Shown: positions 1 through 64,000 of the stretch, one piece after another
Layout: each line of letters begins with the position of its first letter
Numbering within the stretch: the stretch's first letter is position 1
Source of the DNA: an uncultured Lachnospiraceae bacterium
GTDB taxonomy: Bacteria; Bacillota; Clostridia; Lachnospirales; Lachnospiraceae
Direction of reading: 5' to 3'
DNA length: 64,000 nucleotides
NCBI GenBank assembly: GCA_947626475.1
Contig: CANQSK010000002.1
Span: forward strand, 5,115 to 69,114
Notes under the pieces: model-generated
Told to the model about the DNA's origin: nothing
Seen by the model: only the letters and a program-made list of their open reading frames with translations
Databases searched by the model: none
Program-made: the position numbers and the translations under genes

Positions 1-1
1 T

Positions 2-1144
2 CCTGCCGGCAGGGCTCTGATGATAGAACTTCTTGTAATCATCCGGATAGTTGTCCACACTCTCCGCGGTTTTCTGCCAGTCGAAAAACTCGTCAATCCC
101 GATATTGGTTCCCCGGTACGCCTCCAGCTTGTCGAAGACCTCCTCCAGGTGGTCCTCCGTATAAAAAATAGCCGGCTCATTCATATCGTTCCAGAAGCCT
201 TCAATCCCCTGATCCAGCAAGACGTGGTACCACCCGCCGAACCATTCTCTGGCCTTCGGATTCAGCACATCCGGGAAATGCACTCTGCCGGGCCAGACAC
301 CGCACACGAAATCGCTTCCGTCTTCCCGCTTGCAGAAATAGCCCTTCTCCACGCCCTCCTCATAGACCGGATAGCCCTCTTCCACCTTCACTCCGGCGTC
401 GATGATCGGCACCAGGTGAATGTGTTCTTTCCTCATCTTCCTGACAAACTCCGCAAAATCAGGGAACCGCCGGGAATCCACAGTAAAATCCTTGTACCGC
501 TCCATATAGTCAATGTCCATGCAGACACTGTCCAGAGGCACATGGTCCTCCCTGTGCCTGCGCACTACTTCCTCTATATCCTCCGCGCTTTTATACCCCC
601 ACCGGCTCTGACAGTACCCAAAGGCCCACCGGGGAGGAATATAGCTTCTGCCGATCATGCGGCGAAACTCGCGGACAATCTCCCGCACGGAATCATTTTC
701 CAGTATATACAGTACAAAGCCGTCCTCTTCCACCTTCACAGACAGCCTTCTCCGGTCTGTATATCCAAGATCAAACTCTACCTTCTGGGCCGCGTCCACG
801 AACACTCCGAACCTCCGGTGTCCGTCCACCACAAAAAAATTGTGGGCGCCATAAAGGGAATGGCGGCTTTCCAGATGGCGGGATCCGTCTATGCAGCTTG
901 AAACATACTTCCAGCCTCTTTTATTAATCCCGCGGACATTCTCGCCTAAACCGTAAACCGCGTCCCCGTCTTCCAGCGGACAGGAAAACTCTCTGCCGTC
1001 CTCAGACATGGAAAAATAGGGAATCCCATCTAAACCGCCTGCCGCGCTCTCCTGCTCATGCCGGTCATACGTACCCGTACAGGGAACCGTCTCTGTCACG
1101 GCCTCCGTCTCAAACGGACAGCCAAAACGATATTTTTGAATCAT
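2..1144 (-). CDS. GH31 alpha-glucosidase, 3' end truncated by the window edge (absent from the ORF track)
   Basis: Manual minus-strand translation from ATG at 1144 (SD GAGGTG upstream): MIQKYRFGCPFET...IPPRWAFGYCQSRWGY...MDIDYMERYKDFT...GIEGFWNDMNEPAIF. WNDMNEP is the GH31 nucleophile motif. The frame stays open to position 2. Confidence 0.93.
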   Translation of the reverse strand, partial: MIQKYRFGCPFETEAVTETVPCTGTYDRHEQESAAGGLDGIPYFSMSEDGREFSCPLEDGDAVYGLGENVRGINKRGWKYVSSCIDGSRHLESRHSLYGAHNFFVVDGHRRFGVFVDAAQKVEFDLGYTDRRRLSVKVEEDGFVLYILENDSVREIVREFRRMIGRSYIPPRWAFGYCQSRWGYKSAEDIEEVVRRHREDHVPLDSVCMDIDYMERYKDFTVDSRRFPDFAEFVRKMRKEHIHLVPIIDAGVKVEEGYPVYEEGVEKGYFCKREDGSDFVCGVWPGRVHFPDVLNPKAREWFGGWYHVLLDQGIEGFWNDMNEPAIFYTEDHLEEVFDKLEAYRGTNIGIDEFFDWQKTAESVDNYPDDYKKFYHQSPAGR

Positions 1145-1168
1145 ACCCCACCTCAAAATCTCTTTTGC

Positions 1169-1756
1169 CTATACACAAACTGCCTGTCTCCGGCATTGTC
1201 CCCTCGCCGGCTCTGTCTGACCGTTCTCTCCGAATACCAGCCTCAAAAGCAGCCGGTACTCTTCATAAAACGGATACTCTTCAAATTCTCCAAAAGACTC
1301 GAACACGCTTCTGTAATACCAGGCATGCATATTCTTGTCCTTCTGACGGAACTTGTTCCAAATCCCGTCCCCCATAACCAGGTAATCAGCCGCGGTACTC
1401 CGCAGATTGCTTAATTTATCGCCAAAGGCAATCATGCGTTCCTCTCGTCCCGCGCTTCTCAGCCGTTCCACTGTAGCCTGCTTCCTCTGCTGCCAGGTTC
1501 TGGTCTTATCCTCGCTCTCTGCCTGAACCAAATCCGCCACACGGCCGCCGAAGGTTTCCGCAAGCTCGCGGTAAGTGACCCCGGCGTCCTCGATCACATC
1601 ATGGAGATAAGCCGCCGCGATCACCTCCGGCTCCTCCGTCATAACTGCCACAATCATAGCCACTTCCTTGGGATGTACGATATACGGCATATTGCTTCCC
1701 TTCCGGAGCGCCCCTTCATGGACCCTCGTGGCAAACTCTGCGGCTTTCTGAATCAT
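1169..1756 (-). CDS. Stand-alone HD-domain hydrolase, RelA/SpoT hydrolase (Mesh1/small alarmone hydrolase)-like
   Basis: H..RKG...PYIVHP.EVA, AAYLHDVIED and GDKLSN motifs of the SpoT-type HD domain; 195 aa with no synthetase domain. Confidence 0.8.
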   Translation of the reverse strand: MIQKAAEFATRVHEGALRKGSNMPYIVHPKEVAMIVAVMTEEPEVIAAAYLHDVIEDAGVTYRELAETFGGRVADLVQAESEDKTRTWQQRKQATVERLRSAGREERMIAFGDKLSNLRSTAADYLVMGDGIWNKFRQKDKNMHAWYYRSVFESFGEFEEYPFYEEYRLLLRLVFGENGQTEPARGQCRRQAVCV

Positions 1757-1858
1757 AAGCTGTCCTCTCTTTCCATAGGCAAGTGAGTCTACCGTCTCCC
1801 TTCCTGGGAGAATTACAAGCTTATCATAACATAACTTATAGAAATTTAGAAGATAAAC

Positions 1859-1887
1859 TTGTAAGAAATCTGATTTTCTGATATGCT
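1859..1887 (+). promoter_or_regulatory. Putative sigma-A promoter for the 1929..2612 gene
   Basis: TTGTAA (1859-1864), 17-bp spacer, TATGCT (1882-1887). Confidence 0.45.
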
Positions 1888-1928
1888 ATTGGATACAGTC
1901 AATATGATTGATACCTGGAGGAATTATT

Positions 1929-2612
1929 ATGGAACAACGAACATATCATCGCCGTACGGCTCCAAGAAGGAGAAGCCTTCTCAGCTATGAGTGGGTAAGG
2001 ATTCTTCTTTTTTATATTTTGCCCTTTGTGGTCATCAATTTGCTGATTTTCTTTCTGGTGACCTGCAGGCCGTCCTACGAGATTGACTTAGACGGCACTG
2101 ACGACTACCGGACTACCGACGTCACCTTCACGATCACATCCCACATGCCCCTTAAGACCGTCACCATCCGTCTGGACGACGAGCCGCTGGATCTGGTCAA
2201 GGTCGGAAGAAAGTCCTATCGCTCCACTGTCACTCACAACGGCATTCTGGAAGTTCATATGGAGAATTTCAACGGCGTGGAGGTCACCGGCTATGAGGTC
2301 ATCGATATTCTTGACAATCAGCTTCCCGACGTAGTCAATTATACCATGGACAATGGAATTCTTACCCTTATGTTGAGCGACTCCCAGTCGGGCATTGATT
2401 ACGAAGGTCTCACGGCCGTCAAAAGCGACGGGCAGGTGATAGCGCCCATATCCATTGATAAGAATACGGGCACCGTCACTTTTGAGATGGACCCGGCAGG
2501 CCTTATTGTCAATGTGCGCGATATGTCCGGCAATGAGTACCAGCCTTCCTTCTCCGTCAACTACGTCGAAGAAGGCGCGGAGCAGTCCGATACCCAGCTG
2601 ATCATTCAGTAG
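1929..2612 (+). CDS. Membrane-anchored hypothetical protein (one N-terminal TM helix, acidic beta-rich ectodomain)
   Basis: GGAGG SD before ATG 1929, preferred to ORF-track start 1908. Basic N-terminus, then hydrophobic ILLFYILPFVVINLLIFFLV, then alternating beta-strand pattern. Confidence 0.75.
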   Translation: MEQRTYHRRTAPRRRSLLSYEWVRILLFYILPFVVINLLIFFLVTCRPSYEIDLDGTDDYRTTDVTFTITSHMPLKTVTIRLDDEPLDLVKVGRKSYRSTVTHNGILEVHMENFNGVEVTGYEVIDILDNQLPDVVNYTMDNGILTLMLSDSQSGIDYEGLTAVKSDGQVIAPISIDKNTGTVTFEMDPAGLIVNVRDMSGNEYQPSFSVNYVEEGAEQSDTQLIIQ

Positions 2613-5600
2613 GTCTGTTTCTGCCGGTACCTGAAAGCAGACGCCGGAGCAGCAGGCAAAGAATCGGCAGCAAAAGCAGGCCCAGGCCCAGAACAGTTTT
2701 TGTTCTGCGGCTTAGATTCCGTATCCAGTTCCACAGGCCGCCCGGCTGTTTGGGCGGTCTTTTCTTTTGTTGCCGTCCGGCGTTAGAGTCTGTCCGCACT
2801 TTGACCAGAGACCCATCCGCATTCTGTCCTTCCTCCGCTTCATTCTCAGTCAGACGGTAAACCGCCTGATACGCCATATCCGGCGGTCCGGTCTCTTCCT
2901 CACGGCTCTCATAAACCACCTTCACATCCGCCACATATTTCTCCCCTGAGACGACAGCCTGCCGGAAAAGGATCCCTTCCTCATCCCGCCAGGGTTCCCC
3001 TGACCAGGAGGAGTTTTTTATCCGGTAATAGTCCGGATTTACTCCGATCAGCTCCAGAAGCTCTTCCTCATATCCTTCCATAGGCTGTTCCTCTTTCACG
3101 ATCGCCACCCGATCACCCAGGTAAAAGCTTCCGGCGTCATATTCCTGGACCGTAACGGGAAACTGAAATCCCGGGATCCACTGCCAGTTGTCATAGCTTA
3201 TATCCGCAGCCTCAAAAATCCGCTCTCTGCCTCCATCCGAGACCGTGATGGTTTCCGGAACCTTCGCCGCCTGCTCCACCTGACTGTACTGAATCGTTTT
3301 TTTCCGGACTTCCGGCTGCCTGAGGTTCTCCTCCGCAATCAGCTGACAGGATACCATCTGATATTCCCGCCCCTGCCAGATATAATGGTCCGGGGGAATA
3401 TCCGCTTCCTCCGGGCTGCCGGAAATCGGATCATAAGTAACCGTAATTTCCTTATCCCCCGTCTCCGAAACTGTCTCCGCTCTGACCGTAAGCGCCGGCA
3501 GGGCAAGCAGACATACCAGGATAAAGATCCATCCCGATTTCTTACCGGACCGCTTCAGAAGCACCATCCCCGCTCCCGCAAGAATCATGATTCCAAGGAA
3601 AATACCCGGCCCGGGCGTCTGATCTCCGGTATGGGGAATCCGCGGCCTGCCGCTGCCCGGCACATCTCCTTTTCCTGTGGCCTGAGGCTGATAACTGGCC
3701 CAGGCTCTTCCCGGCCGTCTCGGTGTGCCGGGCGCCTCAGGTTTTTTGGGTTCTTTGGGCTCTTTGGGGCTCCCCGGGCCGGGTCTCCTGCCCGGACGTC
3801 CCGGCACCTGAGGCTTATGTTCCTCCGGCAGTCTCTCGTCCTCCATAACCACCTGCTGAATACTTCCGTCCTCCTCCACTGTGAAAGTGATATCACCGGC
3901 CGTGCCGTAACCTTCCGGCGGCAGCAACTCCCGCAGCACATACCGGCGGCCCGGCAGCAGCTCCGCCTCAATCTCATGGGGAGTCTCACCGGAAATCCAT
4001 TCTTCTATCATGCGCCCCCATTCGTCCAGAATCTGCATCTTTGCCCCGGGAATCTCTTTCTCTCCCGTTATTTCTGTCTTGCTGACCCGCACAGTCCGTG
4101 TCCGGTCGTACGCGCTTATGGCCTTAAGAAGACCCTGACCGTCCAGCAGAAACGCAAACCGCCGTTCCTCTTTTCTGCCGCCGTCACTGTAAATGGTTGT
4201 CTCTTCCAGAACATAGGGGCGATTTCTCAAAAGAATTTCCTTCTCAGAATCCCTGGCACCCACAGTCAGTTCCGGAAGATTCTCCGACGGATACCAGGAA
4301 GCCGCGACAGCGCCGCCCGGATCCTTCAGCTGAAGAAGTACCTGTTCCGGCATACGGTCCTCTGCCTGATACCTGCCGTTTTCCAGCCGGACCCGCCTGG
4401 TAACGCGGCCCGTTATCTGCCGGCTTCCGTCGCTGTAAACCGTTCTCTCTGTGAAGGTATAAATTTCATTGTCCCGGATTCCGTCTGCTTCCGTCAGCAG
4501 ACGGCCCTGCCCGGAGGAGACCCATTCCGCTGCCATACGGCCGTTTTCGTCGGTTACCTCCATCAGGCACTTAACTGCATAACGGCCCTTCAGCGCAAAC
4601 CATCCGGGATGATGTACCGTGACGGCTGTCATGCGGCTGCTGAAGGAACTGATTCTCCGGCCGTCCTCCGACAGAGTAAACGCAACAGGCTCCATCAGCA
4701 GATATCCGGCCGGGGTCTGAAGCTCCGTCAAAAGATACGTCCGGCCTGCCGTCAGACCTTCCAGCACATGATCCGGCTCCTCTCCGGAAGAGACCCACTG
4801 CGCGATCGGATTCTCCCTGTCATAGAGATACCGTCCCATTTCATCCATGCCGGACACCGGATACACGGCAAGAGACGCCCCTTCTACAAAGGCTTCCTTC
4901 GGAAAGGCCTGTTTTCGGAGGACAATTCTGGTTTTTTCATCTGCGATCCTGGTTCGGTATACGGCGGATTCATCCCAGCGGTAGGACTGTCCCTGTTTAT
5001 TTGGTTCAAACTCAAAAGACCGAATTTCCGGGTTCACCTCATAACCGTCCGGTGGCGTCAGTTCCCGCAGGCGGTAGCTGTAGGGAATCACGCTTCCGTC
5101 GGCCTGTATCTCTCCTGCCGGGAGACCGGTCAGCTCCGCCGTTCCGTTCAGATCGCTGAAGGTTTTCGTCAGCACAGGATTTACAAAATCAGGCGGCAGG
5201 TACGCAGTGATCTCAAATACCGCTCCCGTCAGGGGCCGACCGCCGGTGTCCGTCTTCCGCACCTCCACCCGGCCCTCCGCTGGTCTGTCCGAAATCCTCA
5301 CAATACGAACCTCATCCCCCAGGCGGTACCGGATCAACCTGGGCGGAAACGTAGTATAATAATCAGGACTCTTCTGCTCCACCAGCCAGTAATCTCCTTC
5401 CGGCAGTCTCCGAAGGGCATGGGGTTTCAAGTCTCCTACCTGATATCCTTCGGGAATGCTGCCGCGGATCCTGTCCAGCTCCGTGTAGACCCCGTCTCCG
5501 CCGCTGATCCACCAGGCCGCCAGATGCGCTTTATCCTGAATCAGCTCTCCATTATCCCCGGCGCGGTAAAGAGCCAGCTCGGAGCCGGACAACTCCTTTT

Positions 5601-8600
5601 CGCTCCCATTCTTATCCGCCGCAAAGGTTTTGGAGATCAAAAGCGAATGTTCTTCATTGAGAACCCGGTACCGCCAGATATCCGCCGTATCTCCCACCTG
5701 CAAAAGAACCGGCTCCGCCTTCCCGAATCCGGCGGCGGCCCTGGTTTCCACCAGCATATAGGTTCCTCCCGCCGGAAGATAATCAAACCGGCGCATACCG
5801 TCCAGTGTCAGATAGGAGCAGGCCCTCTCATTGACCCTGGGAAGCTTCCGATAATCAAACTGATATTCATAGACAAAATCTCGCCCCTGCCGGTTATCCT
5901 TTTGCCCATAGACGGTAACACGGATGTCTACTCCTTCATCCGTCCGGAACAGAAGCTGCGCCGTCGTGGGAAACCTGGAAGCCTCTCCTCCGGCCGCCGT
6001 ACTGTCAATCGCGGTTTTGGACACCGCTCTGGCCCTGTAGATTTTCCCCTTATAAGCCCAGGACAAAAAGCTTCCCCCTGTTCCGTAAGTCCGGTACATT
6101 TCCTCAAAGGAGTCAATAAAACCGGCATACTCCTTCCCGTCGCTGGAAACAAACCGGTCTATCTTTTGTGTCTTGTCATACTCCGGCCGGCCCTCTGCGG
6201 TTATCCGGGCGGGATAGAGGGTAAATTCCGCCCCATTCAGCGGTATCTCGCTTCCGTCCTCCTGCACAGTATATTTTTCCACCTCCACTTTCGTATGGTC
6301 ATTATACAGCGTATACTCCTGAACCTGTCCGGCAGGCTTCACCTCCAGTTCCAGCGGCTTGGCCGGCACAAAGCCCTCCGGCCTTCTCTCCTCCTCCATA
6401 ATGTATTCACCCGCCGGTATCCCTTCCAGATAAAGCGGCGTCCGGCCGGTCGTCCACCGGTTCAGCGGCTCCGCGTTTTTCTTCTGCAGGTAAGTACCGG
6501 ACGGATGATTCTTCAGATCAGAGGTATAGATCCTCTTGGCCTCATAAAGAGCCAGTACAGCTCCCGGCAGCTGGGTGTAAGAAAAGGCGCCTTTGCCTTC
6601 CGTAACCATTCCGATCTTTTTTGGATAGCTCCGTTTGTCCTGCTGTCCTCGTCTGTCCGACCGTTCCCGCTTGTCCGGCTGTCCGGCCAAACGCACAGAG
6701 TATACCGGCCACCCGCTCCCGTCTGTCTTGTTCACTTCAATTTTCGTAGCGGCGTCTGTCATTGCCACTCTCTGCAGGCGGGAATCTTCTTCCACGATCA
6801 CTCCTGCGGGCAGCCCTTTTTGATAGCCCGGAGGAGCCTTAAGCTCTTCCATAATATATTCCCCCACAGGCACCCGCCTCAGAATATCCGGCTGGCCACC
6901 GGTCATGCTGTCAGAAAACGGGTCATTGGGAGAGACCTCTCCGGTCACCCACACATTCTCCAGAATATAGCTCTCCCCCATGCGGTGACGGACCGGTTTC
7001 CGAGAATCCATCTTATGAGAATCCAGCTTATAGGAATCACTGACATACGCCTCCAGACTGTCTGCCTCCTTCTTACGAATCCAGGCGCCGCTCCGGTCAT
7101 AGAGCTGTGTCTCTTTTTCGTATCTTTCCGGGCTTCTCCGGTAATACACCGGCAGTCCCCATTCATCATAAACCGGTTTTATCTCCTTTGCAAAACGTCC
7201 GCTGGTACCGGCCAGTACCGGATGTCCATGGAGATTCTGTCCCATCCGGTTCCCCTTCATCGTAAAAAGCTTATGGCTTTCCTCCCCGGCCTCAGATTTC
7301 CAGGTGCCGGTCAGGTACTCGCTGCCGCCTTCACTCTCCCCCGCGGTGGCGATCCTGCAGGTAATTTTCTTATCTCTGGCGATAATCCGCCCTTCCTCGT
7401 CCCGGTACGTCTTTACAGGCCACACCAAAACCTTCGTCCCGCTGTCCTTTTCTTCCGTCAGGGCATAGGCCATGCCTGTATAAGGATCCACCAGGCTGTC
7501 CCTGACTCCTTCCTCATCCAGGTGATACAGCCGCACACCGCGGCTCATAACTACCCGGCCGTCCGCCCTGCGTTCAGGTCTGGCGAATGGGCCTTCCAAA
7601 ACCCTGTCCTTCGGCAGATACACAATCTCCGTAAAATCATTTCCTTCCAGTTCCAGCACAGGCCGGCTTCCGCGAAAGGCAAAAATCGAATGGGTCTTAT
7701 CCCTCTCCAGCTGATGGATAGACATCCTCTCATGGTTCCGCCCGAAACCGTAGGTCACTTTTTCACCATCTATGGACTCTGTCCGAAACAGCTGAAGCTT
7801 CCCAAGATCATAGTACAGAATATCTGTGTCTCCTCTCTGAACCGTCTCTCCGCTCCAGCAGTTCTCCCCGTTTTTTAAAACCTGGACAAACTCGGTCCGG
7901 GAACCGGCATAGCCCTCCCGCACGTACATGCGGCTGACGCCGCCGTTGGCAAGGCGTTCCACTACAACTCCTTCATACGCCTCATCCTGGGTATCCCCGG
8001 ACGGCGTCACCAAAAGTCCCTCAAACAGCGCCATCACTCCTCCGGCCACATAGGGACCATCGCCGGCGTCTGTCTCCAGTTCCCTGGTTACATATCCGTA
8101 ACCGGCAAACAGATTTCCGTCGTATACAATTTCCACCTGCTCTCCGGCCTTTTTCCTGCCCAGAAGATATTCCAGCGTCCCTTTTTTCCATCCGTATCCC
8201 ATATATCTGCCGTTCCGGTACGCATACTCCATGCCGGGATCTCCGCCGATCCGCGCAAGGCTGCCGTCGATCCTTTCGCCCACCCGGTAGGTGATCGCCG
8301 CCGGCCGGTCTCCTTCCCCGGGCACGGACGCTTCCTTTCTTTTCTCTATCTGAAGCCGGGTCGGTTCATTTTCCACATAGATTCTGGCCGCGGACAACGC
8401 CTCATCCTGCCCTTTCTTTTTATAAACGGCAGCCGTCACCCGGCTGTCTCTGTCACCTTTCCGATAGTAAGTCACTTCATCGCTGTATACCTCCACGGCT
8501 ACGGGACGGCATCTGACATAACCGGATGGGGCTTTTACCTCCGCCAGCACATAGACTCCGGCCGAAAGAGGCTGCGGTGTATAAAGATACCCTGTATTCT

Positions 8601-11600
8601 GCCGTCCTGCCTCCGGCGGCAGACCCTCGGAGTCCCCTTCCATGATCCCGTCTCTGGCCGTAGTAAAGGAGGCAGTCATACCGGTCTGAACTCCATAGAC
8701 ATCCGTCTGAACTACCCGGTCTTTCTCCCGGCACACGGGCGTACCGGCCGGTACCACTCCGGCATACCGCCTGTCCGCCGCCGGTCCTCCGCGGGATACG
8801 GGATGAATATCCTCCGCCCTCATGCTTTCCAGAAATTCCCGGCTTCCGGATATGACTGTATCTTCCTCGTAAAAGACTGCCCTGCCGGTACCTCCGGGCG
8901 ACGAATCGCAGTCCGTCCGGTATATGTTAAATATTGCCTCGTCATGGAGCAGATTCTCTCCGGTCTCAGAATCCATTTTCTCAATCCGGATCCTGGTTTT
9001 ATAAAGCCGGTTCCGGAAACGGACCCGGGCCGCCTCCGTGCCGGGTTCCCCCTCCATGCTCCTGTAAACCAGGGCCGGACTGTAATGCCCGTCCCAGGCG
9101 GCGGTCATTCCTCTTACGCCGGTCCTGCCCTCCACTGTGCAGGCCTCCTCCGACACCGAGCTGTACCTGTAAAACTGTCCGACACGCTCATGGTTCTTTC
9201 GCCCGCCGGCCAGATAGTAGGTCACCGGCTCCGTCCGCCGGTCATCCGAATCATTATAATAGTTCAGTTCCGGCTTCCAGCGGCTCTGAGTCAGGGCGAA
9301 CCTGTCCTCCGGGCCTGCCGGCCCGGCTCCGTTCCTAAGCCTGTGGATACCGGCGCCATATTTATAAATCTCAAAATCGCCGCTGTGATTGTGGGCCGGA
9401 ATCCTGTCTTCCTCCGCGCAGAAACGGATCTGGTACTGTTCTGTCATTTCTTCCGGCGTCATATCAGCCCGGTAAATATACCGGCTGCTCAGAGTCTCCC
9501 CGCCGTCCTCAGAGGTTTCATATACGGAAGGAATCACGATTTCCCTGGGGCGGTCGATTCTGTAATGCCGGTTGGGATAATCCTGCAGCTTCGCGTACCT
9601 GGGCTGCTGCTCCGCCGCCACATAGGTTCCGTAAGGAAGGCTGCGGGATATTTCGTAATAACAGGTTTCTGCCTCCCGATCTGCGCTCAGCGTTGTCCCG
9701 TCCTCGTCCTTTCCTCCTCCTTCCTCCGAATCCCAGCTTACGGCATAAATCTCGTCCAGATCATAGGCAAAAAACGGCTTCAGATAATTGCCGGCTTTCT
9801 GAAGCGCCTGATACAGGGCTTTGTCGTACAGCTGGTCTCCGTAGGCCGCGGCTTCCCCATCAGAAGAACCGTCCTGCAAAGCCGCAAGCTTTGCGGCTTC
9901 CTCTTCCAGATACCAGTCAATGGCAAACTGCCTTACCATGTCGGACGCCCTGGCGTTTTCCTCTGCCTCTGGACTCCGGTTCGCCTCATTGCCCAGGGGC
10001 CGGTGGGACGAATAACCGGGCGCCGCGTCGTCCCACCGATCCCGGTTGGCAACCTCAATGGCCTGAAAGAATTTTTCATAATTATGGTTTTCCAGCACCG
10101 CCGTGTAGTCCAGCGGGGCCTCTTCCTGATTCTCATCGTACAGGGCGGCATTGGCCTCTATGGCTTTCCCTCTGTCCTTACTGAGAATCTCTTCGCTTCT
10201 GGGGACTTTGGTAAAAATACGCGGGACCAGCCCCGGATACGCCCGGTTGGCGGAAAGCACGTCGATCTCTCTTCCCCGTCTGTCCAGCCACACTATCGTC
10301 CCTTCCCTGTCCCGATACAGCCGCTCCAGATTGCTCTTCAGATACACCTTAAACCGGAAATTATTCTGCTTTCCCAGCCCGTGATCCTGTGTATCCTTTA
10401 TCACCTTCACCGGCTGCCGGATGATGCGCTCCTCAACCATAAAGGGCGTCTCCCTGGTCCCTTTTCCCGGCGTTCCCGCCCCATCCTGCCCAGGCAGGAT
10501 CTGCCCCGGATAGGTCAATTCAACAACTCCCACCGTCTCCCTGCCGGCCGAAGCAAAAGCGCTGGCCCCAACGCCTTTTATCTGCGTCAGATAATCGCTG
10601 TAGAACATGGACTCGCCGTCTTTCACAAAGACTTCATAAGGCGCCTCGGCGCGGAACGTCTCTGTCACAGGCCCGGCCGTCCGGCTCCAGTCAATTCGGT
10701 TGTCCGCGTGAATCCGGTAAGACTGATCCTCGGGATCATACTCGGCAGGCAGCGGTTCCAGCTCATAGTCGCTGGTGATCTCTTCCTTCTCCTCATAAAT
10801 ATATTCCTTCCGGTACACGGGAATCGGATTGCCCTGACCGTCCAGCCGGTTCTCCCCTTCCGCATACTGCTCGTAGAGTATTTCATAAACAGGACGAAGG
10901 GCTTTCTCCAGAGGCTGCGGAAAGGCTACCGGCCCCTCGGCCCGCCTGGTCTCTGCAACTGTAATATAATTACCCTGTATCGTATACTCCGATGGCCGGT
11001 ACGCCGCAAACATATGCCGCCGCTCGTCTTCCTCTGTCTGAACCGGCAGCCTTACGTACAGAATACCGGAACGCTCCTCATAGACGGCTGTGTCCGGCCG
11101 CCTGGTCTGATCATGAAACAGCACGGCGCTGAAACCGCCGTCCTCCAAAACGACGCTGTGAACCGCGCCGCTGTCCCAGAAGGAATGAACATCAAACCAG
11201 TCCAGGATTTCCAGAATCAGCTCCCGGTTCGTACTTCCCTGCAGTTTTATCACAGTCCAGGGCGCTTCATCTCCCGTATCGCTGTCCAGCATATGATAAC
11301 CCATCTGTTCCAGCATGGCGTTGGCTTCCTGCTTCACATACTCCTCATCCGGGGATTCCTCGTCCTCCCATTCCTTTGAAGCGTTTGCCGGACTCGCGAT
11401 TCTGCCGGGATAATAATTCAGCCTCCTGATCAGCGGATAAGTCCCCGGCACCGGCTTTGACGTGTCGTAAAGCAGATTTCCCTCCGAATCTCTCCTGGGA
11501 ATATAGCTTCCGGTTTCATCCAGGCGGTATTCTCCCGGCAGAGCCTTCTCATATTCCCCGGTTTCCGCCAGACGAGTTCCTGTTACAACTCCGCCGGCCA

Positions 11601-14040
11601 CCGCTCCTTTGGTCTCCTTCATACGGGAGCGGAAAAACCGGCTTCCCTCAGGAAAACCGCTGACCAGAATATCAAAGCCTTCCGCCGTATTCTGACTGGT
11701 TACGTCAAACTCCAGCCAGGAACCGTCGTGCATATCCACCGGATGAGTCATGGCCGTGGTCACGTCCGCCCGGCCCGCAGCCGCCCATGCGGCGCCAGGC
11801 AGTTTTTCATCCGATAATTTTTCACCTGACTGTTCTTTTTCTGACAGTCTTCCGCCGTCCTCCGGCGCCTCCTCCCAAGGCAGTACCGCCCGCTCATACC
11901 CTTCCGACCGGCCAATCTCTCTGACCAGATAGCGCCCGGCTATCAGCGGGCGGCCGGTCAGATTCAGAACTGTGCTTTCTTCCGTATAAGCCAGAAAAGA
12001 GGCATCTCCGTTTTTATCGGTCGTTCCGATGGCCGTCAAATCTCCCGCCCGATAGACCGCTCCCGTCCTGCCGTCCGGATGAAGGATATCTTCCGCCGCG
12101 TACAGACCATATACGGCCCCCTCCAGTGTCGCGTCGCCCTGCGTATCTCCGTAGCTGTCATAGGCGCCGCTCTCACCTTCAAGCAGCTGGCTGTCTCTTT
12201 TATTTATGTGGATTTCTCCTTCAGTCCTGTGATTTTCTACACAAAATGTATAGGACACTGTCCCGGCGTCACCGGATGGAGCCAGGAGCGGCAGCGTATC
12301 CGGCTCCGGAGGCGGCAGACTCACCCCGCCTCCTCTCTCTCTGTTCCCGGAACGTTCTTCCGCCCCGCCGAAAAAGGACTGACCGGAGCCGATGCTTTCG
12401 TCTGTGATCACAGGTTTATCTATGATTTCCCATCCTCCCCCGGCTTCGGAGGAGGACACTCTCACTACAGGAATAGGTTTATCATCATTATGCTGTCCGT
12501 GGCGTACATAGCCGCAGCGGGCCTGGATTTCCTGAAACGTATAATCATAGCGGAGCCGGATAAACTGCCTGTAAATCTCCTCCCGTTCCTCCAGCATCTG
12601 TCTTTGCCCTTCTCCGGGAATCTCCGAATGAAAATCTGTCTGCTCGCTGCATGCTTCCTTACATGCTTCCCACAGGGCTTTCAGCCGCTCGTTTTCCTTC
12701 CGGACCGCCTCAATCTCTTCACTGTTGTCCTGGCCGGTCTCCGGATCCGACCAGTAATCCGGTTCCGGCAGATAGTCCGGCTCCGGATGGCCGCCGCAAT
12801 AGGTTCTGGCATATTCATAGCGCTTCTCATCCCTGTGGGAAATATGACCGTCCTCATCTGTGGAGGCCTCCCCGCAGATTTTAAAATGATTCCAGACCGC
12901 CGGCTTAGGCGTCATGGCGGCGGAACTGAGAGCCGCTCCGAGCTGACCCTCCTCAAAAGCCTCCAGCACGCGGAAGATTGCTCCTTTAAGCGGATTGCCC
13001 GTCTCAGCGCAGGATTTATCCAGATCTACCAGATAATGGGCGAGAAACTTCTCCCTGTGCTCGTACCGCTTAAACTCCGGCCGGCCGTCCCCCGGAACAG
13101 AGGGCTGCCCCGACATGGACAGCTGAAGATACACCTTCGGAATATACGGGCCGGCGGATATCATCCCCTGGGTGCGGTTCTGAGCCTCCTGCGGAATATA
13201 AATGTTCATGGTTTCCGTGTTTCTGGACAGAGTCATATACTGAACCGGCAGAGCCGCCCACGCCAGGATTCCTTCCTGCCCTTCTCCCGCGTACGTGAAG
13301 ATCAGTTTTCCGCCGCTGACACGCCGCGTCCAGCCCCGGGACTCTCCTTCAAACTGCCAGTCCAGCGCGGCCATAAAGGGAACCGCCCCAATATCCAGCT
13401 CCGCCGTCCAGATTCCGTTTTCCAGCTTCATCGGAACCGGCCGGTTCCGGGCCCCGGTGCGGGTGGAGCGGATCCAGTCCGGAAGGTTTTCTATGCCGCC
13501 GCTCTCGTCCTCCACATAGGCCTTCAGATCCAGAAAGCGTTTTTCCGTTCCGGGAATATGCCTGTCCACCACCCGGGCAAGATCTCCGGCGCTTTCCCAG
13601 CCTTCATTCATGATCGCCCACACGGCTGTCTGAGCGGCCGCGTAAGTAGCGTTGTCCGCGCCGATATTTCCCTCGTACTCAAACCAGGTGCAGATACAGG
13701 CCAGCTTCTCATAATCATCCCGGCTTCCCACATAGGGAATCGATTCATCCTCAACGGAGGTCCTTACGGCATCCGCCACTACAGTGCTGCCCATATGCTT
13801 TCCCGGCGAAAGGCAGAAGGTCATCTGATACCCGTCGGTCCAGCGGTACATGTAATTTCTCTTTTTCCCAAAAAGTTCTTCACTTCCGCCGCTCCAGATG
13901 TTAGTCCCGCGGAACGCGGCGGCGCGGCCGACCAGCCAGCCCCCGGCCAAAAAAGCCGCCGCGGTCAGAACAAAACCAAACACGGCAAGACAACCGAGCC
14001 AAAACCGCCTGTTTCTTTTCCGAATCCGTCTGTTTTCCAT
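2602..14040 (-). CDS. Giant (3812 aa) surface adhesin: signal peptide, thioester-like domain, about 10-12 SpaA/CnaB-type domains, Pro-rich stalk, IPHTG sorting signal, then a second signal peptide, ectodomain and TM anchor
   Basis: Basic/hydrophobic N-terminus. Repeated K.D..G..L.GA.F.(L/I)Y and Y.L.E..(A/T)P.GY motifs (e.g. VRKTDTGGRPLTGAVFEI, YRLRELTPPDGY). KEPKEPKKPE stalk; IPHTGD at aa 3468. SD AAGAGG before ATG 14040. Confidence 0.88.
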   Translation of the reverse strand: MENRRIRKRNRRFWLGCLAVFGFVLTAAAFLAGGWLVGRAAAFRGTNIWSGGSEELFGKKRNYMYRWTDGYQMTFCLSPGKHMGSTVVADAVRTSVEDESIPYVGSRDDYEKLACICTWFEYEGNIGADNATYAAAQTAVWAIMNEGWESAGDLARVVDRHIPGTEKRFLDLKAYVEDESGGIENLPDWIRSTRTGARNRPVPMKLENGIWTAELDIGAVPFMAALDWQFEGESRGWTRRVSGGKLIFTYAGEGQEGILAWAALPVQYMTLSRNTETMNIYIPQEAQNRTQGMISAGPYIPKVYLQLSMSGQPSVPGDGRPEFKRYEHREKFLAHYLVDLDKSCAETGNPLKGAIFRVLEAFEEGQLGAALSSAAMTPKPAVWNHFKICGEASTDEDGHISHRDEKRYEYARTYCGGHPEPDYLPEPDYWSDPETGQDNSEEIEAVRKENERLKALWEACKEACSEQTDFHSEIPGEGQRQMLEEREEIYRQFIRLRYDYTFQEIQARCGYVRHGQHNDDKPIPVVRVSSSEAGGGWEIIDKPVITDESIGSGQSFFGGAEERSGNRERGGGVSLPPPEPDTLPLLAPSGDAGTVSYTFCVENHRTEGEIHINKRDSQLLEGESGAYDSYGDTQGDATLEGAVYGLYAAEDILHPDGRTGAVYRAGDLTAIGTTDKNGDASFLAYTEESTVLNLTGRPLIAGRYLVREIGRSEGYERAVLPWEEAPEDGGRLSEKEQSGEKLSDEKLPGAAWAAAGRADVTTAMTHPVDMHDGSWLEFDVTSQNTAEGFDILVSGFPEGSRFFRSRMKETKGAVAGGVVTGTRLAETGEYEKALPGEYRLDETGSYIPRRDSEGNLLYDTSKPVPGTYPLIRRLNYYPGRIASPANASKEWEDEESPDEEYVKQEANAMLEQMGYHMLDSDTGDEAPWTVIKLQGSTNRELILEILDWFDVHSFWDSGAVHSVVLEDGGFSAVLFHDQTRRPDTAVYEERSGILYVRLPVQTEEDERRHMFAAYRPSEYTIQGNYITVAETRRAEGPVAFPQPLEKALRPVYEILYEQYAEGENRLDGQGNPIPVYRKEYIYEEKEEITSDYELEPLPAEYDPEDQSYRIHADNRIDWSRTAGPVTETFRAEAPYEVFVKDGESMFYSDYLTQIKGVGASAFASAGRETVGVVELTYPGQILPGQDGAGTPGKGTRETPFMVEERIIRQPVKVIKDTQDHGLGKQNNFRFKVYLKSNLERLYRDREGTIVWLDRRGREIDVLSANRAYPGLVPRIFTKVPRSEEILSKDRGKAIEANAALYDENQEEAPLDYTAVLENHNYEKFFQAIEVANRDRWDDAAPGYSSHRPLGNEANRSPEAEENARASDMVRQFAIDWYLEEEAAKLAALQDGSSDGEAAAYGDQLYDKALYQALQKAGNYLKPFFAYDLDEIYAVSWDSEEGGGKDEDGTTLSADREAETCYYEISRSLPYGTYVAAEQQPRYAKLQDYPNRHYRIDRPREIVIPSVYETSEDGGETLSSRYIYRADMTPEEMTEQYQIRFCAEEDRIPAHNHSGDFEIYKYGAGIHRLRNGAGPAGPEDRFALTQSRWKPELNYYNDSDDRRTEPVTYYLAGGRKNHERVGQFYRYSSVSEEACTVEGRTGVRGMTAAWDGHYSPALVYRSMEGEPGTEAARVRFRNRLYKTRIRIEKMDSETGENLLHDEAIFNIYRTDCDSSPGGTGRAVFYEEDTVISGSREFLESMRAEDIHPVSRGGPAADRRYAGVVPAGTPVCREKDRVVQTDVYGVQTGMTASFTTARDGIMEGDSEGLPPEAGRQNTGYLYTPQPLSAGVYVLAEVKAPSGYVRCRPVAVEVYSDEVTYYRKGDRDSRVTAAVYKKKGQDEALSAARIYVENEPTRLQIEKRKEASVPGEGDRPAAITYRVGERIDGSLARIGGDPGMEYAYRNGRYMGYGWKKGTLEYLLGRKKAGEQVEIVYDGNLFAGYGYVTRELETDAGDGPYVAGGVMALFEGLLVTPSGDTQDEAYEGVVVERLANGGVSRMYVREGYAGSRTEFVQVLKNGENCWSGETVQRGDTDILYYDLGKLQLFRTESIDGEKVTYGFGRNHERMSIHQLERDKTHSIFAFRGSRPVLELEGNDFTEIVYLPKDRVLEGPFARPERRADGRVVMSRGVRLYHLDEEGVRDSLVDPYTGMAYALTEEKDSGTKVLVWPVKTYRDEEGRIIARDKKITCRIATAGESEGGSEYLTGTWKSEAGEESHKLFTMKGNRMGQNLHGHPVLAGTSGRFAKEIKPVYDEWGLPVYYRRSPERYEKETQLYDRSGAWIRKKEADSLEAYVSDSYKLDSHKMDSRKPVRHRMGESYILENVWVTGEVSPNDPFSDSMTGGQPDILRRVPVGEYIMEELKAPPGYQKGLPAGVIVEEDSRLQRVAMTDAATKIEVNKTDGSGWPVYSVRLAGQPDKRERSDRRGQQDKRSYPKKIGMVTEGKGAFSYTQLPGAVLALYEAKRIYTSDLKNHPSGTYLQKKNAEPLNRWTTGRTPLYLEGIPAGEYIMEEERRPEGFVPAKPLELEVKPAGQVQEYTLYNDHTKVEVEKYTVQEDGSEIPLNGAEFTLYPARITAEGRPEYDKTQKIDRFVSSDGKEYAGFIDSFEEMYRTYGTGGSFLSWAYKGKIYRARAVSKTAIDSTAAGGEASRFPTTAQLLFRTDEGVDIRVTVYGQKDNRQGRDFVYEYQFDYRKLPRVNERACSYLTLDGMRRFDYLPAGGTYMLVETRAAAGFGKAEPVLLQVGDTADIWRYRVLNEEHSLLISKTFAADKNGSEKELSGSELALYRAGDNGELIQDKAHLAAWWISGGDGVYTELDRIRGSIPEGYQVGDLKPHALRRLPEGDYWLVEQKSPDYYTTFPPRLIRYRLGDEVRIVRISDRPAEGRVEVRKTDTGGRPLTGAVFEITAYLPPDFVNPVLTKTFSDLNGTAELTGLPAGEIQADGSVIPYSYRLRELTPPDGYEVNPEIRSFEFEPNKQGQSYRWDESAVYRTRIADEKTRIVLRKQAFPKEAFVEGASLAVYPVSGMDEMGRYLYDRENPIAQWVSSGEEPDHVLEGLTAGRTYLLTELQTPAGYLLMEPVAFTLSEDGRRISSFSSRMTAVTVHHPGWFALKGRYAVKCLMEVTDENGRMAAEWVSSGQGRLLTEADGIRDNEIYTFTERTVYSDGSRQITGRVTRRVRLENGRYQAEDRMPEQVLLQLKDPGGAVAASWYPSENLPELTVGARDSEKEILLRNRPYVLEETTIYSDGGRKEERRFAFLLDGQGLLKAISAYDRTRTVRVSKTEITGEKEIPGAKMQILDEWGRMIEEWISGETPHEIEAELLPGRRYVLRELLPPEGYGTAGDITFTVEEDGSIQQVVMEDERLPEEHKPQVPGRPGRRPGPGSPKEPKEPKKPEAPGTPRRPGRAWASYQPQATGKGDVPGSGRPRIPHTGDQTPGPGIFLGIMILAGAGMVLLKRSGKKSGWIFILVCLLALPALTVRAETVSETGDKEITVTYDPISGSPEEADIPPDHYIWQGREYQMVSCQLIAEENLRQPEVRKKTIQYSQVEQAAKVPETITVSDGGRERIFEAADISYDNWQWIPGFQFPVTVQEYDAGSFYLGDRVAIVKEEQPMEGYEEELLELIGVNPDYYRIKNSSWSGEPWRDEEGILFRQAVVSGEKYVADVKVVYESREEETGPPDMAYQAVYRLTENEAEEGQNADGSLVKVRTDSNAGRQQKKRPPKQPGGLWNWIRNLSRRTKTVLGLGLLLLPILCLLLRRLLSGTGRNRPTE
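2736..2768 (+). terminator. Intrinsic terminator candidate for the 1929..2612 gene, lying inside the antisense adhesin CDS
   Basis: GGCCGCCC-ggctgttt-GGGCGGTC stem followed by TTTTCTTTT. Confidence 0.5.
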
Positions 14041-14051
14041 GAAATACCTCT

Positions 14052-17000
14052 TTACTTTGTCTGTACCGCGCCGTCAACTGTCCATGCGCCGTCCCGATCA
14101 ACCTGATATCCGTCAGGTGTCGTCCGGCTGAAATACATGGCGCCTTTCGTACCGTCCGAATTTTCATTCAGATAATAGCACCTGGTTTTTCCGTCTGAAC
14201 CGGCGACCCAGCGCCAACCGGTAACCATATGGCCGTCCCCGTCAAAATAGAACCAGTCGGCAGGCCTCTGCCCCCTGTCCTCCCTGGCATAAGGATTATA
14301 GATATAGGCCCACTCGTTCCTCCGTCTTCTGCCGTTTGCCTCAAAGGACCAGCGGCCTCTCTCATCCATATTCCAGGTTCCCTTCAGGCTTCCCGCGGGA
14401 ATCCGGGAATCCTCTCCGGGACCGCCGCCCCGCTTTTTGGCGGAGCTGCCTGACCCGCCGGAACCGCTCGCCCCGCCGTAGCCTCCCGACCTGCCGGAAC
14501 CTCCCGACCCGCCGTAGCTCCTTCCACCGCCGAAGCGCCGGGATGTTACCGTCTCATCCACTGTCACAAATCTCAGCGTCACGAGACATTCGGCGGAGAT
14601 TACTCCGTGCGTCTGGTCTTCCGAAGTGGCCGTGACCGTCTCGCTGCGGGTTTCGGAGCCTTCCAGCCGGGTGTAAGGGTTCTCTTTTCGTTTCTGATTG
14701 TCTCTGTATATTACGTTCTGAATCCAGGCCGGGTTATTCTGCCCCTTGGCATCATAGCGAACCTCCACGCGGCATTGGGAAGAAGCATTCCCCTGCGGCG
14801 TCAGCAGAAGGCTGCTTCCTCCGCTTTTGTCCTTCCAGGAAACATTTCTGAGGAAGGGTCTCTCCGGCTGCAGGCCCGCTTCCAGAATCACCGGCCCGGA
14901 ACAGGTGACCGTCTCCCTGGGGGACAGCCGGTAGCCGGTAAGCTTTCTGGTCACCGTCAGTGTGATATGACTCTGATTCAGCTGAAGTCCTTCCACCCGC
15001 CTGGTCGTCCGGTCAATGATCTGAAATGTCACCGTCACCTTGCAGTTGCCGTACACCGGCTGATGATCCGCAGACGTATCCGGATTGGAGACTGCCGTCA
15101 CCACCGCCGGTTTTTCGTAAACCACAGGGCTGATGGCCTCCCGGTACTGGCCGTCCGCCTGCGCCTTCATTTCTCTCGCTATAATAGTTTGGATAAATGA
15201 TCCTGACAGATTGGGAAGAATCCCCGCGTCCTTTTCCGTGTATCCGGACTCTGCGTTCAGAAGAAGCAAATCTCTGTCATCTACGGACCAGAGTACCTTC
15301 CGGTCTGCCGTTTCCCCCGCCGTATTGTGCTCCGCGTGAATCATGACCGGCTGAACCTGAACGGCCGTATCCGGCGCTCCCCCGATATACCTGGCTATCA
15401 GAACGCCGCCTGCGCTGCGCACTTCCGTCACCACAGAAGGATTCTTTCTGTCCCCGCTTCTGGTCTGCACCACGGAAATCCTGGTCTCACCGGGTTCTGT
15501 GGACAGCGTTGTAGTCACCTTCACATACTCCGCATTAATTTCCGTATCCCGCTCCGGCATGGAAAACGTATAGGTCCCTCCTGCCGCGTAGGACATGGGA
15601 ACCCTGCGCCCGGCCCCGTTAATGTAGGTCGGCGCCTTCACGCCGCCCGGCTCCGAGAGGGACGCCGCCATCTGATACCTGTCCTGCCCCCTGTTTTTGG
15701 GCGCCGTCGCCACGGCCACCGCCGTCCCGGGCGCCACCGCGGCCGGATGGTTCTTGTCAATCGCCCGGTAATAAGACTGATTGCCCTCCGGCATGGCCGT
15801 CAAAACCGCCACGTCCGTATCATAAGTTCCGTTTTCGTTTCTTGTGTCAATCCTGGGAACCGACAGCAGGTACCCTCTCACCGGCTGTCCCATGGCATCC
15901 GGGGCAAAATGATCCAGACGGAAGGGGAATCCCTCTCCCATGCCTGCCGCCGTAAACTCATTTCTCAGCTTTTCCGTGACAATACAGCGGATTCCGTCCT
16001 CCAGCTCCTCATAGAAAAATCGGTCCGCGTCTCCAAATTCTGTAGTCCCTGACACCAGCACGCAGGTCTGCTGGCGCCCCAGCCAGTAACCGATATGAGC
16101 GCCCCTGGCAAAGGTATTGTCTTCATCCACATCGGAGCCCATTACTCTCTTCGCCTTGGCCGCCGAATCGGTAAACAGGTAAGACAGATTGTCCCCTGAC
16201 GCGGTACCATAACTGAATGACCGGCTTCCTCTCGTGCCGATAAAAGTGCCCTCCCGGGCGGCCGCCCCCATATTGGTCCTGCCGATATCCCCGGCAAATC
16301 TTGCCACCATCAGGTTGCCGCTTTCATATTTCCCAATGATTCCTCCGGCGGCCCTGCTGCCGCTGCCTCCCACCGTTCCTTCCACATACGCGTTATAGAT
16401 ATTGGTATTCTCCATGATTCCGGCAATTCCGCCGGCATATCCTCTTCCCTGAATCCGGTCCGAATTGCCTGACCAGGTCTTCACCTCATTGTCCGCCAGG
16501 TCGCCGTCCAAAACCGCTCCCGCGATTCCGCCTGTTCCGGACGAAGGCTGGTCGGAACGGACCGCGATTCCGTCCGCCCGGCAGTTTTCAATGGTTACGC
16601 GGCCGCCGTTCCCGTCGGCGGTGCCCGTGATTCCTCCTGCGTTTCCGGACCGCTCTCGCCAGACGCTTCCGGAGAGACTGCGGCCGCCGCTTTCCACAAA
16701 TACATTTCCCGACACGGTCACATTGCGGATCACCGCGTCTCCCAAAACAGTCCCGGCCAGAATGCCGGCGTTGTCCGACCCGCAGATCTCATCCGCCTGA
16801 ATCCGGAGATTTTTCACGGTTCCTCCGTCGATGACTCCAAAAAGCCCCAGCTGGGACAGAGCTGTATCGGACTGAACCATTCTGAGACCCCGGATCGTAT
16901 TTCCTCCGCCGTCAAAGGTTCCGCGAAACGGCGTTTCTACCGGTCCCCCTATCTGGTCCTTTGACGAATACCATCCTACCGGCCTCCAACCCCACGGTCC

Positions 17001-17318
17001 CCGGCTCAGACCGCCCAGATCCAGATCCTGAGTAAGCTCCAGATATTTTCCTTCAAAATCTTCCCCCTGAACTACAGCCTGGGACAGACCCATCAAGTGG
17101 GAAAGGGTGCGGATCTGATAAGGCGCCTCTTCCGTCCCATCTCCCGGAAACTCCATATCTCCGTTCCAGTTCTCCCACAGGTCTTCTCCTGCCGCCTGGC
17201 CGGGCTGCGCTGCCCATGCCGTCAGAACCGCGGCCTGCACAAGCACGGCTCCTGCCAGTGCCCAAAACAGCTGTCCTGCTCGTTTTCTGACTCTTTCCGT
17301 TTTCATCTTCTTTATCAT
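14052..17318 (-). CDS. Secreted GLUG-motif/Ig-like protein with C-terminal cell-wall-binding repeats (1088 aa)
   Basis: Signal peptide ending AWA; GDGTEEAPYQI and GGIAG/GGITG GLUG-like repeats; Gly/Ser linker; WFYFDGDGHMVTGW...YYL...GAM...TPDGYQVD.DGAW cell-wall-binding-type repeats. Confidence 0.85.
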   Translation of the reverse strand: MIKKMKTERVRKRAGQLFWALAGAVLVQAAVLTAWAAQPGQAAGEDLWENWNGDMEFPGDGTEEAPYQIRTLSHLMGLSQAVVQGEDFEGKYLELTQDLDLGGLSRGPWGWRPVGWYSSKDQIGGPVETPFRGTFDGGGNTIRGLRMVQSDTALSQLGLFGVIDGGTVKNLRIQADEICGSDNAGILAGTVLGDAVIRNVTVSGNVFVESGGRSLSGSVWRERSGNAGGITGTADGNGGRVTIENCRADGIAVRSDQPSSGTGGIAGAVLDGDLADNEVKTWSGNSDRIQGRGYAGGIAGIMENTNIYNAYVEGTVGGSGSRAAGGIIGKYESGNLMVARFAGDIGRTNMGAAAREGTFIGTRGSRSFSYGTASGDNLSYLFTDSAAKAKRVMGSDVDEDNTFARGAHIGYWLGRQQTCVLVSGTTEFGDADRFFYEELEDGIRCIVTEKLRNEFTAAGMGEGFPFRLDHFAPDAMGQPVRGYLLSVPRIDTRNENGTYDTDVAVLTAMPEGNQSYYRAIDKNHPAAVAPGTAVAVATAPKNRGQDRYQMAASLSEPGGVKAPTYINGAGRRVPMSYAAGGTYTFSMPERDTEINAEYVKVTTTLSTEPGETRISVVQTRSGDRKNPSVVTEVRSAGGVLIARYIGGAPDTAVQVQPVMIHAEHNTAGETADRKVLWSVDDRDLLLLNAESGYTEKDAGILPNLSGSFIQTIIAREMKAQADGQYREAISPVVYEKPAVVTAVSNPDTSADHQPVYGNCKVTVTFQIIDRTTRRVEGLQLNQSHITLTVTRKLTGYRLSPRETVTCSGPVILEAGLQPERPFLRNVSWKDKSGGSSLLLTPQGNASSQCRVEVRYDAKGQNNPAWIQNVIYRDNQKRKENPYTRLEGSETRSETVTATSEDQTHGVISAECLVTLRFVTVDETVTSRRFGGGRSYGGSGGSGRSGGYGGASGSGGSGSSAKKRGGGPGEDSRIPAGSLKGTWNMDERGRWSFEANGRRRRNEWAYIYNPYAREDRGQRPADWFYFDGDGHMVTGWRWVAGSDGKTRCYYLNENSDGTKGAMYFSRTTPDGYQVDRDGAWTVDGAVQTK

Positions 17319-17330
17319 AATCTTCTCCCT

Positions 17331-18434
17331 TCATTTATTTTTCTGAGGCAGCACAAATGCCGGGCGGATTCCCGCCGGGCTTTCCGCCGGATGGGGATGA
17401 ATGCTGCCTTCCGTCAGATCAACCATATACACATAGCCTGTGTCGCCGCCCCCGGCTCCGGCCATAGGCGACCGAAGCCAGTATCCCCGGGTGAAGGCGG
17501 ACGCAGGCAGATCGGGAACCTTCCACAGATAGTCCCGGTACAAAAAAGCTTCGTCCAGCGAAAGTATAAACAGCCGGTCCGTCAGTCTCTGACTGCCCAG
17601 CTCAAAAGAGGCAAAGGCTCCCTCGTCAAACTGTTCCTCCTCGCCCTTTTCGCTTCGTCCCATAAAGCTTTTAGTCACTCCCACATTGACCGCCGGTGAC
17701 GGGGGAAGCTTCTTCTCCTGCTCCTTAAGCCACCTGCGGACCCAGGATTCCCGGTATTCGCTGCTTTCTCCAAACTTCTCGACAGGCCCCGGGCAGTAGA
17801 CATATTCATGAGTGCCGTCCTCCGCCGTCTCATACACATACCGGGAGCCAAAATCCGCCGGGATTACGGAATCGCACAGAAACAGGGCATTTCCCTGGTA
17901 ATCCTGGTCGATGCATCGGAAACGGCAGGGCTGGCCGCCAATCTCCCTGAGCACCGTATCTCCCAGGTTCCAGTATTCCTTTGTTTCCTTAAAATCCGGT
18001 TTCTCCGGGCTCTCCTGTCTCACAGGCCGCACCGCGAACCGAACCAGAGTATAGATATCTTCCCCCTGCCGAATCCGGTCCTCCGCCGTGCTGGAATACT
18101 CCGCCTGATTTCCAAACAGGACCGGAATCATACTCCCCTCCGGCACATAGTTCTTTCCGACAGCATAAAATACCTGTTCCTGTCCGGCTGCCACGCACTT
18201 TCCGGCTGCGAACAGGATCCGGATATCATTCTGCACCCTGCTTTCCGCCAGAAACCGGCTGTCGGGAATCTGATCCGGACGCTCGCCGGTTACTCCCGCC
18301 TCCTGCTCTTTCGCCCTCTGAAACAGTTCCTCCAAAGAGGCGCCATAGGCAGCGGAGGCAGCGTGAAATGTCATAAATACCATGAAAATACTCAGAAAGA
18401 CACATCTTCGCAGTCTGTCTCTCATAATAGTCAT
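17331..18434 (-). CDS. Secreted DUF6273-like domain protein (367 aa)
   Basis: Signal peptide; S.VRRWL, LFILSLDEA, YWLRSP and GIRPAFVL motifs typical of this family. Start could be 18434 or 18425. Confidence 0.7.
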   Translation of the reverse strand: MTIMRDRLRRCVFLSIFMVFMTFHAASAAYGASLEELFQRAKEQEAGVTGERPDQIPDSRFLAESRVQNDIRILFAAGKCVAAGQEQVFYAVGKNYVPEGSMIPVLFGNQAEYSSTAEDRIRQGEDIYTLVRFAVRPVRQESPEKPDFKETKEYWNLGDTVLREIGGQPCRFRCIDQDYQGNALFLCDSVIPADFGSRYVYETAEDGTHEYVYCPGPVEKFGESSEYRESWVRRWLKEQEKKLPPSPAVNVGVTKSFMGRSEKGEEEQFDEGAFASFELGSQRLTDRLFILSLDEAFLYRDYLWKVPDLPASAFTRGYWLRSPMAGAGGGDTGYVYMVDLTEGSIHPHPAESPAGIRPAFVLPQKNK

Positions 18435-18475
18435 CGTCCTTTCTGAAATGGGTATAATTCAATTGTCAGGGTTCC

Positions 18476-18589
18476 TTACTCAAAGGCAATCATAGGCGCC
18501 ACTCCTTCCCATACCGCTGTTCTCTGCGCATCATTGGGTTCATGGTGAAACACCACATCAGGAATACAGAAATTCCAGAAATCCGCCAT
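18476..18589 (-). CDS. Unannotated small ORF, 37 aa: MADFWNFCIPDVVFHHEPNDAQRTAVWEGVAPMIAFE
   Basis: GGAGGA SD 7 nt before ATG 18589; TAA at 18476-18478; first ORF downstream of the promoter at 18622-18650. Below the ORF-track size cutoff. Confidence 0.55.
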   Translation of the reverse strand: MADFWNFCIPDVVFHHEPNDAQRTAVWEGVAPMIAFE

Positions 18590-18621
18590 CGGAGAATCCT
18601 CCGCCGTGATTTGTAGTTCAT

Positions 18622-18650
18622 ACTATAAAGCTTTTTCATCTGCCGGTCAA
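18622..18650 (-). promoter_or_regulatory. Sigma-A promoter of the surface-protein operon
   Basis: Minus strand TTGACC (18650-18645), 17-bp spacer, TATAGT (18627-18622). Confidence 0.7.
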
Positions 18651-18687
18651 TAGAATTCCGCCAGTTTATATTTATTTAACAAGTTTC

Positions 18688-18718
18688 AAAAAGCGGAGCA
18701 TCATTCTGACGCTCCGCT
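18688..18718 (-). terminator. Intrinsic terminator after mscS
   Basis: Minus strand AGCGGAGC-loop-GCTCCGCT followed by TTTT, about 15 bp after the mscS stop. Confidence 0.75.
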
Positions 18719-18733
18719 GTCTGACAGCCTGAC

Positions 18734-19558
18734 CTATTCATTTTTCGCTATCTTGATATCCACCCGTTTCACAGGAATCTCTATTCCCTCCCGGTCGTAA
18801 GCCAGCTTCAGATCCTCCAGAAGCTTCCATCTGGTAGGCCAGTAATCCGCCGTAGCCGTCCAGCTTCTCGCGCACAGCAGAACGCCGCTCTCCTCCAGCT
18901 CACTGACAAAGACCGTCCGCTCCTCGCTCTCCAGAACGCAGGGATGGTTCGTAATCAGATCAAGCAGTATCTCCTTGGCCTTTTTAATGTCCGACTCGTA
19001 GGAAATCTGCACCTTGATCTCCAGACGCCGCTTCTCCTGGGCCGTCACATTGGTCATATTGGAATTGGCCAGGGCGCCGTTGGGCAGAATCACATTCTTG
19101 CTGTCAATGGTGGACAGCGTCGTATAAAACAGCCCGATATCCATGACCGTCCCCTCGGCCTGTCCGCATACAATGTAATCCCCAAGCTTAAAGGGCTTTA
19201 AAACCAGAAGAATCACTCCCCCGGCGAAGTTGGCCAGAAAGTCCTGCATGGCCAGACCGATGGCCAGGCCCGCGGAGCCCAGAAGAGCCACAATAGATGC
19301 GGTGCTGACCCCCAGCTTCTCCAGCGCCACAAATACCGTGACGGCGCAGACGGCGGCATAAACCATGGACGCCAGAAAATTTCTCACCGACATATCCATA
19401 TGAGATTTGGAGAACGACCGGTTCATCATCTTCCGCAAAGACTTGGCTATCTGAAAACCGATAAGCAGCACGAGAACTGCCCGCAAAATACTCAGTCCCA
19501 GATTGATCAGTCCCGGCAGCGCGTTCTGAGTCGCCGCCGCAAATCCGCCATTTCCCAT
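18734..19558 (-). CDS. mscS: Small-conductance mechanosensitive channel
   Basis: ALLGSAGLAIGLAMQDFLANFAGG, KPFKLGDYI, IGLFYT and VILPNG motifs. Start 19558 (MGNGG, after GAGGGG) preferred to 19576. Confidence 0.9.
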   Translation of the reverse strand: MGNGGFAAATQNALPGLINLGLSILRAVLVLLIGFQIAKSLRKMMNRSFSKSHMDMSVRNFLASMVYAAVCAVTVFVALEKLGVSTASIVALLGSAGLAIGLAMQDFLANFAGGVILLVLKPFKLGDYIVCGQAEGTVMDIGLFYTTLSTIDSKNVILPNGALANSNMTNVTAQEKRRLEIKVQISYESDIKKAKEILLDLITNHPCVLESEERTVFVSELEESGVLLCARSWTATADYWPTRWKLLEDLKLAYDREGIEIPVKRVDIKIAKNE

Positions 19559-19560
19559 AT

Positions 19561-21420
19561 TTACCCCTCTCTCCATTTAAAAATATGAGTGCTGAAAGGC
19601 GCCACCCGAATCTCCACCGAATACGGACGTCCGTCCCGCTCAATCGGCTCTGAAACCACCGGATGGTCATTTACCGTTCCGCCGCCCCCAAATTCCCTGT
19701 CATCGCTGGACAAAAGCTCCTGCCAGCATCCGGCATAGGGCACTCCCGCCCAGTAGCTCTCGTGGGCCTCGGCCCCGAAATTACAGACAACCAGAAGCGT
19801 CTCCCGGAGAAGGCCGCTCTTTCTTAAGAACACAAGTATGTTGTCCTGACTGTTCAGGCAGTCTATCCACTCAAATCCGTCCGGATGGGAATCCAGACGG
19901 TACAATGCCGGCTGAGTCCTGTACAGACGGTTCAGCGCCTTGACGTAGGCCTGCATATTCCGGCCGGTATCCTGTCCCATAAAAAGAATCTTCCTGCCTG
20001 GATGCGTCATCCAGTAACCGTACGCCGCCCGCAGGTTGGCCTGCCGTTCTTCCTCTGCCGCCCCTGCCATACGGCTGACCAGAGGCTTTGCCCCGTTGTC
20101 CGCGTCGTCGTGGGTAAAGCCCACGATAAAGTCCTCGCTGTAAGCATACAGCATACTGTAAGTCACCTGACTGTAGCTGCGGCTGCGGGCCTGGGACCCG
20201 CACGCCATGTACCGGAGAAAATCGCTGCTCCAGCCCAGATTCCACTTGTAATCAAAACCCAGGGCCCCTTCCTTCAGATCTCCCGTCACCTGGGCCCACA
20301 TCTCCGACTCCTCGGCGATCAGAAGGGCTCCCTCCTCCTTTTTGTGGAAGACAGATGCCAGATGCTTCAGAAATTCCACCGCCTCAAGATTCTCATTGCC
20401 GCCGTACAGGTTGGGAACCCACTGTCCCGGCTGCTTGTCATAATCCAGATACAGCATCAGGGCCATGGATGTGACGCGGATCCCGTCCGCGTGAAACCTG
20501 TCCGCCCAGGACAGGGCGCTGGCGATCAGGAAATTGGATACCTGGGGCCGCCCGTAGTTGAAAAGAAGGGTTCCCCACCGGGGATTTTCTCCCTGCCGGA
20601 CGTCAAGATGCTCATACACGCAGGTCCCGTCGAACCGGGCCAGTCCTGCCTGATCTTTGGGGAAATGGGACGGCACCCAGTCAAGAATCACCCCGATTTC
20701 CCGGCTGTGCATATAATCGACGAAATACTGAAAATCCGCGGGCGTTCCGTAACGGCTGGTAGGCGCGAAATAACCGGTGGTCTGAAATCCCCAGGAGGCA
20801 TCCAGGGGATGTTCCATGACCGGCAGAAGCTCTACATGGGTATAGCCCATCTCCTTCACGTACCGAGCCAGCCCCTCCGCCAGCTCTCTGTAGCCGCGAA
20901 ATTCTGTCCCGCTCTCTTCAGCCTTTCCTCCCATCCAGGTGCCCAGATGCACTTCGTAGATGGAAATGGGACCGTCCCTGCGGTTTTTTTCGGCCCTTCT
21001 GCCGCACCAGTCTTTATCTGTCCAATCGTAGTGATCCGCGTCCCAGACAATGGACGCGTTGTTCGGACGGAGCTCCCCATAGGTGCCGTAGGGATCCGCT
21101 TTCAGCACCGTCTCCCCCGCTTCGGATTTCACCGCGTACTTGTAAAGGTCCCCCTGCTTCAGACCCGGAACAAACAGTTCGTAAACGCCGGAATCGCCCA
21201 GCTTCTTCATGGGATGGCTTTCCCTGCTCCACCGGTTAAAATCCCCTGCCACACAGACGCTCACTGCCCTGGGCGCCCACACGGCGAAATGAACGCCCTC
21301 AACTCCCTCGGACTCCGCCGGATGCGCCCCAAGCTTCCGGTAAATGTCATAACAGATTCCCGCGGAAAACGCCCGAAGCGTCTCCTCCGTAATCCACGGT
21401 CCAGCCGTCTCTCTCCCCAT
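19561..21420 (-). CDS. glgB: GlgB-like 1,4-alpha-glucan branching enzyme homologue with the catalytic nucleophile substituted (probable pseudoenzyme)
   Basis: CBM48 (GVHFAVWAP), SIYEVHLGTW, GYTHVELLPVMEHP, GVILDWVPSHF and IAEES are present, but region II reads DGIRVTSM instead of DG(I/L)RVDAV. Confidence 0.88.
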   Translation of the reverse strand: MGRETAGPWITEETLRAFSAGICYDIYRKLGAHPAESEGVEGVHFAVWAPRAVSVCVAGDFNRWSRESHPMKKLGDSGVYELFVPGLKQGDLYKYAVKSEAGETVLKADPYGTYGELRPNNASIVWDADHYDWTDKDWCGRRAEKNRRDGPISIYEVHLGTWMGGKAEESGTEFRGYRELAEGLARYVKEMGYTHVELLPVMEHPLDASWGFQTTGYFAPTSRYGTPADFQYFVDYMHSREIGVILDWVPSHFPKDQAGLARFDGTCVYEHLDVRQGENPRWGTLLFNYGRPQVSNFLIASALSWADRFHADGIRVTSMALMLYLDYDKQPGQWVPNLYGGNENLEAVEFLKHLASVFHKKEEGALLIAEESEMWAQVTGDLKEGALGFDYKWNLGWSSDFLRYMACGSQARSRSYSQVTYSMLYAYSEDFIVGFTHDDADNGAKPLVSRMAGAAEEERQANLRAAYGYWMTHPGRKILFMGQDTGRNMQAYVKALNRLYRTQPALYRLDSHPDGFEWIDCLNSQDNILVFLRKSGLLRETLLVVCNFGAEAHESYWAGVPYAGCWQELLSSDDREFGGGGTVNDHPVVSEPIERDGRPYSVEIRVAPFSTHIFKWREG

Positions 21421-21486
21421 ATTGACTCTCCCCCCGGCGGTTTTCAGCCGCTCTTTTTTTCAGTTTATCACGTTCCCCCGCAATAT

Positions 21487-22554
21487 TCAATGAAAACCGC
21501 GGTAATAAGCCAGCATCAAGTCTACCATCCGGCCGTAGCTTTGGATGCCGTCCTTCTGGCTGTTCATCTTCAGATAGACGTCGTTCATCTGATTGGATAC
21601 CTCCGCCACCTTCCCCTCAAACCGGTCCCAGAACGCGTTATTCGCCTGAAGATCCTCAATCGCCCTATCATCCAGCTGTTTCCTGAGCCGGCTGTACCGG
21701 TCAATATCCTGTCTGGCAAGGGCGTTGCCCGCGTAAACCCAGCCGGTCAGATAACCGCTGTACTGAAATGCCCTGTTTTCAGAACCGATACAGGCCAGAT
21801 AACCGATAAAATTTGCCTCATCCTCCCGCATAAACCCCCGCAGGTGGGACAGTTCGTGACAAATGGTGTGGGGAATGTTGTACGCCGTCATCTCCTGATT
21901 GTAGTTGGCCTCCACCGTAAATGGCGAGTAGATGCCGCTCAGCTGCTGAACCGACAGGATCCTGGACACCAGAAGCCCCTTGGCTCTGGGATAATATCCG
22001 GAAAGCTGGGGATAGCTGTCTCCCAGACCGGCCATAGCCTTTCGGCCTTCGACGGCCCAGAACGGCTCATACGGCGAGTTATCCACCGTCTCGTTCACTT
22101 TCCCCGTCAGATATTCACATAAATCGTACAGTTCATCCACCGAAGATTCCCGGACCTCCAGGTTCAGATAATCGGAAAACGGCCTGCGGTAATAGTTGAC
22201 GCCGCAGCATGCCGTATAAAGAAAGGCAAGAAGCCCTGTAAGAGCGATCACCATGGACGCGGCGGACGCAGGACGGTGAATATGGGACACAATGTACCAT
22301 ATCAGCCAGATTATTCCAATATACAGAGCAATTTCCACCACTGAGAACGGAAAAATTCCGCAAATTCTTCCGTAAACTCCCACAATTGCGGGATATATGT
22401 TTGAAGCGTACCATTCGCCGAAGCCGGGAAGCAGCCGGGCGGCCGCCTGCAGCGCTCCGGCAAAGCCAAGAAGCGCCAGACCGGCCAACAGCCGGTTCCT
22501 TGCTGCGCCGGTTTCCCTGACCGGTTTTTCCTCTGCTTTTTGTCCGTTCTTCAT
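21487..22554 (-). CDS. DUF3810-family membrane protein, putative zinc metallopeptidase
   Basis: N-terminal TM helices; GIYSPFTVEANYN, HTICHELSH (HExxH) and GFMREDEANF. Confidence 0.8.
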   Translation of the reverse strand: MKNGQKAEEKPVRETGAARNRLLAGLALLGFAGALQAAARLLPGFGEWYASNIYPAIVGVYGRICGIFPFSVVEIALYIGIIWLIWYIVSHIHRPASAASMVIALTGLLAFLYTACCGVNYYRRPFSDYLNLEVRESSVDELYDLCEYLTGKVNETVDNSPYEPFWAVEGRKAMAGLGDSYPQLSGYYPRAKGLLVSRILSVQQLSGIYSPFTVEANYNQEMTAYNIPHTICHELSHLRGFMREDEANFIGYLACIGSENRAFQYSGYLTGWVYAGNALARQDIDRYSRLRKQLDDRAIEDLQANNAFWDRFEGKVAEVSNQMNDVYLKMNSQKDGIQSYGRMVDLMLAYYRGFH

Positions 22555-22665
22555 TCCTGCTCCCCCTGCCTGTCCTGCTCCGATTCTCTTTTGGCGGCTG
22601 TAAAAAAGTATATCACAACCGCATCCCTCATATATAAATTTTTTCTTACCTTTTTCTAAAACCCC

Positions 22666-22694
22666 TTGCGGAAACGCTCCATCTCATTTACACT
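22666..22694 (+). promoter_or_regulatory. Putative promoter of signal peptidase I
   Basis: TTGCGG, 17-bp spacer, TACACT. Confidence 0.4.
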
Positions 22695-22730
22695 TATAGT
22701 CACGTGAAGGAAAGAAGGTCTTTAAAACAC

Positions 22731-23378
22731 ATGAAAAACGCCAACTCCCGCCGGGAGACCAAAGAGCCGGAGCAGCCGTTCAACTGGAAGAAGGAGCTTC
22801 TCAGCTGGATCCAGATCCTTGTAACTGCCGCCGTCATCGCTTTTATTCTGAATACATTTATCATCGCCAACAGCCGGATACCCAGCGCTTCCATGGAGAA
22901 TACCATTATGACCGGCGACCGGGTCATCGGCTCCCGCCTGTCCTACCGGTTCGGCCATCCTGACCGGGGCGACGTGGCGATTTTCATCTTCGGATATGCC
23001 TGCCGGGACTGCCATGCCCAGTATCAGGAAACCGACCAGGGCGTCTGCCCCAACTGCGGACGGAGTGACCGGCGCAACTCCATCGTCTACTACGTGAAGC
23101 GGGTCATCGGCCTTCCGGGAGACGTGATCGATATCCATGACGGCCACGTGTACCTGAACGGTTCTGAAGAGCCATACATCGAACCCTACCTGGCGGAAGA
23201 CATGGAAACTCCCTATCCCCTTCATTTTGAAGTCCCGGAGGGAAGCTATTTTATGATGGGAGACAATCGGAACTACTCTCTGGACGCCAGATTCTGGGAT
23301 AATCCCTACATCTCAGAAGATAAGATCCTCGCCAAGGTCCTGTTCCGCTACTTCCCCAGGATCAGCACGATAAAATAA
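22731..23378 (+). CDS. lepB: Signal peptidase I with a four-Cys insertion
   Basis: IPSASMENTI (catalytic Ser), YVKRVIGLPGD (catalytic Lys) and GDNRNYSLDARFW. ATG 22731 preferred to GTG 22704, which lies at the predicted transcription start. Confidence 0.9.
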   Translation: MKNANSRRETKEPEQPFNWKKELLSWIQILVTAAVIAFILNTFIIANSRIPSASMENTIMTGDRVIGSRLSYRFGHPDRGDVAIFIFGYACRDCHAQYQETDQGVCPNCGRSDRRNSIVYYVKRVIGLPGDVIDIHDGHVYLNGSEEPYIEPYLAEDMETPYPLHFEVPEGSYFMMGDNRNYSLDARFWDNPYISEDKILAKVLFRYFPRISTIK

Positions 23379-23382
23379 CATC

Positions 23383-23413
23383 AGGCCAGCCCGTTTCCCC
23401 GGACTGGCCTTTT
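23383..23413 (+). terminator. Intrinsic terminator between convergent lepB and MATE genes
   Basis: AGGCCAG-c-CC...GG-a-CTGGCCT stem followed by TTT. Confidence 0.6.
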
Positions 23414-23419
23414 CTCACA

Positions 23420-24748
23420 CTATCTCTTCTTTCCCGGTCTGGCATGAAAATAACAGGGAACCTCCACCATCAGCATAACGCTCCACCCGATGGCGCAGGC
23501 GAAAGGAATGCCGATGATCCCGTATCTGGGGGCCAGCAGATACACAAAGATCACCCGCAGGCTGGTCTGAATAAAGGTACACAGGAGAGTCATCTTCATA
23601 TTTTTCATGCCGCGGAAATATCCCTGCACGCCGTTGGTAAACGCGGGAAGCACATAGAAAAAGGCCATAACCGCCAGATAACGGCTGCCCAGCTCCACTA
23701 CTCCTTCATTGGCTCCCGTCACAAACAGCCGCATGATCGGCCGCCGCAGGAAATAGGCCGTTACGCAGATAAATACCCAGTAGCAGAACTCCAGAAAAAG
23801 TCCGTCGCGGAATCCCTGGCGGATCCGCTCATTCTTTCCGGCTCCGGAGTTCTGAGCCACAAATGTGGTGATGCCGCTGGCAATGCTCTGCTCCGGCGTA
23901 AAGGCGTAATCGTCCACCCGGGTCACCGCGTTAAAGGCCGCCATCACATCTACGCCCAGGGGATTTACCGCTCCCTGAATCAGAAGCTTCCCCACCGGCT
24001 GGCAGGACTGCTGAAGAGCCGTGACTCCGCCGTACTGCAGGGTCTGTCTCAGAAGTCCCCCGTCTATCTGAAATTCGGAAGGCTGCAGCTGCAGCTCCGG
24101 AATCCGGCGGTATACGTACAGAATACACAGAATCGCGGACAGGGCTTCCGCTATGACCGTAGTAGCGGCGGAGCAGATGATCCCCAGTCCCAGGCCTCCT
24201 ATGAGAATCACATCCAGAACGCCGTTTAATACCGAACAGAATGCCAGAAATTTCAGAGGAGTCTTGGAATCCCCTACGCTTTTCAGCGCCGATGACACCG
24301 CATTGTAAAAGAATGTAAAGGGGGCGCCCAGGAAAATGATCCGCAGGTATACTGTGGCGATATGGAGAATCTCATCCGGCACATACAGAACCTGCAGAAG
24401 CCTCTCTGTCACCAGAATCCCCAGAGCCACCACCACCAGGGAGAAATAGACTCCAAACACTGCCGTCGTCGCCAGTTCCTTTTTCAGCAGATCCATTTTC
24501 TTCGCGCCGAAAAAATTGCTCATAAGCACGGAGGAACCGATACAGATTCCGGAGATTCCCAAAATAATAATATTCATCACCGGCGAGCAAGTTCCCACTG
24601 CCGCAAGAGCTTCCTTTCCGATAAACCTGCCTACGATGATCGAGTCCACCGCGTTGTAGGTAAGCTGAAACAGACTGCCCAGCACCAGGGGAATGGAATA
24701 TGTAATCAGATGGCGGGGAATGTTCCCCGAAGTCATATCCTTTACCAT
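23420..24748 (-). CDS. MATE family efflux transporter
   Basis: YNAVDSIIVGRFIG..ALAAVG and GDSKTPL.FL motifs; about 12 hydrophobic segments; 442 aa. Confidence 0.9.
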   Translation of the reverse strand: MVKDMTSGNIPRHLITYSIPLVLGSLFQLTYNAVDSIIVGRFIGKEALAAVGTCSPVMNIIILGISGICIGSSVLMSNFFGAKKMDLLKKELATTAVFGVYFSLVVVALGILVTERLLQVLYVPDEILHIATVYLRIIFLGAPFTFFYNAVSSALKSVGDSKTPLKFLAFCSVLNGVLDVILIGGLGLGIICSAATTVIAEALSAILCILYVYRRIPELQLQPSEFQIDGGLLRQTLQYGGVTALQQSCQPVGKLLIQGAVNPLGVDVMAAFNAVTRVDDYAFTPEQSIASGITTFVAQNSGAGKNERIRQGFRDGLFLEFCYWVFICVTAYFLRRPIMRLFVTGANEGVVELGSRYLAVMAFFYVLPAFTNGVQGYFRGMKNMKMTLLCTFIQTSLRVIFVYLLAPRYGIIGIPFACAIGWSVMLMVEVPCYFHARPGKKR

Positions 24749-24808
24749 AACGATTGCCGGGCCGGCCCCCCGGGGAACCGGCCCCAGCCTTCTTTCTAAA
24801 ATTATATT

Positions 24809-27800
24809 CTAAGATTCAAAATCTTCCTTAATCACATCCCAGGCCGCTTCCACACTGTAATGCCGCCGGATAAAGTCCTGGGTTCTCCGGCTCATGGCCA
24901 GGCAGGCCTCCGGATCCCCGTAGATAGCCGCGGCCACCTCCGCAAAAGCTTCCGGCTGATCGGCAATGGCCATGACCTCCCCGGCCTCGGGAATGCCCTC
25001 GGCACCGATGGTTGTCGTTACAACGGCGGCTCCATGATACAGGGCCTCCACGATCTTTCCCTTCACGCCCGCGCCGTAGCGGAGAGGCACAACCACCATG
25101 CGGGTCGTATCATACAGCCTGACCAGTTCCTCCTCGCTGACGAATCCCTTGATGACGATCCCGCTGCCCGGCTGCTCCAGTTCTTTGATCTCATCGGTCA
25201 CCCTGGAGCCTGCCACATAAAAGTCCGGCGGGGTTTTGCCCTCCGCCTCCATGTTCCGGCGGATCAGCGGATAGACCTCCCTGGCGAACCAGAGTACCGC
25301 GTCCGCGTTGGGCGGATGAGCGAAGCCTCCTACAAACAGGAGGCCTTCCCTCTTCTCAAAGTCCTCCGGAATGTTTTCCCTGAAACGGTCGTAGACATAG
25401 GCCACAATATCCTTTACGGCGATCTTCTCATCTTCCGCGCTGACGGCCTCCTTCTCCACAAAGGAGGGATAGTAAGATATATCTGCCTTGTAGAACAGGG
25501 ACATCTCTATGGCCTTCCAGTACTCGGCGGAGCTTAAGCGCTCCTCGTCTTTCGTAAGCATATACTCCCTGCCCTCCCGCAGGAAATGCAGGTCGTGTCC
25601 GTAGTAAATGATCTTGCAGTCCGTATTCTCCCTCAGGAAATCGATATACTTGATCGCGATATGGGGCCTGTTCAGATAAGCTATGGCAATGTCCTTCCCG
25701 TGCTCCTTCAGCCAGTTCCAGATACCGGCCTCGTAGCCGGCGCCGGACAGGATCTCAATTCCCATCTGTTCCAGGACAGTGGAATAAGGCTCCTCGTGAG
25801 CAAAATTATCACCAAGGAATTTGACCACAAACCCTTTCTCCAAAAACATCTTCAGATACTGGAATGTCGTCTTGGACCCGGCATCCTTGTCGTAGGTAGG
25901 CACATAGTGGTCCACCACCAGGATGATCTTCTTTCCCATGCTCCGCTCTCTGGCACGGAAGGGATCCGGATTGCCCGTGTTTTCACACTGCTCCGCCAGC
26001 TGAACGGCCCATTTTTCCCTCAGCTTTTCAGAGTTTTCCACCTGATACCGCTTAAGGCCCTCTCCCTGAAGGTCGGTCCCGTTGGAGACGCCCTCATAGT
26101 GGATCACTTTGGACAGGGGCTGATACACTACCCGGTACCCGGCCTTTCTCACCTCGAAGGCCAGATCCGAATCCTCGCAGTAGGCGGGAGCATACCGCTC
26201 ATCAAAACCGCCGATCTGATCCCACAATTTTTTGGACAGCAGGATCGCCGCGCCGGAAATATAGTCCACATCTTTGACGTAATTGTATTCCGGTTTGTCC
26301 GGATCGTCCATGCGTCCGTAATTCCACCCGGATCCGTCGCTCCAGATGATGCCTCCGGCTTCCTGAAGCTTTCCGTCCGGATAGACCAGCTTAGAGCCCA
26401 CCATTCCAATGGAATCATCCGACTGAATCAGCCGCACCAGAGAACTGAGCCAGCCGTCCGTCACCTGAGTATCGTTATTCAGAAACATCAGATACCGGCC
26501 TCTGGCCTTCTCCGCCCCGTGATTGCAGTTCTTCAGAAAGCCCTGATTCGTCTCATTCCTACAGAGCACCACGCCCTGGGCATACCGGTCCAGATGCTCC
26601 GTAGCGTCTGTGGACACATCGTCGGCAATAATAACCTCATAGGACACATCCTGCGTGTGAGCCAGAATCGACGCCAGACACAGATAGGTATACCGGACCT
26701 GGTTGTACGCGGGAATGATGATGGACACCTCCGGGTTCTCCGCATAAGGAAACACCAGTTTCCCATGCTCACGGTACACATCTCCTATGGCAAAATCACC
26801 GTCTTTCAGGTTGCGCCCCTCCTCCGTCCGGTAGAATCGGAAAGAGCGGACAGGATGAAGCAGATATTCTTTTCTGTAATGGAGCCGCTTTCTTTCCAGG
26901 GAGCCCTTGGGATACCTGGCGTTGAATTTCTCTCCCAGCTTCCTGCGGACCTTGAAAACCAGAGCCTCATGGCCGTTCAGATACGTCAGCGTTTTGCCCA
27001 TCTCGTCAATCTCATGGCGCAGATCGCGAATCATCGCTTCCAGATTCGTCACATGATTGTCTGTGAGCCGTTTCACCTCCGTCATCTTCCGCATGACGGT
27101 GTCCTGCTCCTTAATCTGAAACTTCAGCCGTTCTTCTCTCTCTCTGGTCTGTTCCAGTTCACTGGCCACACGCCGGTACTCATCCTCCAGCTGGTCACAG
27201 TCCGCAAACAGCTTTGTATCCACCAAATAGTTCTTCAGATAAATCTTCTGATTTTCACCATGGACGTAATACTGGAAAGAAAGCTCCATCTCCTCATAAA
27301 TCTTCTGGGCCTGTGCGCTGATGCCAAAACGGACCAGCCACTGACCCAAAGAACCGTACTCCGTCAGCAGGCTCTTAAACTGCCGGTAAGCGTAAAAAAG
27401 GATCCGGTAACGGATAAACTCCACCGGAATAGGGAAGGAAAACACCCACTCATAGTCGAGGCAGTACATTCCGTCATCCGTCAGAAGTATATTTTCAAAC
27501 AGCAGGTCAATATTGGAGACACGGAAACAGGCCAGGGCTTCCCCCTCCTCCTTCATCTTCTCAAGGAGAGCCTCCATGGATTCCCGGCCGAATATCAAAG
27601 CGAAGGCCTCGCTGGCCGCAAAGGGAATCACCGCTTCCTCCTCCACTGCCAGCAGAAGATCAATGGTCTGCTGCATCAGCTCCGCAGGTTCCTTACCCGC
27701 GCGGATCTCCTCATCCAGCCTTCCCAGCAAAGACTTCCCCTGCAGATAGGGAAACCGGCAGCTCCCCGCATCTGAGCCAATCTGAGGATGAAGATAATTC

Positions 27801-28804
27801 AAGAGCTCATGCTGGTTGGTCAGGGCCTCGCAGTTGACGGCAAACGCCTGAATGTGCGGCTCTCCCACCGGAGCAAGAGCCGATTTTTCCACATAACGTC
27901 TCCCCTCATTCCCGTAAATAATAGTCTTAAGCTGAAACTCATCCTCCCGAATCCGGTTGTATTTCAAATATTGGGGACCGTCCTCCTGCAGCTTCCGCCC
28001 CCCGTTCTTTCTCCAGATGATCAGGTAGCTGCTGGCATACTGATCGAACTGGCCGTCCCGACAGACATCGTCATAGGCGGAAGCAAGATCCAGAAACATA
28101 TACTGGGGAAAATCATAGGCCGCTATGGTATCCGTCAGATCCCCCTCTTTCGGCAGATAAGCATCGGAGAAGATAGATACCGGCAGCTTATAGTCCGGCA
28201 TGGGGTAATAAAACTCCAGATCCTTTCCGCTGCCGTCCTCAGAAAGGAGCTCTGTTATAGTCTTTTTTGAGAAGCTGCAGTCGTCTCTTTTCGCCCCCGC
28301 CCAGTATTTCAGCCCAAAGGGATTGCCGGCTGCCGCCAGCAGCTGGCCGTCTTCCTTAAGGAACTCTCTGGCAAGGCGGATCTGCTCTCTGCAGTCCTCC
28401 TCCAGCGTTCCGATCAGCACTACATAGTCGTACCGCTCCTCCGTCTGCGCCAGATATTCCTCCAGACTCCCCTGAACATAAGTGACATTTCCGCATTTTC
28501 CTGACTCTGTGTGGCGCAGCCGGTTAATCTCCAGATTTACCCAGGAGCTGTCAAGAACATCCACCTTGGATACCCGGCGGCTGTACAGCCCGGTCAGCGC
28601 GCCAAAATCAGAGCCGACCTGAAGCAGCGTACCCTCCTTGCGGAATGGGTACCACTCCAGCAGATTCTCTCTCATGGGAGAAAGCGCGTACAGATAGTCA
28701 AGACTTACATTGGTCCGAAGGGCCGCCCTCGTATCCTCCCCGTAAGTCTTCACCACTCCCAGCACTTTCCGTTCCAGTTCTGTTCTCAATTTTTCCGATC
28801 TCAT
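24809..28804 (-). CDS. Multidomain glycan biosynthesis protein: SAM-methyltransferase-like, kinase-like, coiled coil, GT2 and GT4-like domains (1331 aa)
   Basis: LQVGSDFGALTG (motif I-like, aa 61-72); NIDLLFENIL and LDYEW (kinase catalytic loop and DFG-like); heptad helix about aa 538-610; VSIIIPAYN/IADDVSTD/FLNNDT (GT2); FVGGFAHPPN...PLRYGAGVKGKIVEA (GT-B). Confidence 0.85.
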   Translation of the reverse strand: MRSEKLRTELERKVLGVVKTYGEDTRAALRTNVSLDYLYALSPMRENLLEWYPFRKEGTLLQVGSDFGALTGLYSRRVSKVDVLDSSWVNLEINRLRHTESGKCGNVTYVQGSLEEYLAQTEERYDYVVLIGTLEEDCREQIRLAREFLKEDGQLLAAAGNPFGLKYWAGAKRDDCSFSKKTITELLSEDGSGKDLEFYYPMPDYKLPVSIFSDAYLPKEGDLTDTIAAYDFPQYMFLDLASAYDDVCRDGQFDQYASSYLIIWRKNGGRKLQEDGPQYLKYNRIREDEFQLKTIIYGNEGRRYVEKSALAPVGEPHIQAFAVNCEALTNQHELLNYLHPQIGSDAGSCRFPYLQGKSLLGRLDEEIRAGKEPAELMQQTIDLLLAVEEEAVIPFAASEAFALIFGRESMEALLEKMKEEGEALACFRVSNIDLLFENILLTDDGMYCLDYEWVFSFPIPVEFIRYRILFYAYRQFKSLLTEYGSLGQWLVRFGISAQAQKIYEEMELSFQYYVHGENQKIYLKNYLVDTKLFADCDQLEDEYRRVASELEQTREREERLKFQIKEQDTVMRKMTEVKRLTDNHVTNLEAMIRDLRHEIDEMGKTLTYLNGHEALVFKVRRKLGEKFNARYPKGSLERKRLHYRKEYLLHPVRSFRFYRTEEGRNLKDGDFAIGDVYREHGKLVFPYAENPEVSIIIPAYNQVRYTYLCLASILAHTQDVSYEVIIADDVSTDATEHLDRYAQGVVLCRNETNQGFLKNCNHGAEKARGRYLMFLNNDTQVTDGWLSSLVRLIQSDDSIGMVGSKLVYPDGKLQEAGGIIWSDGSGWNYGRMDDPDKPEYNYVKDVDYISGAAILLSKKLWDQIGGFDERYAPAYCEDSDLAFEVRKAGYRVVYQPLSKVIHYEGVSNGTDLQGEGLKRYQVENSEKLREKWAVQLAEQCENTGNPDPFRARERSMGKKIILVVDHYVPTYDKDAGSKTTFQYLKMFLEKGFVVKFLGDNFAHEEPYSTVLEQMGIEILSGAGYEAGIWNWLKEHGKDIAIAYLNRPHIAIKYIDFLRENTDCKIIYYGHDLHFLREGREYMLTKDEERLSSAEYWKAIEMSLFYKADISYYPSFVEKEAVSAEDEKIAVKDIVAYVYDRFRENIPEDFEKREGLLFVGGFAHPPNADAVLWFAREVYPLIRRNMEAEGKTPPDFYVAGSRVTDEIKELEQPGSGIVIKGFVSEEELVRLYDTTRMVVVPLRYGAGVKGKIVEALYHGAAVVTTTIGAEGIPEAGEVMAIADQPEAFAEVAAAIYGDPEACLAMSRRTQDFIRRHYSVEAAWDVIKEDFES

Positions 28805-28806
28805 GT

Positions 28807-30144
28807 TTATCCTTTCGTCTTCACAAGCGTTGCTTCCACTTCCGATTCCATATCGTAGACGCCAACCGTATTTTTGTTGGAGATCACCGTCAGATTCAGG
28901 ATATCGTAAAGCCGGTGATACACCACATGCTCGCCCTGCTCAAAGCCGGTGCAGCTCATGGACAGCAGATACTCGCCCCCCTGCAGAGTCATCTTCTGAG
29001 TAAAAGATACCTGATATTCATCTCCGCTGCCTACCGGCTTAATGTCGGTTCCCTCATACATGGTGTTGGTCCCTGACAGGTCAGTCCCTTTTTTGTCCTT
29101 GATGGTATAAGTAAAAATCGGCGTCTGAATCGGGGCGTGAAACCGGATCTTCTCCCGGATCGTAAACTGCTCCCCCTTCAGAAGAAGGTTCGTCAGATTG
29201 CCGCGCTCGTCAAAAAGTCCCATATCATATATCTCAGCCCGCCCGTCGCCGTACTCGGTGCGCTCGGGATTGATCGTCAGCTTATCCTTCATCAGGCCGG
29301 GGGCATTCCTGCCGGCGTCCGCCATCCCCTGGCCGGGTTCCTCCGCCGGACCGCCGGAGCCCGACTCTTTCCTGCGCCGGTCCTCCTCCAGCTCTTCCGC
29401 CAGAGAGTCCATCTGGTTGGCCAGAATCTTCTTATACAGGTCTACCATATGACCTGCCGTCCCCTCAGCCACAAAGTTCCCCCTGTTCAGAAGAACCACC
29501 TTGTCGCAATACTTGAGGATACTGCCCATGTCGTGGGTCACCATAAGGATCGTCGTTCCCCGCTGGCGGATTTCCTCCATCCTGCGGTAGCACTTCGCCT
29601 GGAAAAATACGTCTCCCACCGACAGCGCCTCATCCACGATCAGTATCTCCGGCTCCACATTGATCGCCAGGGCAAACGCCAGGCGCACAAACATGCCGCT
29701 GGAGTAGGTCTTTATCGGCTGATACACAAAATCACCGATGTCCGCGAAGTCCAGAATATCATCCAGCTTGGCATCCATCTCCTTTCTGGAGAAGCCCATC
29801 ATGCTGCCGTTCATATAAATATTTTCTATTCCGGTATAATCCATATTGAATCCGGCCCCTAGCTCTAGAAGCGCGGACACGGTGCCGTCCACCTTCACCT
29901 CGCCTGTAGTAGGCGAGAGCACGCCGGTAATGATCTTGAGGATCGTGGACTTCCCGGAGCCGTTGGTTCCGATAATGCCCACGGTCTGACCCTTGTCCAC
30001 AGTAAAGGAAAGCCCGTTCAGGGCGTAAAATTTCTTATGGTATTCCCGGTGAAAGGGGCTCAGGGACTCCTTCAGCCGGTCAATCGGCCTGTCGTACAGC
30101 TTATATACCTTTGTCACATTGTTTACGATGATGGCCTGTTCCAT
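28807..30144 (-). CDS. wzt: Polysaccharide ABC exporter ATPase with C-terminal carbohydrate-binding (Wzt_C-like) domain
   Basis: GTNGSGKST, YSSGMFVRLAF and ILIVDEALSVGD motifs plus a beta-rich extension of about 150 aa. Start 30144 follows AAGGAGG. Confidence 0.9.
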   Translation of the reverse strand: MEQAIIVNNVTKVYKLYDRPIDRLKESLSPFHREYHKKFYALNGLSFTVDKGQTVGIIGTNGSGKSTILKIITGVLSPTTGEVKVDGTVSALLELGAGFNMDYTGIENIYMNGSMMGFSRKEMDAKLDDILDFADIGDFVYQPIKTYSSGMFVRLAFALAINVEPEILIVDEALSVGDVFFQAKCYRRMEEIRQRGTTILMVTHDMGSILKYCDKVVLLNRGNFVAEGTAGHMVDLYKKILANQMDSLAEELEEDRRRKESGSGGPAEEPGQGMADAGRNAPGLMKDKLTINPERTEYGDGRAEIYDMGLFDERGNLTNLLLKGEQFTIREKIRFHAPIQTPIFTYTIKDKKGTDLSGTNTMYEGTDIKPVGSGDEYQVSFTQKMTLQGGEYLLSMSCTGFEQGEHVVYHRLYDILNLTVISNKNTVGVYDMESEVEATLVKTKG

Positions 30145-30154
30145 TCCATCCTCC

Positions 30155-30967
30155 TTAAAGCACATCAGAAAAATGCGGCCGCAGACGCTTAAATACCTTA
30201 AGGCCTCCCAGGAACAGCACTGCTGTCACCACCCAGAAATACAAGGTATTCAGGGGCCTTTCCCAGAATCCGCTTCCGGTCAGCATACTGTCCCGATAAC
30301 CGGCGCAGATATAGTACACCGGATTGATCTTCAGCACCTGGTCAAGCCAGGCGGGACGGCTGGGAAACATGGCCGGGTCCCACATGATCGGCGTCAGCCA
30401 CATGCCGAACTGAAGACAGATATTTACAATCTGGGCCATATCCTTAAAAAAAACGTTGACCGCGCTGGTAAAATAGGTCAGCCCCAAAGAAAACACGCTG
30501 GCCGCGAAGCTGTAGTAGACCACCTGCGCCCAGAAAATACCGGGCATCCGGCCATACAGCAGAAACACCGCCGCCATGATGATGACAAAGATCCCGTGGA
30601 CCAGCAGGCAGGAGACCATCTTGATGATCGGCAGAATCTCAACCTGAAAGACTACCTTCTTCACCAGATAGTTATACTCCTGCAGGCAGCCGGTACCGGC
30701 GTTTAAGACCTCACTCACATAGAACCAGGGCACGATCCCCGGTATCAGCCACAGCACATAAGGAAAACCGGGAACCGGAGGCGCGTTCTTAAATCCCATC
30801 TGAAACACAAAAAAGTAGATAAGCACCGTAACCACCGGCTGGACAAACATCCATACCACGCCGAAATAGGAGCCTACAAACCGTTTGTGAAAGTCAGCCT
30901 TCGACAGGTCCCAGATCAATTTTCTCTTCCTGACAATCTCCCTGGACAGAGACAACAAATAATTCAT
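30155..30967 (-). CDS. wzm: Polysaccharide ABC exporter permease
   Basis: DFHKRFVGSYFGVVWMFVQP and INPVYYICAGYRD ABC-2 permease motifs; adjacent to wzt. Confidence 0.9.
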   Translation of the reverse strand: MNYLLSLSREIVRKRKLIWDLSKADFHKRFVGSYFGVVWMFVQPVVTVLIYFFVFQMGFKNAPPVPGFPYVLWLIPGIVPWFYVSEVLNAGTGCLQEYNYLVKKVVFQVEILPIIKMVSCLLVHGIFVIIMAAVFLLYGRMPGIFWAQVVYYSFAASVFSLGLTYFTSAVNVFFKDMAQIVNICLQFGMWLTPIMWDPAMFPSRPAWLDQVLKINPVYYICAGYRDSMLTGSGFWERPLNTLYFWVVTAVLFLGGLKVFKRLRPHFSDVL

Positions 30968-30980
30968 AACATGGTCCTTC

Positions 30981-31535
30981 TCAGAATTTGAATGTATCCT
31001 TCAAGCCGCCCCATTTTTTATCCTTTTCTGACAGGATCAGCTCCATATCCCCGGGAATCGGCCACTCCACTCCAATCTCCGGATCATTGTAGGCAAGTCC
31101 GCCCTCGTCTCCCGGATGATAAAAATCCGTAACCTTATAGGCGAACTCCGCCTCGTCGGACAGCACCAGAAAGCCGTGGGCAAAGCCTTCTGAGATATAG
31201 AACTGCTTTTTATTCTCCGCCGTCAGCTCCACGCCGAACCACTTGCCGTAGGTTTTGGAATTTGTCCGCAGATCCACCGCCACGTCAAAGACACGGCCCC
31301 TCAGAACCCGCACCAGCTTTCCCTGAGGATACTGCTTCTGGTAGTGAAGTCCCCGCAGAACGCCTCTTACCGACATGGACTGATTATCCTGAACAAATAC
31401 CATGGGAAGACCGGCCGCCTCAAAGTCCCGCTGGTTGTAGGTCTCCACAAAATATCCTCTCTCATCCTTAAACACAGTCGGCTCAATCACATAAAGTCCA
31501 TCTATCTCACAAGGAGTCACTGTTATCTTGCCCAT
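30981..31535 (-). CDS. rmlC: dTDP-4-dehydrorhamnose 3,5-epimerase
   Basis: FKDERGYFVE, QDNQSMS.RGVLRGLHYQ and EGFAHGFLVLS motifs. Start at MGKITV (31535) after GGGAAGGA. Confidence 0.93.
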   Translation of the reverse strand: MGKITVTPCEIDGLYVIEPTVFKDERGYFVETYNQRDFEAAGLPMVFVQDNQSMSVRGVLRGLHYQKQYPQGKLVRVLRGRVFDVAVDLRTNSKTYGKWFGVELTAENKKQFYISEGFAHGFLVLSDEAEFAYKVTDFYHPGDEGGLAYNDPEIGVEWPIPGDMELILSEKDKKWGGLKDTFKF

Positions 31536-31549
31536 AATCCTTCCCTTTC

Positions 31550-33193
31550 TTACAATCTGGCGCAGACTACGCTGAACAGCCTGAGCACCACATATAGATT
31601 TACGCAATACATCACATACAATATACTACGGTCTTTATCCTTTGTCAAAACCAACCAGTCATTTTTGCAGGCCATGAGAAGAGCCGGCAGAAACGGCAGA
31701 AAATACCGCCCCTGTACGCCCTGGATCACCGTTGAAGTCTGGGGCGTCCAGGCGATCAGCATGGACAGCATCAGAGCCGCGCCGCAGACCGCGCAGACGA
31801 AGACAATCCACACTCGGGCGGCTCCGGTTATAAAGATCTGCTCTCCCGGCTTCCGAAGCGCCAGAAGAAGCAGTCCCAGGCTCATGGCCAGCACCGCCGG
31901 ATACGGCACGTTCAGCACCGGGTCCAGATTGCCCAGTCTGGAGCCTATCATGGTCATATGGTATTCTTCCGTCTGGTGAACCAGCGTATTATAAAACATC
32001 TGCGCCGTCAGCATCGGACGATGGAGAATCGTAGTCAGGCTGAACCCGGCCTCCTCCATCCCGTAAGTGACCCCTTCCGCCGCTGTGGCGTAATTGACCA
32101 CCACCCGGCCGTTGACCAGCAGCATGGCCGCTGCCCAGGCTCCCGCCACGGCTGCCGCGGAAAGGAACCATTGTCCCCAGCCGCCGAACTTCTTTACGGG
32201 AATCAGCAGGCACAACCCCATCATGGCCCCGTAGACCATTTTGCAGGGACCGGCCACGGCCATCAAAAGAGCAAGAAGCAGAACATCCCGTATCTGCACC
32301 CGGTCTTTCCCGTAAGCCAGATACAGACATTCAGACGTAAACAGGAACATGCAGGCCAGGATCATCACATCATAGGAAAAAGATGACGCCAGGTTCAGAG
32401 TCATGGGCAGGAGCGCCGCGCCGAACAGCACCTCCTTCCCAAAGGGAAGCCGCCTCATGGCAAGCTGCGTCATTCCCACAAAAAACAGAAGATTGCACAG
32501 ACGTCCCAGCCAGAGAAGCCACATGCTGTTCAGATTCAGGAGCCGGGCCAGAGAAATTCCCAGCGCCTGAGGCACATAGGCCAGAGGCGTCGTCACCACC
32601 GGCGGATAGGCGGACAGAGCCATCTTCTCCGGTTCCTCCGGTTTTCCGCCGTAATCTCCCTCATGGATGGCCCGATAGGTTTTCTCCTCCAGCACCTGTC
32701 CCAGGACAACGCCGTCCCGGCCATCCTCTTCCGCCGCCTGTTTCACCAGATATGGCTCTGTCTCCTGTACGACGTAATCCCCATACACATCCTCCGCAAA
32801 CCAGTCACGGGCCCGCACCAGCACCCGGCCGTCCTCACTGTTGGACGGCTGACCCAGCATACGGCTGGACAGCTGATAAGCGCTGATGTAATGGCTCACC
32901 TCGTCGGGGGCGGAAAGAGGCGGGAGTACCACAAGATACAGAATCCCCAGCAAAAGTCCGGCCCAAGGATACACCTGCTCCAGACGCAGGTTTCTGCCTC
33001 CCCGTTCCTCAAAAAGGAGAACTCCCGTCAGCGCGGCGCCAGCCAGGCTCAGCGCCAGCAGTCCCCAGTACCATCCGACCAGCCAGCCGTCGCCGCTGCC
33101 GACGGCCCCGGCCTCTACCATAATCAGATGCCACAGCCCCGCCAGGGCCACTGCCGGGATTCCCCACAGCCAGCGTCTCTTACTCTTTCTCAT
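31550..33193 (-). CDS. DUF2142-family polytopic membrane protein (GacL-like GT-C glycosyltransferase candidate)
   Basis: PPLSAPDEVSHY loop after the first TM segments; SFSYD and GVQGRYFLP motifs; many TM helices. Confidence 0.72.
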   Translation of the reverse strand: MRKSKRRWLWGIPAVALAGLWHLIMVEAGAVGSGDGWLVGWYWGLLALSLAGAALTGVLLFEERGGRNLRLEQVYPWAGLLLGILYLVVLPPLSAPDEVSHYISAYQLSSRMLGQPSNSEDGRVLVRARDWFAEDVYGDYVVQETEPYLVKQAAEEDGRDGVVLGQVLEEKTYRAIHEGDYGGKPEEPEKMALSAYPPVVTTPLAYVPQALGISLARLLNLNSMWLLWLGRLCNLLFFVGMTQLAMRRLPFGKEVLFGAALLPMTLNLASSFSYDVMILACMFLFTSECLYLAYGKDRVQIRDVLLLALLMAVAGPCKMVYGAMMGLCLLIPVKKFGGWGQWFLSAAAVAGAWAAAMLLVNGRVVVNYATAAEGVTYGMEEAGFSLTTILHRPMLTAQMFYNTLVHQTEEYHMTMIGSRLGNLDPVLNVPYPAVLAMSLGLLLLALRKPGEQIFITGAARVWIVFVCAVCGAALMLSMLIAWTPQTSTVIQGVQGRYFLPFLPALLMACKNDWLVLTKDKDRSILYVMYCVNLYVVLRLFSVVCARL

Positions 33194-33539
33194 CGGATTC
33201 CTCCCGGCGCAGCTTTTCTTCCAGAGCCATCTGCTGCACCAGATCCTTGATTCTGGTCTCCAGCTGAGAGATATGAATGGTCATATAAAACACCTTCACG
33301 ATCAGCACAAAAATCGCGAACAGGAACAGAAAATTGGCCGTGGAGTAGATTCCCAGGCAGTGGGCGGCAAAATCAGCCACCCTCGGAAAAATACTGAACA
33401 CAACCAGCACCAGAGACAGCACCAGCCAGAAAACGGCGCTCTCAATCTGTATCTTGGACTGGCGGATCTTGCGTATCATCAGAAACATGGTGGTTACCGA
33501 CACCAGGACCAGCAGAACACGCAGAGTCGTGGTCATCAT
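33180..33539 (-). CDS. DUF2304-family small membrane protein (GacJ/EpaJ-like)
   Basis: 119 aa, three TM helices, FLFLFAIFVLIVK...ISQLETRIKDLVQQMAL coiled tail. Confidence 0.8.
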   Translation of the reverse strand: MMTTTLRVLLVLVSVTTMFLMIRKIRQSKIQIESAVFWLVLSLVLVVFSIFPRVADFAAHCLGIYSTANFLFLFAIFVLIVKVFYMTIHISQLETRIKDLVQQMALEEKLRREESDEKE

Positions 33540-33543
33540 AACG

Positions 33544-34506
33544 TTATCCCTCCTTCTCCGCTTTCTTCCAGTATTCCCGGTTGGAGCTGCAGAACAGCAC
33601 CAGACGCTTCGGCAGGAATCTGTACCGCCTGCCCAGCCAGTAACCGGCGTATTTGCAGCCGCTTCCTATCACCAGCGAAGGCAGAAGCCAGATCCGGCCG
33701 TGACTCAGAAGCCATCCGGCCGTCTGCTTTACCAGCCGGATTCCCTCCCCCTCGGAGGAAATGCCGGCAAACGCCTCCGGATGATCCGCCTGAGATACCG
33801 CCAGGTCGAAATTTCTCCGAAACTGCTGGGCAAAAGACAGATTGTGGGAATGAATTACCCTGGCGTCCGCCGCGTAGGCTATGGCGTATCCGGCCTGAAT
33901 CACTCCCGCGGCATAGATCATATCCTCATTGAAAATCGTTCTGGTGATAAAACCGCCCTGTTTTTCAAAAATCTCCCGCCAGTACCCGCAGCACACATTG
34001 GAAGCGAAAAAAGTCTTGATCCCCAGACGGGGCAGATCCTCCTTTGTCTTCACCGCGCTTTCCGCCGGGTAATTGAAGGTTCTGGTGTACCGCTCAATGA
34101 CCCTGCAGTCCCTGGCCGGCATCTGACGGGCATAAGCCATGGCCACCGTCTGTCCGGCCGGCCCTTTCTGTTCCAGAGCCTGCACCAGCCGCTCCACCAG
34201 GCGGCTGTCCTGGGGAACCGCGTCGTCCGTCATAAATATCATAATATCCGCTCTGGAAAAGCCGGCCCCCAGGTTCCTGGACGCGCCATGGTCAAACTGT
34301 TCTTTGGTCACATGATGGACCGTCAGATTGCCGATTCCCTGATAGCCGGCCTCGTTCCAGTATTTTTTCTCCGTGTTGACGGCTATGATGCGGTTCACCG
34401 GCCAGGTCTGCTTCTCCAGCATCCCCAGCAGCCTGGCAAAACGCCTGTCCGGCTTATACACCGGAATGATCACATCCACCGTCAAATTCCTGTCGTTCAT
34501 CCGCAA
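33544..34506 (-). CDS. GT2 glycosyltransferase, rhamnosyltransferase-like
   Basis: VDVIIPVY, FDHGASRNLGA, FMTDDAVP, FASNVC and FNEDM motifs. Confidence 0.82.
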   Translation of the reverse strand: MRMNDRNLTVDVIIPVYKPDRRFARLLGMLEKQTWPVNRIIAVNTEKKYWNEAGYQGIGNLTVHHVTKEQFDHGASRNLGAGFSRADIMIFMTDDAVPQDSRLVERLVQALEQKGPAGQTVAMAYARQMPARDCRVIERYTRTFNYPAESAVKTKEDLPRLGIKTFFASNVCCGYWREIFEKQGGFITRTIFNEDMIYAAGVIQAGYAIAYAADARVIHSHNLSFAQQFRRNFDLAVSQADHPEAFAGISSEGEGIRLVKQTAGWLLSHGRIWLLPSLVIGSGCKYAGYWLGRRYRFLPKRLVLFCSSNREYWKKAEKEG

Positions 34507-35804
34507 ACCTCTTTACTGTTCTTTCCTCTGATGCAGGCCAGCAGGCCCCCTGCCACAAAACCGGCGGCCATGACCGCCATCAGGATAAGGTAGGCCCAGG
34601 CGGCCCCAAAAAGTCCCGCCCTCTTCACCAGCGCGGGCGCCAGCGCCGCCGCCAGAAGCGTAAGCGCCGCGTAGATTCCAAATATCACCTTCTGCCGGCG
34701 AAGGATCACCAGCACATAATAGTACAGATTCAGTATCGCGTAAAAGCCTCCGCCGGCTACCACGACCACAAACGGCATGTGATAACGGACCAGACCTCCC
34801 GCGTAGGACGGCCCCAGAATCTCTTCCATGATGCCCAGGACCGGCCGTCCCAGCCCCCAGGCCAGACAGACTGCCAGCAGGCTCAGCCCGGCGACCAGGG
34901 CCGAAATCCGCCTCAGCATCCGGTCAAAGGAGGGATAATCCTTCCCGGTCCAGTAGTCCGTCAGGTACGTAAGCACCGGGCGGATCACAAAGCCCGCAGC
35001 CAGATTGATCACCGAGGTGGGCATAAATATAATATTAAAATACCCCGACGACGCGTCATCCATATGAGCGTCTATGGCATATTTTGCCGCCGAAAAAATA
35101 TAAAAATCCAGAAATACCGACACAAACAGCAGCACTCCCGCCCGGGTAAGAGACGCCGCGCGGCAGAAATCCCCTCCGGTATCCACCGGAGAAAGCCGCT
35201 TCATCACCGTTACGTCAAACAGCAGCACTCCCGCGGCCTGAGCCGCAACCGCCGCCGCGCAGGCCGGTATCAGCCTCCGGCAGGCCAGAAGCACCGTCAG
35301 AAATACCGACACGGAAAGGATCGTCCGGAAGGTATTGGATTTGCCGGTCAGATGAAGATTTCCGCTCCGCTGGAACTCAGACTCATACACATCCGCGAAT
35401 CCGTCGATCACCTTGTAGCAGACCAGCAGAAACACCGCCGCCGCCTTCTCCGCCCGGTAACCGCAAAACAGCAGCCAGCAGGCTCCCGCCGCCAGCGCCA
35501 GTCCGCAGGTCAGATACCGGTGGCGCAGGTAATCGCCGAACCGGTATTCTCCGGCCCCGTCGGTGATCTGAAAAGGCCGGAGTCCGAAATAAGCCACAAT
35601 GAACATCTGCTGCCCGAGAGTGCTGTAGCCGAAGGCGAACACGCCGCCTTCCTCCTCTCCCGCGATCCTCATTACCAGAAACGCCAGAACCATGCTGGCG
35701 AAGGCATAGCAGAAGCTGCCTGTCATGTTCCAGATAATATTCTGCTTTTCCCTGTCAGGCCCCGTCCTCATCAGAAGACCGGCCCACCGATCCGCCAGGC
35801 TCAT
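34497..35804 (-). CDS. Wzx/MOP-type oligosaccharide flippase
   Basis: About 12 TM helices, N-terminal NIIWNMTGS, KYAID motif; lies within a glycan cluster. Confidence 0.72.
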   Translation of the reverse strand: MSLADRWAGLLMRTGPDREKQNIIWNMTGSFCYAFASMVLAFLVMRIAGEEEGGVFAFGYSTLGQQMFIVAYFGLRPFQITDGAGEYRFGDYLRHRYLTCGLALAAGACWLLFCGYRAEKAAAVFLLVCYKVIDGFADVYESEFQRSGNLHLTGKSNTFRTILSVSVFLTVLLACRRLIPACAAAVAAQAAGVLLFDVTVMKRLSPVDTGGDFCRAASLTRAGVLLFVSVFLDFYIFSAAKYAIDAHMDDASSGYFNIIFMPTSVINLAAGFVIRPVLTYLTDYWTGKDYPSFDRMLRRISALVAGLSLLAVCLAWGLGRPVLGIMEEILGPSYAGGLVRYHMPFVVVVAGGGFYAILNLYYYVLVILRRQKVIFGIYAALTLLAAALAPALVKRAGLFGAAWAYLILMAVMAAGFVAGGLLACIRGKNSKEVCG

Positions 35805-35825
35805 GAGATCCCGGTTCTCCTTTCT

Positions 35826-36521
35826 TCACCGCTTGCGGAAATTCTGTATCAGCAGAATGGACAGCAGCATACGAATCATATAATTGGCCGCCACAGCAGG
35901 CTTCAGATAACTTTCTCCCCCGGCACGGGGCGCGATCACCACCGGAACCTCCGCCACCCGGGCTCCCTGCTTCAGCAGGTAGGATATGGTGTCCGGCTCC
36001 GGCCCGTAATTCAGCTTCAGGGCGAACTCCCTGATCATATCCCGGTTGAACATCCGCATGCCGGAGGTGGGATCCATCACTTTCACCCCCGTAGTCATCC
36101 GGATCGCGGCTGACAGGATACGGCTGCCGATCATCCTCATGGAGGCGTCCTTGTGACCTTCTATAAACCGGCTTCCGATGACAATATCGTAGCCTTCTTC
36201 CATCTTCCTTCTCATGGCCCCGATGTACTCCGGCCGGTGCTGCCCGTCCCCGTCAAACTGAACGGCACAGTCATATCCTTTTTCGTAGGCGTATTTCATT
36301 CCCGCCTGAAAACATCCGGCAAGGCCCAGGTTCACCGGCAGGTCCAGAAGATTATAGCCCTTCTCCCGGCAGATGGCGGCAGTCCGGTCCGTGGAGCCGT
36401 CGTTGACTACCAGATAATCCGTCTCCGGGCACAACGCTGTGAGCTCGTCCACCACCATCTCAATATTTGCTTCCTCGTTAAATGCCGGTATGATCGCCAG
36501 CACCTTCTTAAGCCGCGCCAT
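35826..36521 (-). CDS. DPM1-like GT2, polyprenol-phosphate glycosyltransferase (GacI/GtcA-like)
   Basis: IIPAFNEE, VVNDGSTD, QFDGDGQH, IVIGSRF and DPTSGMR motifs. Start MARLKK (36521) after GGAG. Confidence 0.85.
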   Translation of the reverse strand: MARLKKVLAIIPAFNEEANIEMVVDELTALCPETDYLVVNDGSTDRTAAICREKGYNLLDLPVNLGLAGCFQAGMKYAYEKGYDCAVQFDGDGQHRPEYIGAMRRKMEEGYDIVIGSRFIEGHKDASMRMIGSRILSAAIRMTTGVKVMDPTSGMRMFNRDMIREFALKLNYGPEPDTISYLLKQGARVAEVPVVIAPRAGGESYLKPAVAANYMIRMLLSILLIQNFRKR

Positions 36522-36529
36522 TTTTTCTC

Positions 36530-37639
36530 CTACTCCAGTATAATATCGCATATCATATCCACAATTTCCGGCTCCAGATCCGCGTAAAGGGGCAGAGTCA
36601 GCACCTGACGGGAAATCTTCGCCGCCACCGGCGTATCCGCCTCGCTGAAGCGGTCCCGGTAACAGTCATAATTGTTGACGCAGGGGTAAAAATATTTCCT
36701 GGCATGGATATCACAGGAGGCCAGCTCCGCAAATATCTGATCCCGGTCCTTCCTGTACCCGTCAAAAACCACCGGCATATACGCGTAATTGTAGCGGATC
36801 CGCGGATTTTCCCGGCACAGCCGGATTCCCTTTACTCCCTCCAGGCGCTGCCGGTACCGCGCGGCCAGGGCTTTGCGCTTTTCGATCTCCCTGTCCACAT
36901 AGCGCAGGTTGCAGAGCCCCATAGCCGCCTGAAATTCATTCATCTTGCCGTTGGCTCCCACGGCATCCACTTTTTCATAATCCGTGATTCCGAAATTCTT
37001 AAGCTCGTACAGCGCCGGAGCCAGGGAGGGATCCCGAAACGCCACGGCCCCTCCTTCTATGCTGTGAAATACCTTTGTGGCATGGAAGCTGAACATGGAC
37101 GCGTCGCCGAAGGTTCCCGCGCCCTTTCCGTCCAGGGTCTCCCCAAAAGCGTGGGCCGCGTCATAGATCACCTTAAGGCCGTGCCGCCCCGCGATCTCCT
37201 CAATGCGTTCCATGTCGCAGAGATTTCCATATACATGAACCGGCACGATGGCGGATGTCCTGTCCGTGATCAGAGCCTCCAGCTTGTCCGCGTCCATTGT
37301 ATAGTCCTCAGGATCAATGTCGCAGAATACGGGAGTCAGCCCGTTGCGTACAATGGCATGAGTGGTCGACGCAAAGGTAAACGGGGTCGTGATCACCTCG
37401 CCGCTGAGATTCATGGCCTGGAGCGTCAGCTCCAGGGCCATGTGGCCGTTGACGAACAGCTCCAGGCTGGACACACCCAGATATTCTTTTATCCGCGCCG
37501 CAAACTGCTTATGATACTGCCCCATATTGGTAAGCCACGCGCTGTCCCACAGGGGCTTTAACATCTCTGCGTACTCCTCAAGGGGCGGCAGAGACGACCT
37601 GGTTACCAGCACGGGATGGTCCGGTTTTTCTCTCTTCAT
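36530..37639 (-). CDS. DegT/DnrJ/EryC1/StrS sugar aminotransferase, VioA-like
   Basis: VTRSSLPPLEEY, WLTNMG, IYDAAHAFG, FSFHATKVFHSIEGG and GANGKMNEFQA motifs. Confidence 0.85.
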   Translation of the reverse strand: MKREKPDHPVLVTRSSLPPLEEYAEMLKPLWDSAWLTNMGQYHKQFAARIKEYLGVSSLELFVNGHMALELTLQAMNLSGEVITTPFTFASTTHAIVRNGLTPVFCDIDPEDYTMDADKLEALITDRTSAIVPVHVYGNLCDMERIEEIAGRHGLKVIYDAAHAFGETLDGKGAGTFGDASMFSFHATKVFHSIEGGAVAFRDPSLAPALYELKNFGITDYEKVDAVGANGKMNEFQAAMGLCNLRYVDREIEKRKALAARYRQRLEGVKGIRLCRENPRIRYNYAYMPVVFDGYRKDRDQIFAELASCDIHARKYFYPCVNNYDCYRDRFSEADTPVAAKISRQVLTLPLYADLEPEIVDMICDIILE

Positions 37640-37643
37640 ATCG

Positions 37644-38657
37644 CTACCTCATATCCTGGGGTTCCGTCCTGGTGCGGTACTCCGTATATCGTTTGACCAG
37701 ATACTGATTCTTTATCACTCCCGGCTCGTCCAGCCTCTCCCCCGTAAAACACCGCATATGGTTTCCCACCATATCGTAACCGGCCATACAGGAGAACGCC
37801 ACTCCGCCGGAGAATCTGGGATTGCATTCCAGAAAATACCAGCTGCCTTCCCTCTCCTCAATAAATTCAAAATTCACACAGCCGCAGATATCCAGGCTGA
37901 CCGCCAGTTCCCTGCAGATGGTCTCCAGCGCCTCGTCCCTGAATACATAGACCGAGGTCCCGGCTCCGTTGGGGGTCCTGAGAAGTTCCCGCCGGGGAAG
38001 ACAGACCACCTGGCCGGTCTTTGGACTCCTCACGATGTCCGCCGTGATCACGCAGCCGGAAATCCTTGGCTGGACCAGGTAAGAATCCGCAGACGCCTCC
38101 AGGCTCTCCGCGGCCCTCCGCATCTGGTCCGCGTCCTCCGCCACAGTAAGTCCCTGGCTGCTGCGGCCTCCGGCCGGTTTCAGCACCAGCGGATAAGAAA
38201 GCAGCTCATATCCGGTATCAGCCTCGTCCCGGATCACTTCCCTTAACCCTCTGGTGGGGATTGCCCTTACGGCGCCCTTCCCCTCAAGGAATTTCGCGAG
38301 TTCTCCCTTGTCACGGCACAGACTGACCGTATCCGCCGGAGACAGGCAGACCTGCAGGCCCAGACTGCCGGCTGCCCAGTCCCGCCAGCCGTTGACCGCG
38401 TCAACCTCCACATCCGTCAACGGAACCAGATACTCCACCTGATTCTCCCGGCATACCTGCTCAAGAAACGCCAGATACGCCTCTCTGTCCGCAGCGAGAG
38501 GCGCCCGGAAAAACCGATCCACCTCCATGGAAGCCACGATCCACTCTGCCGGGTAGATATCGCAGCCCAGCACACAATATCCCATTTCTTTATATCTTCG
38601 GATGACCGCCTCCGCCGAGAATGAACCGACGGCAGTCACCAGCACTGTATTCTTCAT
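37644..38657 (-). CDS. ATP-grasp domain protein (carbamoyl-phosphate-synthase-like)
   Basis: LVLKPAGGRSSQG, YLVQPRISG and FLECNPRFSGG ATP-grasp motifs. Confidence 0.8.
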   Translation of the reverse strand: MKNTVLVTAVGSFSAEAVIRRYKEMGYCVLGCDIYPAEWIVASMEVDRFFRAPLAADREAYLAFLEQVCRENQVEYLVPLTDVEVDAVNGWRDWAAGSLGLQVCLSPADTVSLCRDKGELAKFLEGKGAVRAIPTRGLREVIRDEADTGYELLSYPLVLKPAGGRSSQGLTVAEDADQMRRAAESLEASADSYLVQPRISGCVITADIVRSPKTGQVVCLPRRELLRTPNGAGTSVYVFRDEALETICRELAVSLDICGCVNFEFIEEREGSWYFLECNPRFSGGVAFSCMAGYDMVGNHMRCFTGERLDEPGVIKNQYLVKRYTEYRTRTEPQDMR

Positions 38658-38681
38658 GAAGACGCTCCTCCAACCTGTCCC

Positions 38682-39668
38682 TTACCTCTGTCCCAGATGA
38701 TACAGACGGAACAAAAAACCGTAAAATCCCGGCATTTCTGCCTCCAGCCGGATAAAAAATCTGGTCCTGAGACTCAGCTCCCGGTAAAACATCCTGTATT
38801 TCCCGGATAAGACCACTTTGTAGTCTTTGCTGTTGACCTTTGTCAGAAAATAAATCCGCCGGACGGCTCTTAAGACGGTCTCATGGAATCTTCCCTCCGT
38901 CATCCTGTCAAATCCCCGGTACATCTCCTTCATCTGAAGATAATACCTTCGGGATTTTTCATCCCGGTCCCCCTTCTTCTGAAGCTCAGTCCAGGAATAA
39001 GAGCCTCCCAGCCGGTAAACGCACATGGGTTTGTCCATATAATAGGCCCAGCCCCGGGCCGCGGCCAGCAGCTGCAGGGGAATATCCGCAATCGGCGCTT
39101 TCTCATAGAAATCCGGCAGTTCCCTTACCATATCGGTCCGGAACATTAAAGACGCAGTAGGATAGCCGGATGTCTTGTCAATAATCTCCTCCGGAGAAAT
39201 CCTCCTGCTTCTCCGGTAAGGCCGCATCCGGCTCTCCGTAAAGGCTCTTCCTTCTGTCTTAATCCTCGCGCTGTGAAACACCAGGGAACAGTCGGGATGG
39301 GCCTCCATAAAATCCACCTGCTTCTGGAGCTTCCGGGGATCCGTCCAGTAATCGTCCCCCTCGCACATAGCGATATATCGCCCTGCCGCCCTGGGAAAAT
39401 TGTAGGTTCCGCTGATATTGGTAAAGCCACGGGAATATTGATTTTCCTTCTGAAAAATCGGTTTTATCACATCGGGATACCGGTCCGCGTACTGGCGGAT
39501 GATCTCCGCCGTCCGGTCTGTGGAAGCGTCATCGTGGATCAGCACCTCATAGGCAAACGACGTCTTCTGACTCAGAAAGCCGTCAAGGGCTTTCCGAATA
39601 TACGGCTCCTGATTGTAAGTAATGCAGCAGATGCTGACCATGACCGGTTTTTCGCCCAGGGATGCCAT
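38682..39668 (-). CDS. GT2 glycosyltransferase
   Basis: VSICCITYNQEPYI, LIHDDASTD and YIAMCEGDDYW motifs. Confidence 0.88.
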   Translation of the reverse strand: MASLGEKPVMVSICCITYNQEPYIRKALDGFLSQKTSFAYEVLIHDDASTDRTAEIIRQYADRYPDVIKPIFQKENQYSRGFTNISGTYNFPRAAGRYIAMCEGDDYWTDPRKLQKQVDFMEAHPDCSLVFHSARIKTEGRAFTESRMRPYRRSRRISPEEIIDKTSGYPTASLMFRTDMVRELPDFYEKAPIADIPLQLLAAARGWAYYMDKPMCVYRLGGSYSWTELQKKGDRDEKSRRYYLQMKEMYRGFDRMTEGRFHETVLRAVRRIYFLTKVNSKDYKVVLSGKYRMFYRELSLRTRFFIRLEAEMPGFYGFLFRLYHLGQR

Positions 39669-39742
39669 AGATTTCCTCGCTTTCCTAATTATTACATGAA
39701 TTTCTTACATTCTTTGTTCTATCTTTTTTCATTTTGCTTACA

Positions 39743-39771
39743 ATTTTACCATGTGAGCGGAAAAAAGTAAA
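39743..39771 (-). promoter_or_regulatory. Putative promoter of the first glycan cluster
   Basis: Minus strand TTTACT, 17-bp spacer, TAAAAT with an extended -10 TG. Confidence 0.45.
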
Positions 39772-39840
39772 TTACATATGGTATTTTCTCTTCAAATGTG
39801 GTAAATTATAGACTGTATACCAGAAGAGGAGGATTTTTCT

Positions 39841-41322
39841 ATGCGTAAACTATTTAGAGCCGTTTTTGCCTCGGCTCTTACCGCCGCAGTGCTGGTAAGT
39901 CAGGCAGCAACGGTTTGGGCAACTGAACCGGATTATTCCGGCGGTCCGGGCGTGTATGTGCCCCCGGAAACTCCGGCCGAGGAGGAAACCGTAACAGAAA
40001 ATCCCGTAGAACCGCTCCCTTTAAACGTAGCAGCCGACGTCCAGGCAAGAATTGACTCTACCACACTCTCTCTGACTCTGCTTAGACCCGACCTTACGCT
40101 GACAGATCCCATATATGTAGGACCCGAGGGCTCATCTGTCTCTGTTGAGCAGGGATTTATGTCCATATCCATATTTAACGGCTCCCTGCCCGGAGACGTT
40201 CTTTACCGCGTCTACAGCTCGGCAACCGGCTGGACCAGATGGTACATGAACGGCGAACGGACTCCCTGGGACAGCGGAGCTCTGATCGAAGCGATCCAGA
40301 TCCGGCTGAACGGCGTAATCAATGATTACTATGATATCAGCTACGCGGCGACTCTGTCCGACGGCACCGTCTGCGGATTATCCTACAACGGCGACACCAA
40401 CGGCACCATGGGCACAGGCCAGTATATCACCGGCCTTCAGTTCTATCTGACCCGGAAGGGCGTCCGCACTGCCAACAAGAACAACGACCGGGTCGCATCC
40501 GCCACTTCCTTTGACGGTATCCAGTTCGGCGAGGGACTTCCTACATATGTGAGCGGCACAGGCGCCGCCTTCACCGGCTGGGCCTGGAACGGCAACGACC
40601 GCTACTATTTTATAGACAATAATGCGGTAACCGGCTGGCAGTACATCGACGGTTACAAGTATTATTTCGATGAGAGCGGCAGGCTGGTGACCGATCTGGA
40701 ACCGATTCTCGGCGCGGGAGGGCCTTTCCTGATCAAGATCAACAAACAGATGAACTGCACTACCGTATACGTTCAGGACGGCGGCAACGGATTTATCATC
40801 CCGCTGAAGAGCTTCCTGTGCTCCACCGGCGATGACACTCCGATCGGCACCTTCCATACTCCTGAAAAGTTCCGCTGGCACCTGATGATCCACGGTGTAT
40901 ATTGTCAGTACCTGACCCGCTTAGGTTCCGGACTTCACATCCTGCTGCATTCCGCCGTTTATGACGCGCCCAGCTACAACGCGCTGCAGACCGATACCTA
41001 CAACTACATGGGAATCGCCCGCTCCGCCGGCTGTATCCGCTTCATAGCCAGGGACTGCAAGTGGATTTATGACAATTGTCCCCTGGGCACCACGATTCAG
41101 GTTTACAATTCCGCGATCCCCGGTCCTTATGAGAGACCCTGCGTACCGGAATTGATCTCCCTGTCTCAGACCTGGGATCCCACCGATCCTGAGGCGATCG
41201 CCGTGAACCAGGCTGCTGAAGCAGCCGCCGCGCAGGCCGCAGCAGCTGCGGCTGCCGCTGAAGCCGCTGCCGCGCTTGAGACCGACGAAGTCCCGCCTGA
41301 CTCCGAATTCTGGTCCGCTTAA
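39841..41322 (+). CDS. L,D-transpeptidase (YkuD) with degenerate ChW-like repeats and cell-wall-binding repeats
   Basis: Signal peptide; GWTRW...IEAIQIRL (ChW-like); TGWQYIDGYKYYFD repeats; CSTGDDTPIGTF, LLHS and SAGCIR (His/Cys catalytic); Ala-rich tail. Confidence 0.85.
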   Translation: MRKLFRAVFASALTAAVLVSQAATVWATEPDYSGGPGVYVPPETPAEEETVTENPVEPLPLNVAADVQARIDSTTLSLTLLRPDLTLTDPIYVGPEGSSVSVEQGFMSISIFNGSLPGDVLYRVYSSATGWTRWYMNGERTPWDSGALIEAIQIRLNGVINDYYDISYAATLSDGTVCGLSYNGDTNGTMGTGQYITGLQFYLTRKGVRTANKNNDRVASATSFDGIQFGEGLPTYVSGTGAAFTGWAWNGNDRYYFIDNNAVTGWQYIDGYKYYFDESGRLVTDLEPILGAGGPFLIKINKQMNCTTVYVQDGGNGFIIPLKSFLCSTGDDTPIGTFHTPEKFRWHLMIHGVYCQYLTRLGSGLHILLHSAVYDAPSYNALQTDTYNYMGIARSAGCIRFIARDCKWIYDNCPLGTTIQVYNSAIPGPYERPCVPELISLSQTWDPTDPEAIAVNQAAEAAAAQAAAAAAAAEAAAALETDEVPPDSEFWSA

Positions 41323-41338
41323 GCTTTTGCAAAAAGAC

Positions 41339-41376
41339 AAAGGCGCTTATCCTGAGAGATCGGGACAAGCGCCTTT
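41339..41376. terminator. Bidirectional terminator between ldt and wzx
   Basis: AAAGGCGCTT...AAGCGCCTTT arms with an inner TCCTGA-GAGA-TCGGGA stem; A-rich left flank and T-rich right flank. Confidence 0.75.
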
Positions 41377-41388
41377 CCTATTCATTTT

Positions 41389-42828
41389 TTATCTGTTTTT
41401 CACCGTTCCTATAAGATACCGGAAGCTTTCCACCCGGAAAACCCACGCCAGACCCATATAGATGATCACGCCTGCCAGAATCTGAATCCCCAGCTTCAGC
41501 CACACGCCGCCGGGAAGAACAAACTGCAGCTCATATACGCACAGGCACATAACTGCCGAGAGCAGGACGGACGGGGCGATATCTCTCAGCTGGCTGCCCA
41601 CGCTGTATCCCAGAAGCTTTTTATTCGGCCAGGCATTGACAAACACGCACAGGAAATCCACAGCCGCCTTGATCGACACCAGAACCACCGGGCTGTATCG
41701 GATTCCGATCACCAGTCCGGCAATCCCCAGCGCCTTCTTGATGATCTCCAGTCTGAGGAAAATATCGCTGCGGCCCACCGCGTTGATGGCCTGCAGGTTA
41801 GTGATATGGATGGGATAAAACGCGTAAGCCACGCACATGATCCGCAGATAAGGGACGCAGACCAGCCATTTCTCTCCCAAAAGGGCCAGAACCAGCGTAT
41901 TCGCCACAGCGATCAGGCCGAACAGCATGGGCAGGACCAGAAAGGAACTGGTGCGGATCGCCCGGCTGGTCATGCTCTTCACCAGCCCCCTGTCCTCCTG
42001 GCGGGAGGAAAAGGCCGGCAAAAGCACCGCCTGAATCGCCGCGCTTAAGTTGGTAACGATCAGTTTGGGGAACTGATCGCCGCGGTTGTACGCTCCCAGC
42101 ATCGCGTCATTGTAGATCTTTCCCATGATCAGTCCGTACAGATTGGTAAAAACCGTATCGATCAGGGACGCCGTCAGAAGCTTCCAGCCGAAAGACAGCA
42201 TCTGCCGTATCCGGCTCAGAGAAAACAGCCGTCTGGGCCTCCAGCTCACATGGAAAAACAGGCTGACCATCAGAGTCACATAATAAACCATCTGCTGGCC
42301 TACCATGGCCCAGACGCCGTATCCGGTATAGGCCATGGTGATGCTGACGGCGCCGGAAACCGCCGCCGCCGACATGGTCGCCAAAAACAGGCCCCGAAAC
42401 TCCATCCTTCTGGAGACATAAGCCGTCTGAATGGAGATCACCGCGCCCGGAAACAGCACCAGCCCCAGAATCCGGACAATCCGCCCCAACAGGGGATTGC
42501 CGTAGAACCGGCCGATCGCCGGGGCCGCCAGATAAAGAAGGGCGTACATAACCGCCGCCGCCGCCAGGCTGAAATAGAACACCGACGAAAAATCCGTCTC
42601 GTCGGAATCTTTCTTCTGGACCAGGGCGACACTGAAGCCGTTCTGAACGATCACGTTGGCTATGATGATGAAGATCATGATGATCCCCACCTGACCGTAC
42701 TCCGCCGGGCTTAACAGGCGGGCCAGAATAACGGCGACCACAAACTGAAGCCCCTGGGAACCTCCGTTCTCCAGGATCTTCCAGAAAAGGCCTTTGATTA
42801 TCTTACTTTTCATTCCCGCATCTGTCAA
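41389..42828 (-). CDS. wzx: Wzx (PST family) polysaccharide flippase
   Basis: LQFVVAVILARLLSPAEYG, ALVQKK and FGWKLLTASLIDTVFTN motifs. Confidence 0.85.
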   Translation of the reverse strand: MTDAGMKSKIIKGLFWKILENGGSQGLQFVVAVILARLLSPAEYGQVGIIMIFIIIANVIVQNGFSVALVQKKDSDETDFSSVFYFSLAAAAVMYALLYLAAPAIGRFYGNPLLGRIVRILGLVLFPGAVISIQTAYVSRRMEFRGLFLATMSAAAVSGAVSITMAYTGYGVWAMVGQQMVYYVTLMVSLFFHVSWRPRRLFSLSRIRQMLSFGWKLLTASLIDTVFTNLYGLIMGKIYNDAMLGAYNRGDQFPKLIVTNLSAAIQAVLLPAFSSRQEDRGLVKSMTSRAIRTSSFLVLPMLFGLIAVANTLVLALLGEKWLVCVPYLRIMCVAYAFYPIHITNLQAINAVGRSDIFLRLEIIKKALGIAGLVIGIRYSPVVLVSIKAAVDFLCVFVNAWPNKKLLGYSVGSQLRDIAPSVLLSAVMCLCVYELQFVLPGGVWLKLGIQILAGVIIYMGLAWVFRVESFRYLIGTVKNR

Positions 42829-43718
42829 AGTTCATTCTCCCGCCCTTTTTCATATAATTTCCCAAACAGGGCCGCTCCATAGTCCTCCAGAAGGATTCCC
42901 CCAAACCACAGTCTCGCAAGGACCTCCTGCCAGGCATGGATTGAAAGATAATGCTTCATATAATACAGGGTACTCTGATTGCGCAGCTTCTGCCTGGCGA
43001 TCAGGGTATCATAGGTTTTGCCGATGGAAACCGAATGCTCATGCCGGTACCGCTGATTCAGAAGAAGCACCGTCCTGTATCCGCTGCCGCGCATCCTCTG
43101 TCCAAGGACCGCCTCCTCCTGATAAAGGAATATCCCCTCGTCATATCCGCCGCAGTCACAAAACGCCTTTCCATTCACCATCAGCATGGAGCCGTGAACC
43201 GCGTCGACATAAACTGCCTTCCGGCCTCGGAAATAGCTTTTGGGATACGTCAGAAAACGGCCCAGCAGCCTCCGGCTGACCGGTCCCATATTCAGGAGTT
43301 CCCCGGCAAAACCATGGAGCCTCCAGCCATTCATCCGGCCTCCGTACACCGCGTCCTCCATAACCGCGGATATCACTCCCACTCCGGGGCGTTCTTCCAG
43401 TATCCGCGCCATCTGCCGGACGCACGGCTCTGAAAAGGTTACGTCCGGATTCGCGATCAGAACCTGCTCAGCTCCCAATTTCTCTATGCTGTAGCGGACG
43501 CCCAGGTTGTTTCCCGCTCCGTACCCGCCGTTCTTCTCCGAACAGAGCACAGTCACTTTATCATCCTGCAGCTCGGACAGGCGCTCACAGGAATCATCCG
43601 TCGAAGCGTTATCCACCAAAACGATATGTCCGATCGTCCTGTAGTCATGGATCCGCTTCGCCAGATTCCAGGTTGTACGCCAGTCATTGTAGTTTAGGAT
43701 CACACAGCAGACATTCAT
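42825..43718 (-). CDS. GT2 glycosyltransferase
   Basis: VILNYND, LVDNASTD, NGGYGAGNN, IANPDV and FLYQEE motifs. Confidence 0.85.
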   Translation of the reverse strand: MNVCCVILNYNDWRTTWNLAKRIHDYRTIGHIVLVDNASTDDSCERLSELQDDKVTVLCSEKNGGYGAGNNLGVRYSIEKLGAEQVLIANPDVTFSEPCVRQMARILEERPGVGVISAVMEDAVYGGRMNGWRLHGFAGELLNMGPVSRRLLGRFLTYPKSYFRGRKAVYVDAVHGSMLMVNGKAFCDCGGYDEGIFLYQEEAVLGQRMRGSGYRTVLLLNQRYRHEHSVSIGKTYDTLIARQKLRNQSTLYYMKHYLSIHAWQEVLARLWFGGILLEDYGAALFGKLYEKGRENEL

Positions 43719-43739
43719 AAAATAAGCGCTTCCTTTCTG

Positions 43740-44702
43740 TCATCTCCTGAAGGACGGGATCGTAAGACACTGGGCCCAGGTCTGAATCGGCGAACTTTTG
43801 TAAAAATGATTGCGGGCAATGTTGCGGGCCCGCCCCGCCGGCGACTGAAGGGGCAGCGCCAGGTACGCGGACAGAACCATCTTCTGACCGTCGCTGAGGC
43901 GGTCGTGATACGTATGGGCGAAAGCCCTGGCCTGGGCAAACATCCGCCTGTAGTTCTCCCTCACCCCGGCTCCCCGCTTCATCCTGTCCCTTAAATCCTC
44001 CCACCCGCCGGTTTTTCTGGCTCCCAGCTGATTGGAGCCGTGCTGGCGGTAACTGTATAAGGGCTCGTCCACCCACCCGATGGTCCCGAAGCAGGTCGCG
44101 CAGAGGGCGATCCACCAATCGTGCATGTAACAGTCCGCGGGCACGGTCTGCACCTGACGAAGAAGCGCCCGGTTCATCATCAGGGAACCGCCGGTCACAG
44201 GATTCTCCACCAGGATCTGCGACAGCCCGACCCGGCCGGGATCGCTGTGACTGTATTTCACAAAGCTGGGAGAAATCATCCGCAGATTCCGGTCCGTCAC
44301 CTCCATATCGGAAAAAGTCAGCGCCGGGATCTCCTCCAGCTCGATTTCTTTCATTTTTCCAAGAAGCTTTTCCGTCTTATCCGGCCTCCACACATCATCC
44401 TGGTCGCTGAGCAGCACATAATCCGCATCCGCCTGGGACAGCAGCCAGAAAAAATTCATGGCCGCCGCAGGCACACGACCCGGGCGGTCCCGAAACCTTC
44501 CCCTCTTGTCCCGGTTCCTCACCCGAACGCGCTGAGGGTATTTTCGCTGGTATTCCCGCAGAATCTCCAGGGTCCCGTCGGCAGAGCCGTCATCTGACGC
44601 AAGGATACGGACATCCGGAACCGTCTGGTTCAGAATGGAATCCAACTGCTGGCCGATATAGGCCTCTCCGTTGTACGCGGCGAGCAGAACCTCCGTCTTC
44701 AT
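43740..44702 (-). CDS. GT2 glycosyltransferase (RgpB/RfbC-like)
   Basis: VLLAAYNGEAYI, SDDGSAD, LSDQDDVW, HDWW and YRQHGSN motifs. Start at 44702 overlaps the upstream stop (ATGA). Confidence 0.85.
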   Translation of the reverse strand: MKTEVLLAAYNGEAYIGQQLDSILNQTVPDVRILASDDGSADGTLEILREYQRKYPQRVRVRNRDKRGRFRDRPGRVPAAAMNFFWLLSQADADYVLLSDQDDVWRPDKTEKLLGKMKEIELEEIPALTFSDMEVTDRNLRMISPSFVKYSHSDPGRVGLSQILVENPVTGGSLMMNRALLRQVQTVPADCYMHDWWIALCATCFGTIGWVDEPLYSYRQHGSNQLGARKTGGWEDLRDRMKRGAGVRENYRRMFAQARAFAHTYHDRLSDGQKMVLSAYLALPLQSPAGRARNIARNHFYKSSPIQTWAQCLTIPSFRR

Positions 44703-45673
44703 CGTTTTCTCGCCTCCACCACTCTCATCCCAAGCATCCGGCTGAGAAGCCACCGGGCCTCCGGCCAGATTACCGTCATATAGTCCATCATATGGTAGGC
44801 AAACATGTACAGCCTGTGTCCCGGCTCTTTCGGCGTCCCGGCCCAGGGCGTCAGCGCCAGGTAATGCTCATAGGCCTTGCGGTAATGATTCATGTTCCCG
44901 GCAATCCAGGGCCGCTCATCGCCGGCATAATGAATGATTACCGGATGCCGCTTCGCCTCAATAAATTCTTCTTCCTTCACGGCTTTGTACGTGGGAACCC
45001 GGTCCGCCAGGTTCCGGTAGCCGAAGTACCGGTAATTGGGGAAGAAATTATATTTTGGGGGAAGGGGACAGATCTCGCCCTTCAGCGCCCCGTTTAATGT
45101 ATCCTGGTCGCAGGCAAACAGGCTTCCGCCCATCCTCTCGTAAAAATCAAGAAGCCTTCTCTCCGCTTTCGTCTCTCTCCAGCGCCTCAGATCGATCAAC
45201 AGCACCCCGGAATTGACGTAAAAGTCTTTTTCCGTCAGCCCGATCTGCTTCTTCACCGCTTCATAAATGGTGGGCTCCATAACCGCCCCCATGACGCAGC
45301 CTCTCAGGTCTGTCCTCCAGAGCTCCATGAGAGACTGGGCCACGATGGTATCACAGTCCAGATACAGCACCCGCTCCACAGAGGCCGGCAGAAGCCTTCC
45401 CACAAACAGCCTTCCCATGGCGCTGATGTCAAAGCCCCGGGTATCAACCTCACAGTCAAACTGCTTCTCCACGTCCTCCAGCTCCAGGAAATGAAGCTCC
45501 CGGCCGTAACTGCTCCCTATGGACTCCAGCTTTGTCCTGCTCTCCGGGCTGATTCCCATAGAGATGATATACACCGCAAGCTCTTTCGCGCGCCGGTTCC
45601 GGTCAAAAAGAGAGAGCATGGACGCGGCCAGATGCCTGGCGTAGCCGTCGTTGGACGCGTAAACAACGTTCAT
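44699..45673 (-). CDS. GT8 glycosyltransferase
   Basis: RVLYLDCDTI, YVNSGVLLIDL, DQDTLN and IIHYAG.ERPW motifs. Confidence 0.9.
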   Translation of the reverse strand: MNVVYASNDGYARHLAASMLSLFDRNRRAKELAVYIISMGISPESRTKLESIGSSYGRELHFLELEDVEKQFDCEVDTRGFDISAMGRLFVGRLLPASVERVLYLDCDTIVAQSLMELWRTDLRGCVMGAVMEPTIYEAVKKQIGLTEKDFYVNSGVLLIDLRRWRETKAERRLLDFYERMGGSLFACDQDTLNGALKGEICPLPPKYNFFPNYRYFGYRNLADRVPTYKAVKEEEFIEAKRHPVIIHYAGDERPWIAGNMNHYRKAYEHYLALTPWAGTPKEPGHRLYMFAYHMMDYMTVIWPEARWLLSRMLGMRVVEARKR

Positions 45674-45711
45674 AAGAAACCTCCCACTGTGAGATGATTA
45701 ATGACAGATTT

Positions 45712-46803
45712 TTAAAACCCTGCCCGATTCATTGCGGACTCGATCACCTTGTCCATATCATAGTACCTGTACTCGGCAAGCCGGCCGCCAAAAACAACAT
45801 TCTTTTCTCCGGCCGCCAGTTCCGCGTACCTGGCGTACAGCTTCTGGTTTTTCTCATCGTTGACGGGATAATAGGGCTCCATGCCCTCCTGCCAGTCGGC
45901 CGGATATTCCCTGGTAATTACCGTCTTAGGCTGGGTCCCGAACTCAAAATGCTTATGCTCGATAATCCGGGTATACGGCGTCTCTCTGTCCGTATAATTG
46001 ACCACGGCCACGCCCTGGAAGTTATCCGTGTCCAGAAGTTCCGACTCAAAGCGGAGGCTGCGGTACTCCAGCTTTCCGAACCGGTAGCCGTAATAGGAAT
46101 CAATGGTTCCCGTATAGACTACCGTTTCTCCCATGGCGTCATATTTCTTCCGATTCTCCAGATAATCGGTTCCCAGCTCCACATCGCAGCCCGCGAACAG
46201 CTTGTCTGTCAACACATTGTAGCCCCCGATGGGAATGCCCTGGTACAGGTCGTTAAAATAATTATTGTCGTAGGTATAGCGGACCGGCAGCCTCTTGATG
46301 ATAAAGGCGGGCAGATCCTTACAGTCCCGCCCCCACTGCTTCTCCGTATAGCCTTTTACCAGCTTTTCATAAATATCCCGGCCTACCAGACTGATCGCCT
46401 GCTCCTCCAGATTCCGCGGTTCTCCGGTGACGCTGCCCTTCTGCCGGTCGATGATAGCCTTTGCCTCCTGGGGCGTAGAAATACCCCACATCTTACTGAA
46501 GGTATTCATATTGAAGGGCATATTATACATCTCGCCCTTATAGTTGGCCACAGGACTGTTGGTATAACGGTTAAATTCCGCCAGGCTGTTGACAAAATCC
46601 CAGACCTTCCGGTTGCTGGTATGAAAAATGTGGGCGCCGTACTTGTGGACGTGGATCCCCTCCACGTCCTCACAGTAAATATTGCCGCCGAGATGGTCTC
46701 TCTTCTCCACCACCAGGCAGGTCTTCCCTTTCTGTCCGGCCAGGTAGGCCCATACTCCCGCAAACAGGCCTCCGCCCACAATCACATAATCATAGGTTTT
46801 CAT
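45712..46803 (-). CDS. glf: UDP-galactopyranose mutase
   Basis: IVGGGLFAG, HKYGAHIFHT, YQGIPIGGY, TRIIEHKHF and GGRLAEYRYYDMD motifs. Start MKTYDY at 46803. Confidence 0.95.
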   Translation of the reverse strand: MKTYDYVIVGGGLFAGVWAYLAGQKGKTCLVVEKRDHLGGNIYCEDVEGIHVHKYGAHIFHTSNRKVWDFVNSLAEFNRYTNSPVANYKGEMYNMPFNMNTFSKMWGISTPQEAKAIIDRQKGSVTGEPRNLEEQAISLVGRDIYEKLVKGYTEKQWGRDCKDLPAFIIKRLPVRYTYDNNYFNDLYQGIPIGGYNVLTDKLFAGCDVELGTDYLENRKKYDAMGETVVYTGTIDSYYGYRFGKLEYRSLRFESELLDTDNFQGVAVVNYTDRETPYTRIIEHKHFEFGTQPKTVITREYPADWQEGMEPYYPVNDEKNQKLYARYAELAAGEKNVVFGGRLAEYRYYDMDKVIESAMNRAGF

Positions 46804-48700
46804 GTACCACTGCTCCCTTTTCGTTCTTTTTCCGCCCGGGCTTCTTCCCGGAGACTTCCGGCTCCGCCGTCTTCCCCACCAGCACGGCCACGGTTCTTCC
46901 CGCCGCGGCGTACCGGCGCTGGTCTTCCAGAAGGGGCTCCTGCCCGGCTTCATAAAATCCGTTGACCGTCTTCAGGCTTGTGTCCGCGGCAACATGCCAC
47001 CGGCCGCCCTTCGGCAAAGTAGGCAGCGCGAATTCACAGCTCTCCCAGTGCATGTTGCAGATCACGAAATAGAAATCGTCATCCGTCCCGTCGGCCTTCT
47101 TTCCATAGCGGCCGCAGTACAGGACGGCTCCCTGCCGCCGGAAGCTTTCATATTCCGGATACCAGGCGTTCACACCGTGGAAGGACACATCCGGAAAACC
47201 GCAGGACAGATAATCCATCATCCTGGGGGCTTCCTTTCCATGGAACATCGGATGAGCTTTCCGGAAGGCTATGGCCTGCCTCGCAAACTCATAAATATCC
47301 CTGTTGCTTTTCAGAAGATTCCAGTTCAGCCAGGAAATGTCATTGTCCTGACAGTAAGCATTGTTGTTGCCCTCCTGGGAGTTGCCGAACTCGTCGCCGG
47401 CCATAAGAAGAGGCGTACCCCGGCTCAGGAACAAAAACAGCAGAGCATTGCGTATCTGCCTCTTCCGAAGCTCCGTCACCTTTCTCTTTCTGGTGGGGCC
47501 TTCCTCCCCACAGTTCCAGCTGAAATTCCGGTCGGTGCCGTCCCGGTTGTTCTCCTCGTTGGCCTCGTTGTGTTTCCGGTCATAGGAAACCGCGTCCATC
47601 AGCGTAAAACCGTTGGTGTTGGCCATATAGTTGACCGCGCTCATCCCCGGCGAATATCCGGTCAGGCGCTCAAGGGCCTGGCGGAGCATGTCCTCGTCTC
47701 CCTTCAGGAACCGGCGCATATCATTCTGAAACCCGTCCTCATAGCGGATCAGATTCTTTCCTCCAAGTCCCTGCCAGTCCGCCGCGTACAGACTCACATC
47801 CGCCAGATACGGGTCCGCGCCGATCAGGGCGGCCGGCGGCTGCCCCACCAGGTGAATGCCGTCCACATGGTACTCTCCCGCCCAGAACCGGGCCATATCC
47901 AGCGCCTGCGCAGGCGGTTCCTTACCGGTAAAGAACAGCTCCACAATCAGCTCCATTCCGGCACTGTGCAGCTCCTTCACCAGCGTTTTAAACTCCTTCA
48001 CCGGGTCTTTCGTTCTGCCGGAGGCGTAGGACGCCTTGGGGGCGAAGCCATACCCGCCGGCGTATCCCCAATAATTGATCCTGCCTGTGACCTTTGTCCT
48101 GGCATAAGGCCCCTGGCTTTCCAGAACCATGACCTCCTGAAATTCCGAAACAGGCATCAGCTCTACCGTGGTAATCCCCAGTTCCTTCATGTAGGGAATC
48201 TTCGCCGCGATCCCCTTAAAGGTCCCCTTATCCCGGACACCTGACGTGCGGTGGCAGGTCAGGCCTCTGGTATGTATGCGGTAAATGATCCGGTCTTCCG
48301 CGGGAATACCGGGCCGCTTATCGCCTTCCCAGTCAAAAGCCGCCTGATACAGGGGAGAACGAAGAAGCTTGTCCGCATTCTCAGGACAGCCCCATGTCTC
48401 CCAGCCGGTTACAGCTTTTCCGTAAGGGTCCGCCGTCATTTTCCCGTCAATCTCAAAACAATATTCCAGGTTTCTGGGAAGCTTCCCTTCCACCGTCAGG
48501 GTCAGGTTCCACACATTTCCCTGCCGCTTTGCAGGGTCCATGGGGTACACTGCCGCCGGCTCTTCCTTCCCCTTCTCAAACAACACAAGACTGCAGGATG
48601 ACCCTGCCGACGCGACTGAAGCATGGATCCTGCTCTTCGTCACAGTCACTCCCATGGGATAATACCCGTTCTCGCCCGCCGATATACTCAGCTGCTTCAC
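46790..48700 (-). CDS. glgX: GlgX/isoamylase-like GH13 protein lacking the catalytic residues (probable pseudoenzyme)
   Basis: Family motifs retained: GITTVELMPV, NYWGY, NFSWNCGEEGPT, GTPLLMAGDEFGNSQEGNNNAYCQDNDISWLNW. Catalytic regions degenerate: DGIHLVG, YAADW, NTNGFTL. GTG start after AAAGGAG. Confidence 0.85.
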   Translation of the reverse strand: MKQLSISAGENGYYPMGVTVTKSRIHASVASAGSSCSLVLFEKGKEEPAAVYPMDPAKRQGNVWNLTLTVEGKLPRNLEYCFEIDGKMTADPYGKAVTGWETWGCPENADKLLRSPLYQAAFDWEGDKRPGIPAEDRIIYRIHTRGLTCHRTSGVRDKGTFKGIAAKIPYMKELGITTVELMPVSEFQEVMVLESQGPYARTKVTGRINYWGYAGGYGFAPKASYASGRTKDPVKEFKTLVKELHSAGMELIVELFFTGKEPPAQALDMARFWAGEYHVDGIHLVGQPPAALIGADPYLADVSLYAADWQGLGGKNLIRYEDGFQNDMRRFLKGDEDMLRQALERLTGYSPGMSAVNYMANTNGFTLMDAVSYDRKHNEANEENNRDGTDRNFSWNCGEEGPTRKRKVTELRKRQIRNALLFLFLSRGTPLLMAGDEFGNSQEGNNNAYCQDNDISWLNWNLLKSNRDIYEFARQAIAFRKAHPMFHGKEAPRMMDYLSCGFPDVSFHGVNAWYPEYESFRRQGAVLYCGRYGKKADGTDDDFYFVICNMHWESCEFALPTLPKGGRWHVAADTSLKTVNGFYEAGQEPLLEDQRRYAAAGRTVAVLVGKTAEPEVSGKKPGRKKNEKGAVVHENL

Positions 48701-48713
48701 GTTTCCACTCCTT

Positions 48714-49466
48714 TCACGAAATCACAAGCTCCACCGGGCAATGGTCCGAGCCCATCACCTCCGTGTGGATGGCAGCGCTCACCAGGCGGTCTTTCAGACT
48801 TTCCGACACGCAGAAATAGTCGATACGCCACCCGGCATTTTTCTCCCTGGCCTTGAACCGATAGGACCACCAGGAATAGATTCCCGTCTGTTCCGGATAA
48901 AAATACCGAAACGTGTCAATAAAACCGGACTCCAGAAGATGAGAAAACTTTTCCCTCTCCTGGTCCGTAAAACCGGCATTGTTCCGGTTGCTCCTGGGAT
49001 TTTTCAGATCGATCTCTCTGTGAGCCACATTCAGGTCGCCGCAGAAGATCACGGGCTTCCTCTTTTCCAGCCCTTTCAGATATGCCAGAAACGCATCTTC
49101 CCAGGTCATCCGGTAGGGAAGGCGGGCCAGCCCGTCCTGAGAGTTGGGCGTATAGCAGGTCACTACATAATACTCCTCAAACTCCGCCGTGATCACGCGG
49201 CCCTCATGGTCATGCTCTTCCGCTCCGATGCCGTAAGATACGGAAAGCGGTTCCTCTCTGGTGAACATGGCCGTCCCCGAATACCCTTTCTTCTCCGCAT
49301 AGTTCCAGTACTGCCGGTATCCGTCCAGCTGCAGGTCCAGCTGTCCGGCCTGAAGCTTGCTCTCCTGAATGCAGAACACGTCCGCATCCGCCTGATGAAA
49401 ATAATCCAAAAAGCCTTTGCCTACACAGGCCCGCAGGCCGTTAACATTCCAGGAAATCAGTTTCAC
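48714..49466 (-). CDS. xth: Exodeoxyribonuclease III / AP endonuclease
   Basis: [38 protein letters not shown] and GSDHCP motifs. GTG start at 49466 gives 250 aa. Confidence 0.93.
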
Positions 49467-49498
49467 GACGCATAAAACTCCTTTCTGTCTGTAAAAAG

Positions 49499-49527
49499 AG
49501 TATAACATAACACCTCTTTCCGTTCAA
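49499..49527 (-). promoter_or_regulatory. Promoter of the xth-glgX*-glf operon
   Basis: Minus strand TTGAAC, 17-bp spacer, TATACT with an extended -10 TG. Confidence 0.6.
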
Positions 49528-49539
49528 GTGGATAAGACC

Positions 49540-49568
49540 TTGCGCAGGTCCTGTTTTTGGAGTAAAAT
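49540..49568 (+). promoter_or_regulatory. Putative promoter of hflKC
   Basis: TTGCGC, 17-bp spacer, TAAAAT. Confidence 0.45.
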
Positions 49569-49618
49569 ATACTTCAGACGTTTCAACAAACAAGAGAAAA
49601 AGAAAGGCGGTCAGACTT

Positions 49619-50644
49619 ATGAACGAAAATGAACAGCAGCCCAAAAAGAACAGAAAACTGCTGCCGAAGATCCTTTGGGCCATCGGCACCGTTCCCATGC
49701 TGGCAGTGGCCATCGTGCTGGCGGGCATTCTGGTTCTGAACAGCTTTTATACACTGAGAGAAAATGAAGTGGCTGTTCTCAAGACTCTGGGACGCCCGGA
49801 AAGCGTCACCGACGCAGGCATCCATTTTAAGATTCCCTTCGTCCAGAGCGTCTACAAAATGTCCCGCGAGATTCTGGGCATGCGCATCGGCTACGACGAC
49901 ACAGATCAGTCGGTGCCTTCCGAGTCCGAGATGATCACAGTGGACGCCAATTTCGTCAATGTGGACTTCTGGATTGAGTACCAGGTAACCGACCCGCTCC
50001 AGGCTTATGTCAACCGCGGCACCTCCGAAACCATTCTGAGAAATCTGGCTCAGTCCTACATCCGCGATACGGTCGGTGTCTACGGAATCGACGAGGTCCT
50101 GACCACCGGAAAATCGGAAATCCAGACCAGGGTCAAGACCCTGCTCTCCCAGCGGATGCTGGCGGAGGACGTAGGTCTGGGCATCGTCAACGTCACGATT
50201 CAGGATTCCGAACCTCCTACCGAAGACATTTCCAAGGCCTTCGAGGCCGTGGAGGACGCCAAGCAGGGAATGGATACGAAGATCAACGAAGCCAGAAAAT
50301 ACGAATCCACGGAGATTCCCAACGCCAACGCCCGGGCGGACAAGATCCGGCAGGAAGCGGAGGCTTACCGCCAGGAAAGGATCAGCGAGGCCGAAGGCCA
50401 GGCGGCGCGGTTCAACGAGCTGTATAACGAGTATGTGAAATATCCGCTGATCACAAAGAAGCGGATGTATTACGAGGCTTTGGAGGAGGTTCTTCCTTCT
50501 CTGAAGGTATATATTGACAGCTCCGGCGAAAGCGGAACCCAGACCATGCTGCCCTTAGAGCCCTTCGCCGTTCAGACGGCTCCCGCCGCCCAGTCCCAAA
50601 GCAGTTCCTTACAGCCGGAAGAAGACGCCGGCACGACAGAATAG
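49619..50644 (+). CDS. hflK: SPFH-domain FtsH modulator HflK
   Basis: N-terminal TM, GIHFKIPF, EMITVDAN, A.G.AARF..LY.EY, ITKKRMYYEALEEVL; paired with hflC. Confidence 0.85.
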   Translation: MNENEQQPKKNRKLLPKILWAIGTVPMLAVAIVLAGILVLNSFYTLRENEVAVLKTLGRPESVTDAGIHFKIPFVQSVYKMSREILGMRIGYDDTDQSVPSESEMITVDANFVNVDFWIEYQVTDPLQAYVNRGTSETILRNLAQSYIRDTVGVYGIDEVLTTGKSEIQTRVKTLLSQRMLAEDVGLGIVNVTIQDSEPPTEDISKAFEAVEDAKQGMDTKINEARKYESTEIPNANARADKIRQEAEAYRQERISEAEGQAARFNELYNEYVKYPLITKKRMYYEALEEVLPSLKVYIDSSGESGTQTMLPLEPFAVQTAPAAQSQSSSLQPEEDAGTTE

Positions 50645-50658
50645 GAGGAATCAAGAGC

Positions 50659-51531
50659 ATGAAGAAATTATTTCTGGCCGTTCCGGCCCTTATCCTGTGC
50701 GCTGCCCTGGCGGCGACATCTCTGGTTGTGGTCAATCCCGATGAATACGTCCTGATCAAGCAGTTCGGACGGGTGGTGCGGGTGGAATCCCAGCCCGGCC
50801 CCGCCTTCAAGATTCCTTTTGTCCAGACCACCCAGTCGGTGCCCCGGCACAAGATGATCTATGATATCGCTCCCAGCGATGTGACCACCAAGGACAAAAA
50901 GGTGCTGAATGTAGATTCCTTCGTTATCTGGGAAGTCTCGGACCCGCTGAAATACCTTTCCACCGTAGGCGCCAGCGAGGCGACCGCCACTGTGCGTATC
51001 GAGAACGCCGTGTACAACGCCACCAAGAACGTAATGTCCTCCATGACCCAGGAGGAGATCATCGCCAACCGCGACGGACAGCTGGCCGCCGACATCTTAT
51101 CCAGCATCGGCTCCTCCCTGGAGGATTCCTACGGCATCCGGGTGATCGCCACGGAAACCAAGAAGCTGGACCTGCCCAACTCCAACAAGCAGGCCGTGTA
51201 CGAGCGCATGATATCGGAGCGCAACAATATTGCCGCCCAGTACACAGCGGACGGCGAATATCAGTCTTCCCTTATCATCAACCAGACCGACCGCACCGCG
51301 AGAGAGACGGTAGCCAGGGCCGAGGCTGAGGCCGAGAAAATCCGGGCCGACGCGGAAGCCCAGTACATGCAGATCCTCAGCGACGCGTACAATGATGAGA
51401 ATAAGGCGGATTTTTATAACTTTGTCCGCTCTCTGGACGCCCTGAAGGCATCTCTCAAGGGCGGCAACAAGACTGTCATCCTGGGCGGAGACAGCGAGCT
51501 GGCCGGAATCCTGGCCGGGCAGCAGCCCTGA
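50659..51531 (+). CDS. hflC: SPFH-domain FtsH modulator HflC
   Basis: GPAFKIPFVQ, TKDKK, VYERMISER..IA and DFYNFVRSLDALK motifs. Confidence 0.88.
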   Translation: MKKLFLAVPALILCAALAATSLVVVNPDEYVLIKQFGRVVRVESQPGPAFKIPFVQTTQSVPRHKMIYDIAPSDVTTKDKKVLNVDSFVIWEVSDPLKYLSTVGASEATATVRIENAVYNATKNVMSSMTQEEIIANRDGQLAADILSSIGSSLEDSYGIRVIATETKKLDLPNSNKQAVYERMISERNNIAAQYTADGEYQSSLIINQTDRTARETVARAEAEAEKIRADAEAQYMQILSDAYNDENKADFYNFVRSLDALKASLKGGNKTVILGGDSELAGILAGQQP

Positions 51532-51547
51532 CCCAGGCGGGAACTTA

Positions 51548-51591
51548 TTGACGGAAGTTTGGATACGTGCTACTATTTTATCAATCCAAAC
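51548..51591 (+). promoter_or_regulatory. MATE promoter with an inverted repeat flanking the -10
   Basis: TTGACG, 17-bp spacer, TACTAT (extended TG). GTTTGGAT (51557-51564) and ATCCAAAC (51584-51591) form a perfect 8-bp inverted repeat. Confidence 0.55.
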
Positions 51592-51637
51592 AACAGGATT
51601 ATAATATCTTCCGCAAATCCAAGGAGCTGATTTTTCT

Positions 51638-52984
51638 ATGATTCAGGAAAAGAACATCTCGGACCGTCAGTACGACCGCATGACTCTCACTCCCGTACAT
51701 AAACTGATTCTGACTCTGGGACTTCCGACTACCATCAGTATGCTTGTCACCAATGTATACAACATGGCTGACACCTATTTTGTAAGCACTCTCGGCACCA
51801 GCGCCAGCGGGGCCGTGGGCATTGTGTTCGCGCTAATGGCTATTATCCAGGCCTTCGGCTTTATGTTCGGGCAGGGCGCGGGAAGCTGCATGAGCCGCCA
51901 GCTGGGCAAGCGGCACATAGAGGAGGCCAGGACCTACTCCGCCACCAGCTTCTACCTGTCTCTGATGTGCGGCCTGGCGATCACCATACTTGGCCTGCTC
52001 TTTCTGACGCCTCTTATGAGGCTTCTGGGGAGCACCGATTCCATCTTGCCTTTCGCCAGAACCTACAGCACGTACATCCTTCTGGCGGCCCCCGCCATGG
52101 CCTCCAGCTGCGTCATGAACAATATCCTCCGCTATGAGGGCAAGGCCATCTTCGCCATGTTCGGCCTGGGCTCGGGAGGAATCCTGAATATTTTCGGCGA
52201 TTATATTCTGATTCAGCATTTTCACATGGGAATCGCGGGAGCCGGGATTTCCACCGCCGTTTCCCAGTATATAGGCGCGGCGATCCTTCTGGCGCCGTTT
52301 CTGAAGAAGAAGGTGCAGAGCAGTTTCCATCCCAGGTACTTCACCCACGTTCCCGGCTATACCAGAGACATCGTTCTGGTAGGCTTTCCCAGTCTGATGC
52401 GCCAGGGCCTGACCAGCATCTCGGTCATGATCCTGAACCAGTGCGCCGCTGTCTACGGAGACGCGGTCATCGCCGCCATGAGCATTGTATCCCGTGTCCT
52501 GAATTTCCTGTTCTGCGTGGGAATCGGCATCGGGCAGGGCTTCCAGCCGGTCAGCGCCTTCAACTACGGGGCCGGCAAATATGACCGGGTCAAGGAGGCG
52601 TGGCGGTTTACCTGGCTGTTCAGCACCGGATTTCTTACGGTTATGGCAATTATCGGCTTCACCTTTGCCGCGCCCATCATCACCGTTTTCCGGGACGACC
52701 CGGATGTTATCGCCGCCGGTATTCCGGCTCTCAGGATGCAGTGCGTCGCCCTGGTAGTCATGCCTCTCTGCCTCAGCGGCAATATGCTGTTCCAGAGCAT
52801 CGGAAAGAGCGCCCAGGCTATTTTCCTGTCCAGTATCCGAAGCGGCCTGCTGTTTATTCCGATCCTGCTGATCACCAGCCATTTGTTCGGCCTGTTCGGC
52901 ATCCAGATGGCTCAGGCCCTGGCCGATGTCTTATCCGGAATCATCACAGCTCCGCTGATCTACCGTTTTTTCAAAACCATATGA
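51638..52984 (+). CDS. MATE family efflux transporter
   Basis: YNMADTYFVSTLGTSASGAVG and GFQPVSAFNYGA motifs; about 12 TM helices. Confidence 0.9.
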   Translation: MIQEKNISDRQYDRMTLTPVHKLILTLGLPTTISMLVTNVYNMADTYFVSTLGTSASGAVGIVFALMAIIQAFGFMFGQGAGSCMSRQLGKRHIEEARTYSATSFYLSLMCGLAITILGLLFLTPLMRLLGSTDSILPFARTYSTYILLAAPAMASSCVMNNILRYEGKAIFAMFGLGSGGILNIFGDYILIQHFHMGIAGAGISTAVSQYIGAAILLAPFLKKKVQSSFHPRYFTHVPGYTRDIVLVGFPSLMRQGLTSISVMILNQCAAVYGDAVIAAMSIVSRVLNFLFCVGIGIGQGFQPVSAFNYGAGKYDRVKEAWRFTWLFSTGFLTVMAIIGFTFAAPIITVFRDDPDVIAAGIPALRMQCVALVVMPLCLSGNMLFQSIGKSAQAIFLSSIRSGLLFIPILLITSHLFGLFGIQMAQALADVLSGIITAPLIYRFFKTI

Positions 52985-53022
52985 CAAAACCGGTTGTCAC
53001 TCATCCGTTTTTGGGCTATAAT
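52982..53022 (+). promoter_or_regulatory. Flavodiiron gene promoter with a palindrome over the -35
   Basis: TTGTCA (52994-52999), 17-bp spacer, TATAAT (53017-53022). TGACAA-N6-TTGTCA palindrome at 52982-52999. Confidence 0.6.
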
Positions 53023-53054
53023 GGGTCTTAATTTAAGGAAGGAGCTCTTACACA

Positions 53055-55580
53055 ATGAAATCTATCAAGCTGAGAGATGACTTTTTCTGGACCGGCATCA
53101 TTGACGACCAGCTGAGAGTCTTCGACATCATTATGTACACGGAATTTGGCACCACCTACAACTCTTATGTTCTTAAGGCAGATGATAAAGTCATTCTGTT
53201 TGAGACTGCCAAAGCAAAATTTTTCGATGAATACCTGTCCAAGCTTCAGGAAGTCATCGATGTGACAAAGATTGACTACCTGGTGGTAGACCACACAGAG
53301 CCGGACCACGCCGGAAGCGTGGAAAAACTCCTGGATTACAGCCCCCAGATGAAGATCATCGCCACAACCACGGCCATCAATTTTCTGAAGGAGATCGTAA
53401 ACCGGGATTTCGTCAGTCTTCCCGTAAAGGACAACCAGAAGATGACCATCGGCAACCGCACACTGAGCTTTATGGTGGTGCCGAACCTTCACTGGCCGGA
53501 TACCATGTATACCTTTATCGAGGAAGAGCAGATTCTGGTAACCTGCGATTCCTTCGGCTCTCATTACTGCCTGCCGGAAGTGGTGTCCACCGAGATTAAG
53601 AATGAGGACGATTATCAGAGCGCGCTGAAATATTATTATGACTGCATCATCGGTCCCTTCAAGCCCTTCATGCTCAAGGCCCTGAACCGGGTGGAGAAGA
53701 TGGACATTTCCATGATCGCCACCGGCCACGGGCCCGTGCTGGTGGGCGACCGTATTCCCCAGGTTATGAAGACCTACCGGAAATGGTCCACCGTGGTGAA
53801 TCCCAACACAAAGAAAACCGTGGTCATCCCCTATGTCAGCGCCTACGGCTATACCGGCATGCTGGCGGAGAAGATCGCTGACGGCGTCAGAGACAGCGGC
53901 GATGTGGATGTAAGAATCTATGACATGGTAACGGCAGATAAAGATAAGGTAAATGAAGAGCTGCTGTTTGCGGACGGACTTCTGTTCGGTACGCCTACCA
54001 TCGTAGGCGACGCCCTGCAGCCCATCTGGGATCTGGTCATCTCCATGTTCCCCGGCACTCACGGCGGCAAGCATGCCAGCGCCTTCGGCAGCTACGGCTG
54101 GAGCGGCGAGGGTGTTCCCAATATTATCGACCGCCTGCGTCAGCTGAAAATGAAGGTCACCGACGGGCTGAAGATCCGCTTCAAGCCCAGCGAGGCCGAC
54201 CTGGTGACCGCCTACGAGTTCGGTTATCAGTTTGGCTGCAAGGTGCAGAATAAGGAAGTGACTCTGCCGAAGAAGAGAGGCGCCCGCCAGCTGGTGAAAT
54301 GCCTGGTCTGCGGCGAGATTTTTGACTCCTCCATCGAGGTATGCCCGGTCTGCGGCGTGGGCAAGGAGAATTTTGTCCCGGTAGAAGCAGAGGAATCCGA
54401 TTTCACCAATAATACAGAGAATTTCTATGTGATCCTGGGCAACGGAGCCGCCGGCTTCAACGCGGCCAGAGCTGTCCGTGAGAGAGACAAGACCGGTACG
54501 GTCATTATGATCTCCAACGAAAACTACGCCGCCTACAACCGTCCCATGCTGACCAAGGCGCTGGTAGCCGGCCTGGAAGCGGATCAGATCGCCATCGAGA
54601 CCGCTGAATGGTACGAGAAGAACAATATCTACCAGATGCTGGGCAGGACCGTAACGGCTGTGGATACCGACGCCAGGGAAGTCTGCCTGGATGATGGGGC
54701 AAAGATTCATTATACCAGGCTGATCTACGCCATGGGAAGCGAATGCTTCATACCGCCTATTAAGGGCGCGGACCTGCCGAAGGTTGCCGCCATCCGCCGT
54801 CTGGATGATGTGCGGAAGGTCGAGAGCCTGATGAAACAGTCCAAATCCGCTGTAGTCATCGGCGGAGGCGTTCTGGGACTGGAAGCCGCCTGGGAGCTGA
54901 AGAAGGCCGGGCTGAGCGTGACGGTCCTGGAGGCCGCTCCGGTCCTGATGGGCCGTCAGCTGGATTCCGGCTCCGCGGAAATTCTGAAGGAGCTGGCCGC
55001 CAAACAGAATATTCAGATTCTTACCGGCGCAAATATCCAGGAAATTGACGAAGCCGGAGTTCGCCTGGCGGACGGCCAGCTGTTCGCGGCCGATATGGTT
55101 ATCATTTCCACCGGAATCCAGGCCAATACCGCTGTGGCATCCGCCATGAAGCTGGAGACCGGCCGCGCCGTCAAGGTGAACAGCCATATGGAGACCAGCA
55201 TCCCCGGCATCTATGCCTGCGGAGACTGTGCCGAGTACGAAGGCCTGAACCTGGGAATCTGGCCGGAAGCTGCTGAGCAGGGCAAAGTGGCCGGCGCCAA
55301 CGCAGCCGGAGATGAGGCGGAATATACTCCTGTCTCTGCCGCCCTCACCTTCCACGGCATGAACACCGCGCTGTTTGCCGCCGGAGACAACGGCAAGAAT
55401 CCCAATCTCCTGTACAAGACCGTTGAATTCCGTGATATGGGCAAGGGACAGTACAAGAAGTATTTCTTCCTGAACAACCGCCTCTGCGGCGTGATCCTCA
55501 TTGGAGACCTGTCTGAAATGGCGAAAATGACCATGGCTCTGGGGCAGCATATGACCTATCAGAAGGTGATGGCGGAGTAA
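53055..55580 (+). CDS. Class F flavodiiron protein (FDP core, short rubredoxin, NADH:rubredoxin oxidoreductase)
   Basis: DHTEPDHAGS, LHWPD, TCDSFG and ATGHG diiron ligands; flavodoxin SAYGYT and AFGSYGWSG; CLVC-x10-CPVC; ILGNGAAG, VIGGGVLGLE and IYACGD FAD/NADH motifs. Confidence 0.92.
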   Translation: MKSIKLRDDFFWTGIIDDQLRVFDIIMYTEFGTTYNSYVLKADDKVILFETAKAKFFDEYLSKLQEVIDVTKIDYLVVDHTEPDHAGSVEKLLDYSPQMKIIATTTAINFLKEIVNRDFVSLPVKDNQKMTIGNRTLSFMVVPNLHWPDTMYTFIEEEQILVTCDSFGSHYCLPEVVSTEIKNEDDYQSALKYYYDCIIGPFKPFMLKALNRVEKMDISMIATGHGPVLVGDRIPQVMKTYRKWSTVVNPNTKKTVVIPYVSAYGYTGMLAEKIADGVRDSGDVDVRIYDMVTADKDKVNEELLFADGLLFGTPTIVGDALQPIWDLVISMFPGTHGGKHASAFGSYGWSGEGVPNIIDRLRQLKMKVTDGLKIRFKPSEADLVTAYEFGYQFGCKVQNKEVTLPKKRGARQLVKCLVCGEIFDSSIEVCPVCGVGKENFVPVEAEESDFTNNTENFYVILGNGAAGFNAARAVRERDKTGTVIMISNENYAAYNRPMLTKALVAGLEADQIAIETAEWYEKNNIYQMLGRTVTAVDTDAREVCLDDGAKIHYTRLIYAMGSECFIPPIKGADLPKVAAIRRLDDVRKVESLMKQSKSAVVIGGGVLGLEAAWELKKAGLSVTVLEAAPVLMGRQLDSGSAEILKELAAKQNIQILTGANIQEIDEAGVRLADGQLFAADMVIISTGIQANTAVASAMKLETGRAVKVNSHMETSIPGIYACGDCAEYEGLNLGIWPEAAEQGKVAGANAAGDEAEYTPVSAALTFHGMNTALFAAGDNGKNPNLLYKTVEFRDMGKGQYKKYFFLNNRLCGVILIGDLSEMAKMTMALGQHMTYQKVMAE

Positions 55581-55605
55581 CAAGCGCCTCCACACAGTAA
55601 AAAGG

Positions 55606-55650
55606 ACAGCCATATTGGGACGTCAATCCAATATGGCTGTTTTTGTTTTT
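55606..55650. terminator. Terminator after the flavodiiron gene (probably bidirectional)
   Basis: 13-bp perfect stem ACAGCCATATTGG/CCAATATGGCTGT, followed by TTTTGTTTTT and preceded by an A-run. Confidence 0.8.
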
Positions 55651-55670
55651 ACTTGAAAATATTGGCAAAA

Positions 55671-56531
55671 TCAAGCAGCCTCTCTCCTCAGCGTCACCGC
55701 CACCAGCTCCGGCGGATTCAGCACCCGCACCAGAAAATGATTTCCCAGTCCCCGGCTGACCACCAGATGCTTTCCCTTCTCTGTAAATAATCCTCCGTCG
55801 TACTTTGGGAAAAAGGTCAGGTCCGGCGACAGCAGGCCGCCCTTTCCGGGAATCCGGATGATGCCCCCGTGAATGTGGCCGGACAGAGTCAAATCGGCGC
55901 CCCAATCCCGATAGGAAGGATAATAGAGGGGATTATGGGCCAGAAGAATATTAAAATGCCCGGCGTCAATCTCTCCCAGGAGCTTTCCCGCATCATCCGC
56001 TGAGAAATGGGCCCTCCGTTCATACTCCGCCTTCAGCGGATCTTTATAATAAAGCATAGGCGTTGCCAGACCGTAAAAATTCACGTAAGCCCCGCCCCGC
56101 CGCAGCTGCCGGCACTCATTGTTCAGCAGGACCACGCCCATCTTCTCCAGGCGTCTCAGCAGCACGGACTGAATGGGCCAATTCAGAGCCTGCTCGTGAT
56201 TTCCCATGACAAAATAAACCGGATACCGCTGTCTCAGGCGGCGGCACAAGTCCAGAAGACAGGGACCCGCTCCCCGGGACGTGTCCGCCATGTCCCCGGT
56301 CATCGCGATCAAATCCGGTTTTTCTCTGTCAATAGCTCTGAGCAGTATCTCATTCCGTTTTCCATAACGTTTCCCGTGAAGATCAGACAGGTGAACAATG
56401 CGAAACCCATCAAACGCCTCAGGAAGGCGGACACTTGCAATTTCATATCGAACGGTCTTAAATCGAACTGTCTTGAATCGAACTGTCTTAAACAAAATAT
56501 TTCTGCCTCCCAAAAATATTTTCCCTTCCAT
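55671..56531 (-). CDS. Calcineurin-like metallophosphoesterase (YkuE-like)
   Basis: HLSDLH, MTGDMAD, VMGNHE, LLAHNP and LSGHIHGG motifs. Start is ATG 56531, or TTG 56495 after GGAGG. The ORF-track start 56687 runs through the divergent promoter. Confidence 0.85.
   Translation of the reverse strand: MEGKIFLGGRNILFKTVRFKTVRFKTVRYEIASVRLPEAFDGFRIVHLSDLHGKRYGKRNEILLRAIDREKPDLIAMTGDMADTSRGAGPCLLDLCRRLRQRYPVYFVMGNHEQALNWPIQSVLLRRLEKMGVVLLNNECRQLRRGGAYVNFYGLATPMLYYKDPLKAEYERRAHFSADDAGKLLGEIDAGHFNILLAHNPLYYPSYRDWGADLTLSGHIHGGIIRIPGKGGLLSPDLTFFPKYDGGLFTEKGKHLVVSRGLGNHFLVRVLNPPELVAVTLRREAA
56448..56492. repeat. 3 x 15-bp tandem repeat encoding (FKTVR)3
   Basis: TCGAACGGTCTTAAA / TCGAACTGTCTTGAA / TCGAACTGTCTTAAA. 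Confidence 0.9.
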
Positions 56532-56577
56532 CAAAGCAGAAAAAAGCCGCGCCGTCAAGGGCTTTCTTCGTCCGGAT

Positions 56578-56633
56578 TTGATTTTACCGCTTCCATATGT
56601 TATGATGTTGGGGTCAAAAGGTATTTTGACCCC
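56578..56633 (+). promoter_or_regulatory. Promoter and operator-like palindrome upstream of the dehydratase gene
   Basis: TTGATT, 17-bp spacer, TATGAT (extended TG), then GGGGTCAAAA-ggta-TTTTGACCCC (56610-56633). Confidence 0.7.
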
Positions 56634-56685
56634 TATGATTAAAAACAAAATATGATCAAAAATATTCCGTGTGAGGTAATAAATC

Positions 56686-58467
56686 ATGTCAGAATTAGTA
56701 AGTCAGAAAATGCGTGCGCTGGCCCCGGAGCTTGACCCCCTGCGGCTGGGTACCGGCTGGAAGCCGGAAGATCTGTCCAAGCCCCAGGTGTTCATCGAAA
56801 GCACCTACGGCGACAGCCATCCGGGAAGCGGTCATTTAAATATTCTGGTAGAAGAAGTGCGAAAAGGCGTCGCTGAAGCCGGCGGGTACGGAGCCAGGTA
56901 CTTCTGCACCGATATGTGCGACGGCGAAAGCCAGGGTACCGACGGCATAAACTTCAGCCTGGCCAGCCGGGAGATGATCGCCAATATGATTGAGATTCAG
57001 GCCAACGCAACGCCCTTTGACGCAGGAGTCTTTCTGGCCAGCTGCGATAAAGGCATGCCCGGCAGCCTCATGGGACTTCTTCGGGTCAATATACCCTCTG
57101 TCGTAGTCCCCGGCGGCACTATGAACGCCGGACCGGAGATGCTGACGCTGGAACAGCTGGGCATGTACAGCGCCGGTTATGAAAGGGGCGAGATCAGCGA
57201 AGAGCGGCTGAACTGGGCCAAGCACAACGCCTGCCCAAGCTGCGGGGCTTGCTCCTTCATCGGCACCGCCTCCACCATGCAGATCATGGCCGAGGCTCTG
57301 GGCCTTGCCCTTCCCGGCAGCGCCCTGATGCCGGCCACCAGCCCGGATCTGCTGGCCTATGCCAGACAGGCGGGACAGCAGGCGGTGAAACTGGCGGCTA
57401 TGGAGCATATGCGCCCCAGCGACATCGTCACCATGGAAAGCTTCGAGAACGCCATCCTGGTTCACGCAGCCGTCTCCGGCAGCACCAACTGCCTGCTGCA
57501 CCTTCCGGCTATTGCTCATGAGCTGGGACTCGAGATCACAGGGGATACCTTCGACCGGCTCCACCGTGGAGCCCGCTATCTTCTGGACGTGCGCCCCGCA
57601 GGCCGCTGGCCGGCAGAATGCTTCTACTACGCAGGGGGCGTCCCTGCCATTATGGAAGAGATCAAACCGTTCCTTCACCTGGATGCAATGACTGTCACCG
57701 GGAAAACTCTAGGCGAGAACTTAGAAGAACTGAAAAATAACGGCTTCTATGAGCGCTGCGGGAAATGGCTGGAAGATTTCAACAGGCGGCAGCATTGCTC
57801 CGTCACCCGCGAGGACATCATCCGCCCCTTTGACAAAGCCATCGGCACCAACGGCAGCATTGCCGTCCTGCGGGGCAATCTGGCTCCCGAGGGCGCCGTC
57901 ATTAAGCATACCGCATGTCCCAAAGAGATGTATCAGGCGGTTCTCCGGGCACGTCCCTTTGACAGCGAGGAGGAATGTCTGGACGCAGTTCTTCACCATA
58001 AGGTGGAAAAGGGAGACGCCGTCTTTATCCGCTACGAAGGTCCTAAAGGCAGCGGAATGCCGGAGATGTTCTATACCTCCGAGGCCATTTCCAGCGACAG
58101 GGAGCTGGGACGCAGCATCGCCCTAATCACTGACGGGCGCTTTTCCGGTGCTTCCACCGGCCCGGTCATCGGCCACTGCAGCCCGGAGGCCGCTGACGGC
58201 GGACCTATCGCCCTGGTGGAGGAAGGGGATCTGATCGAAATCGATGTGTTCGGAAGAAAGCTGAATATCGTTGGCGTCCGGGGCGAACGAAAATCCCCTG
58301 AGGAGATTGATCAAATATTAGCGGAACGAAAAAAAGGCTGGAGTCCCCGTCCCCGCCGCTATCAAAAAGGCGTACTCAGACTGTTCTCTGAGCACGCCGC
58401 AAGCCCCATGAAGGGCGCCTATCTGGAATATGACAAAACGGAGGATACCAAAACCGGAAATGATTGA
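56686..58467 (+). CDS. IlvD/Edd-family dehydratase (dihydroxy-acid or sugar-acid dehydratase)
   Basis: TDMCDG, SCDKGMPG, CPSCGACSFIGTASTMQ, GSTN, RYEGPKGSGMPEM and TDGRFSGAS motifs. Substrate cannot be determined by eye. Confidence 0.9.
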   Translation: MSELVSQKMRALAPELDPLRLGTGWKPEDLSKPQVFIESTYGDSHPGSGHLNILVEEVRKGVAEAGGYGARYFCTDMCDGESQGTDGINFSLASREMIANMIEIQANATPFDAGVFLASCDKGMPGSLMGLLRVNIPSVVVPGGTMNAGPEMLTLEQLGMYSAGYERGEISEERLNWAKHNACPSCGACSFIGTASTMQIMAEALGLALPGSALMPATSPDLLAYARQAGQQAVKLAAMEHMRPSDIVTMESFENAILVHAAVSGSTNCLLHLPAIAHELGLEITGDTFDRLHRGARYLLDVRPAGRWPAECFYYAGGVPAIMEEIKPFLHLDAMTVTGKTLGENLEELKNNGFYERCGKWLEDFNRRQHCSVTREDIIRPFDKAIGTNGSIAVLRGNLAPEGAVIKHTACPKEMYQAVLRARPFDSEEECLDAVLHHKVEKGDAVFIRYEGPKGSGMPEMFYTSEAISSDRELGRSIALITDGRFSGASTGPVIGHCSPEAADGGPIALVEEGDLIEIDVFGRKLNIVGVRGERKSPEEIDQILAERKKGWSPRPRRYQKGVLRLFSEHAASPMKGAYLEYDKTEDTKTGND

Positions 58468-58474
58468 CCCCCTG

Positions 58475-59446
58475 TTATGAGCGCTTCCGGTATCCGGTCT
58501 CAAAATCCACCAGATTCTCCATCTCCTCCGTGCGGCCGTCCAGAAGCCGCTCCAGATTCCTTCCGGCGATCCTTACGATCCGCTCAAAGGTCTCCTGCAG
58601 ATGGAATTTCCCGGCAATGTGGGGCGTGATCACCGTTCTGGGCGCGTCCCACAGAGGATGATCGGCCGGAAGTGGTTCCGGATCCGTCACATCCAGGGCG
58701 CAGCCGCCCAGATGGCCGCTTTCCAGTACCCGGCACAGGGCGTCTGTATCAATGGCTTCGCCCCGGCCTACATTGATCAGGAAAGCCGTAGGTTTCATCT
58801 TCCTCATCCGCTCTTCATTCAGGATATGCCTGGTGGCAGGTGAATTGGGCAGCGACAGGGCTACAAAGTCTGCCCGCGGAAGAAGCTCATCCAGCCGGTC
58901 CGTGGTATAGATCTCATCCAGATAATCCGGTTTCTCGCTTCTGGTCCGGCGGACGCCGATGGTATAGCTTCCCAGGGCCTTCATCCGCTTCGCGTACTCG
59001 CCGCCGATATCGCCCAGGCCGATCACCAGCGTGGTGGAGCCATAGATCGATGTGACATCCCCCTCGTCCCGCCATACATGCTCCAGCTGATTCTTACGAT
59101 AAAGATACAGCTTATTCTGAAGCATAATGGACACGCCTATCATGTACTCTGAAATCGCAAGTCCATACGCTCCTGTGGCGTTGGTCAGAACCGTTCCCGG
59201 CTTCAGAACGCCCGGCTTGCAGTAGGCGTCGGAGCCTGCGGAGTTCAGCTGGATCCATTGGAGCCGAGGAGACTCCTGAATCATCTTCGGAGGCACATTC
59301 CCGATGATGATCTGGGCCTGCGCCACATCCTCCCCGGTCACCCGGGCAGCCGGCACATAACAGAATTCACAGTCCTTTCCAATATGTTCAAGGTATTCTT
59401 TATGCCTGTCATTTACAGGAATCGTAACCAGTACCTTTCTCATCAC
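58475..59446 (-). CDS. D-isomer-specific 2-hydroxyacid dehydrogenase
   Basis: IGLGDIG, INVGRG, LDVTDPEPL and ITPHIAG motifs. Confidence 0.9.
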   Translation of the reverse strand: MMRKVLVTIPVNDRHKEYLEHIGKDCEFCYVPAARVTGEDVAQAQIIIGNVPPKMIQESPRLQWIQLNSAGSDAYCKPGVLKPGTVLTNATGAYGLAISEYMIGVSIMLQNKLYLYRKNQLEHVWRDEGDVTSIYGSTTLVIGLGDIGGEYAKRMKALGSYTIGVRRTRSEKPDYLDEIYTTDRLDELLPRADFVALSLPNSPATRHILNEERMRKMKPTAFLINVGRGEAIDTDALCRVLESGHLGGCALDVTDPEPLPADHPLWDAPRTVITPHIAGKFHLQETFERIVRIAGRNLERLLDGRTEEMENLVDFETGYRKRS

Positions 59447-59887
59447 TTATCTCCCCTCAATATCCATGATCATATCCACCCGGCGCTTATGACGTCCGCC
59501 CTCAAACCCGGACTCCAGCCAGATGTCGGTAATCATCTTCGCCATCTCGACGCCGATGACCCTGGCGCCGAAGCACAGCACATTGCAGTCGTTATGCAGG
59601 CGTGACAGCTTCGCCGTGTAGGGCTCGCTGCAGACGCAGGCGCGGACTCCCTTCACTTTATTGGCCGCCAGGGAAATTCCCAGTCCTGTGCCGCAGATGG
59701 CAATGCCCAGGTCTGCTTCCCCGTCTACCACGGCACGCCCTACCTTCTCGCCGTAAACCGGGTAGTCGCAGCTGCCTGTTCCATTGAATCCGAGATCTAT
59801 TATCTCAATCCCCTTTTCTTCCAGATGTTTCCTGATTGCCTCCTTCAGCTCCACAGCCGTATGGTCGTTTCCCATCGCAATCTTCAT
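59447..59887 (-). CDS. rpiB: Ribose-5-phosphate isomerase B
   Basis: MKIAMGNDH, DYP, ICGTGLGIS.AANKV, HNDCNVLCFG and FEGGRH..RV motifs. Confidence 0.93.
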   Translation of the reverse strand: MKIAMGNDHTAVELKEAIRKHLEEKGIEIIDLGFNGTGSCDYPVYGEKVGRAVVDGEADLGIAICGTGLGISLAANKVKGVRACVCSEPYTAKLSRLHNDCNVLCFGARVIGVEMAKMITDIWLESGFEGGRHKRRVDMIMDIEGR

Positions 59888-59921
59888 ATATCGCGCATTC
59901 TCCTTCTTCAAACAGGTCTTA

Positions 59922-61061
59922 TCAGTCTGCTGTTTCCGTAAAAAATATCTTAATCCTGTCCAGGCGGCTGCTCATGCTTAAAAGCAGCATGTCCGCCGCC
60001 GTAAATGCCGCCATGGCCTCCACCACCACCACGGCCCGGGGAACGATGATCGGGTCATGACGGCCGCTGATAACCAGATCCACATTCTCGCCCTGCCGGT
60101 TTACCGTCTGCTGCGGCTGAGCGATGGACGGCGTCGGTTTAAATGCCGCCCGCAGTACGATCCGGCTGCCGTCGCTGATTCCGCCCAGAATCCCGCCGGC
60201 GTGATTGGAAGTCTTGACGATTCGACGAAAACCGCTGCCATTTTCAGAACCGGCGCACTCCGCCGCCCGGAATCCGTCGTTATTCTCCGAACCAAAATGC
60301 TGCGCGGCCTGAAAACCGTCCCCGATCTCCACGCCCTTCACAGCCCCGATGGACATGACGGCATGGGCCAGCCTCGCGTCCAGCTTCTCAAATACCGGTT
60401 CTCCGATACCGGCGGGAAGCCCGTCTATCACGCACTCCACCACACCTCCCACGGAGTCCTTCCGGCTCATCGCCTCCTCCAGATAAGCTTCCGCCTTAAG
60501 CGCTGCCTCCCGGTCCGGCATGCACACCCGGTTCCGTCCGGCCTCATCCGCGTCAAACCGGTCATAATCAATCTCAATTCCGCCGATACTTCTGGTATAG
60601 GCCGTCACCGTGATGCCCAGGCTTTTTAGAAGCTTTACCGCGACGGCCCCCGCGGCCACACGGCCTACGGTCTCCCGGCCGGAAGAACGTCCGCCTCCCC
60701 GGTAATCCCGAAAACCGTATTTTTCATCAAACGTATAGTCCGCGTGGCCAGGCCGGTAAACATCCATGATCCGGCTGTAATCCCGGGACCTCTGGTCCGT
60801 ATTCCTCACCAGCAGGGAAACCGGCGTCCCCTCGGTCCGCCCCTCAAACACTCCGGAGAGGATCTCCACCCGGTCACCTTCCTGCCTCTGAGTCGTAAAT
60901 TTGCTCTGTCCCGGTTTTCTCCGGTCCAGATACCTCTGTATATCTTCCTCGCACAGCTCCAGGCCTGCGGGACAGCCGTCCACCACAACGCCCAGACCCT
61001 TTCCGTGGGACTCCCCCCATGTAGTCATGGTGAGCAGAGTCCCCCATTCCGAACCTGCCAT
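59922..61061 (-). CDS. aroC: Chorismate synthase
   Basis: [36 protein letters not shown] and [11 protein letters not shown] motifs. Confidence 0.95.
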
Positions 61062-61076
61062 AAAACAACCCTCACA

Positions 61077-62138
61077 TCAGTCTGTACCGCCAAGCTTCAC
61101 CAGCTCGCAGCAGTTGGGCTCGTCCACATGAACCGGCCTTGCGCACATGACCAGCAGACCGTTCTCGTAATCTACCGTAAAAAATGTGACGGTGCAGGTC
61201 TCATGGTTGATGGAAGCCACATGCTTTCCGTCCGGGAACACCATAATGTCCTTGGGATAATCTCCGCTGACCGGAAGGCAGCAAAGCTGGCTCAGAAGAC
61301 CGGTCTCCGCGTTCCTCTCATAAATGCTGATACTGTTATCCCCGGCGTTGCTGCAGAACAGATACTTCTCTTCCGCGTCAAACCGGATCGCGCAGGCCGC
61401 AGTCTGCTGGCTGCACTCCTCGCCGGTCGTGCTGATGGTCTGAATCTTCTCCAGACTGGGCACTCTGGCGCCCGTCTCATAAGTATAAACATCGATCACA
61501 TTCTTAACTTCGTACATCAGATACATGAATCTGCCGTCGGAGCTGAAGATAAAATGCCGCGGCGCCGACTCCAGATCGCAGGGGATCGTGTCCACCAGAA
61601 CAAGGGTGGCGTCAATCTCATTCAGCCGGTAGACCTTCAGCTGATCCACTCCCACATCCGCCACCATAACATATTTTTTATCCGGCGTCATGCGGACGCA
61701 GCTTACGTGAGGACGGAACGTTCTCTCCGCCACACTGCCAAGGCCCTTATGGTACACGCCTGCCGCCACGCTGCCGATGCTTCCGTCAGGATTCAGATTC
61801 ATGACCGTAGCCTTCCCGTCATGGTATCCCGCCACATACAGATATTTTCCGTCCGGATCCACGGCCATCTGACAGCCTCTCATGCCGCGGATATTGGCCA
61901 GGTTCAGTCTGGACAGGGAGCCGTCCTCCATGATCCGGAAAGAGACCACCCCTTCGTCCGCGATCGAGTAAAGCGTTTTTCCGTCCGCAGAGGATACTAC
62001 GTAGGAAGAATTATCCACATCCACCTCATCTCTCGGAATGAGGATTCCCTTTTCCACATCTACATCACAGATGGTGATTCCCCTGGCTTTGCCAATATAG
62101 GAGTATGACCCGATGTAGGCCACGTATCTGTCTTTCAT
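61077..62138 (-). CDS. 6-phosphogluconolactonase-like beta-propeller lactonase (cycloisomerase 2 family)
   Basis: YLYVAGYHDG, ADVGVDQLKVY, APRHFIF, SNAGDNSISIY and YPKDI motifs. Confidence 0.82.
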   Translation of the reverse strand: MKDRYVAYIGSYSYIGKARGITICDVDVEKGILIPRDEVDVDNSSYVVSSADGKTLYSIADEGVVSFRIMEDGSLSRLNLANIRGMRGCQMAVDPDGKYLYVAGYHDGKATVMNLNPDGSIGSVAAGVYHKGLGSVAERTFRPHVSCVRMTPDKKYVMVADVGVDQLKVYRLNEIDATLVLVDTIPCDLESAPRHFIFSSDGRFMYLMYEVKNVIDVYTYETGARVPSLEKIQTISTTGEECSQQTAACAIRFDAEEKYLFCSNAGDNSISIYERNAETGLLSQLCCLPVSGDYPKDIMVFPDGKHVASINHETCTVTFFTVDYENGLLVMCARPVHVDEPNCCELVKLGGTD

Positions 62139-62205
62139 AATATAAGGGCCTCCTTAAAATAATTGCTTTTGTGAAGAGTATAACACATACTCAAAAAAAA
62201 ATCTA

Positions 62206-62312
62206 TTGACATACAGATTTTTTTCTGTATAATGATACTTACGCTCTGTTTATTATTTCTAAACTTTTTGGTTATTTTTATTGTCAGTTAGTATTTCTAA
62301 ACTTTAAGGTTA
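62206..62312 (+). promoter_or_regulatory. Consensus promoter and two repeated operator-like sites upstream of the regulator-potA operon
   Basis: TTGACA (62206-62211), 16-bp spacer, TATAAT (62228-62233). TATTTCTAAACTTTwwGGTTA at 62254-62274 and 62292-62312. Confidence 0.75.
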
Positions 62313-62347
62313 GAGTCATCAAAATGTCTGATATCAGGAGGCGGCGC

Positions 62348-62881
62348 ATGGATATTGGTTCAAAACTAAAATCAATTCGGGTCCTAAAAGGACTGACGCA
62401 GGAGGAACTGGCCGACCGGGCGGAGCTTTCCAAGGGCTTCATCTCCCAGGTAGAGCGGAACCTGACCTCTCCCTCCATCGCTACGCTCATGGACATCCTC
62501 CAGTGCCTCGGCACGACCACGGCTGAATTTTTCAACGAGGCGCCGGAGGAACAGATCGTGTTCGGCCGTGATGATTATTTTGAAAAATATGACGCCGAGC
62601 TGAAGAACGAGATACAATGGATCATTCCCAACGCCCAGAAGAATGTGATGGAACCGATCCTTCTCAGGCTGGAAGCCGGCGGCTCCACCTACCCGGACAA
62701 TCCTCATGAGGGGGAAGAGTTCGGCTACATCCTGCAGGGAGCCGTGTCGATCCACCTGGGCAGCAAGACCTACCGGGCAAAAAAAGGTGAATCCTTCTAC
62801 TTTACCGCTGACCGGAAGCATCACCTGTCCAGCAAAACAGGCGCCCTGCTTCTGTGGATCAGTTCCCCGCCCAGCTTTTGA
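62348..62881 (+). CDS. XRE-family HTH plus cupin transcriptional regulator (PuuR-like)
   Basis: LTQEELADRAELSKGFISQVERNLTSPSI (HTH_3) and HEGEEFGYIL (cupin). Start 62348 after AGGAGG; lies upstream of potA. Confidence 0.88.
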   Translation: MDIGSKLKSIRVLKGLTQEELADRAELSKGFISQVERNLTSPSIATLMDILQCLGTTTAEFFNEAPEEQIVFGRDDYFEKYDAELKNEIQWIIPNAQKNVMEPILLRLEAGGSTYPDNPHEGEEFGYILQGAVSIHLGSKTYRAKKGESFYFTADRKHHLSSKTGALLLWISSPPSF

Positions 62882-62940
62882 GGCCTCCGGCCTGACTGAA
62901 ACACTTATACCATCAAACGATTTTCAGGAGGAAACCAATC

Positions 62941-64000
62941 ATGAGTCAGTCATTGATTGATCTGGTCAATATTTCAAAAAGCTTCGACGGCGAACTGGTT
63001 CTGGACGATCTGAACCTTTCCGTAAAGGAAAATGAATTTGTCACGCTGCTGGGCCCCAGCGGCTGCGGCAAGACTACCACCCTGCGGATCATCGGCGGTT
63101 TTGAGAAGGCCGATACCGGCAAGGTGATCTTCGAGGGACAGGACATTTCCCTCCTGCCTCCCAACAAGCGCCAGCTGAACACCGTGTTCCAGAAGTACGC
63201 CCTGTTTCCTCATATGAATATTGCCGAAAATATTGCTTTCGGCTTAAAGATCAAGAACAAGTCCAAATCCTACATCCAGGATAAGATCAAGTATGCCCTG
63301 AAGCTGGTCAACCTGGACGGCTTTGAGAACCGCACTGTGGACTCCTTAAGCGGCGGCCAGCAGCAGCGGATCGCCATTGCCCGCGCTATCGTCAATGAAC
63401 CCCGGGTCCTGCTTCTGGACGAGCCTCTGGGCGCTCTGGATCTGAAGCTCCGGCAGGATATGCAGTATGAGCTGATCCGGATGAAGAAAGAGCTGGGCAT
63501 CACATTTATCTATGTGACCCACGACCAGGAGGAGGCCCTGACCATGTCGGACACCATTGTCGTCATGAACCAGGGGTATATCCAGCAGATGGGCACGCCG
63601 GAGCAGATCTACAACGAGCCGGAGAACGCTTTCGTAGCCGATTTCATCGGCGAGAGCAATATTCTCCACGGCACCATGATACGGGATGAGCTGGTAGAGA
63701 TCTTCGGTGCCAAATTCGCCTGTGTGGACAGGGGCTTCGGTACCAACACTCCGGTGGACGTAGTCATCCGGCCTGAGGACATCGACCTTGTGGCTCCGGA
63801 AGACGGCACTCTGGTCGGTACCTGCACCCACCTGATCTTCAAGGGCGTCCACTATGAGATGGAAGTCACCACGCCGGACGGTTTTGAGTGGCTGGTCCAC
63901 AGCACCGACATGTGCCCTGTGGGAAAGAAAGTCGGCATCCATGTGGATCCCTTCGATATTCAGATCATGAACAAGCCTGCTTCCGAGGACGAGGAGGTGG
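62941..64000 (+). CDS. potA: Spermidine/putrescine ABC transporter ATPase, truncated by the window edge (absent from the ORF track)
   Basis: AGGAGG SD and ATG 62941; manual translation [15 protein letters not shown]...GPSGCGKTT...[13 protein letters not shown]...LSGGQQQR...[11 protein letters not shown]; frame open to the end. Confidence 0.92.

Follow-up and report, generated by a model that had tools for sequence, protein, structure and literature searches.

A giant gut adhesin gene continues past its sortase-type motif and encodes, in the same frame, another signal peptide and a partner protein

Giant sortase-dependent adhesins are major colonization factors of gut Firmicutes, and to our knowledge little has been established about the events at their membrane-proximal end. 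The surface adhesin of a rabbit-gut Lachnospiraceae bacterium studied here is encoded by a single open reading frame (ORF) of 3812 amino acids, located within a stretch of 64,000 nt that we analyzed as a whole (in the following called the window). The ORF raises the question of how one uninterrupted frame can hold a cell-wall sorting signal followed by a second signal peptide and another protein, and of what becomes of the two parts. A preliminary description of the window had proposed this anatomy, consisting of IPHTG, two helices around KRSGKKSG, a TVRA/E site, an ectodomain, and a final transmembrane helix with no stop codon in between. All of these features were found at the coordinates it gave, as was the in-frame ATG claimed at position 3567 with GGGAG located 5 nt upstream (Table 1).

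Table 1 Features of the fused reading frame, listed in the direction of translation with their positions in the window.
Feature	Positions	Strand	Basis
ORF: giant adhesin with its sorting signal, then second signal peptide and partner protein	2602..14040	-	aa 1-3812 without stop codon
Putative N-terminal export signal of the adhesin, hydrophobic FWLGCLAVFGFVLTAAAFLAGGWLV (aa 13-37) after basic MENRRIRKRNRR	13930..14004	-	read from sequence
Thioester-domain-like head, aa 40-260; Cys76 in TFCLSPG, Gln137 in AAQTAVWAI	13261..13923	-	alignment A3
Last SpaA (prealbumin-like) stalk domain, aa 3316-3402	3835..4095	-	Pfam PF17802
Pro/Lys/Glu-rich low-complexity linker, aa 3405-3447	3700..3828	-	sequence reading
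IPHTG sortase-type motif, aa 3468-3472, followed by Asp	3625..3639	-	sequence and relatives
First junction membrane helix GIFLGIMILAGAGMVLL, aa 3479-3495; putative stop-transfer part of the sorting signal	3556..3606	-	hydrophobicity and relatives
GGGAG Shine-Dalgarno-like pentamer 5 nt upstream of ATG 3567, within Gly/Ala codons of the helix	3573..3577	-	sequence
In-frame ATG, Met3492, candidate internal start	3565..3567	-	sequence
Basic loop KRSGKKSG, aa 3496-3503	3532..3555	-	sequence
Second hydrophobic segment WIFILVCLLALPAL, aa 3504-3517; putative h-region of the internal signal peptide	3490..3531	-	aligns with N-terminal signal peptides of standalone homologs
TVRA/E signal-peptidase-I-type site, aa 3518-3522; predicted cut between nt 3478 and 3477	3475..3489	-	V at -3, A at -1
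Partner ectodomain, aa 3522-3767: beta-rich conserved core, then acidic low-complexity linker	2740..3477	-	alignment A1, AlphaFold2
Amphipathic WNWIRNL segment and C-terminal membrane helix, aa 3768-3798	2647..2739	-	alignment A1; model helix 287-313
Basic cytoplasmic tail RRLLSGTGRNRPTE and stop codon	2602..2646	-	sequence

Searched against Pfam, the 3812-aa protein matched SpaA domains only (PF17802, E = 3.9e-60 for the protein, four stretches detected), with no homology to M26 zinc metalloproteases. The linker behind the last of these domains is likely a wall-spanning segment ahead of the sorting motif, by analogy with the wall-spanning regions of LPXTG proteins. The whole protein contains only four hydrophobic windows, and the topology described below is based on this hydrophobicity and the positive-inside rule.

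Ordinary Gram-positive cell-wall sorting signals consist of a pentapeptide, a hydrophobic stretch, and a basic tail within the last 30–50 residues of the protein. The same elements follow each other at the junction, where the helix and the positively charged loop lie right behind IPHTG, the sole xPxTG-type motif in the protein that has a hydrophobic stretch after it. The pentapeptide is non-canonical, the NCBIfam LPXTG-anchor model did not match the window protein, and the motif is located about 340 residues from the C-terminus and thus not at its extreme end. The adjoining segment, aa 3496–3521, has the n-, h-, and c-regions of a signal peptidase I (SPase I) signal peptide (KRSGKKSG / WIFILVCLLALPAL / TVRA). 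This signal peptide is internal in the chain and would be N-terminal only if ATG 3567 were used. Unlike the basic tail of ordinary sorting signals, the loop appears to have a double role: it closes the sorting signal with its positive charges and supplies the n-region of the signal peptide that follows.

This arrangement was kept in all 28 fused relatives, each of which runs from the motif through a helix and a basic loop to a second hydrophobic segment and then a site with small residues. At the position of IPHTG we found xPxTG[DE]-like motifs in 28 of 28, and the net charge of the loop ranged from +3 to +10. Sites equivalent to TVRA/E are present in both fused and standalone relatives. Where adhesin and partner are separate, the giant adhesins show the classical ending of motif, helix, and basic tail, with APETGD, VPETGD, LVKTGD, or QPKAGD at the equivalent position.

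The partner is a small type-I membrane protein with a 261-residue ectodomain and a final membrane helix, where VLGLGLLLLPILCLLL occupies aa 3783–3798. The conserved part of the ectodomain carries the motif LLELIGVxxxxYRI (nt 3019–3060) and was modeled by AlphaFold2 with a core pLDDT of about 85–94. The tail of the ORF belongs to a protein family (E = 1e-46 to 1e-52) of 765 representative clusters, for which there is neither a Pfam nor an NCBIfam model; a profile search through a word index added almost no further members. Using the partner model, Foldseek yielded no match in the PDB (best E 0.12) or among viral structures (best E 0.04). We considered a role as an acceptor resembling a basal pilin and rejected it, as alignment A1 contains 0 invariant lysines; the partner also has no C-terminal xPxTG motif.

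The preliminary description had suggested searching aa 3492–3812 alone for separate downstream homologs and for recurrent fusions, and this search yielded both. Members of the tail family are usually separate genes directly downstream of giant SpaA-domain adhesins with a thioester-domain-like head, their start overlapping or closely following the stop codon of the adhesin gene. The partner ATG overlaps this stop by 8 nt in three loci (L002, L003, and L004), lies at about its position in L010, and follows the giant by 148 nt in L005, while in L061 the partner frame begins before the giant has ended. In-frame fusions were seen repeatedly. Of 11 related genome loci, 7 carry one, and among the representatives that could be classified (about 102) there are about 20, a tally for which entries were re-classified and fragments counted as unknown (P0001, P0010, which is identical to L007, P0023, and P0136 are fragments of fused genes and not standalone). 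The fused representatives fall into roughly 15 groups on a crude neighbor-joining tree, on which any count of independent fusion events depends, and many database entries are fragments. Within the clade of the window protein, P0011, and L009, the proteins are fused at only 42–47% identity. A related-locus search of metagenome contigs found nothing; a hand-made degenerate DNA pattern applied to metagenome contigs returned 27 true loci. Judged from these sequences, the fusion recurs in many lineages of gut Clostridia. At this locus and in about 20 independent database clusters, a complete sorting signal is thus followed by what looks like a functional signal peptide and by another protein. Annotation pipelines and LPXTG predictors that check only the C-terminus may miss or mis-split such genes.

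We regard the ORF as a genuine, selected fusion of adhesin and partner genes that are normally adjacent, and consider it probable that its product is cut into two surface proteins. The most trivial alternative is an artefact or a decaying pseudogene, created by a missed stop, an indel, a chimeric join, or a recent functionless accident, and it has to be considered as the sequence is metagenome-derived and its source was judged from assemblies. Against it, other rabbit-gut runs provide three independent Logan contigs that span 3287–3604, 3463–3693, and 3580–3812 without gaps, and a 95%-identical strain (L001) has the same open junction with only two differences, both synonymous; these are assembled contigs, and the raw-read runs X9 and X10 had zero coverage, leaving rare variants unseen. 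The stop or indel for which the preliminary description had advised a check appears neither in these contigs nor in L001. None of the RNA runs held the region. The tail is under purifying selection in the fused frame (dN/dS of 0.15 over 371 codons compared with L001, the sole length difference being one whole-codon indel), and eight species-level loci and ~20 database clusters are fused with differing junction sequences. The artefact is largely refuted by these observations, and we regard it as highly improbable. The preliminary description had also posed the choice "polyprotein or nested gene". Both readings are sound, but they do not form a true either/or: because there is no stop codon between the two parts, the fused chain is always made and every finished adhesin chain carries a partner. 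Since this read-through product is obligatory, internal initiation can only add partner copies. In a nested gene, the partner that matters would start at ATG 3567 (MVLLKRSGKKSGWIFILVCLLALPALTVRA...), with a textbook signal peptide at its N-terminus, and the read-through copy would be a tolerated by-product, although it would already provide the partner. The ATG 3567 sequence is identical in L001, and the window, L001, and L009 all keep the Met a few residues ahead of the basic loop. In L006 and L008, an ATG is retained where the sequence is purine-rich and weakly structured, and some start codon with a purine-rich upstream stretch occurs in 6 of the 8 fused loci with DNA. Shine-Dalgarno-like strings at the junctions were rejected as evidence, as codons for Lys, Arg, Gly, and Glu yield them by composition. 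A partner-sortase fusion (L029) keeps AAAGGAGG and an ATG ahead of the sortase and seems to need internal initiation for correct topology, so that this gene cluster probably does include ORFs fused in frame whose internal starts are active. ATG 3567 itself does not lie in an open site (local folding energy of -17.9 kcal/mol versus a background of -15.4), unlike the genuine starts of the three closest partner genes that are encoded separately. At least 8 of the 28 fused junctions lack a Met, a count that comes partly from protein-only sequences in which GTG and TTG starts are invisible. The loop of L014 contains no ATG, GTG, or TTG, and its sister L013 differs from it exactly at the Met (M to T). 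Because some fused relatives have no possible start codon, internal initiation cannot be a general requirement in the family, and we judge the nested gene to be rather unlikely at this locus.

Another alternative accepts the fusion and dispenses with sortase. The chain would then stay one giant polytopic membrane protein, or would be cut by signal peptidase only, and the adhesin would be held by a membrane helix instead of the cell wall. Consistent with this, the motifs drift from LPXTG (IPHTG, APETG, APATG, TPDTG, LPKMG, LPKLG, GAKTG, TAKTG), the thioester-type adhesin of pLS20 works without sortase (PMC8092201), and we found no sortase gene in the 64-kb window using phmmer with an L029-type sortase and the TLxTC motif, both of limited sensitivity. 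Yet an xPxTG-type pentapeptide followed by D or E stays just ahead of the helix in otherwise unalignable sequences, which is hard to explain without an enzyme that recognizes it, and the separate giants of the relatives retain their classical ending. Sortase genes, moreover, lie in or adjoining the cluster in two other loci, L029 and L061, beside the partner or a few genes downstream. In L029 and in three further assemblies the partner carries a fused sortase domain, and the L061 cluster contains a sortase gene. We therefore hold the reading that involves no sortase cleavage to be improbable.

For the fused precursor, the order of its segments suggests cleavage by both sortase and SPase I. The N-terminal signal would export the adhesin of roughly 3,470 residues until the helix at aa 3479–3495 halts the transfer, leaving KRSGKKSG in the cytoplasm. 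The second hydrophobic segment would then re-enter the membrane N-in/C-out and export the partner ectodomain. SPase I would cut after VRA, between aa 3521 and 3522, and a sortase encoded elsewhere would cut IPHT/G and link the adhesin to the cell wall, while the last helix would hold the partner in the membrane. The predicted products are a wall-linked adhesin, a membrane-anchored partner at a ratio of at least 1:1, and a 50-residue remnant with two helices. Initiation at ATG 3567 could supply extra partner and would not be needed. That sortase here acts as a polyprotein-processing enzyme, which together with SPase I splits the chain into a giant adhesin linked to the wall and a protein of a new, widespread family anchored in the membrane, is a bolder proposal that we put forward tentatively and with considerable doubt. 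If true, the ratio of adhesin to partner would be fixed and the partner placed exactly at the anchoring site of the adhesin, and the repeated fusions, together with the fusion to or adjacency of sortase, would mark it as an unrecognized component of adhesin anchoring in gut Clostridia.

As our best guess, the partner is a membrane-proximal factor that acts where the adhesin is anchored or at its base, since the partner gene is repeatedly coupled to adhesins of this kind and to sortase genes. To call it an "accessory subunit" of the adhesin is likewise a guess. Distant family members were found without any adhesin, and the partner may therefore also have an adhesin-independent role. Through the fusions, a family that counts at least 765 sequence clusters is connected with thioester-type adhesins and with sortase, which offers a testable handle on the function of that family.

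The preliminary description considered this an unusual way of delivering two proteins. It is less so in view of two precedents, the streptococcal Zmp/IgA1 proteases (PMC3518915) and SpaCB of Lactococcus lactis pSH74 (PMC5152845). Downstream of LPXTG, the Zmp proteases carry a second hydrophobic segment for which a role as another signal peptide was proposed, and correct localization was reported to depend on the unusual placement of the motif (PMC3518915). Both they and the window protein have a signal peptide, an LPXTG-type motif, a helix, a second hydrophobic segment, a second peptidase site, and an exported domain in this order. In contrast to Zmp, where the motif lies near the N-terminus after a short segment, about 3,430 adhesin residues precede it here, and what follows is a protein of 290 residues anchored in the membrane, which relatives encode separately. 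Zmp and the window protein share no sequence homology, and the latter has no peptidase domain. In SpaCB, the adhesin SpaC is fused in frame to SpaB, the product of a separate downstream gene in relatives; the fusion occurs in several strains, and an internal sortase motif was proposed as the cleavage point, with cleavage only predicted (PMC5152845). The window ORF likewise joins an adhesin to the product of an adjacent downstream gene that is separate in relatives, with an internal sortase-type motif. SpaB, however, is a pilin that carries a C-terminal LPDTGE of its own and is attached to the pilus, whereas the partner ends in a plain membrane helix and has neither a sortase motif nor an invariant lysine. 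A further difference is that here a full sorting signal and a second signal peptide lie between the halves. Literature searches that combined LPXTG with a second signal peptide, or sortase with polyprotein, returned nothing relevant beyond Zmp and SpaCB. If the dual cleavage is true, this would be the first case of the Zmp-type order of LPXTG and second signal peptide with two sizeable functional products, and a simple natural design for the 1:1 co-display of two surface proteins.

At its other end, the adhesin, whose head is thioester-domain-like, resembles the TIE adhesins BaTIE, SfbI, and Cpa, which have a signal peptide, a thioester-type head, a CnaB/SpaA stalk, and an LPXTG-type signal, with a conserved Cys and Gln-x-A-[IV]-W in the head (PMC6194298, PMC4450167, PMC8092201). 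Unlike this ORF, no described TIE protein runs on past its sorting signal. The window protein is ten times the typical TIE length, and its head is very divergent, as the Pfam TED model stayed below threshold (E = 0.16). The head yielded no match among PDB sequences and returned no relatives when used as a query. Among the giants, 7 of 9 gave weak matches to TED (best E 9.7e-6), and Cys76, Gln137, and Trp141 were invariant across all 9 in alignment A3.

The adhesin ORF (window 2602-14040, minus strand) encodes 3812 residues with zero internal stops, and on re-reading the sequence, the positions of all elements in the preliminary description were correct. SpaA domains of the stalk are the sole Pfam matches in the encoded protein; no Pfam domain was found in the tail.

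Elements at the 3′ end of the fused adhesin ORF
Feature	Position	Strand	Basis
IPHTG	aa 3468-3472, nt 3639-3625	-	read from sequence
Hydrophobic helix, 17 residues	aa 3479-3495	-	read from sequence
KRSGKKSG basic stretch	after helix aa 3479-3495	-	read from sequence
Second hydrophobic segment WIFILVCLLALPAL	aa 3504-3517	-	read from sequence
TVRA/E	after second hydrophobic segment	-	read from sequence
Hydrophilic region, 261 residues	between TVRA/E and last helix	-	read from sequence
VLGLGLLLLPILCLLL + basic tail	VLGLGLLLLPILCLLL = aa 3783-3798	-	read from sequence
In-frame ATG, GGGAG 5 bases upstream	3567	-	read from sequence

That the adhesin runs past its sorting signal into a second protein, as noted previously, was confirmed by this re-reading and by independent contigs. 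An independently assembled contig from another rabbit-gut metagenome run covers 3287-3604 with nine substitutions and no gaps, and independent rabbit-gut contigs over 3463-3693 and 3580-3812 are both identical to the window. On L001, a contig of 1.6 kb from a further run, the tail is 95% identical to that of the window, and the frame is likewise open back past IPHTG up to the contig edge. A single whole codon is the only length difference between the two, dN/dS is 0.15 over 371 aligned codons, and both changes in the junction are synonymous. The independently assembled contigs and L001 rule out an assembly artefact as the source of the fusion.

Searching with the tail alone (aa 3492-3812) retrieved standalone proteins of 328-409 residues, which carry their own N-terminal signal peptide and share a beta-rich core with the tail; an acidic linker then leads to an amphipathic stretch resembling WIRNL, and a C-terminal helix with a basic tail completes the protein. 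An exhaustive profile search puts this partner family at 765 representative clusters (E below 1e-30 for 218), and neither Pfam nor NCBIfam has a model for it. Neither PDB nor BFVD gave a Foldseek match to the AlphaFold2 model of the tail, whose core is confident (pLDDT about 85-94). A role as pilin-like acceptor was ruled out because no lysine is invariant in the family alignment.

In the closest relatives, these homologues are separate genes directly 3′ of the giant adhesins, which end with motif, helix, basic tail and stop; the search thus bore out the expected arrangement, and fusions recur. In three loci (L002, L003 and L004) the giant ends ...APETGD...KKREEDHG* and the partner ATG overlaps its stop by 8 nt (ATGGATAA). 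In L010 the giant's stop and the partner ATG roughly coincide, and a gap of 148 nt separates the two genes in L005. In L061, from a common human-gut species, the giant ends ...QPKAGD, helix and RRKGKKKDDEA*, and its end overlaps the partner reading frame. Downstream, the synteny is as in the window, with an opposite-strand gene of 226-252 residues and then HD_4, which marks the locus as chromosomal and orthologous. In the window, an ORF of 234 aa that starts with TTG (1908-2612, plus strand) is convergent with the adhesin gene, overlaps its end by 11 bases and has no Pfam match. It is probably a real gene, since L010, L012 and L015 each have a homologue (226-252 aa) in that place.

In two loci (L017:9314-11331 and L019:9282-11369), distant family members are flanked by genes for an HD_4 phosphohydrolase and a cupin, and in L016 one lies 3′ of a transposase-like ORF; no giant adjoins the family gene in these three. 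As L017 and L019 have no adhesin nearby, the family also occurs in a context independent of adhesins. GH77 and HD_4 are neighbours recurring in every partner-family context.

Species-representative genomes (rabbit- and mouse-gut MAGs of Lachnospiraceae and 'Hungatella') yielded 11 loci, of which seven are fused as in the window and four have separate genes. A wider set of 153 family proteins (the best 150 of the 765 search clusters plus three earlier matches) gave a corrected tally of about 20 fused and about 82 complete standalone forms, with 51 uninformative fragments. Four short entries (P0001, P0010, P0023 and P0136) turned out to be pieces of fused genes; on their truncated contigs, gene callers had placed the start at an internal Met or Val codon. 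Protein databases thus list fused genes as though they were standalone partners, and the frequency of fusion is underestimated. A rough neighbour-joining tree splits the fused forms into about 15 groups, a soft number. All members of the window's clade (the window protein, P0011 and L009) are fused at only 42-47% identity, so the fused state is old and stable there. Judged from these comparisons, the fusion is real, selected and recurrent.

The same layout was found in 28 of 28 fused junctions: an xPxTG-like pentapeptide precedes D or E and an uncharged stretch (15-29 residues), a loop carrying a net charge of +3 to +10 separates this from a second uncharged stretch (13-32 residues), and a small-residue site (RA/E, KA/E, YA/A, FA/A etc.) then leads into the partner core. 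These sites are those closing the signal peptides of standalone partners. The main argument that sorting signal and second signal peptide would both be used is their retention in every independent fusion.

As no stop codon intervenes, any synthesis of the adhesin also yields the fused precursor. The proposal of a polyprotein or a nested gene therefore named both candidate routes correctly but not their either/or relation, since an internal start supplying the partner would merely add to the precursor. Such a start is suggested by L006 and L008, where the ATG is kept in an open, purine-rich site, and by L029 and three other human-gut assemblies, where the partner runs in frame into a Sortase domain whose Met has AAAGGAGG upstream. 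However, L014 has no ATG, GTG or TTG from the first helix to the second hydrophobic segment and differs precisely there from its sister L013 (Met versus Thr), and at least eight fused proteins lack a junction Met. For the three closest separate partner genes, the true start ranks among the least structured (0-6%) of the 60-nt windows nearby, whereas the site of ATG 3567 is above average in structure (-17.9 versus -15.4 kcal/mol). On this evidence, dual cleavage of one chain, with cleavage steps predicted from the motifs, is most likely for the window and ranks above internal initiation, a second, non-exclusive route. The earlier interpretation thus holds in that the tail is normally a separate gene and fusions recur, but an internal start is not required family-wide.

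Co-delivery of this kind had been considered unusual, but its topology logic is already described. Streptococcal IgA1 proteases of the Zmp family have LPXTG, a helix, a second signal-peptide-like helix and a second peptidase site, and their localisation needs the unusual position of the motif (PMC3518915). Lactococcal SpaCB is an adhesin fused to the product of a downstream gene, with an internal sortase motif (PMC5152845). By this analogy, the adhesin-partner fusion is no new category. It joins both ideas in different proteins: unlike Zmp and SpaCB, it combines a giant TIE-like adhesin (for background see PMC6194298, PMC4450167, PMC8092201) with a new membrane-protein family in many independent occurrences. 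We found no description of such a fusion in open-access literature.

No sortase gene was found within the 64-kb window. In L029-type loci, Sortase is fused to the partner, and in L061 it lies four genes downstream, adjoining an NlpC/P60 wall hydrolase. The association of adhesin, partner and sortase is the sole clue to the partner's role, which we guess might be that of a membrane-proximal factor at the adhesin anchoring site.

At L029:5492-7321 (also L020, L056 and L067), a partner homologue without its C-terminal helix continues in the same frame and without a stop into the Sortase domain (PF04203); AAAGGAGG is retained 12 nt upstream of the sortase Met (MKRCSEIV), and the sequence is identical across the four independent assemblies. 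Translated as part of the same chain, this sortase would stay in the cytoplasm, the wrong side of the membrane for it, and an internal start therefore seems to be needed at these loci. The gene order in L061:1-11428 is giant (QPKAGD signal), partner, three ORFs without Pfam match (409, 736 and 650 aa), Sortase, and NlpC/P60 + VgrG3-like wall hydrolase. This cluster resembles a module of the surface or conjugation type, perhaps carried by a mobile element.

Wherever the N-terminus of a fused giant is present, it forms the same head, in which Cys, Gln and Trp of FC[LI]xP...QxA[IV]W are invariant. Pfam TED scores were weak in seven of nine heads, and the window was below threshold. The head may represent a divergent TED class. 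In the window, the thioester-domain-like motifs TFCLSPG ... AAQTAVWAI lie at 13612-13824 (minus strand); precomputed annotation of the head's orthologue lists PF28468 (DUF8409). A 1088-aa ORF with weak choline-binding-repeat matches (14052-17318, minus strand) ends 11 nt before the adhesin ATG and is preceded by a DUF6273 protein gene (17331-18434, minus strand); the three may form one surface-protein operon. Three long antisense ORFs inside the adhesin gene (3385-7878, 8803-11379 and 12079-14106, plus strand; 1497, 858 and 675 aa) are most likely not genes but mirror ORFs of coding DNA with biased codon use and about 56% G+C.

Follow-up and report, generated by a model that had tools for sequence, protein, structure and literature searches.

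The window analysed here comprises 64,000 nt of the Lachnospiraceae contig CANQSK010000002.1, and all coordinates are positions within it. On the minus strand three genes follow each other in the order wzm, wzt and an ORF of 1331 aa. The wzm gene (30155–30967, minus strand) encodes the 270 aa ABC-2 type permease of a glycan exporter, recognized by Pfam ABC2_membrane (E = 3.2e-12) and by a weak NCBIfam match to galactan_ABC_perm Wzm/RfbD, and it overlaps the start of wzt by 11 nt. According to Pfam the wzt gene (28807–30165, minus strand) codes for a protein of 452 aa with ABC_tran and Wzt_C domains. The ATG of the 1331-aa ORF (28804) is located 2 nt past the wzt stop codon (28807–28809), which is the spacing given in the preliminary description of this DNA, and its ribosome-binding site AAAGGA overlaps the 3’ end of wzt. 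The short gap and the overlapping ribosome-binding site indicate translational coupling of the two genes. All elements listed in the preliminary description were found where it had placed them.

In Wzt, an ABC nucleotide-binding domain precedes a beta-sandwich domain of the Wzt_C type, and both PF00005 and PF14524 pass their cutoffs. The nucleotide-binding domain (Wzt residues 8–255, 29401–30144, minus strand) was detected by ABC_tran PF00005 with E = 1.1e-23, its best NCBIfam matches being TagH/Wzt-type exporters. The carbohydrate-binding domain (Wzt residues 302–439, 28849–29262, minus strand) exceeded the PF14524 cutoff of 30.4 bits with a score of 144.5 (E = 2.9e-42), in agreement with the C-terminal binding domain proposed earlier. 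Among PDB sequences it matched 2r5o (E = 7e-6, entry title ‘Putative ATP binding component of ABC-transporter’), which we take to be the C-domain of E. coli O9a Wzt, as well as chains 7k2t, 8dku and 6o14 (E about 1e-3, titled ‘ABC transporter’), presumably Aquifex aeolicus Wzt. Median identity in 80 related loci is 83% for the nucleotide-binding domain and 84% for Wzt_C. We presume that Wzt_C reads a cap at the chain end.

Directly upstream of wzm lies rmlC (30981–31607, minus strand), encoding dTDP-4-dehydrorhamnose 3,5-epimerase. The NCBIfam equivalog TIGR01221 was reached with 257.7 bits (cutoff 155.75) and Pfam PF00908 with E = 3.2e-74, and rmlC adjoins the module in 31 of the 80 loci. As rmlC is adjacent, the sugar is probably L-rhamnose. 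Pfam, NCBIfam and synteny define a further group of accessory genes at 31550–36551 (minus strand) coding for a DUF2142 membrane protein, a 320-aa GT2, a 435-aa ORF without family and a 241-aa GT2. They are conserved together in about 30 of the 80 loci and probably serve adaptor or side-chain functions. The 241-aa GT2 is similar to polyprenyl-phosphate-sugar synthases (NCBIfam PpgS-like, E = 5.6e-29, under cutoff). Genes for rmlA, rmlB, rmlD, an initiating phosphoglycosyltransferase or a ligase were not found within the 64-kb window.

Relatives of the 1331-aa protein occur in at least 358 species genomes. We examined 80 loci, mostly from Lachnospiraceae or other Clostridia. In every one of them wzt is located immediately upstream, and wzm is adjacent in just 28 of 72 related loci. 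Like the window, 72 of the 80 encode GT2 and GT-B modules in the same ORF. The host belongs to a monoderm Clostridia lineage, as expected from the Gram-positive setting suggested before. Among the carriers in culture are C. symbiosum and Lacrimispora indolis.

The 1331-aa ORF (24809–28804, minus strand) consists of five parts as judged from ORF call, Pfam and AF2: a methyltransferase fold, a kinase-like domain, a heptad helix, basic helices and finally GT2 plus GT-B modules. An AF2 model of residues 1–690 (pLDDT 87.7) shows the methyltransferase fold, an alpha/beta domain and a single helix spanning residues 533–612. No transmembrane segment was found in the protein. Since more than 119 full-length homologues of 52–84% identity exist, the ORF is not a chance reading frame. 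Pfam, AF2 and Foldseek together recovered the methyltransferase-like, kinase-like, coil, GT2 and GT4-like domains that had been read from the letters of the sequence. Databases label the relatives merely ‘glycosyltransferase’.

The N-terminal part (residues 1–265, 28010–28804, minus strand) was assigned to the class I SAM-methyltransferase fold by AF2, Foldseek and HMM comparison. AF2 gives a Rossmann fold with pLDDT above 90, for which Foldseek returned SAM methyltransferases and WbdD at E values of about 1e-9. Sequence matches to UbiG-type methyltransferases are weak (E about 1e-3 to 5e-5; PDB UbiG 4kdr, E = 1e-3). An HMM of the N-terminal family detected orthologues of K. pneumoniae O7 ORF6-N with E values from 4e-21 to 1.6e-14, and 100 shuffled controls yielded no score at all. 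Experiments in vitro established that ORF6(O7) acts on the terminal rhamnose first as a kinase and then as a methyltransferase, which leaves a terminal methyl-phosphate (Kelly et al., J Biol Chem 2024, PMC11231755). Motif I of the window protein is atypical, reading V-G64-S-D66-F-G68 instead of the usual GxGxG. Of 119 close homologues, 89 have Asp and 29 have Gly at position 66, and of 41 more distant representatives with a methyltransferase, 16 carry Glu at the central position of the motif (GAECG). This position aligns with G93 of ORF6(O7), one of two glycines (G91/G93) that were jointly mutated to inactivate the methyltransferase (PMC11231755); with GSDFG, the window protein does not have the canonical SAM-binding glycine loop. 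To judge from this motif, the transfer of methyl groups may have changed or ceased, and methylation is less certain than phosphorylation because the loop reads G-S-D-F-G.

The acidic substitution would also fit an alternative in which the protein is the same chain-terminating machine as proposed below, with either a bare phosphate as cap or a methyltransferase-fold domain that does not methylate the phosphate. Retention of the domain may then be due mainly to a structural or substrate-binding role alongside the kinase. Pointing in this direction, the glycine that is replaced in the window protein was replaced, together with a second one, in the inactivated ORF6(O7) (PMC11231755), many relatives of the kinase domain start with the kinase at residue 3 and have no methyltransferase in the same protein (some of these kinase-only relatives, being very short, may represent fragments), and the methyltransferase is a separate ORF in 7 of the 80 loci. 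Where it is split off, however, it is still encoded immediately upstream. The remaining methyltransferase residues are moreover under strong purifying selection, with 12 positions (G64, G68, T71, D85, N106, D126, G132, N161, G164, K166, Y167 and G170) each conserved to at least 92%, 29 close homologues still have Gly at residue 66 and some homologues still reach Pfam methyltransferase models. We regard this alternative as unlikely. D85 is the ribose-binding acidic position of the domain.

Residues 272–530 (27215–27991, minus strand) were identified by AF2, Foldseek and hhalign as an APH/choline-kinase-like kinase domain, although they match nothing in Pfam, NCBIfam or PDB sequences, profile search included. 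Modelled alone, the domain reached a pLDDT of 92.4 in AF2, and the best Foldseek matches were APH(3’)-Ia, APH(4)-Ia, macrolide phosphotransferases and choline/ethanolamine/homoserine kinases, with probability 1.00 and TM of about 0.5. The middle domain thus has a kinase fold, as the preliminary description had supposed, but its type is APH/choline-kinase and not Src-like as in WbdD. The catalytic set on the minus strand comprises K307 (27884–27886), D433 (27506–27508), N438 (27491–27493), D450 (27455–27457) and E452. These residues and W453 are invariant in an alignment of 76 rows (A1), i.e. 75 homologues and the window protein, which bears out the motif D433-x4-N438, D450YE noted earlier; the catalytic set is intact. 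In a profile-profile comparison, on which the homology statistics of this domain are based, hhalign aligned the kinase profile over 206 columns with 40 ORF6-N-like proteins, used in place of the K. pneumoniae protein itself, at a probability of 94.9% and E = 4.3e-8. D433-x4-N438 was paired with D445-x4-N450, where D445 is invariant, and LDYEW with LIDxEW. D445 of the ORF6-N-like sequences corresponds to the catalytic D441 mutated in ORF6. A comparison of the kinase with truncated OCR-derived fragments gave no significant match. Relatives of the ORF6(O7)-type kinase domain form 2708 representative clusters at E values up to 1e-3, so this domain represents a large family without a Pfam model.

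The kinase is followed by a continuous heptad helix (residues 533–612, 26969–27208, minus strand) defined by AF2 and periodicity. Its hydrophobicity shows a period of 3.5 residues, a value reached by none of 2000 shuffles. AF2 confidence is moderate in this monomer model of a short coil (pLDDT about 70–80). The continuous heptad coil expected from the sequence was confirmed, being slightly longer at 80 aa and about 12 nm than the estimated 70 aa and 10 nm. AF2 places no beta domain between kinase and coil: helices of the kinase C-lobe extend to about residue 522, with the long helix beginning at 533. The spacing from H515 to E576 varies among 119 homologues, with 54 aa in 92, 61 aa in 12 (including the window protein, +7), 58 aa in 11 and 115 aa in one. 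The commonest difference, 54 versus 61, equals exactly one heptad. Residues 576–612 are fixed in length across homologues. From homology we presume that the helix is a molecular ruler, and its oligomeric state is likewise what we infer. Behind the coil, AF2, charge and conservation delimit a stretch of short basic helices (residues 613–690, 26735–26968, minus strand; helices 615–630, 636–649, 651–658 and 661–680). No other region of the protein is net-basic; its net charge is +8, its length does not vary and its conservation is 70%. It is a candidate membrane-association or docking segment.

A quite different role of the coil would follow if kinase and methyltransferase decorated internal residues or another substrate without terminating the chain. 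The coil would then serve oligomerization or as a scaffold, and chain length would result from the stoichiometry of transporter to synthase, as in K. pneumoniae O2a. In sequence, the half of the coil next to the membrane (576–612) is indeed conserved, resembling an interaction surface and not a neutral spacer, and the immunostimulatory glucorhamnans of R. gnavus, the sole Lachnospiraceae wall glycans with solved structures, are without a reported cap (PMC12413058). Yet the variable part of the coil mostly differs by one heptad, even though variants of 58 and 115 residues exist, and all established ruler systems share the order terminator, coil and GT, in which the terminator occupies the distal end of the coil. 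In addition, a Wzt with C-terminal CBM is tied to an export-gating terminal cap in all characterized cases (PMC11231755), and a wzt with Wzt_C is adjacent in 80/80 loci. We consider internal decoration very improbable.

The C-terminal half carries two glycosyltransferase modules. The first is a GT2 module of GT-A fold (residues 691–940, 25985–26734, minus strand) supported by Pfam PF00535 (E = 3.7e-25, residues 691–905) and PF13641 (E = 1.6e-11), with a PDB match to chondroitin synthase 2z87 (E = 3.7e-14). The second is a GT4-like module of GT-B fold (residues 950–1331, 24812–25957, minus strand) that matches Pfam Glyco_trans_1_4 (E = 2.5e-18, residues 1154–1295), Glyco_trans_1_2 (E = 9.5e-8) and, under cutoff, NCBIfam TIGR03087 (E = 2e-20). 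Further GT2 genes nearby could do part of the polymerization. Alternatively, the two fused modules would be adaptor or side-chain transferases, the GT2 enzymes encoded upstream would polymerize the glycan and the large protein would mainly be a terminator scaffold. Three more GT2 genes are present in the same minus-strand run (33544–34506, 35826–36551 and 38682–39668), and separate polymerases have precedents, since one polymerase module is separate in K. pneumoniae O7 and all of them are in O4 and O9a. In contrast, fused C-terminal GTs are the polymerase in WbbB, ORF6(O7) and WsaE. The GT half is also the most conserved part of the protein (median identity 81% for GT2 and 69% for GT-B) and shows no length variation among homologues, it is always fused behind the coil, also where loci lack upstream GT2 genes, and the 241-aa GT2 resembles enzymes of extracytoplasmic side-chain addition. 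It is quite improbable that the fused modules are mere adaptor transferases.

In summary, we consider it likely that the 1331-aa protein both extends and terminates the chain in an ABC-transporter-dependent wall polysaccharide pathway of Lachnospiraceae. GT2 and GT-B would act at the cytoplasmic face of the membrane, where they are probably held by the basic helices 613–690, and would extend an undecaprenyl-linked glycan processively. The 80-residue coil would keep the kinase and methyltransferase-like domains about 12 nm away from the polymerase, a distance that only sufficiently long chains could bridge. The kinase would then phosphorylate the non-reducing terminal sugar by means of K307, D433, N438 and D450. 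The methyltransferase-fold domain may subsequently methylate the phosphate, and extension would stop in either case. Binding of the capped end by Wzt_C of the coupled Wzt would admit only finished chains to export by Wzm/Wzt. Homology suggests the two-linkage repeat, the measurement of length and the cap; the substrates and the cap chemistry are likewise putative.

Control of chain length in Gram-positive wall polysaccharides is poorly understood. A terminator-ruler-polymerase predicts that the carriers display glycans whose length is defined and whose end is phosphorylated, and this end could be an immune epitope and phage receptor. We tentatively suggest, as a possibility we hold with less than even confidence, that several hundred Lachnospiraceae species provide the first case of phosphate or methyl-phosphate capping of a wall polysaccharide in monoderm (Gram-positive-type) bacteria. 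If true, the molecular-ruler model could be put to an evolutionary test with the natural coil variants of 54, 58, 61 and 115 residues, the acidic SAM-loop residue could mark changed chemistry (a phosphate-only cap or another donor, for example), and abundant gut commensals could share, as the product, a conserved wall antigen of the rhamnan type whose length and terminal epitope are defined. The protein family offers a tractable Gram-positive model with natural variants of coil length.

The preliminary description had taken WbdD of E. coli O9a/K. pneumoniae O3 as its reference. WbdD shares the logic of methyltransferase, kinase, coiled-coil ruler and membrane-proximal region, and in the WbdD/WbdA system the methyl-phosphate cap is read by Wzt_C (PMC3482155), the domain for which the window Wzt matches PDB 2r5o. 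Foldseek with the 1–690 model aligned WbdD over more than 500 columns (E about 5e-9). However, neither phmmer nor profile search found a sequence match of WbdD to the window protein, and WbdD was absent from the top 50 in the kinase-only Foldseek search, being recovered only with the two-domain model. Its kinase is of the Src-type eukaryotic protein kinase-like group, in contrast to the APH/choline kinases matched best here, and WbdD recruits the polymerase WbdA, a protein of its own, through its C-terminus, whereas the polymerase modules are fused in the window protein. The APH-like kinase, the lack of a sequence match and the GT modules in the same ORF set the window protein apart from WbdD.

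WbbB of K. pneumoniae O12 (Williams et al. 2017, summarized in PMC11231755) likewise combines terminator, coiled-coil ruler and two GT modules in one chain, with a Wzt CBM gating export. The window protein has this one-chain layout as a matter of architecture only: the terminator of WbbB is the beta-Kdo glycosyltransferase GT99 with modules GT102/GT103, which differs from the methyltransferase and kinase folds found here. Geobacillus stearothermophilus WsaE (PMC2943079) is, by description, from a Gram-positive host with tightly packed wzm-wzt-wsaE genes and carries an N-terminal methyltransferase plus two GT (rhamnosyltransferase) domains, its cap being proposed to be read by Wzt. It is without kinase and methylates the sugar directly at 2-O, no coil or ruler is described, and the product is an S-layer protein glycan (PMC2943079). 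The conserved kinase domain argues for a cap chemistry different from that of WsaE.

The closest known relative is ORF6(O7), with WbdD as an analogue and not an orthologue. By profile comparison both terminator domains are homologous to the ORF6 methyltransferase-kinase of K. pneumoniae O7, although identity is too low for a single-sequence match. ORF6(O7) likewise contains a class I methyltransferase, a database-unannotated kinase, a coiled coil and two C-terminal GT modules in this order, and the window protein shows the homologous methyltransferase, an APH-like kinase with catalytic Asp between methyltransferase and coil, and an extended coil before the GTs. The catalytic Asp occupies nearly the same position (D441 in ORF6(O7), D433 in the window) in a D-x4-N loop followed by [IL]-D-x-E-W, the closest kinase structures are AmiN (aminoglycoside-type) for ORF6(O7) and APH(3’)-Ia for the window protein, and in both systems the partner Wzt carries a CBM. 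ORF6(O7) differs in its Ig-like CBM between kinase and coil, which is not predicted in the window protein, in a GT2+GT2 polymerase with a separate third ribofuranosyltransferase as opposed to GT2+GT-B, in its canonical SAM loop GAGCG versus GSDFG, and in its product, an LPS O antigen of a diderm instead of a glycan from monoderm Clostridia. The Ig-like CBM was seen in ORF6 itself and is not clearly defining for ORF6(O7)-type terminators. The single-chain polymerase-ruler-terminator proposed at the outset is supported by all tests that could be run. It is less new than supposed, as ORF6(O7), which is needed for export, already combines terminator and coil with two polymerase modules (PMC11231755), and the design has already been demonstrated by experiment in Klebsiella.

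The export genes wzm (30155–30967, minus strand, 270 aa, Pfam ABC2_membrane) and wzt (28807–30165, minus strand, 452 aa, Pfam ABC_tran and Wzt_C) overlap by 11 nt and are followed in the same direction by an ORF of 1331 aa (24809–28804, minus strand), hereafter the large gene. Only 2 nt separate the wzt stop codon from the ATG of the large gene, and an AAAGGA ribosome-binding site is located within the final wzt codons. This confirms the gene arrangement of the preliminary description, in which a Wzt with a C-terminal binding domain precedes the large ORF by 2 bp. Wzt_C was assigned by Pfam at E = 2.9e-42, far exceeding the gathering score, and matched 2r5o among PDB sequences at E = 7e-6; this entry, titled 'Putative ATP binding component of ABC-transporter', we take to be the C-domain of E. 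coli O9a Wzt, the reader of the methyl-phosphate cap. Opposite the large gene, plus-strand ORFs of 225, 729 and 160 aa are found at 24860–28270. We rejected the long plus-strand ORFs (e.g. 25586–27775) as real genes, since the minus-strand ORF is the full-length conserved one; in a sequence of 54% GC they are most likely its shadows.

In the large protein, Pfam recognized a GT2 domain (residues 691–905, E = 3.7e-25) and a Glyco_trans_1_4 domain (residues 1154–1295, E = 2.5e-18), and the N-terminus gave weak matches to UbiG-like methyltransferases in NCBIfam and PDB sequences. Residues 272–545 returned nothing significant from Pfam, NCBIfam or PDB sequences, either as a single sequence or as an 18-sequence profile, and the fold of this region was therefore established by AF2 and Foldseek. 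The AF2 model of residues 1–690 (76-row alignment, mean pLDDT 87.7) comprises a Rossmann methyltransferase domain at about 59–265, an alpha/beta domain at 277–530, a single unbroken helix at 533–612 and four shorter helices up to residue 680. The Foldseek matches of this model include SAM methyltransferases and also WbdD (4ax8, 4azt, 4azs, 4uw0), with more than 500 columns aligned at E about 5e-9; the TM-scores to WbdD are low because domain orientations differ. When residues 268–540 were modelled alone (pLDDT 92.4), the top PDB matches were APH(3')-Ia, APH(4)-Ia, macrolide 2'-phosphotransferases and the choline kinase LicA, together with ethanolamine, homoserine and methylthioribose kinases, with top matches at a probability of 1.00 and a TM-score of about 0.5. 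WbdD was absent from the top 50 of this kinase-only search.

Residues K307, D433, N438, D450, E452 and W453 are invariant in A1, the 76-row alignment of 75 homologues and the window protein. Presumably K307 is the ATP-binding lysine, D433 and N438 belong to the D-x4-N catalytic loop of APH and choline kinases, and D450, E452 and W453 to their Mg-binding [IL]-D-x-E-[WY] motif. The middle domain had been described as kinase-like from the sequence; the AF2/Foldseek fold is indeed that of a kinase, and the catalytic set in A1 agrees. Its family (residues 272–530, window 27215–27991) has no Pfam model and could merit a Pfam entry of its own; it counts 2708 representative clusters at E-values up to 1e-3 and 2236 when the limit is set at 1e-10. 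The domain is found by itself or together with a methyltransferase or GT modules, and many proteins of the family begin with it.

Helix 533–612 displays a strong hydrophobic period of 3.5 residues in a stable register (power 97.8, matched by none of 2000 shuffles), and at 0.15 nm per residue it would extend for about 12 nm. The coiled coil proposed earlier, estimated at about 70 aa, is thus upheld by both this heptad periodicity and the AF2 helix. The spacing between the invariant residues H515 and E576 was compared among 119 close full-length homologues: 92 have 54 residues, 11 have 58, 12 including the window protein have 61 (exactly one heptad more than 54) and one has 115. Downstream of residue 576 the length is constant as far as the GT2 domain. 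The homologue with the spacing of 115 instead of 54 residues, P0017 (1413 aa), has 61 residues inserted into the variable coil segment, which would make this stretch of the predicted ruler about twice as long. Such natural coil-length variants could serve to test the ruler model. Segment 613–690, the sole net-basic part of the protein (+8), does not vary in length and is 70% conserved; taking the membrane-proximal region of WbdD as a model, we propose it as a candidate membrane-association or docking segment. A transmembrane anchor in the large protein was ruled out, as the top 19-residue hydropathy mean is 1.29 and there is no transmembrane segment.

More than 119 full-length homologues with 52–84% identity were obtained by protein search, their best name being 'glycosyltransferase'. 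A relative is encoded by at least 358 genomes in a scan that took a single genome for each species. Of these, the best-scoring 80 mostly bear the label of Lachnospiraceae or other Clostridia, with a few MAG bins labelled otherwise; carriers among them are Hungatella, [Clostridium] symbiosum ATCC 14940, Lacrimispora indolis, Clostridium fessum, Brotaphodocola and Ventrimonas, and the closest is a rabbit-gut MAG (80% identity). In all 80 loci wzt is located directly upstream of the large gene; wzm is adjacent in just 28 of 72 related loci. Not every locus has the complete fusion: at 7 of the 80 (L052 of C. symbiosum ATCC 14940, L053, L057, L068, L070, L071 and L076) the methyltransferase has an ORF of its own, immediately upstream of that for a kinase-coil-GT2-GT-B protein. 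In L052 (7956–11930) a methyltransferase ORF of 270 aa lies 6 nt upstream of the 1051-aa protein, wzm is not adjacent, and a DUF6282 protein and a citrate-transporter-family gene are found upstream of wzt.

Median identity to the window protein is 46% for the methyltransferase, 43% for the kinase and 39% for the variable coil, 70% for the conserved coil with the basic segment, 81% for GT2 and 69% for GT-B; for Wzt it is 83% in the nucleotide-binding domain and 84% in Wzt_C. Outside the invariant catalytic residues the terminator half tolerates more sequence change. That both the polymerase and the presumed cap reader are strongly conserved suggests a single backbone and a single terminal epitope throughout the family. 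A fast-evolving Wzt_C that co-evolves with the terminator half was also considered and dropped in view of the median identity of Wzt_C.

Directly upstream of wzm we found rmlC, which passes the NCBIfam equivalog cutoff and is present beside the module at 31 of 80 loci; the window yielded no rmlA, rmlB or rmlD, nor any initiating transferase or ligase. A block at 31550–36551 (minus strand), conserved with the wzm-wzt-large gene module in about 30 of 80 loci, encodes a DUF2142 membrane protein (547 aa), a GT2 (320 aa), a 435-aa ORF lacking Pfam and NCBIfam matches, and a 241-aa GT2 like polyprenyl-phosphate sugar synthases (PpgS/AglJ-like). These genes look like adaptor and extracytoplasmic side-chain addition functions. 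The only solved Lachnospiraceae wall glycans are the R. gnavus glucorhamnans, with a backbone of alternating 2-/3-linked rhamnose and glucose side chains (PMC12413058); as an analogy, not as evidence, a backbone of this kind would be well served by a pair of polymerase modules. The genes at 36530–39668 (minus strand), present in only a few related loci, encode a DesI-like dTDP-4-keto-6-deoxyglucose aminotransferase, an ATP-grasp ligase and a further GT2, and together point to an amino-dideoxy sugar, perhaps with an amino acid as its N-acyl group.

A second glycan cluster at 41389–46953 (minus strand) contains a MOP flippase, two GT2, a GT8 and a UDP-galactopyranose mutase (Glf). The flippase has its best match, below cutoff, in an 'O-glycosylation flippase' model, and the cluster is probably Wzx-dependent. 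An L,D-transpeptidase gene with YkuD and cell-wall-binding repeats (39841–41322, plus strand) lies between this cluster and the ABC-dependent one, and two GlgB/isoamylase-like genes (CBM48 and alpha-amylase; 19561–21420 and 46790–48700, both minus strand) border the glycan region on both sides. A surface-protein locus at 2602–18434 (minus strand) encodes a 3812-aa ORF with SpaA prealbumin-fold domains, a 1088-aa ORF with choline-binding-type repeats and then a DUF6273 protein. The cell-wall-binding-repeat proteins and the giant SpaA-domain protein fit a monoderm host. The 861-aa ORF at 53028–55613 (minus strand) has no Pfam family and is mirrored by a plus-strand ORF of near-equal extent (53055–55580), so that either strand may be the coding one.

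The closest described counterpart, ORF6 of K. pneumoniae O7, is a 1414-aa protein with a methyltransferase at its N-terminus (Kelly et al. 2024, PMC11231755). Its kinase (223 residues, no database annotation, catalytic D441) has the aminoglycoside-type kinase AmiN as nearest structure and is followed by an Ig-like CBM, a coiled coil and, at the C-terminus, a pair of rhamnosyltransferase modules of the GT2 type; in vitro the enzyme acts on the terminal rhamnose at its 3-OH, by phosphorylation followed by methylation, and export needs the cap (PMC11231755). Against short ORF6 fragments ending at the catalytic loop, our kinase profile gave no significant hhalign match (P 0.05). A protein search with a rebuilt sequence of the N-terminal part (ORF6-N) returned more than 3300 relatives of about 600 aa from Proteobacteria and other phyla, with 47–54% identity over 99% of the query. 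The O7 protein was absent from the returns, the best match having 54% identity, so that the tie to the characterised enzyme goes through its family. In a profile-profile comparison with an alignment of 40 of these relatives the window kinase family matched with a probability of 94.9% (E = 4.3e-8, 206 columns), D433-x4-N438 falling on the invariant D445-x4-N450 and L-D450-Y-E-W on L-I-D463-x-E-W. Both predicted terminator domains thus belong to the ORF6(O7)-N superfamily.

Motif I of the methyltransferase reads V-G64-S-D66-F-G68. The central glycine position of GxGxG is Asp in 89 and Gly in 29 of 119 close homologues, and Glu in many distant relatives; elsewhere the domain is strongly conserved, also at the ribose-binding D85. 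D66 aligns with G93 of ORF6, one of two glycines whose joint replacement abolished methyltransferase activity (PMC11231755). Phosphorylation by the predicted kinase is thus well supported; methylation by the methyltransferase-fold domain is plausible but uncertain.

With a predicted kinase fold, a heptad coil, GT2 plus GT-B modules and a Wzt_C neighbour all present, the fused polymerase, ruler and terminator of the preliminary description is the best-supported mechanism. What it adds is the annotation of a very widespread gut-commensal family, together with the natural coil-length variants; the system itself would come as no surprise to a specialist. WbdD is a functional analogue with a kinase of a different type (PMC3482155, PMC11231755). 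In comparison to ORF6(O7) the large protein lacks the CBM, carries GT2 and GT-B modules instead of two GT2, has an acidic residue in the SAM loop and comes from a monoderm host. The class of coiled-coil terminators and polymerases is already established by WbdD/WbdA, WbbB, ORF6(O7) and WsaE, and the window system is a further, Gram-positive member.
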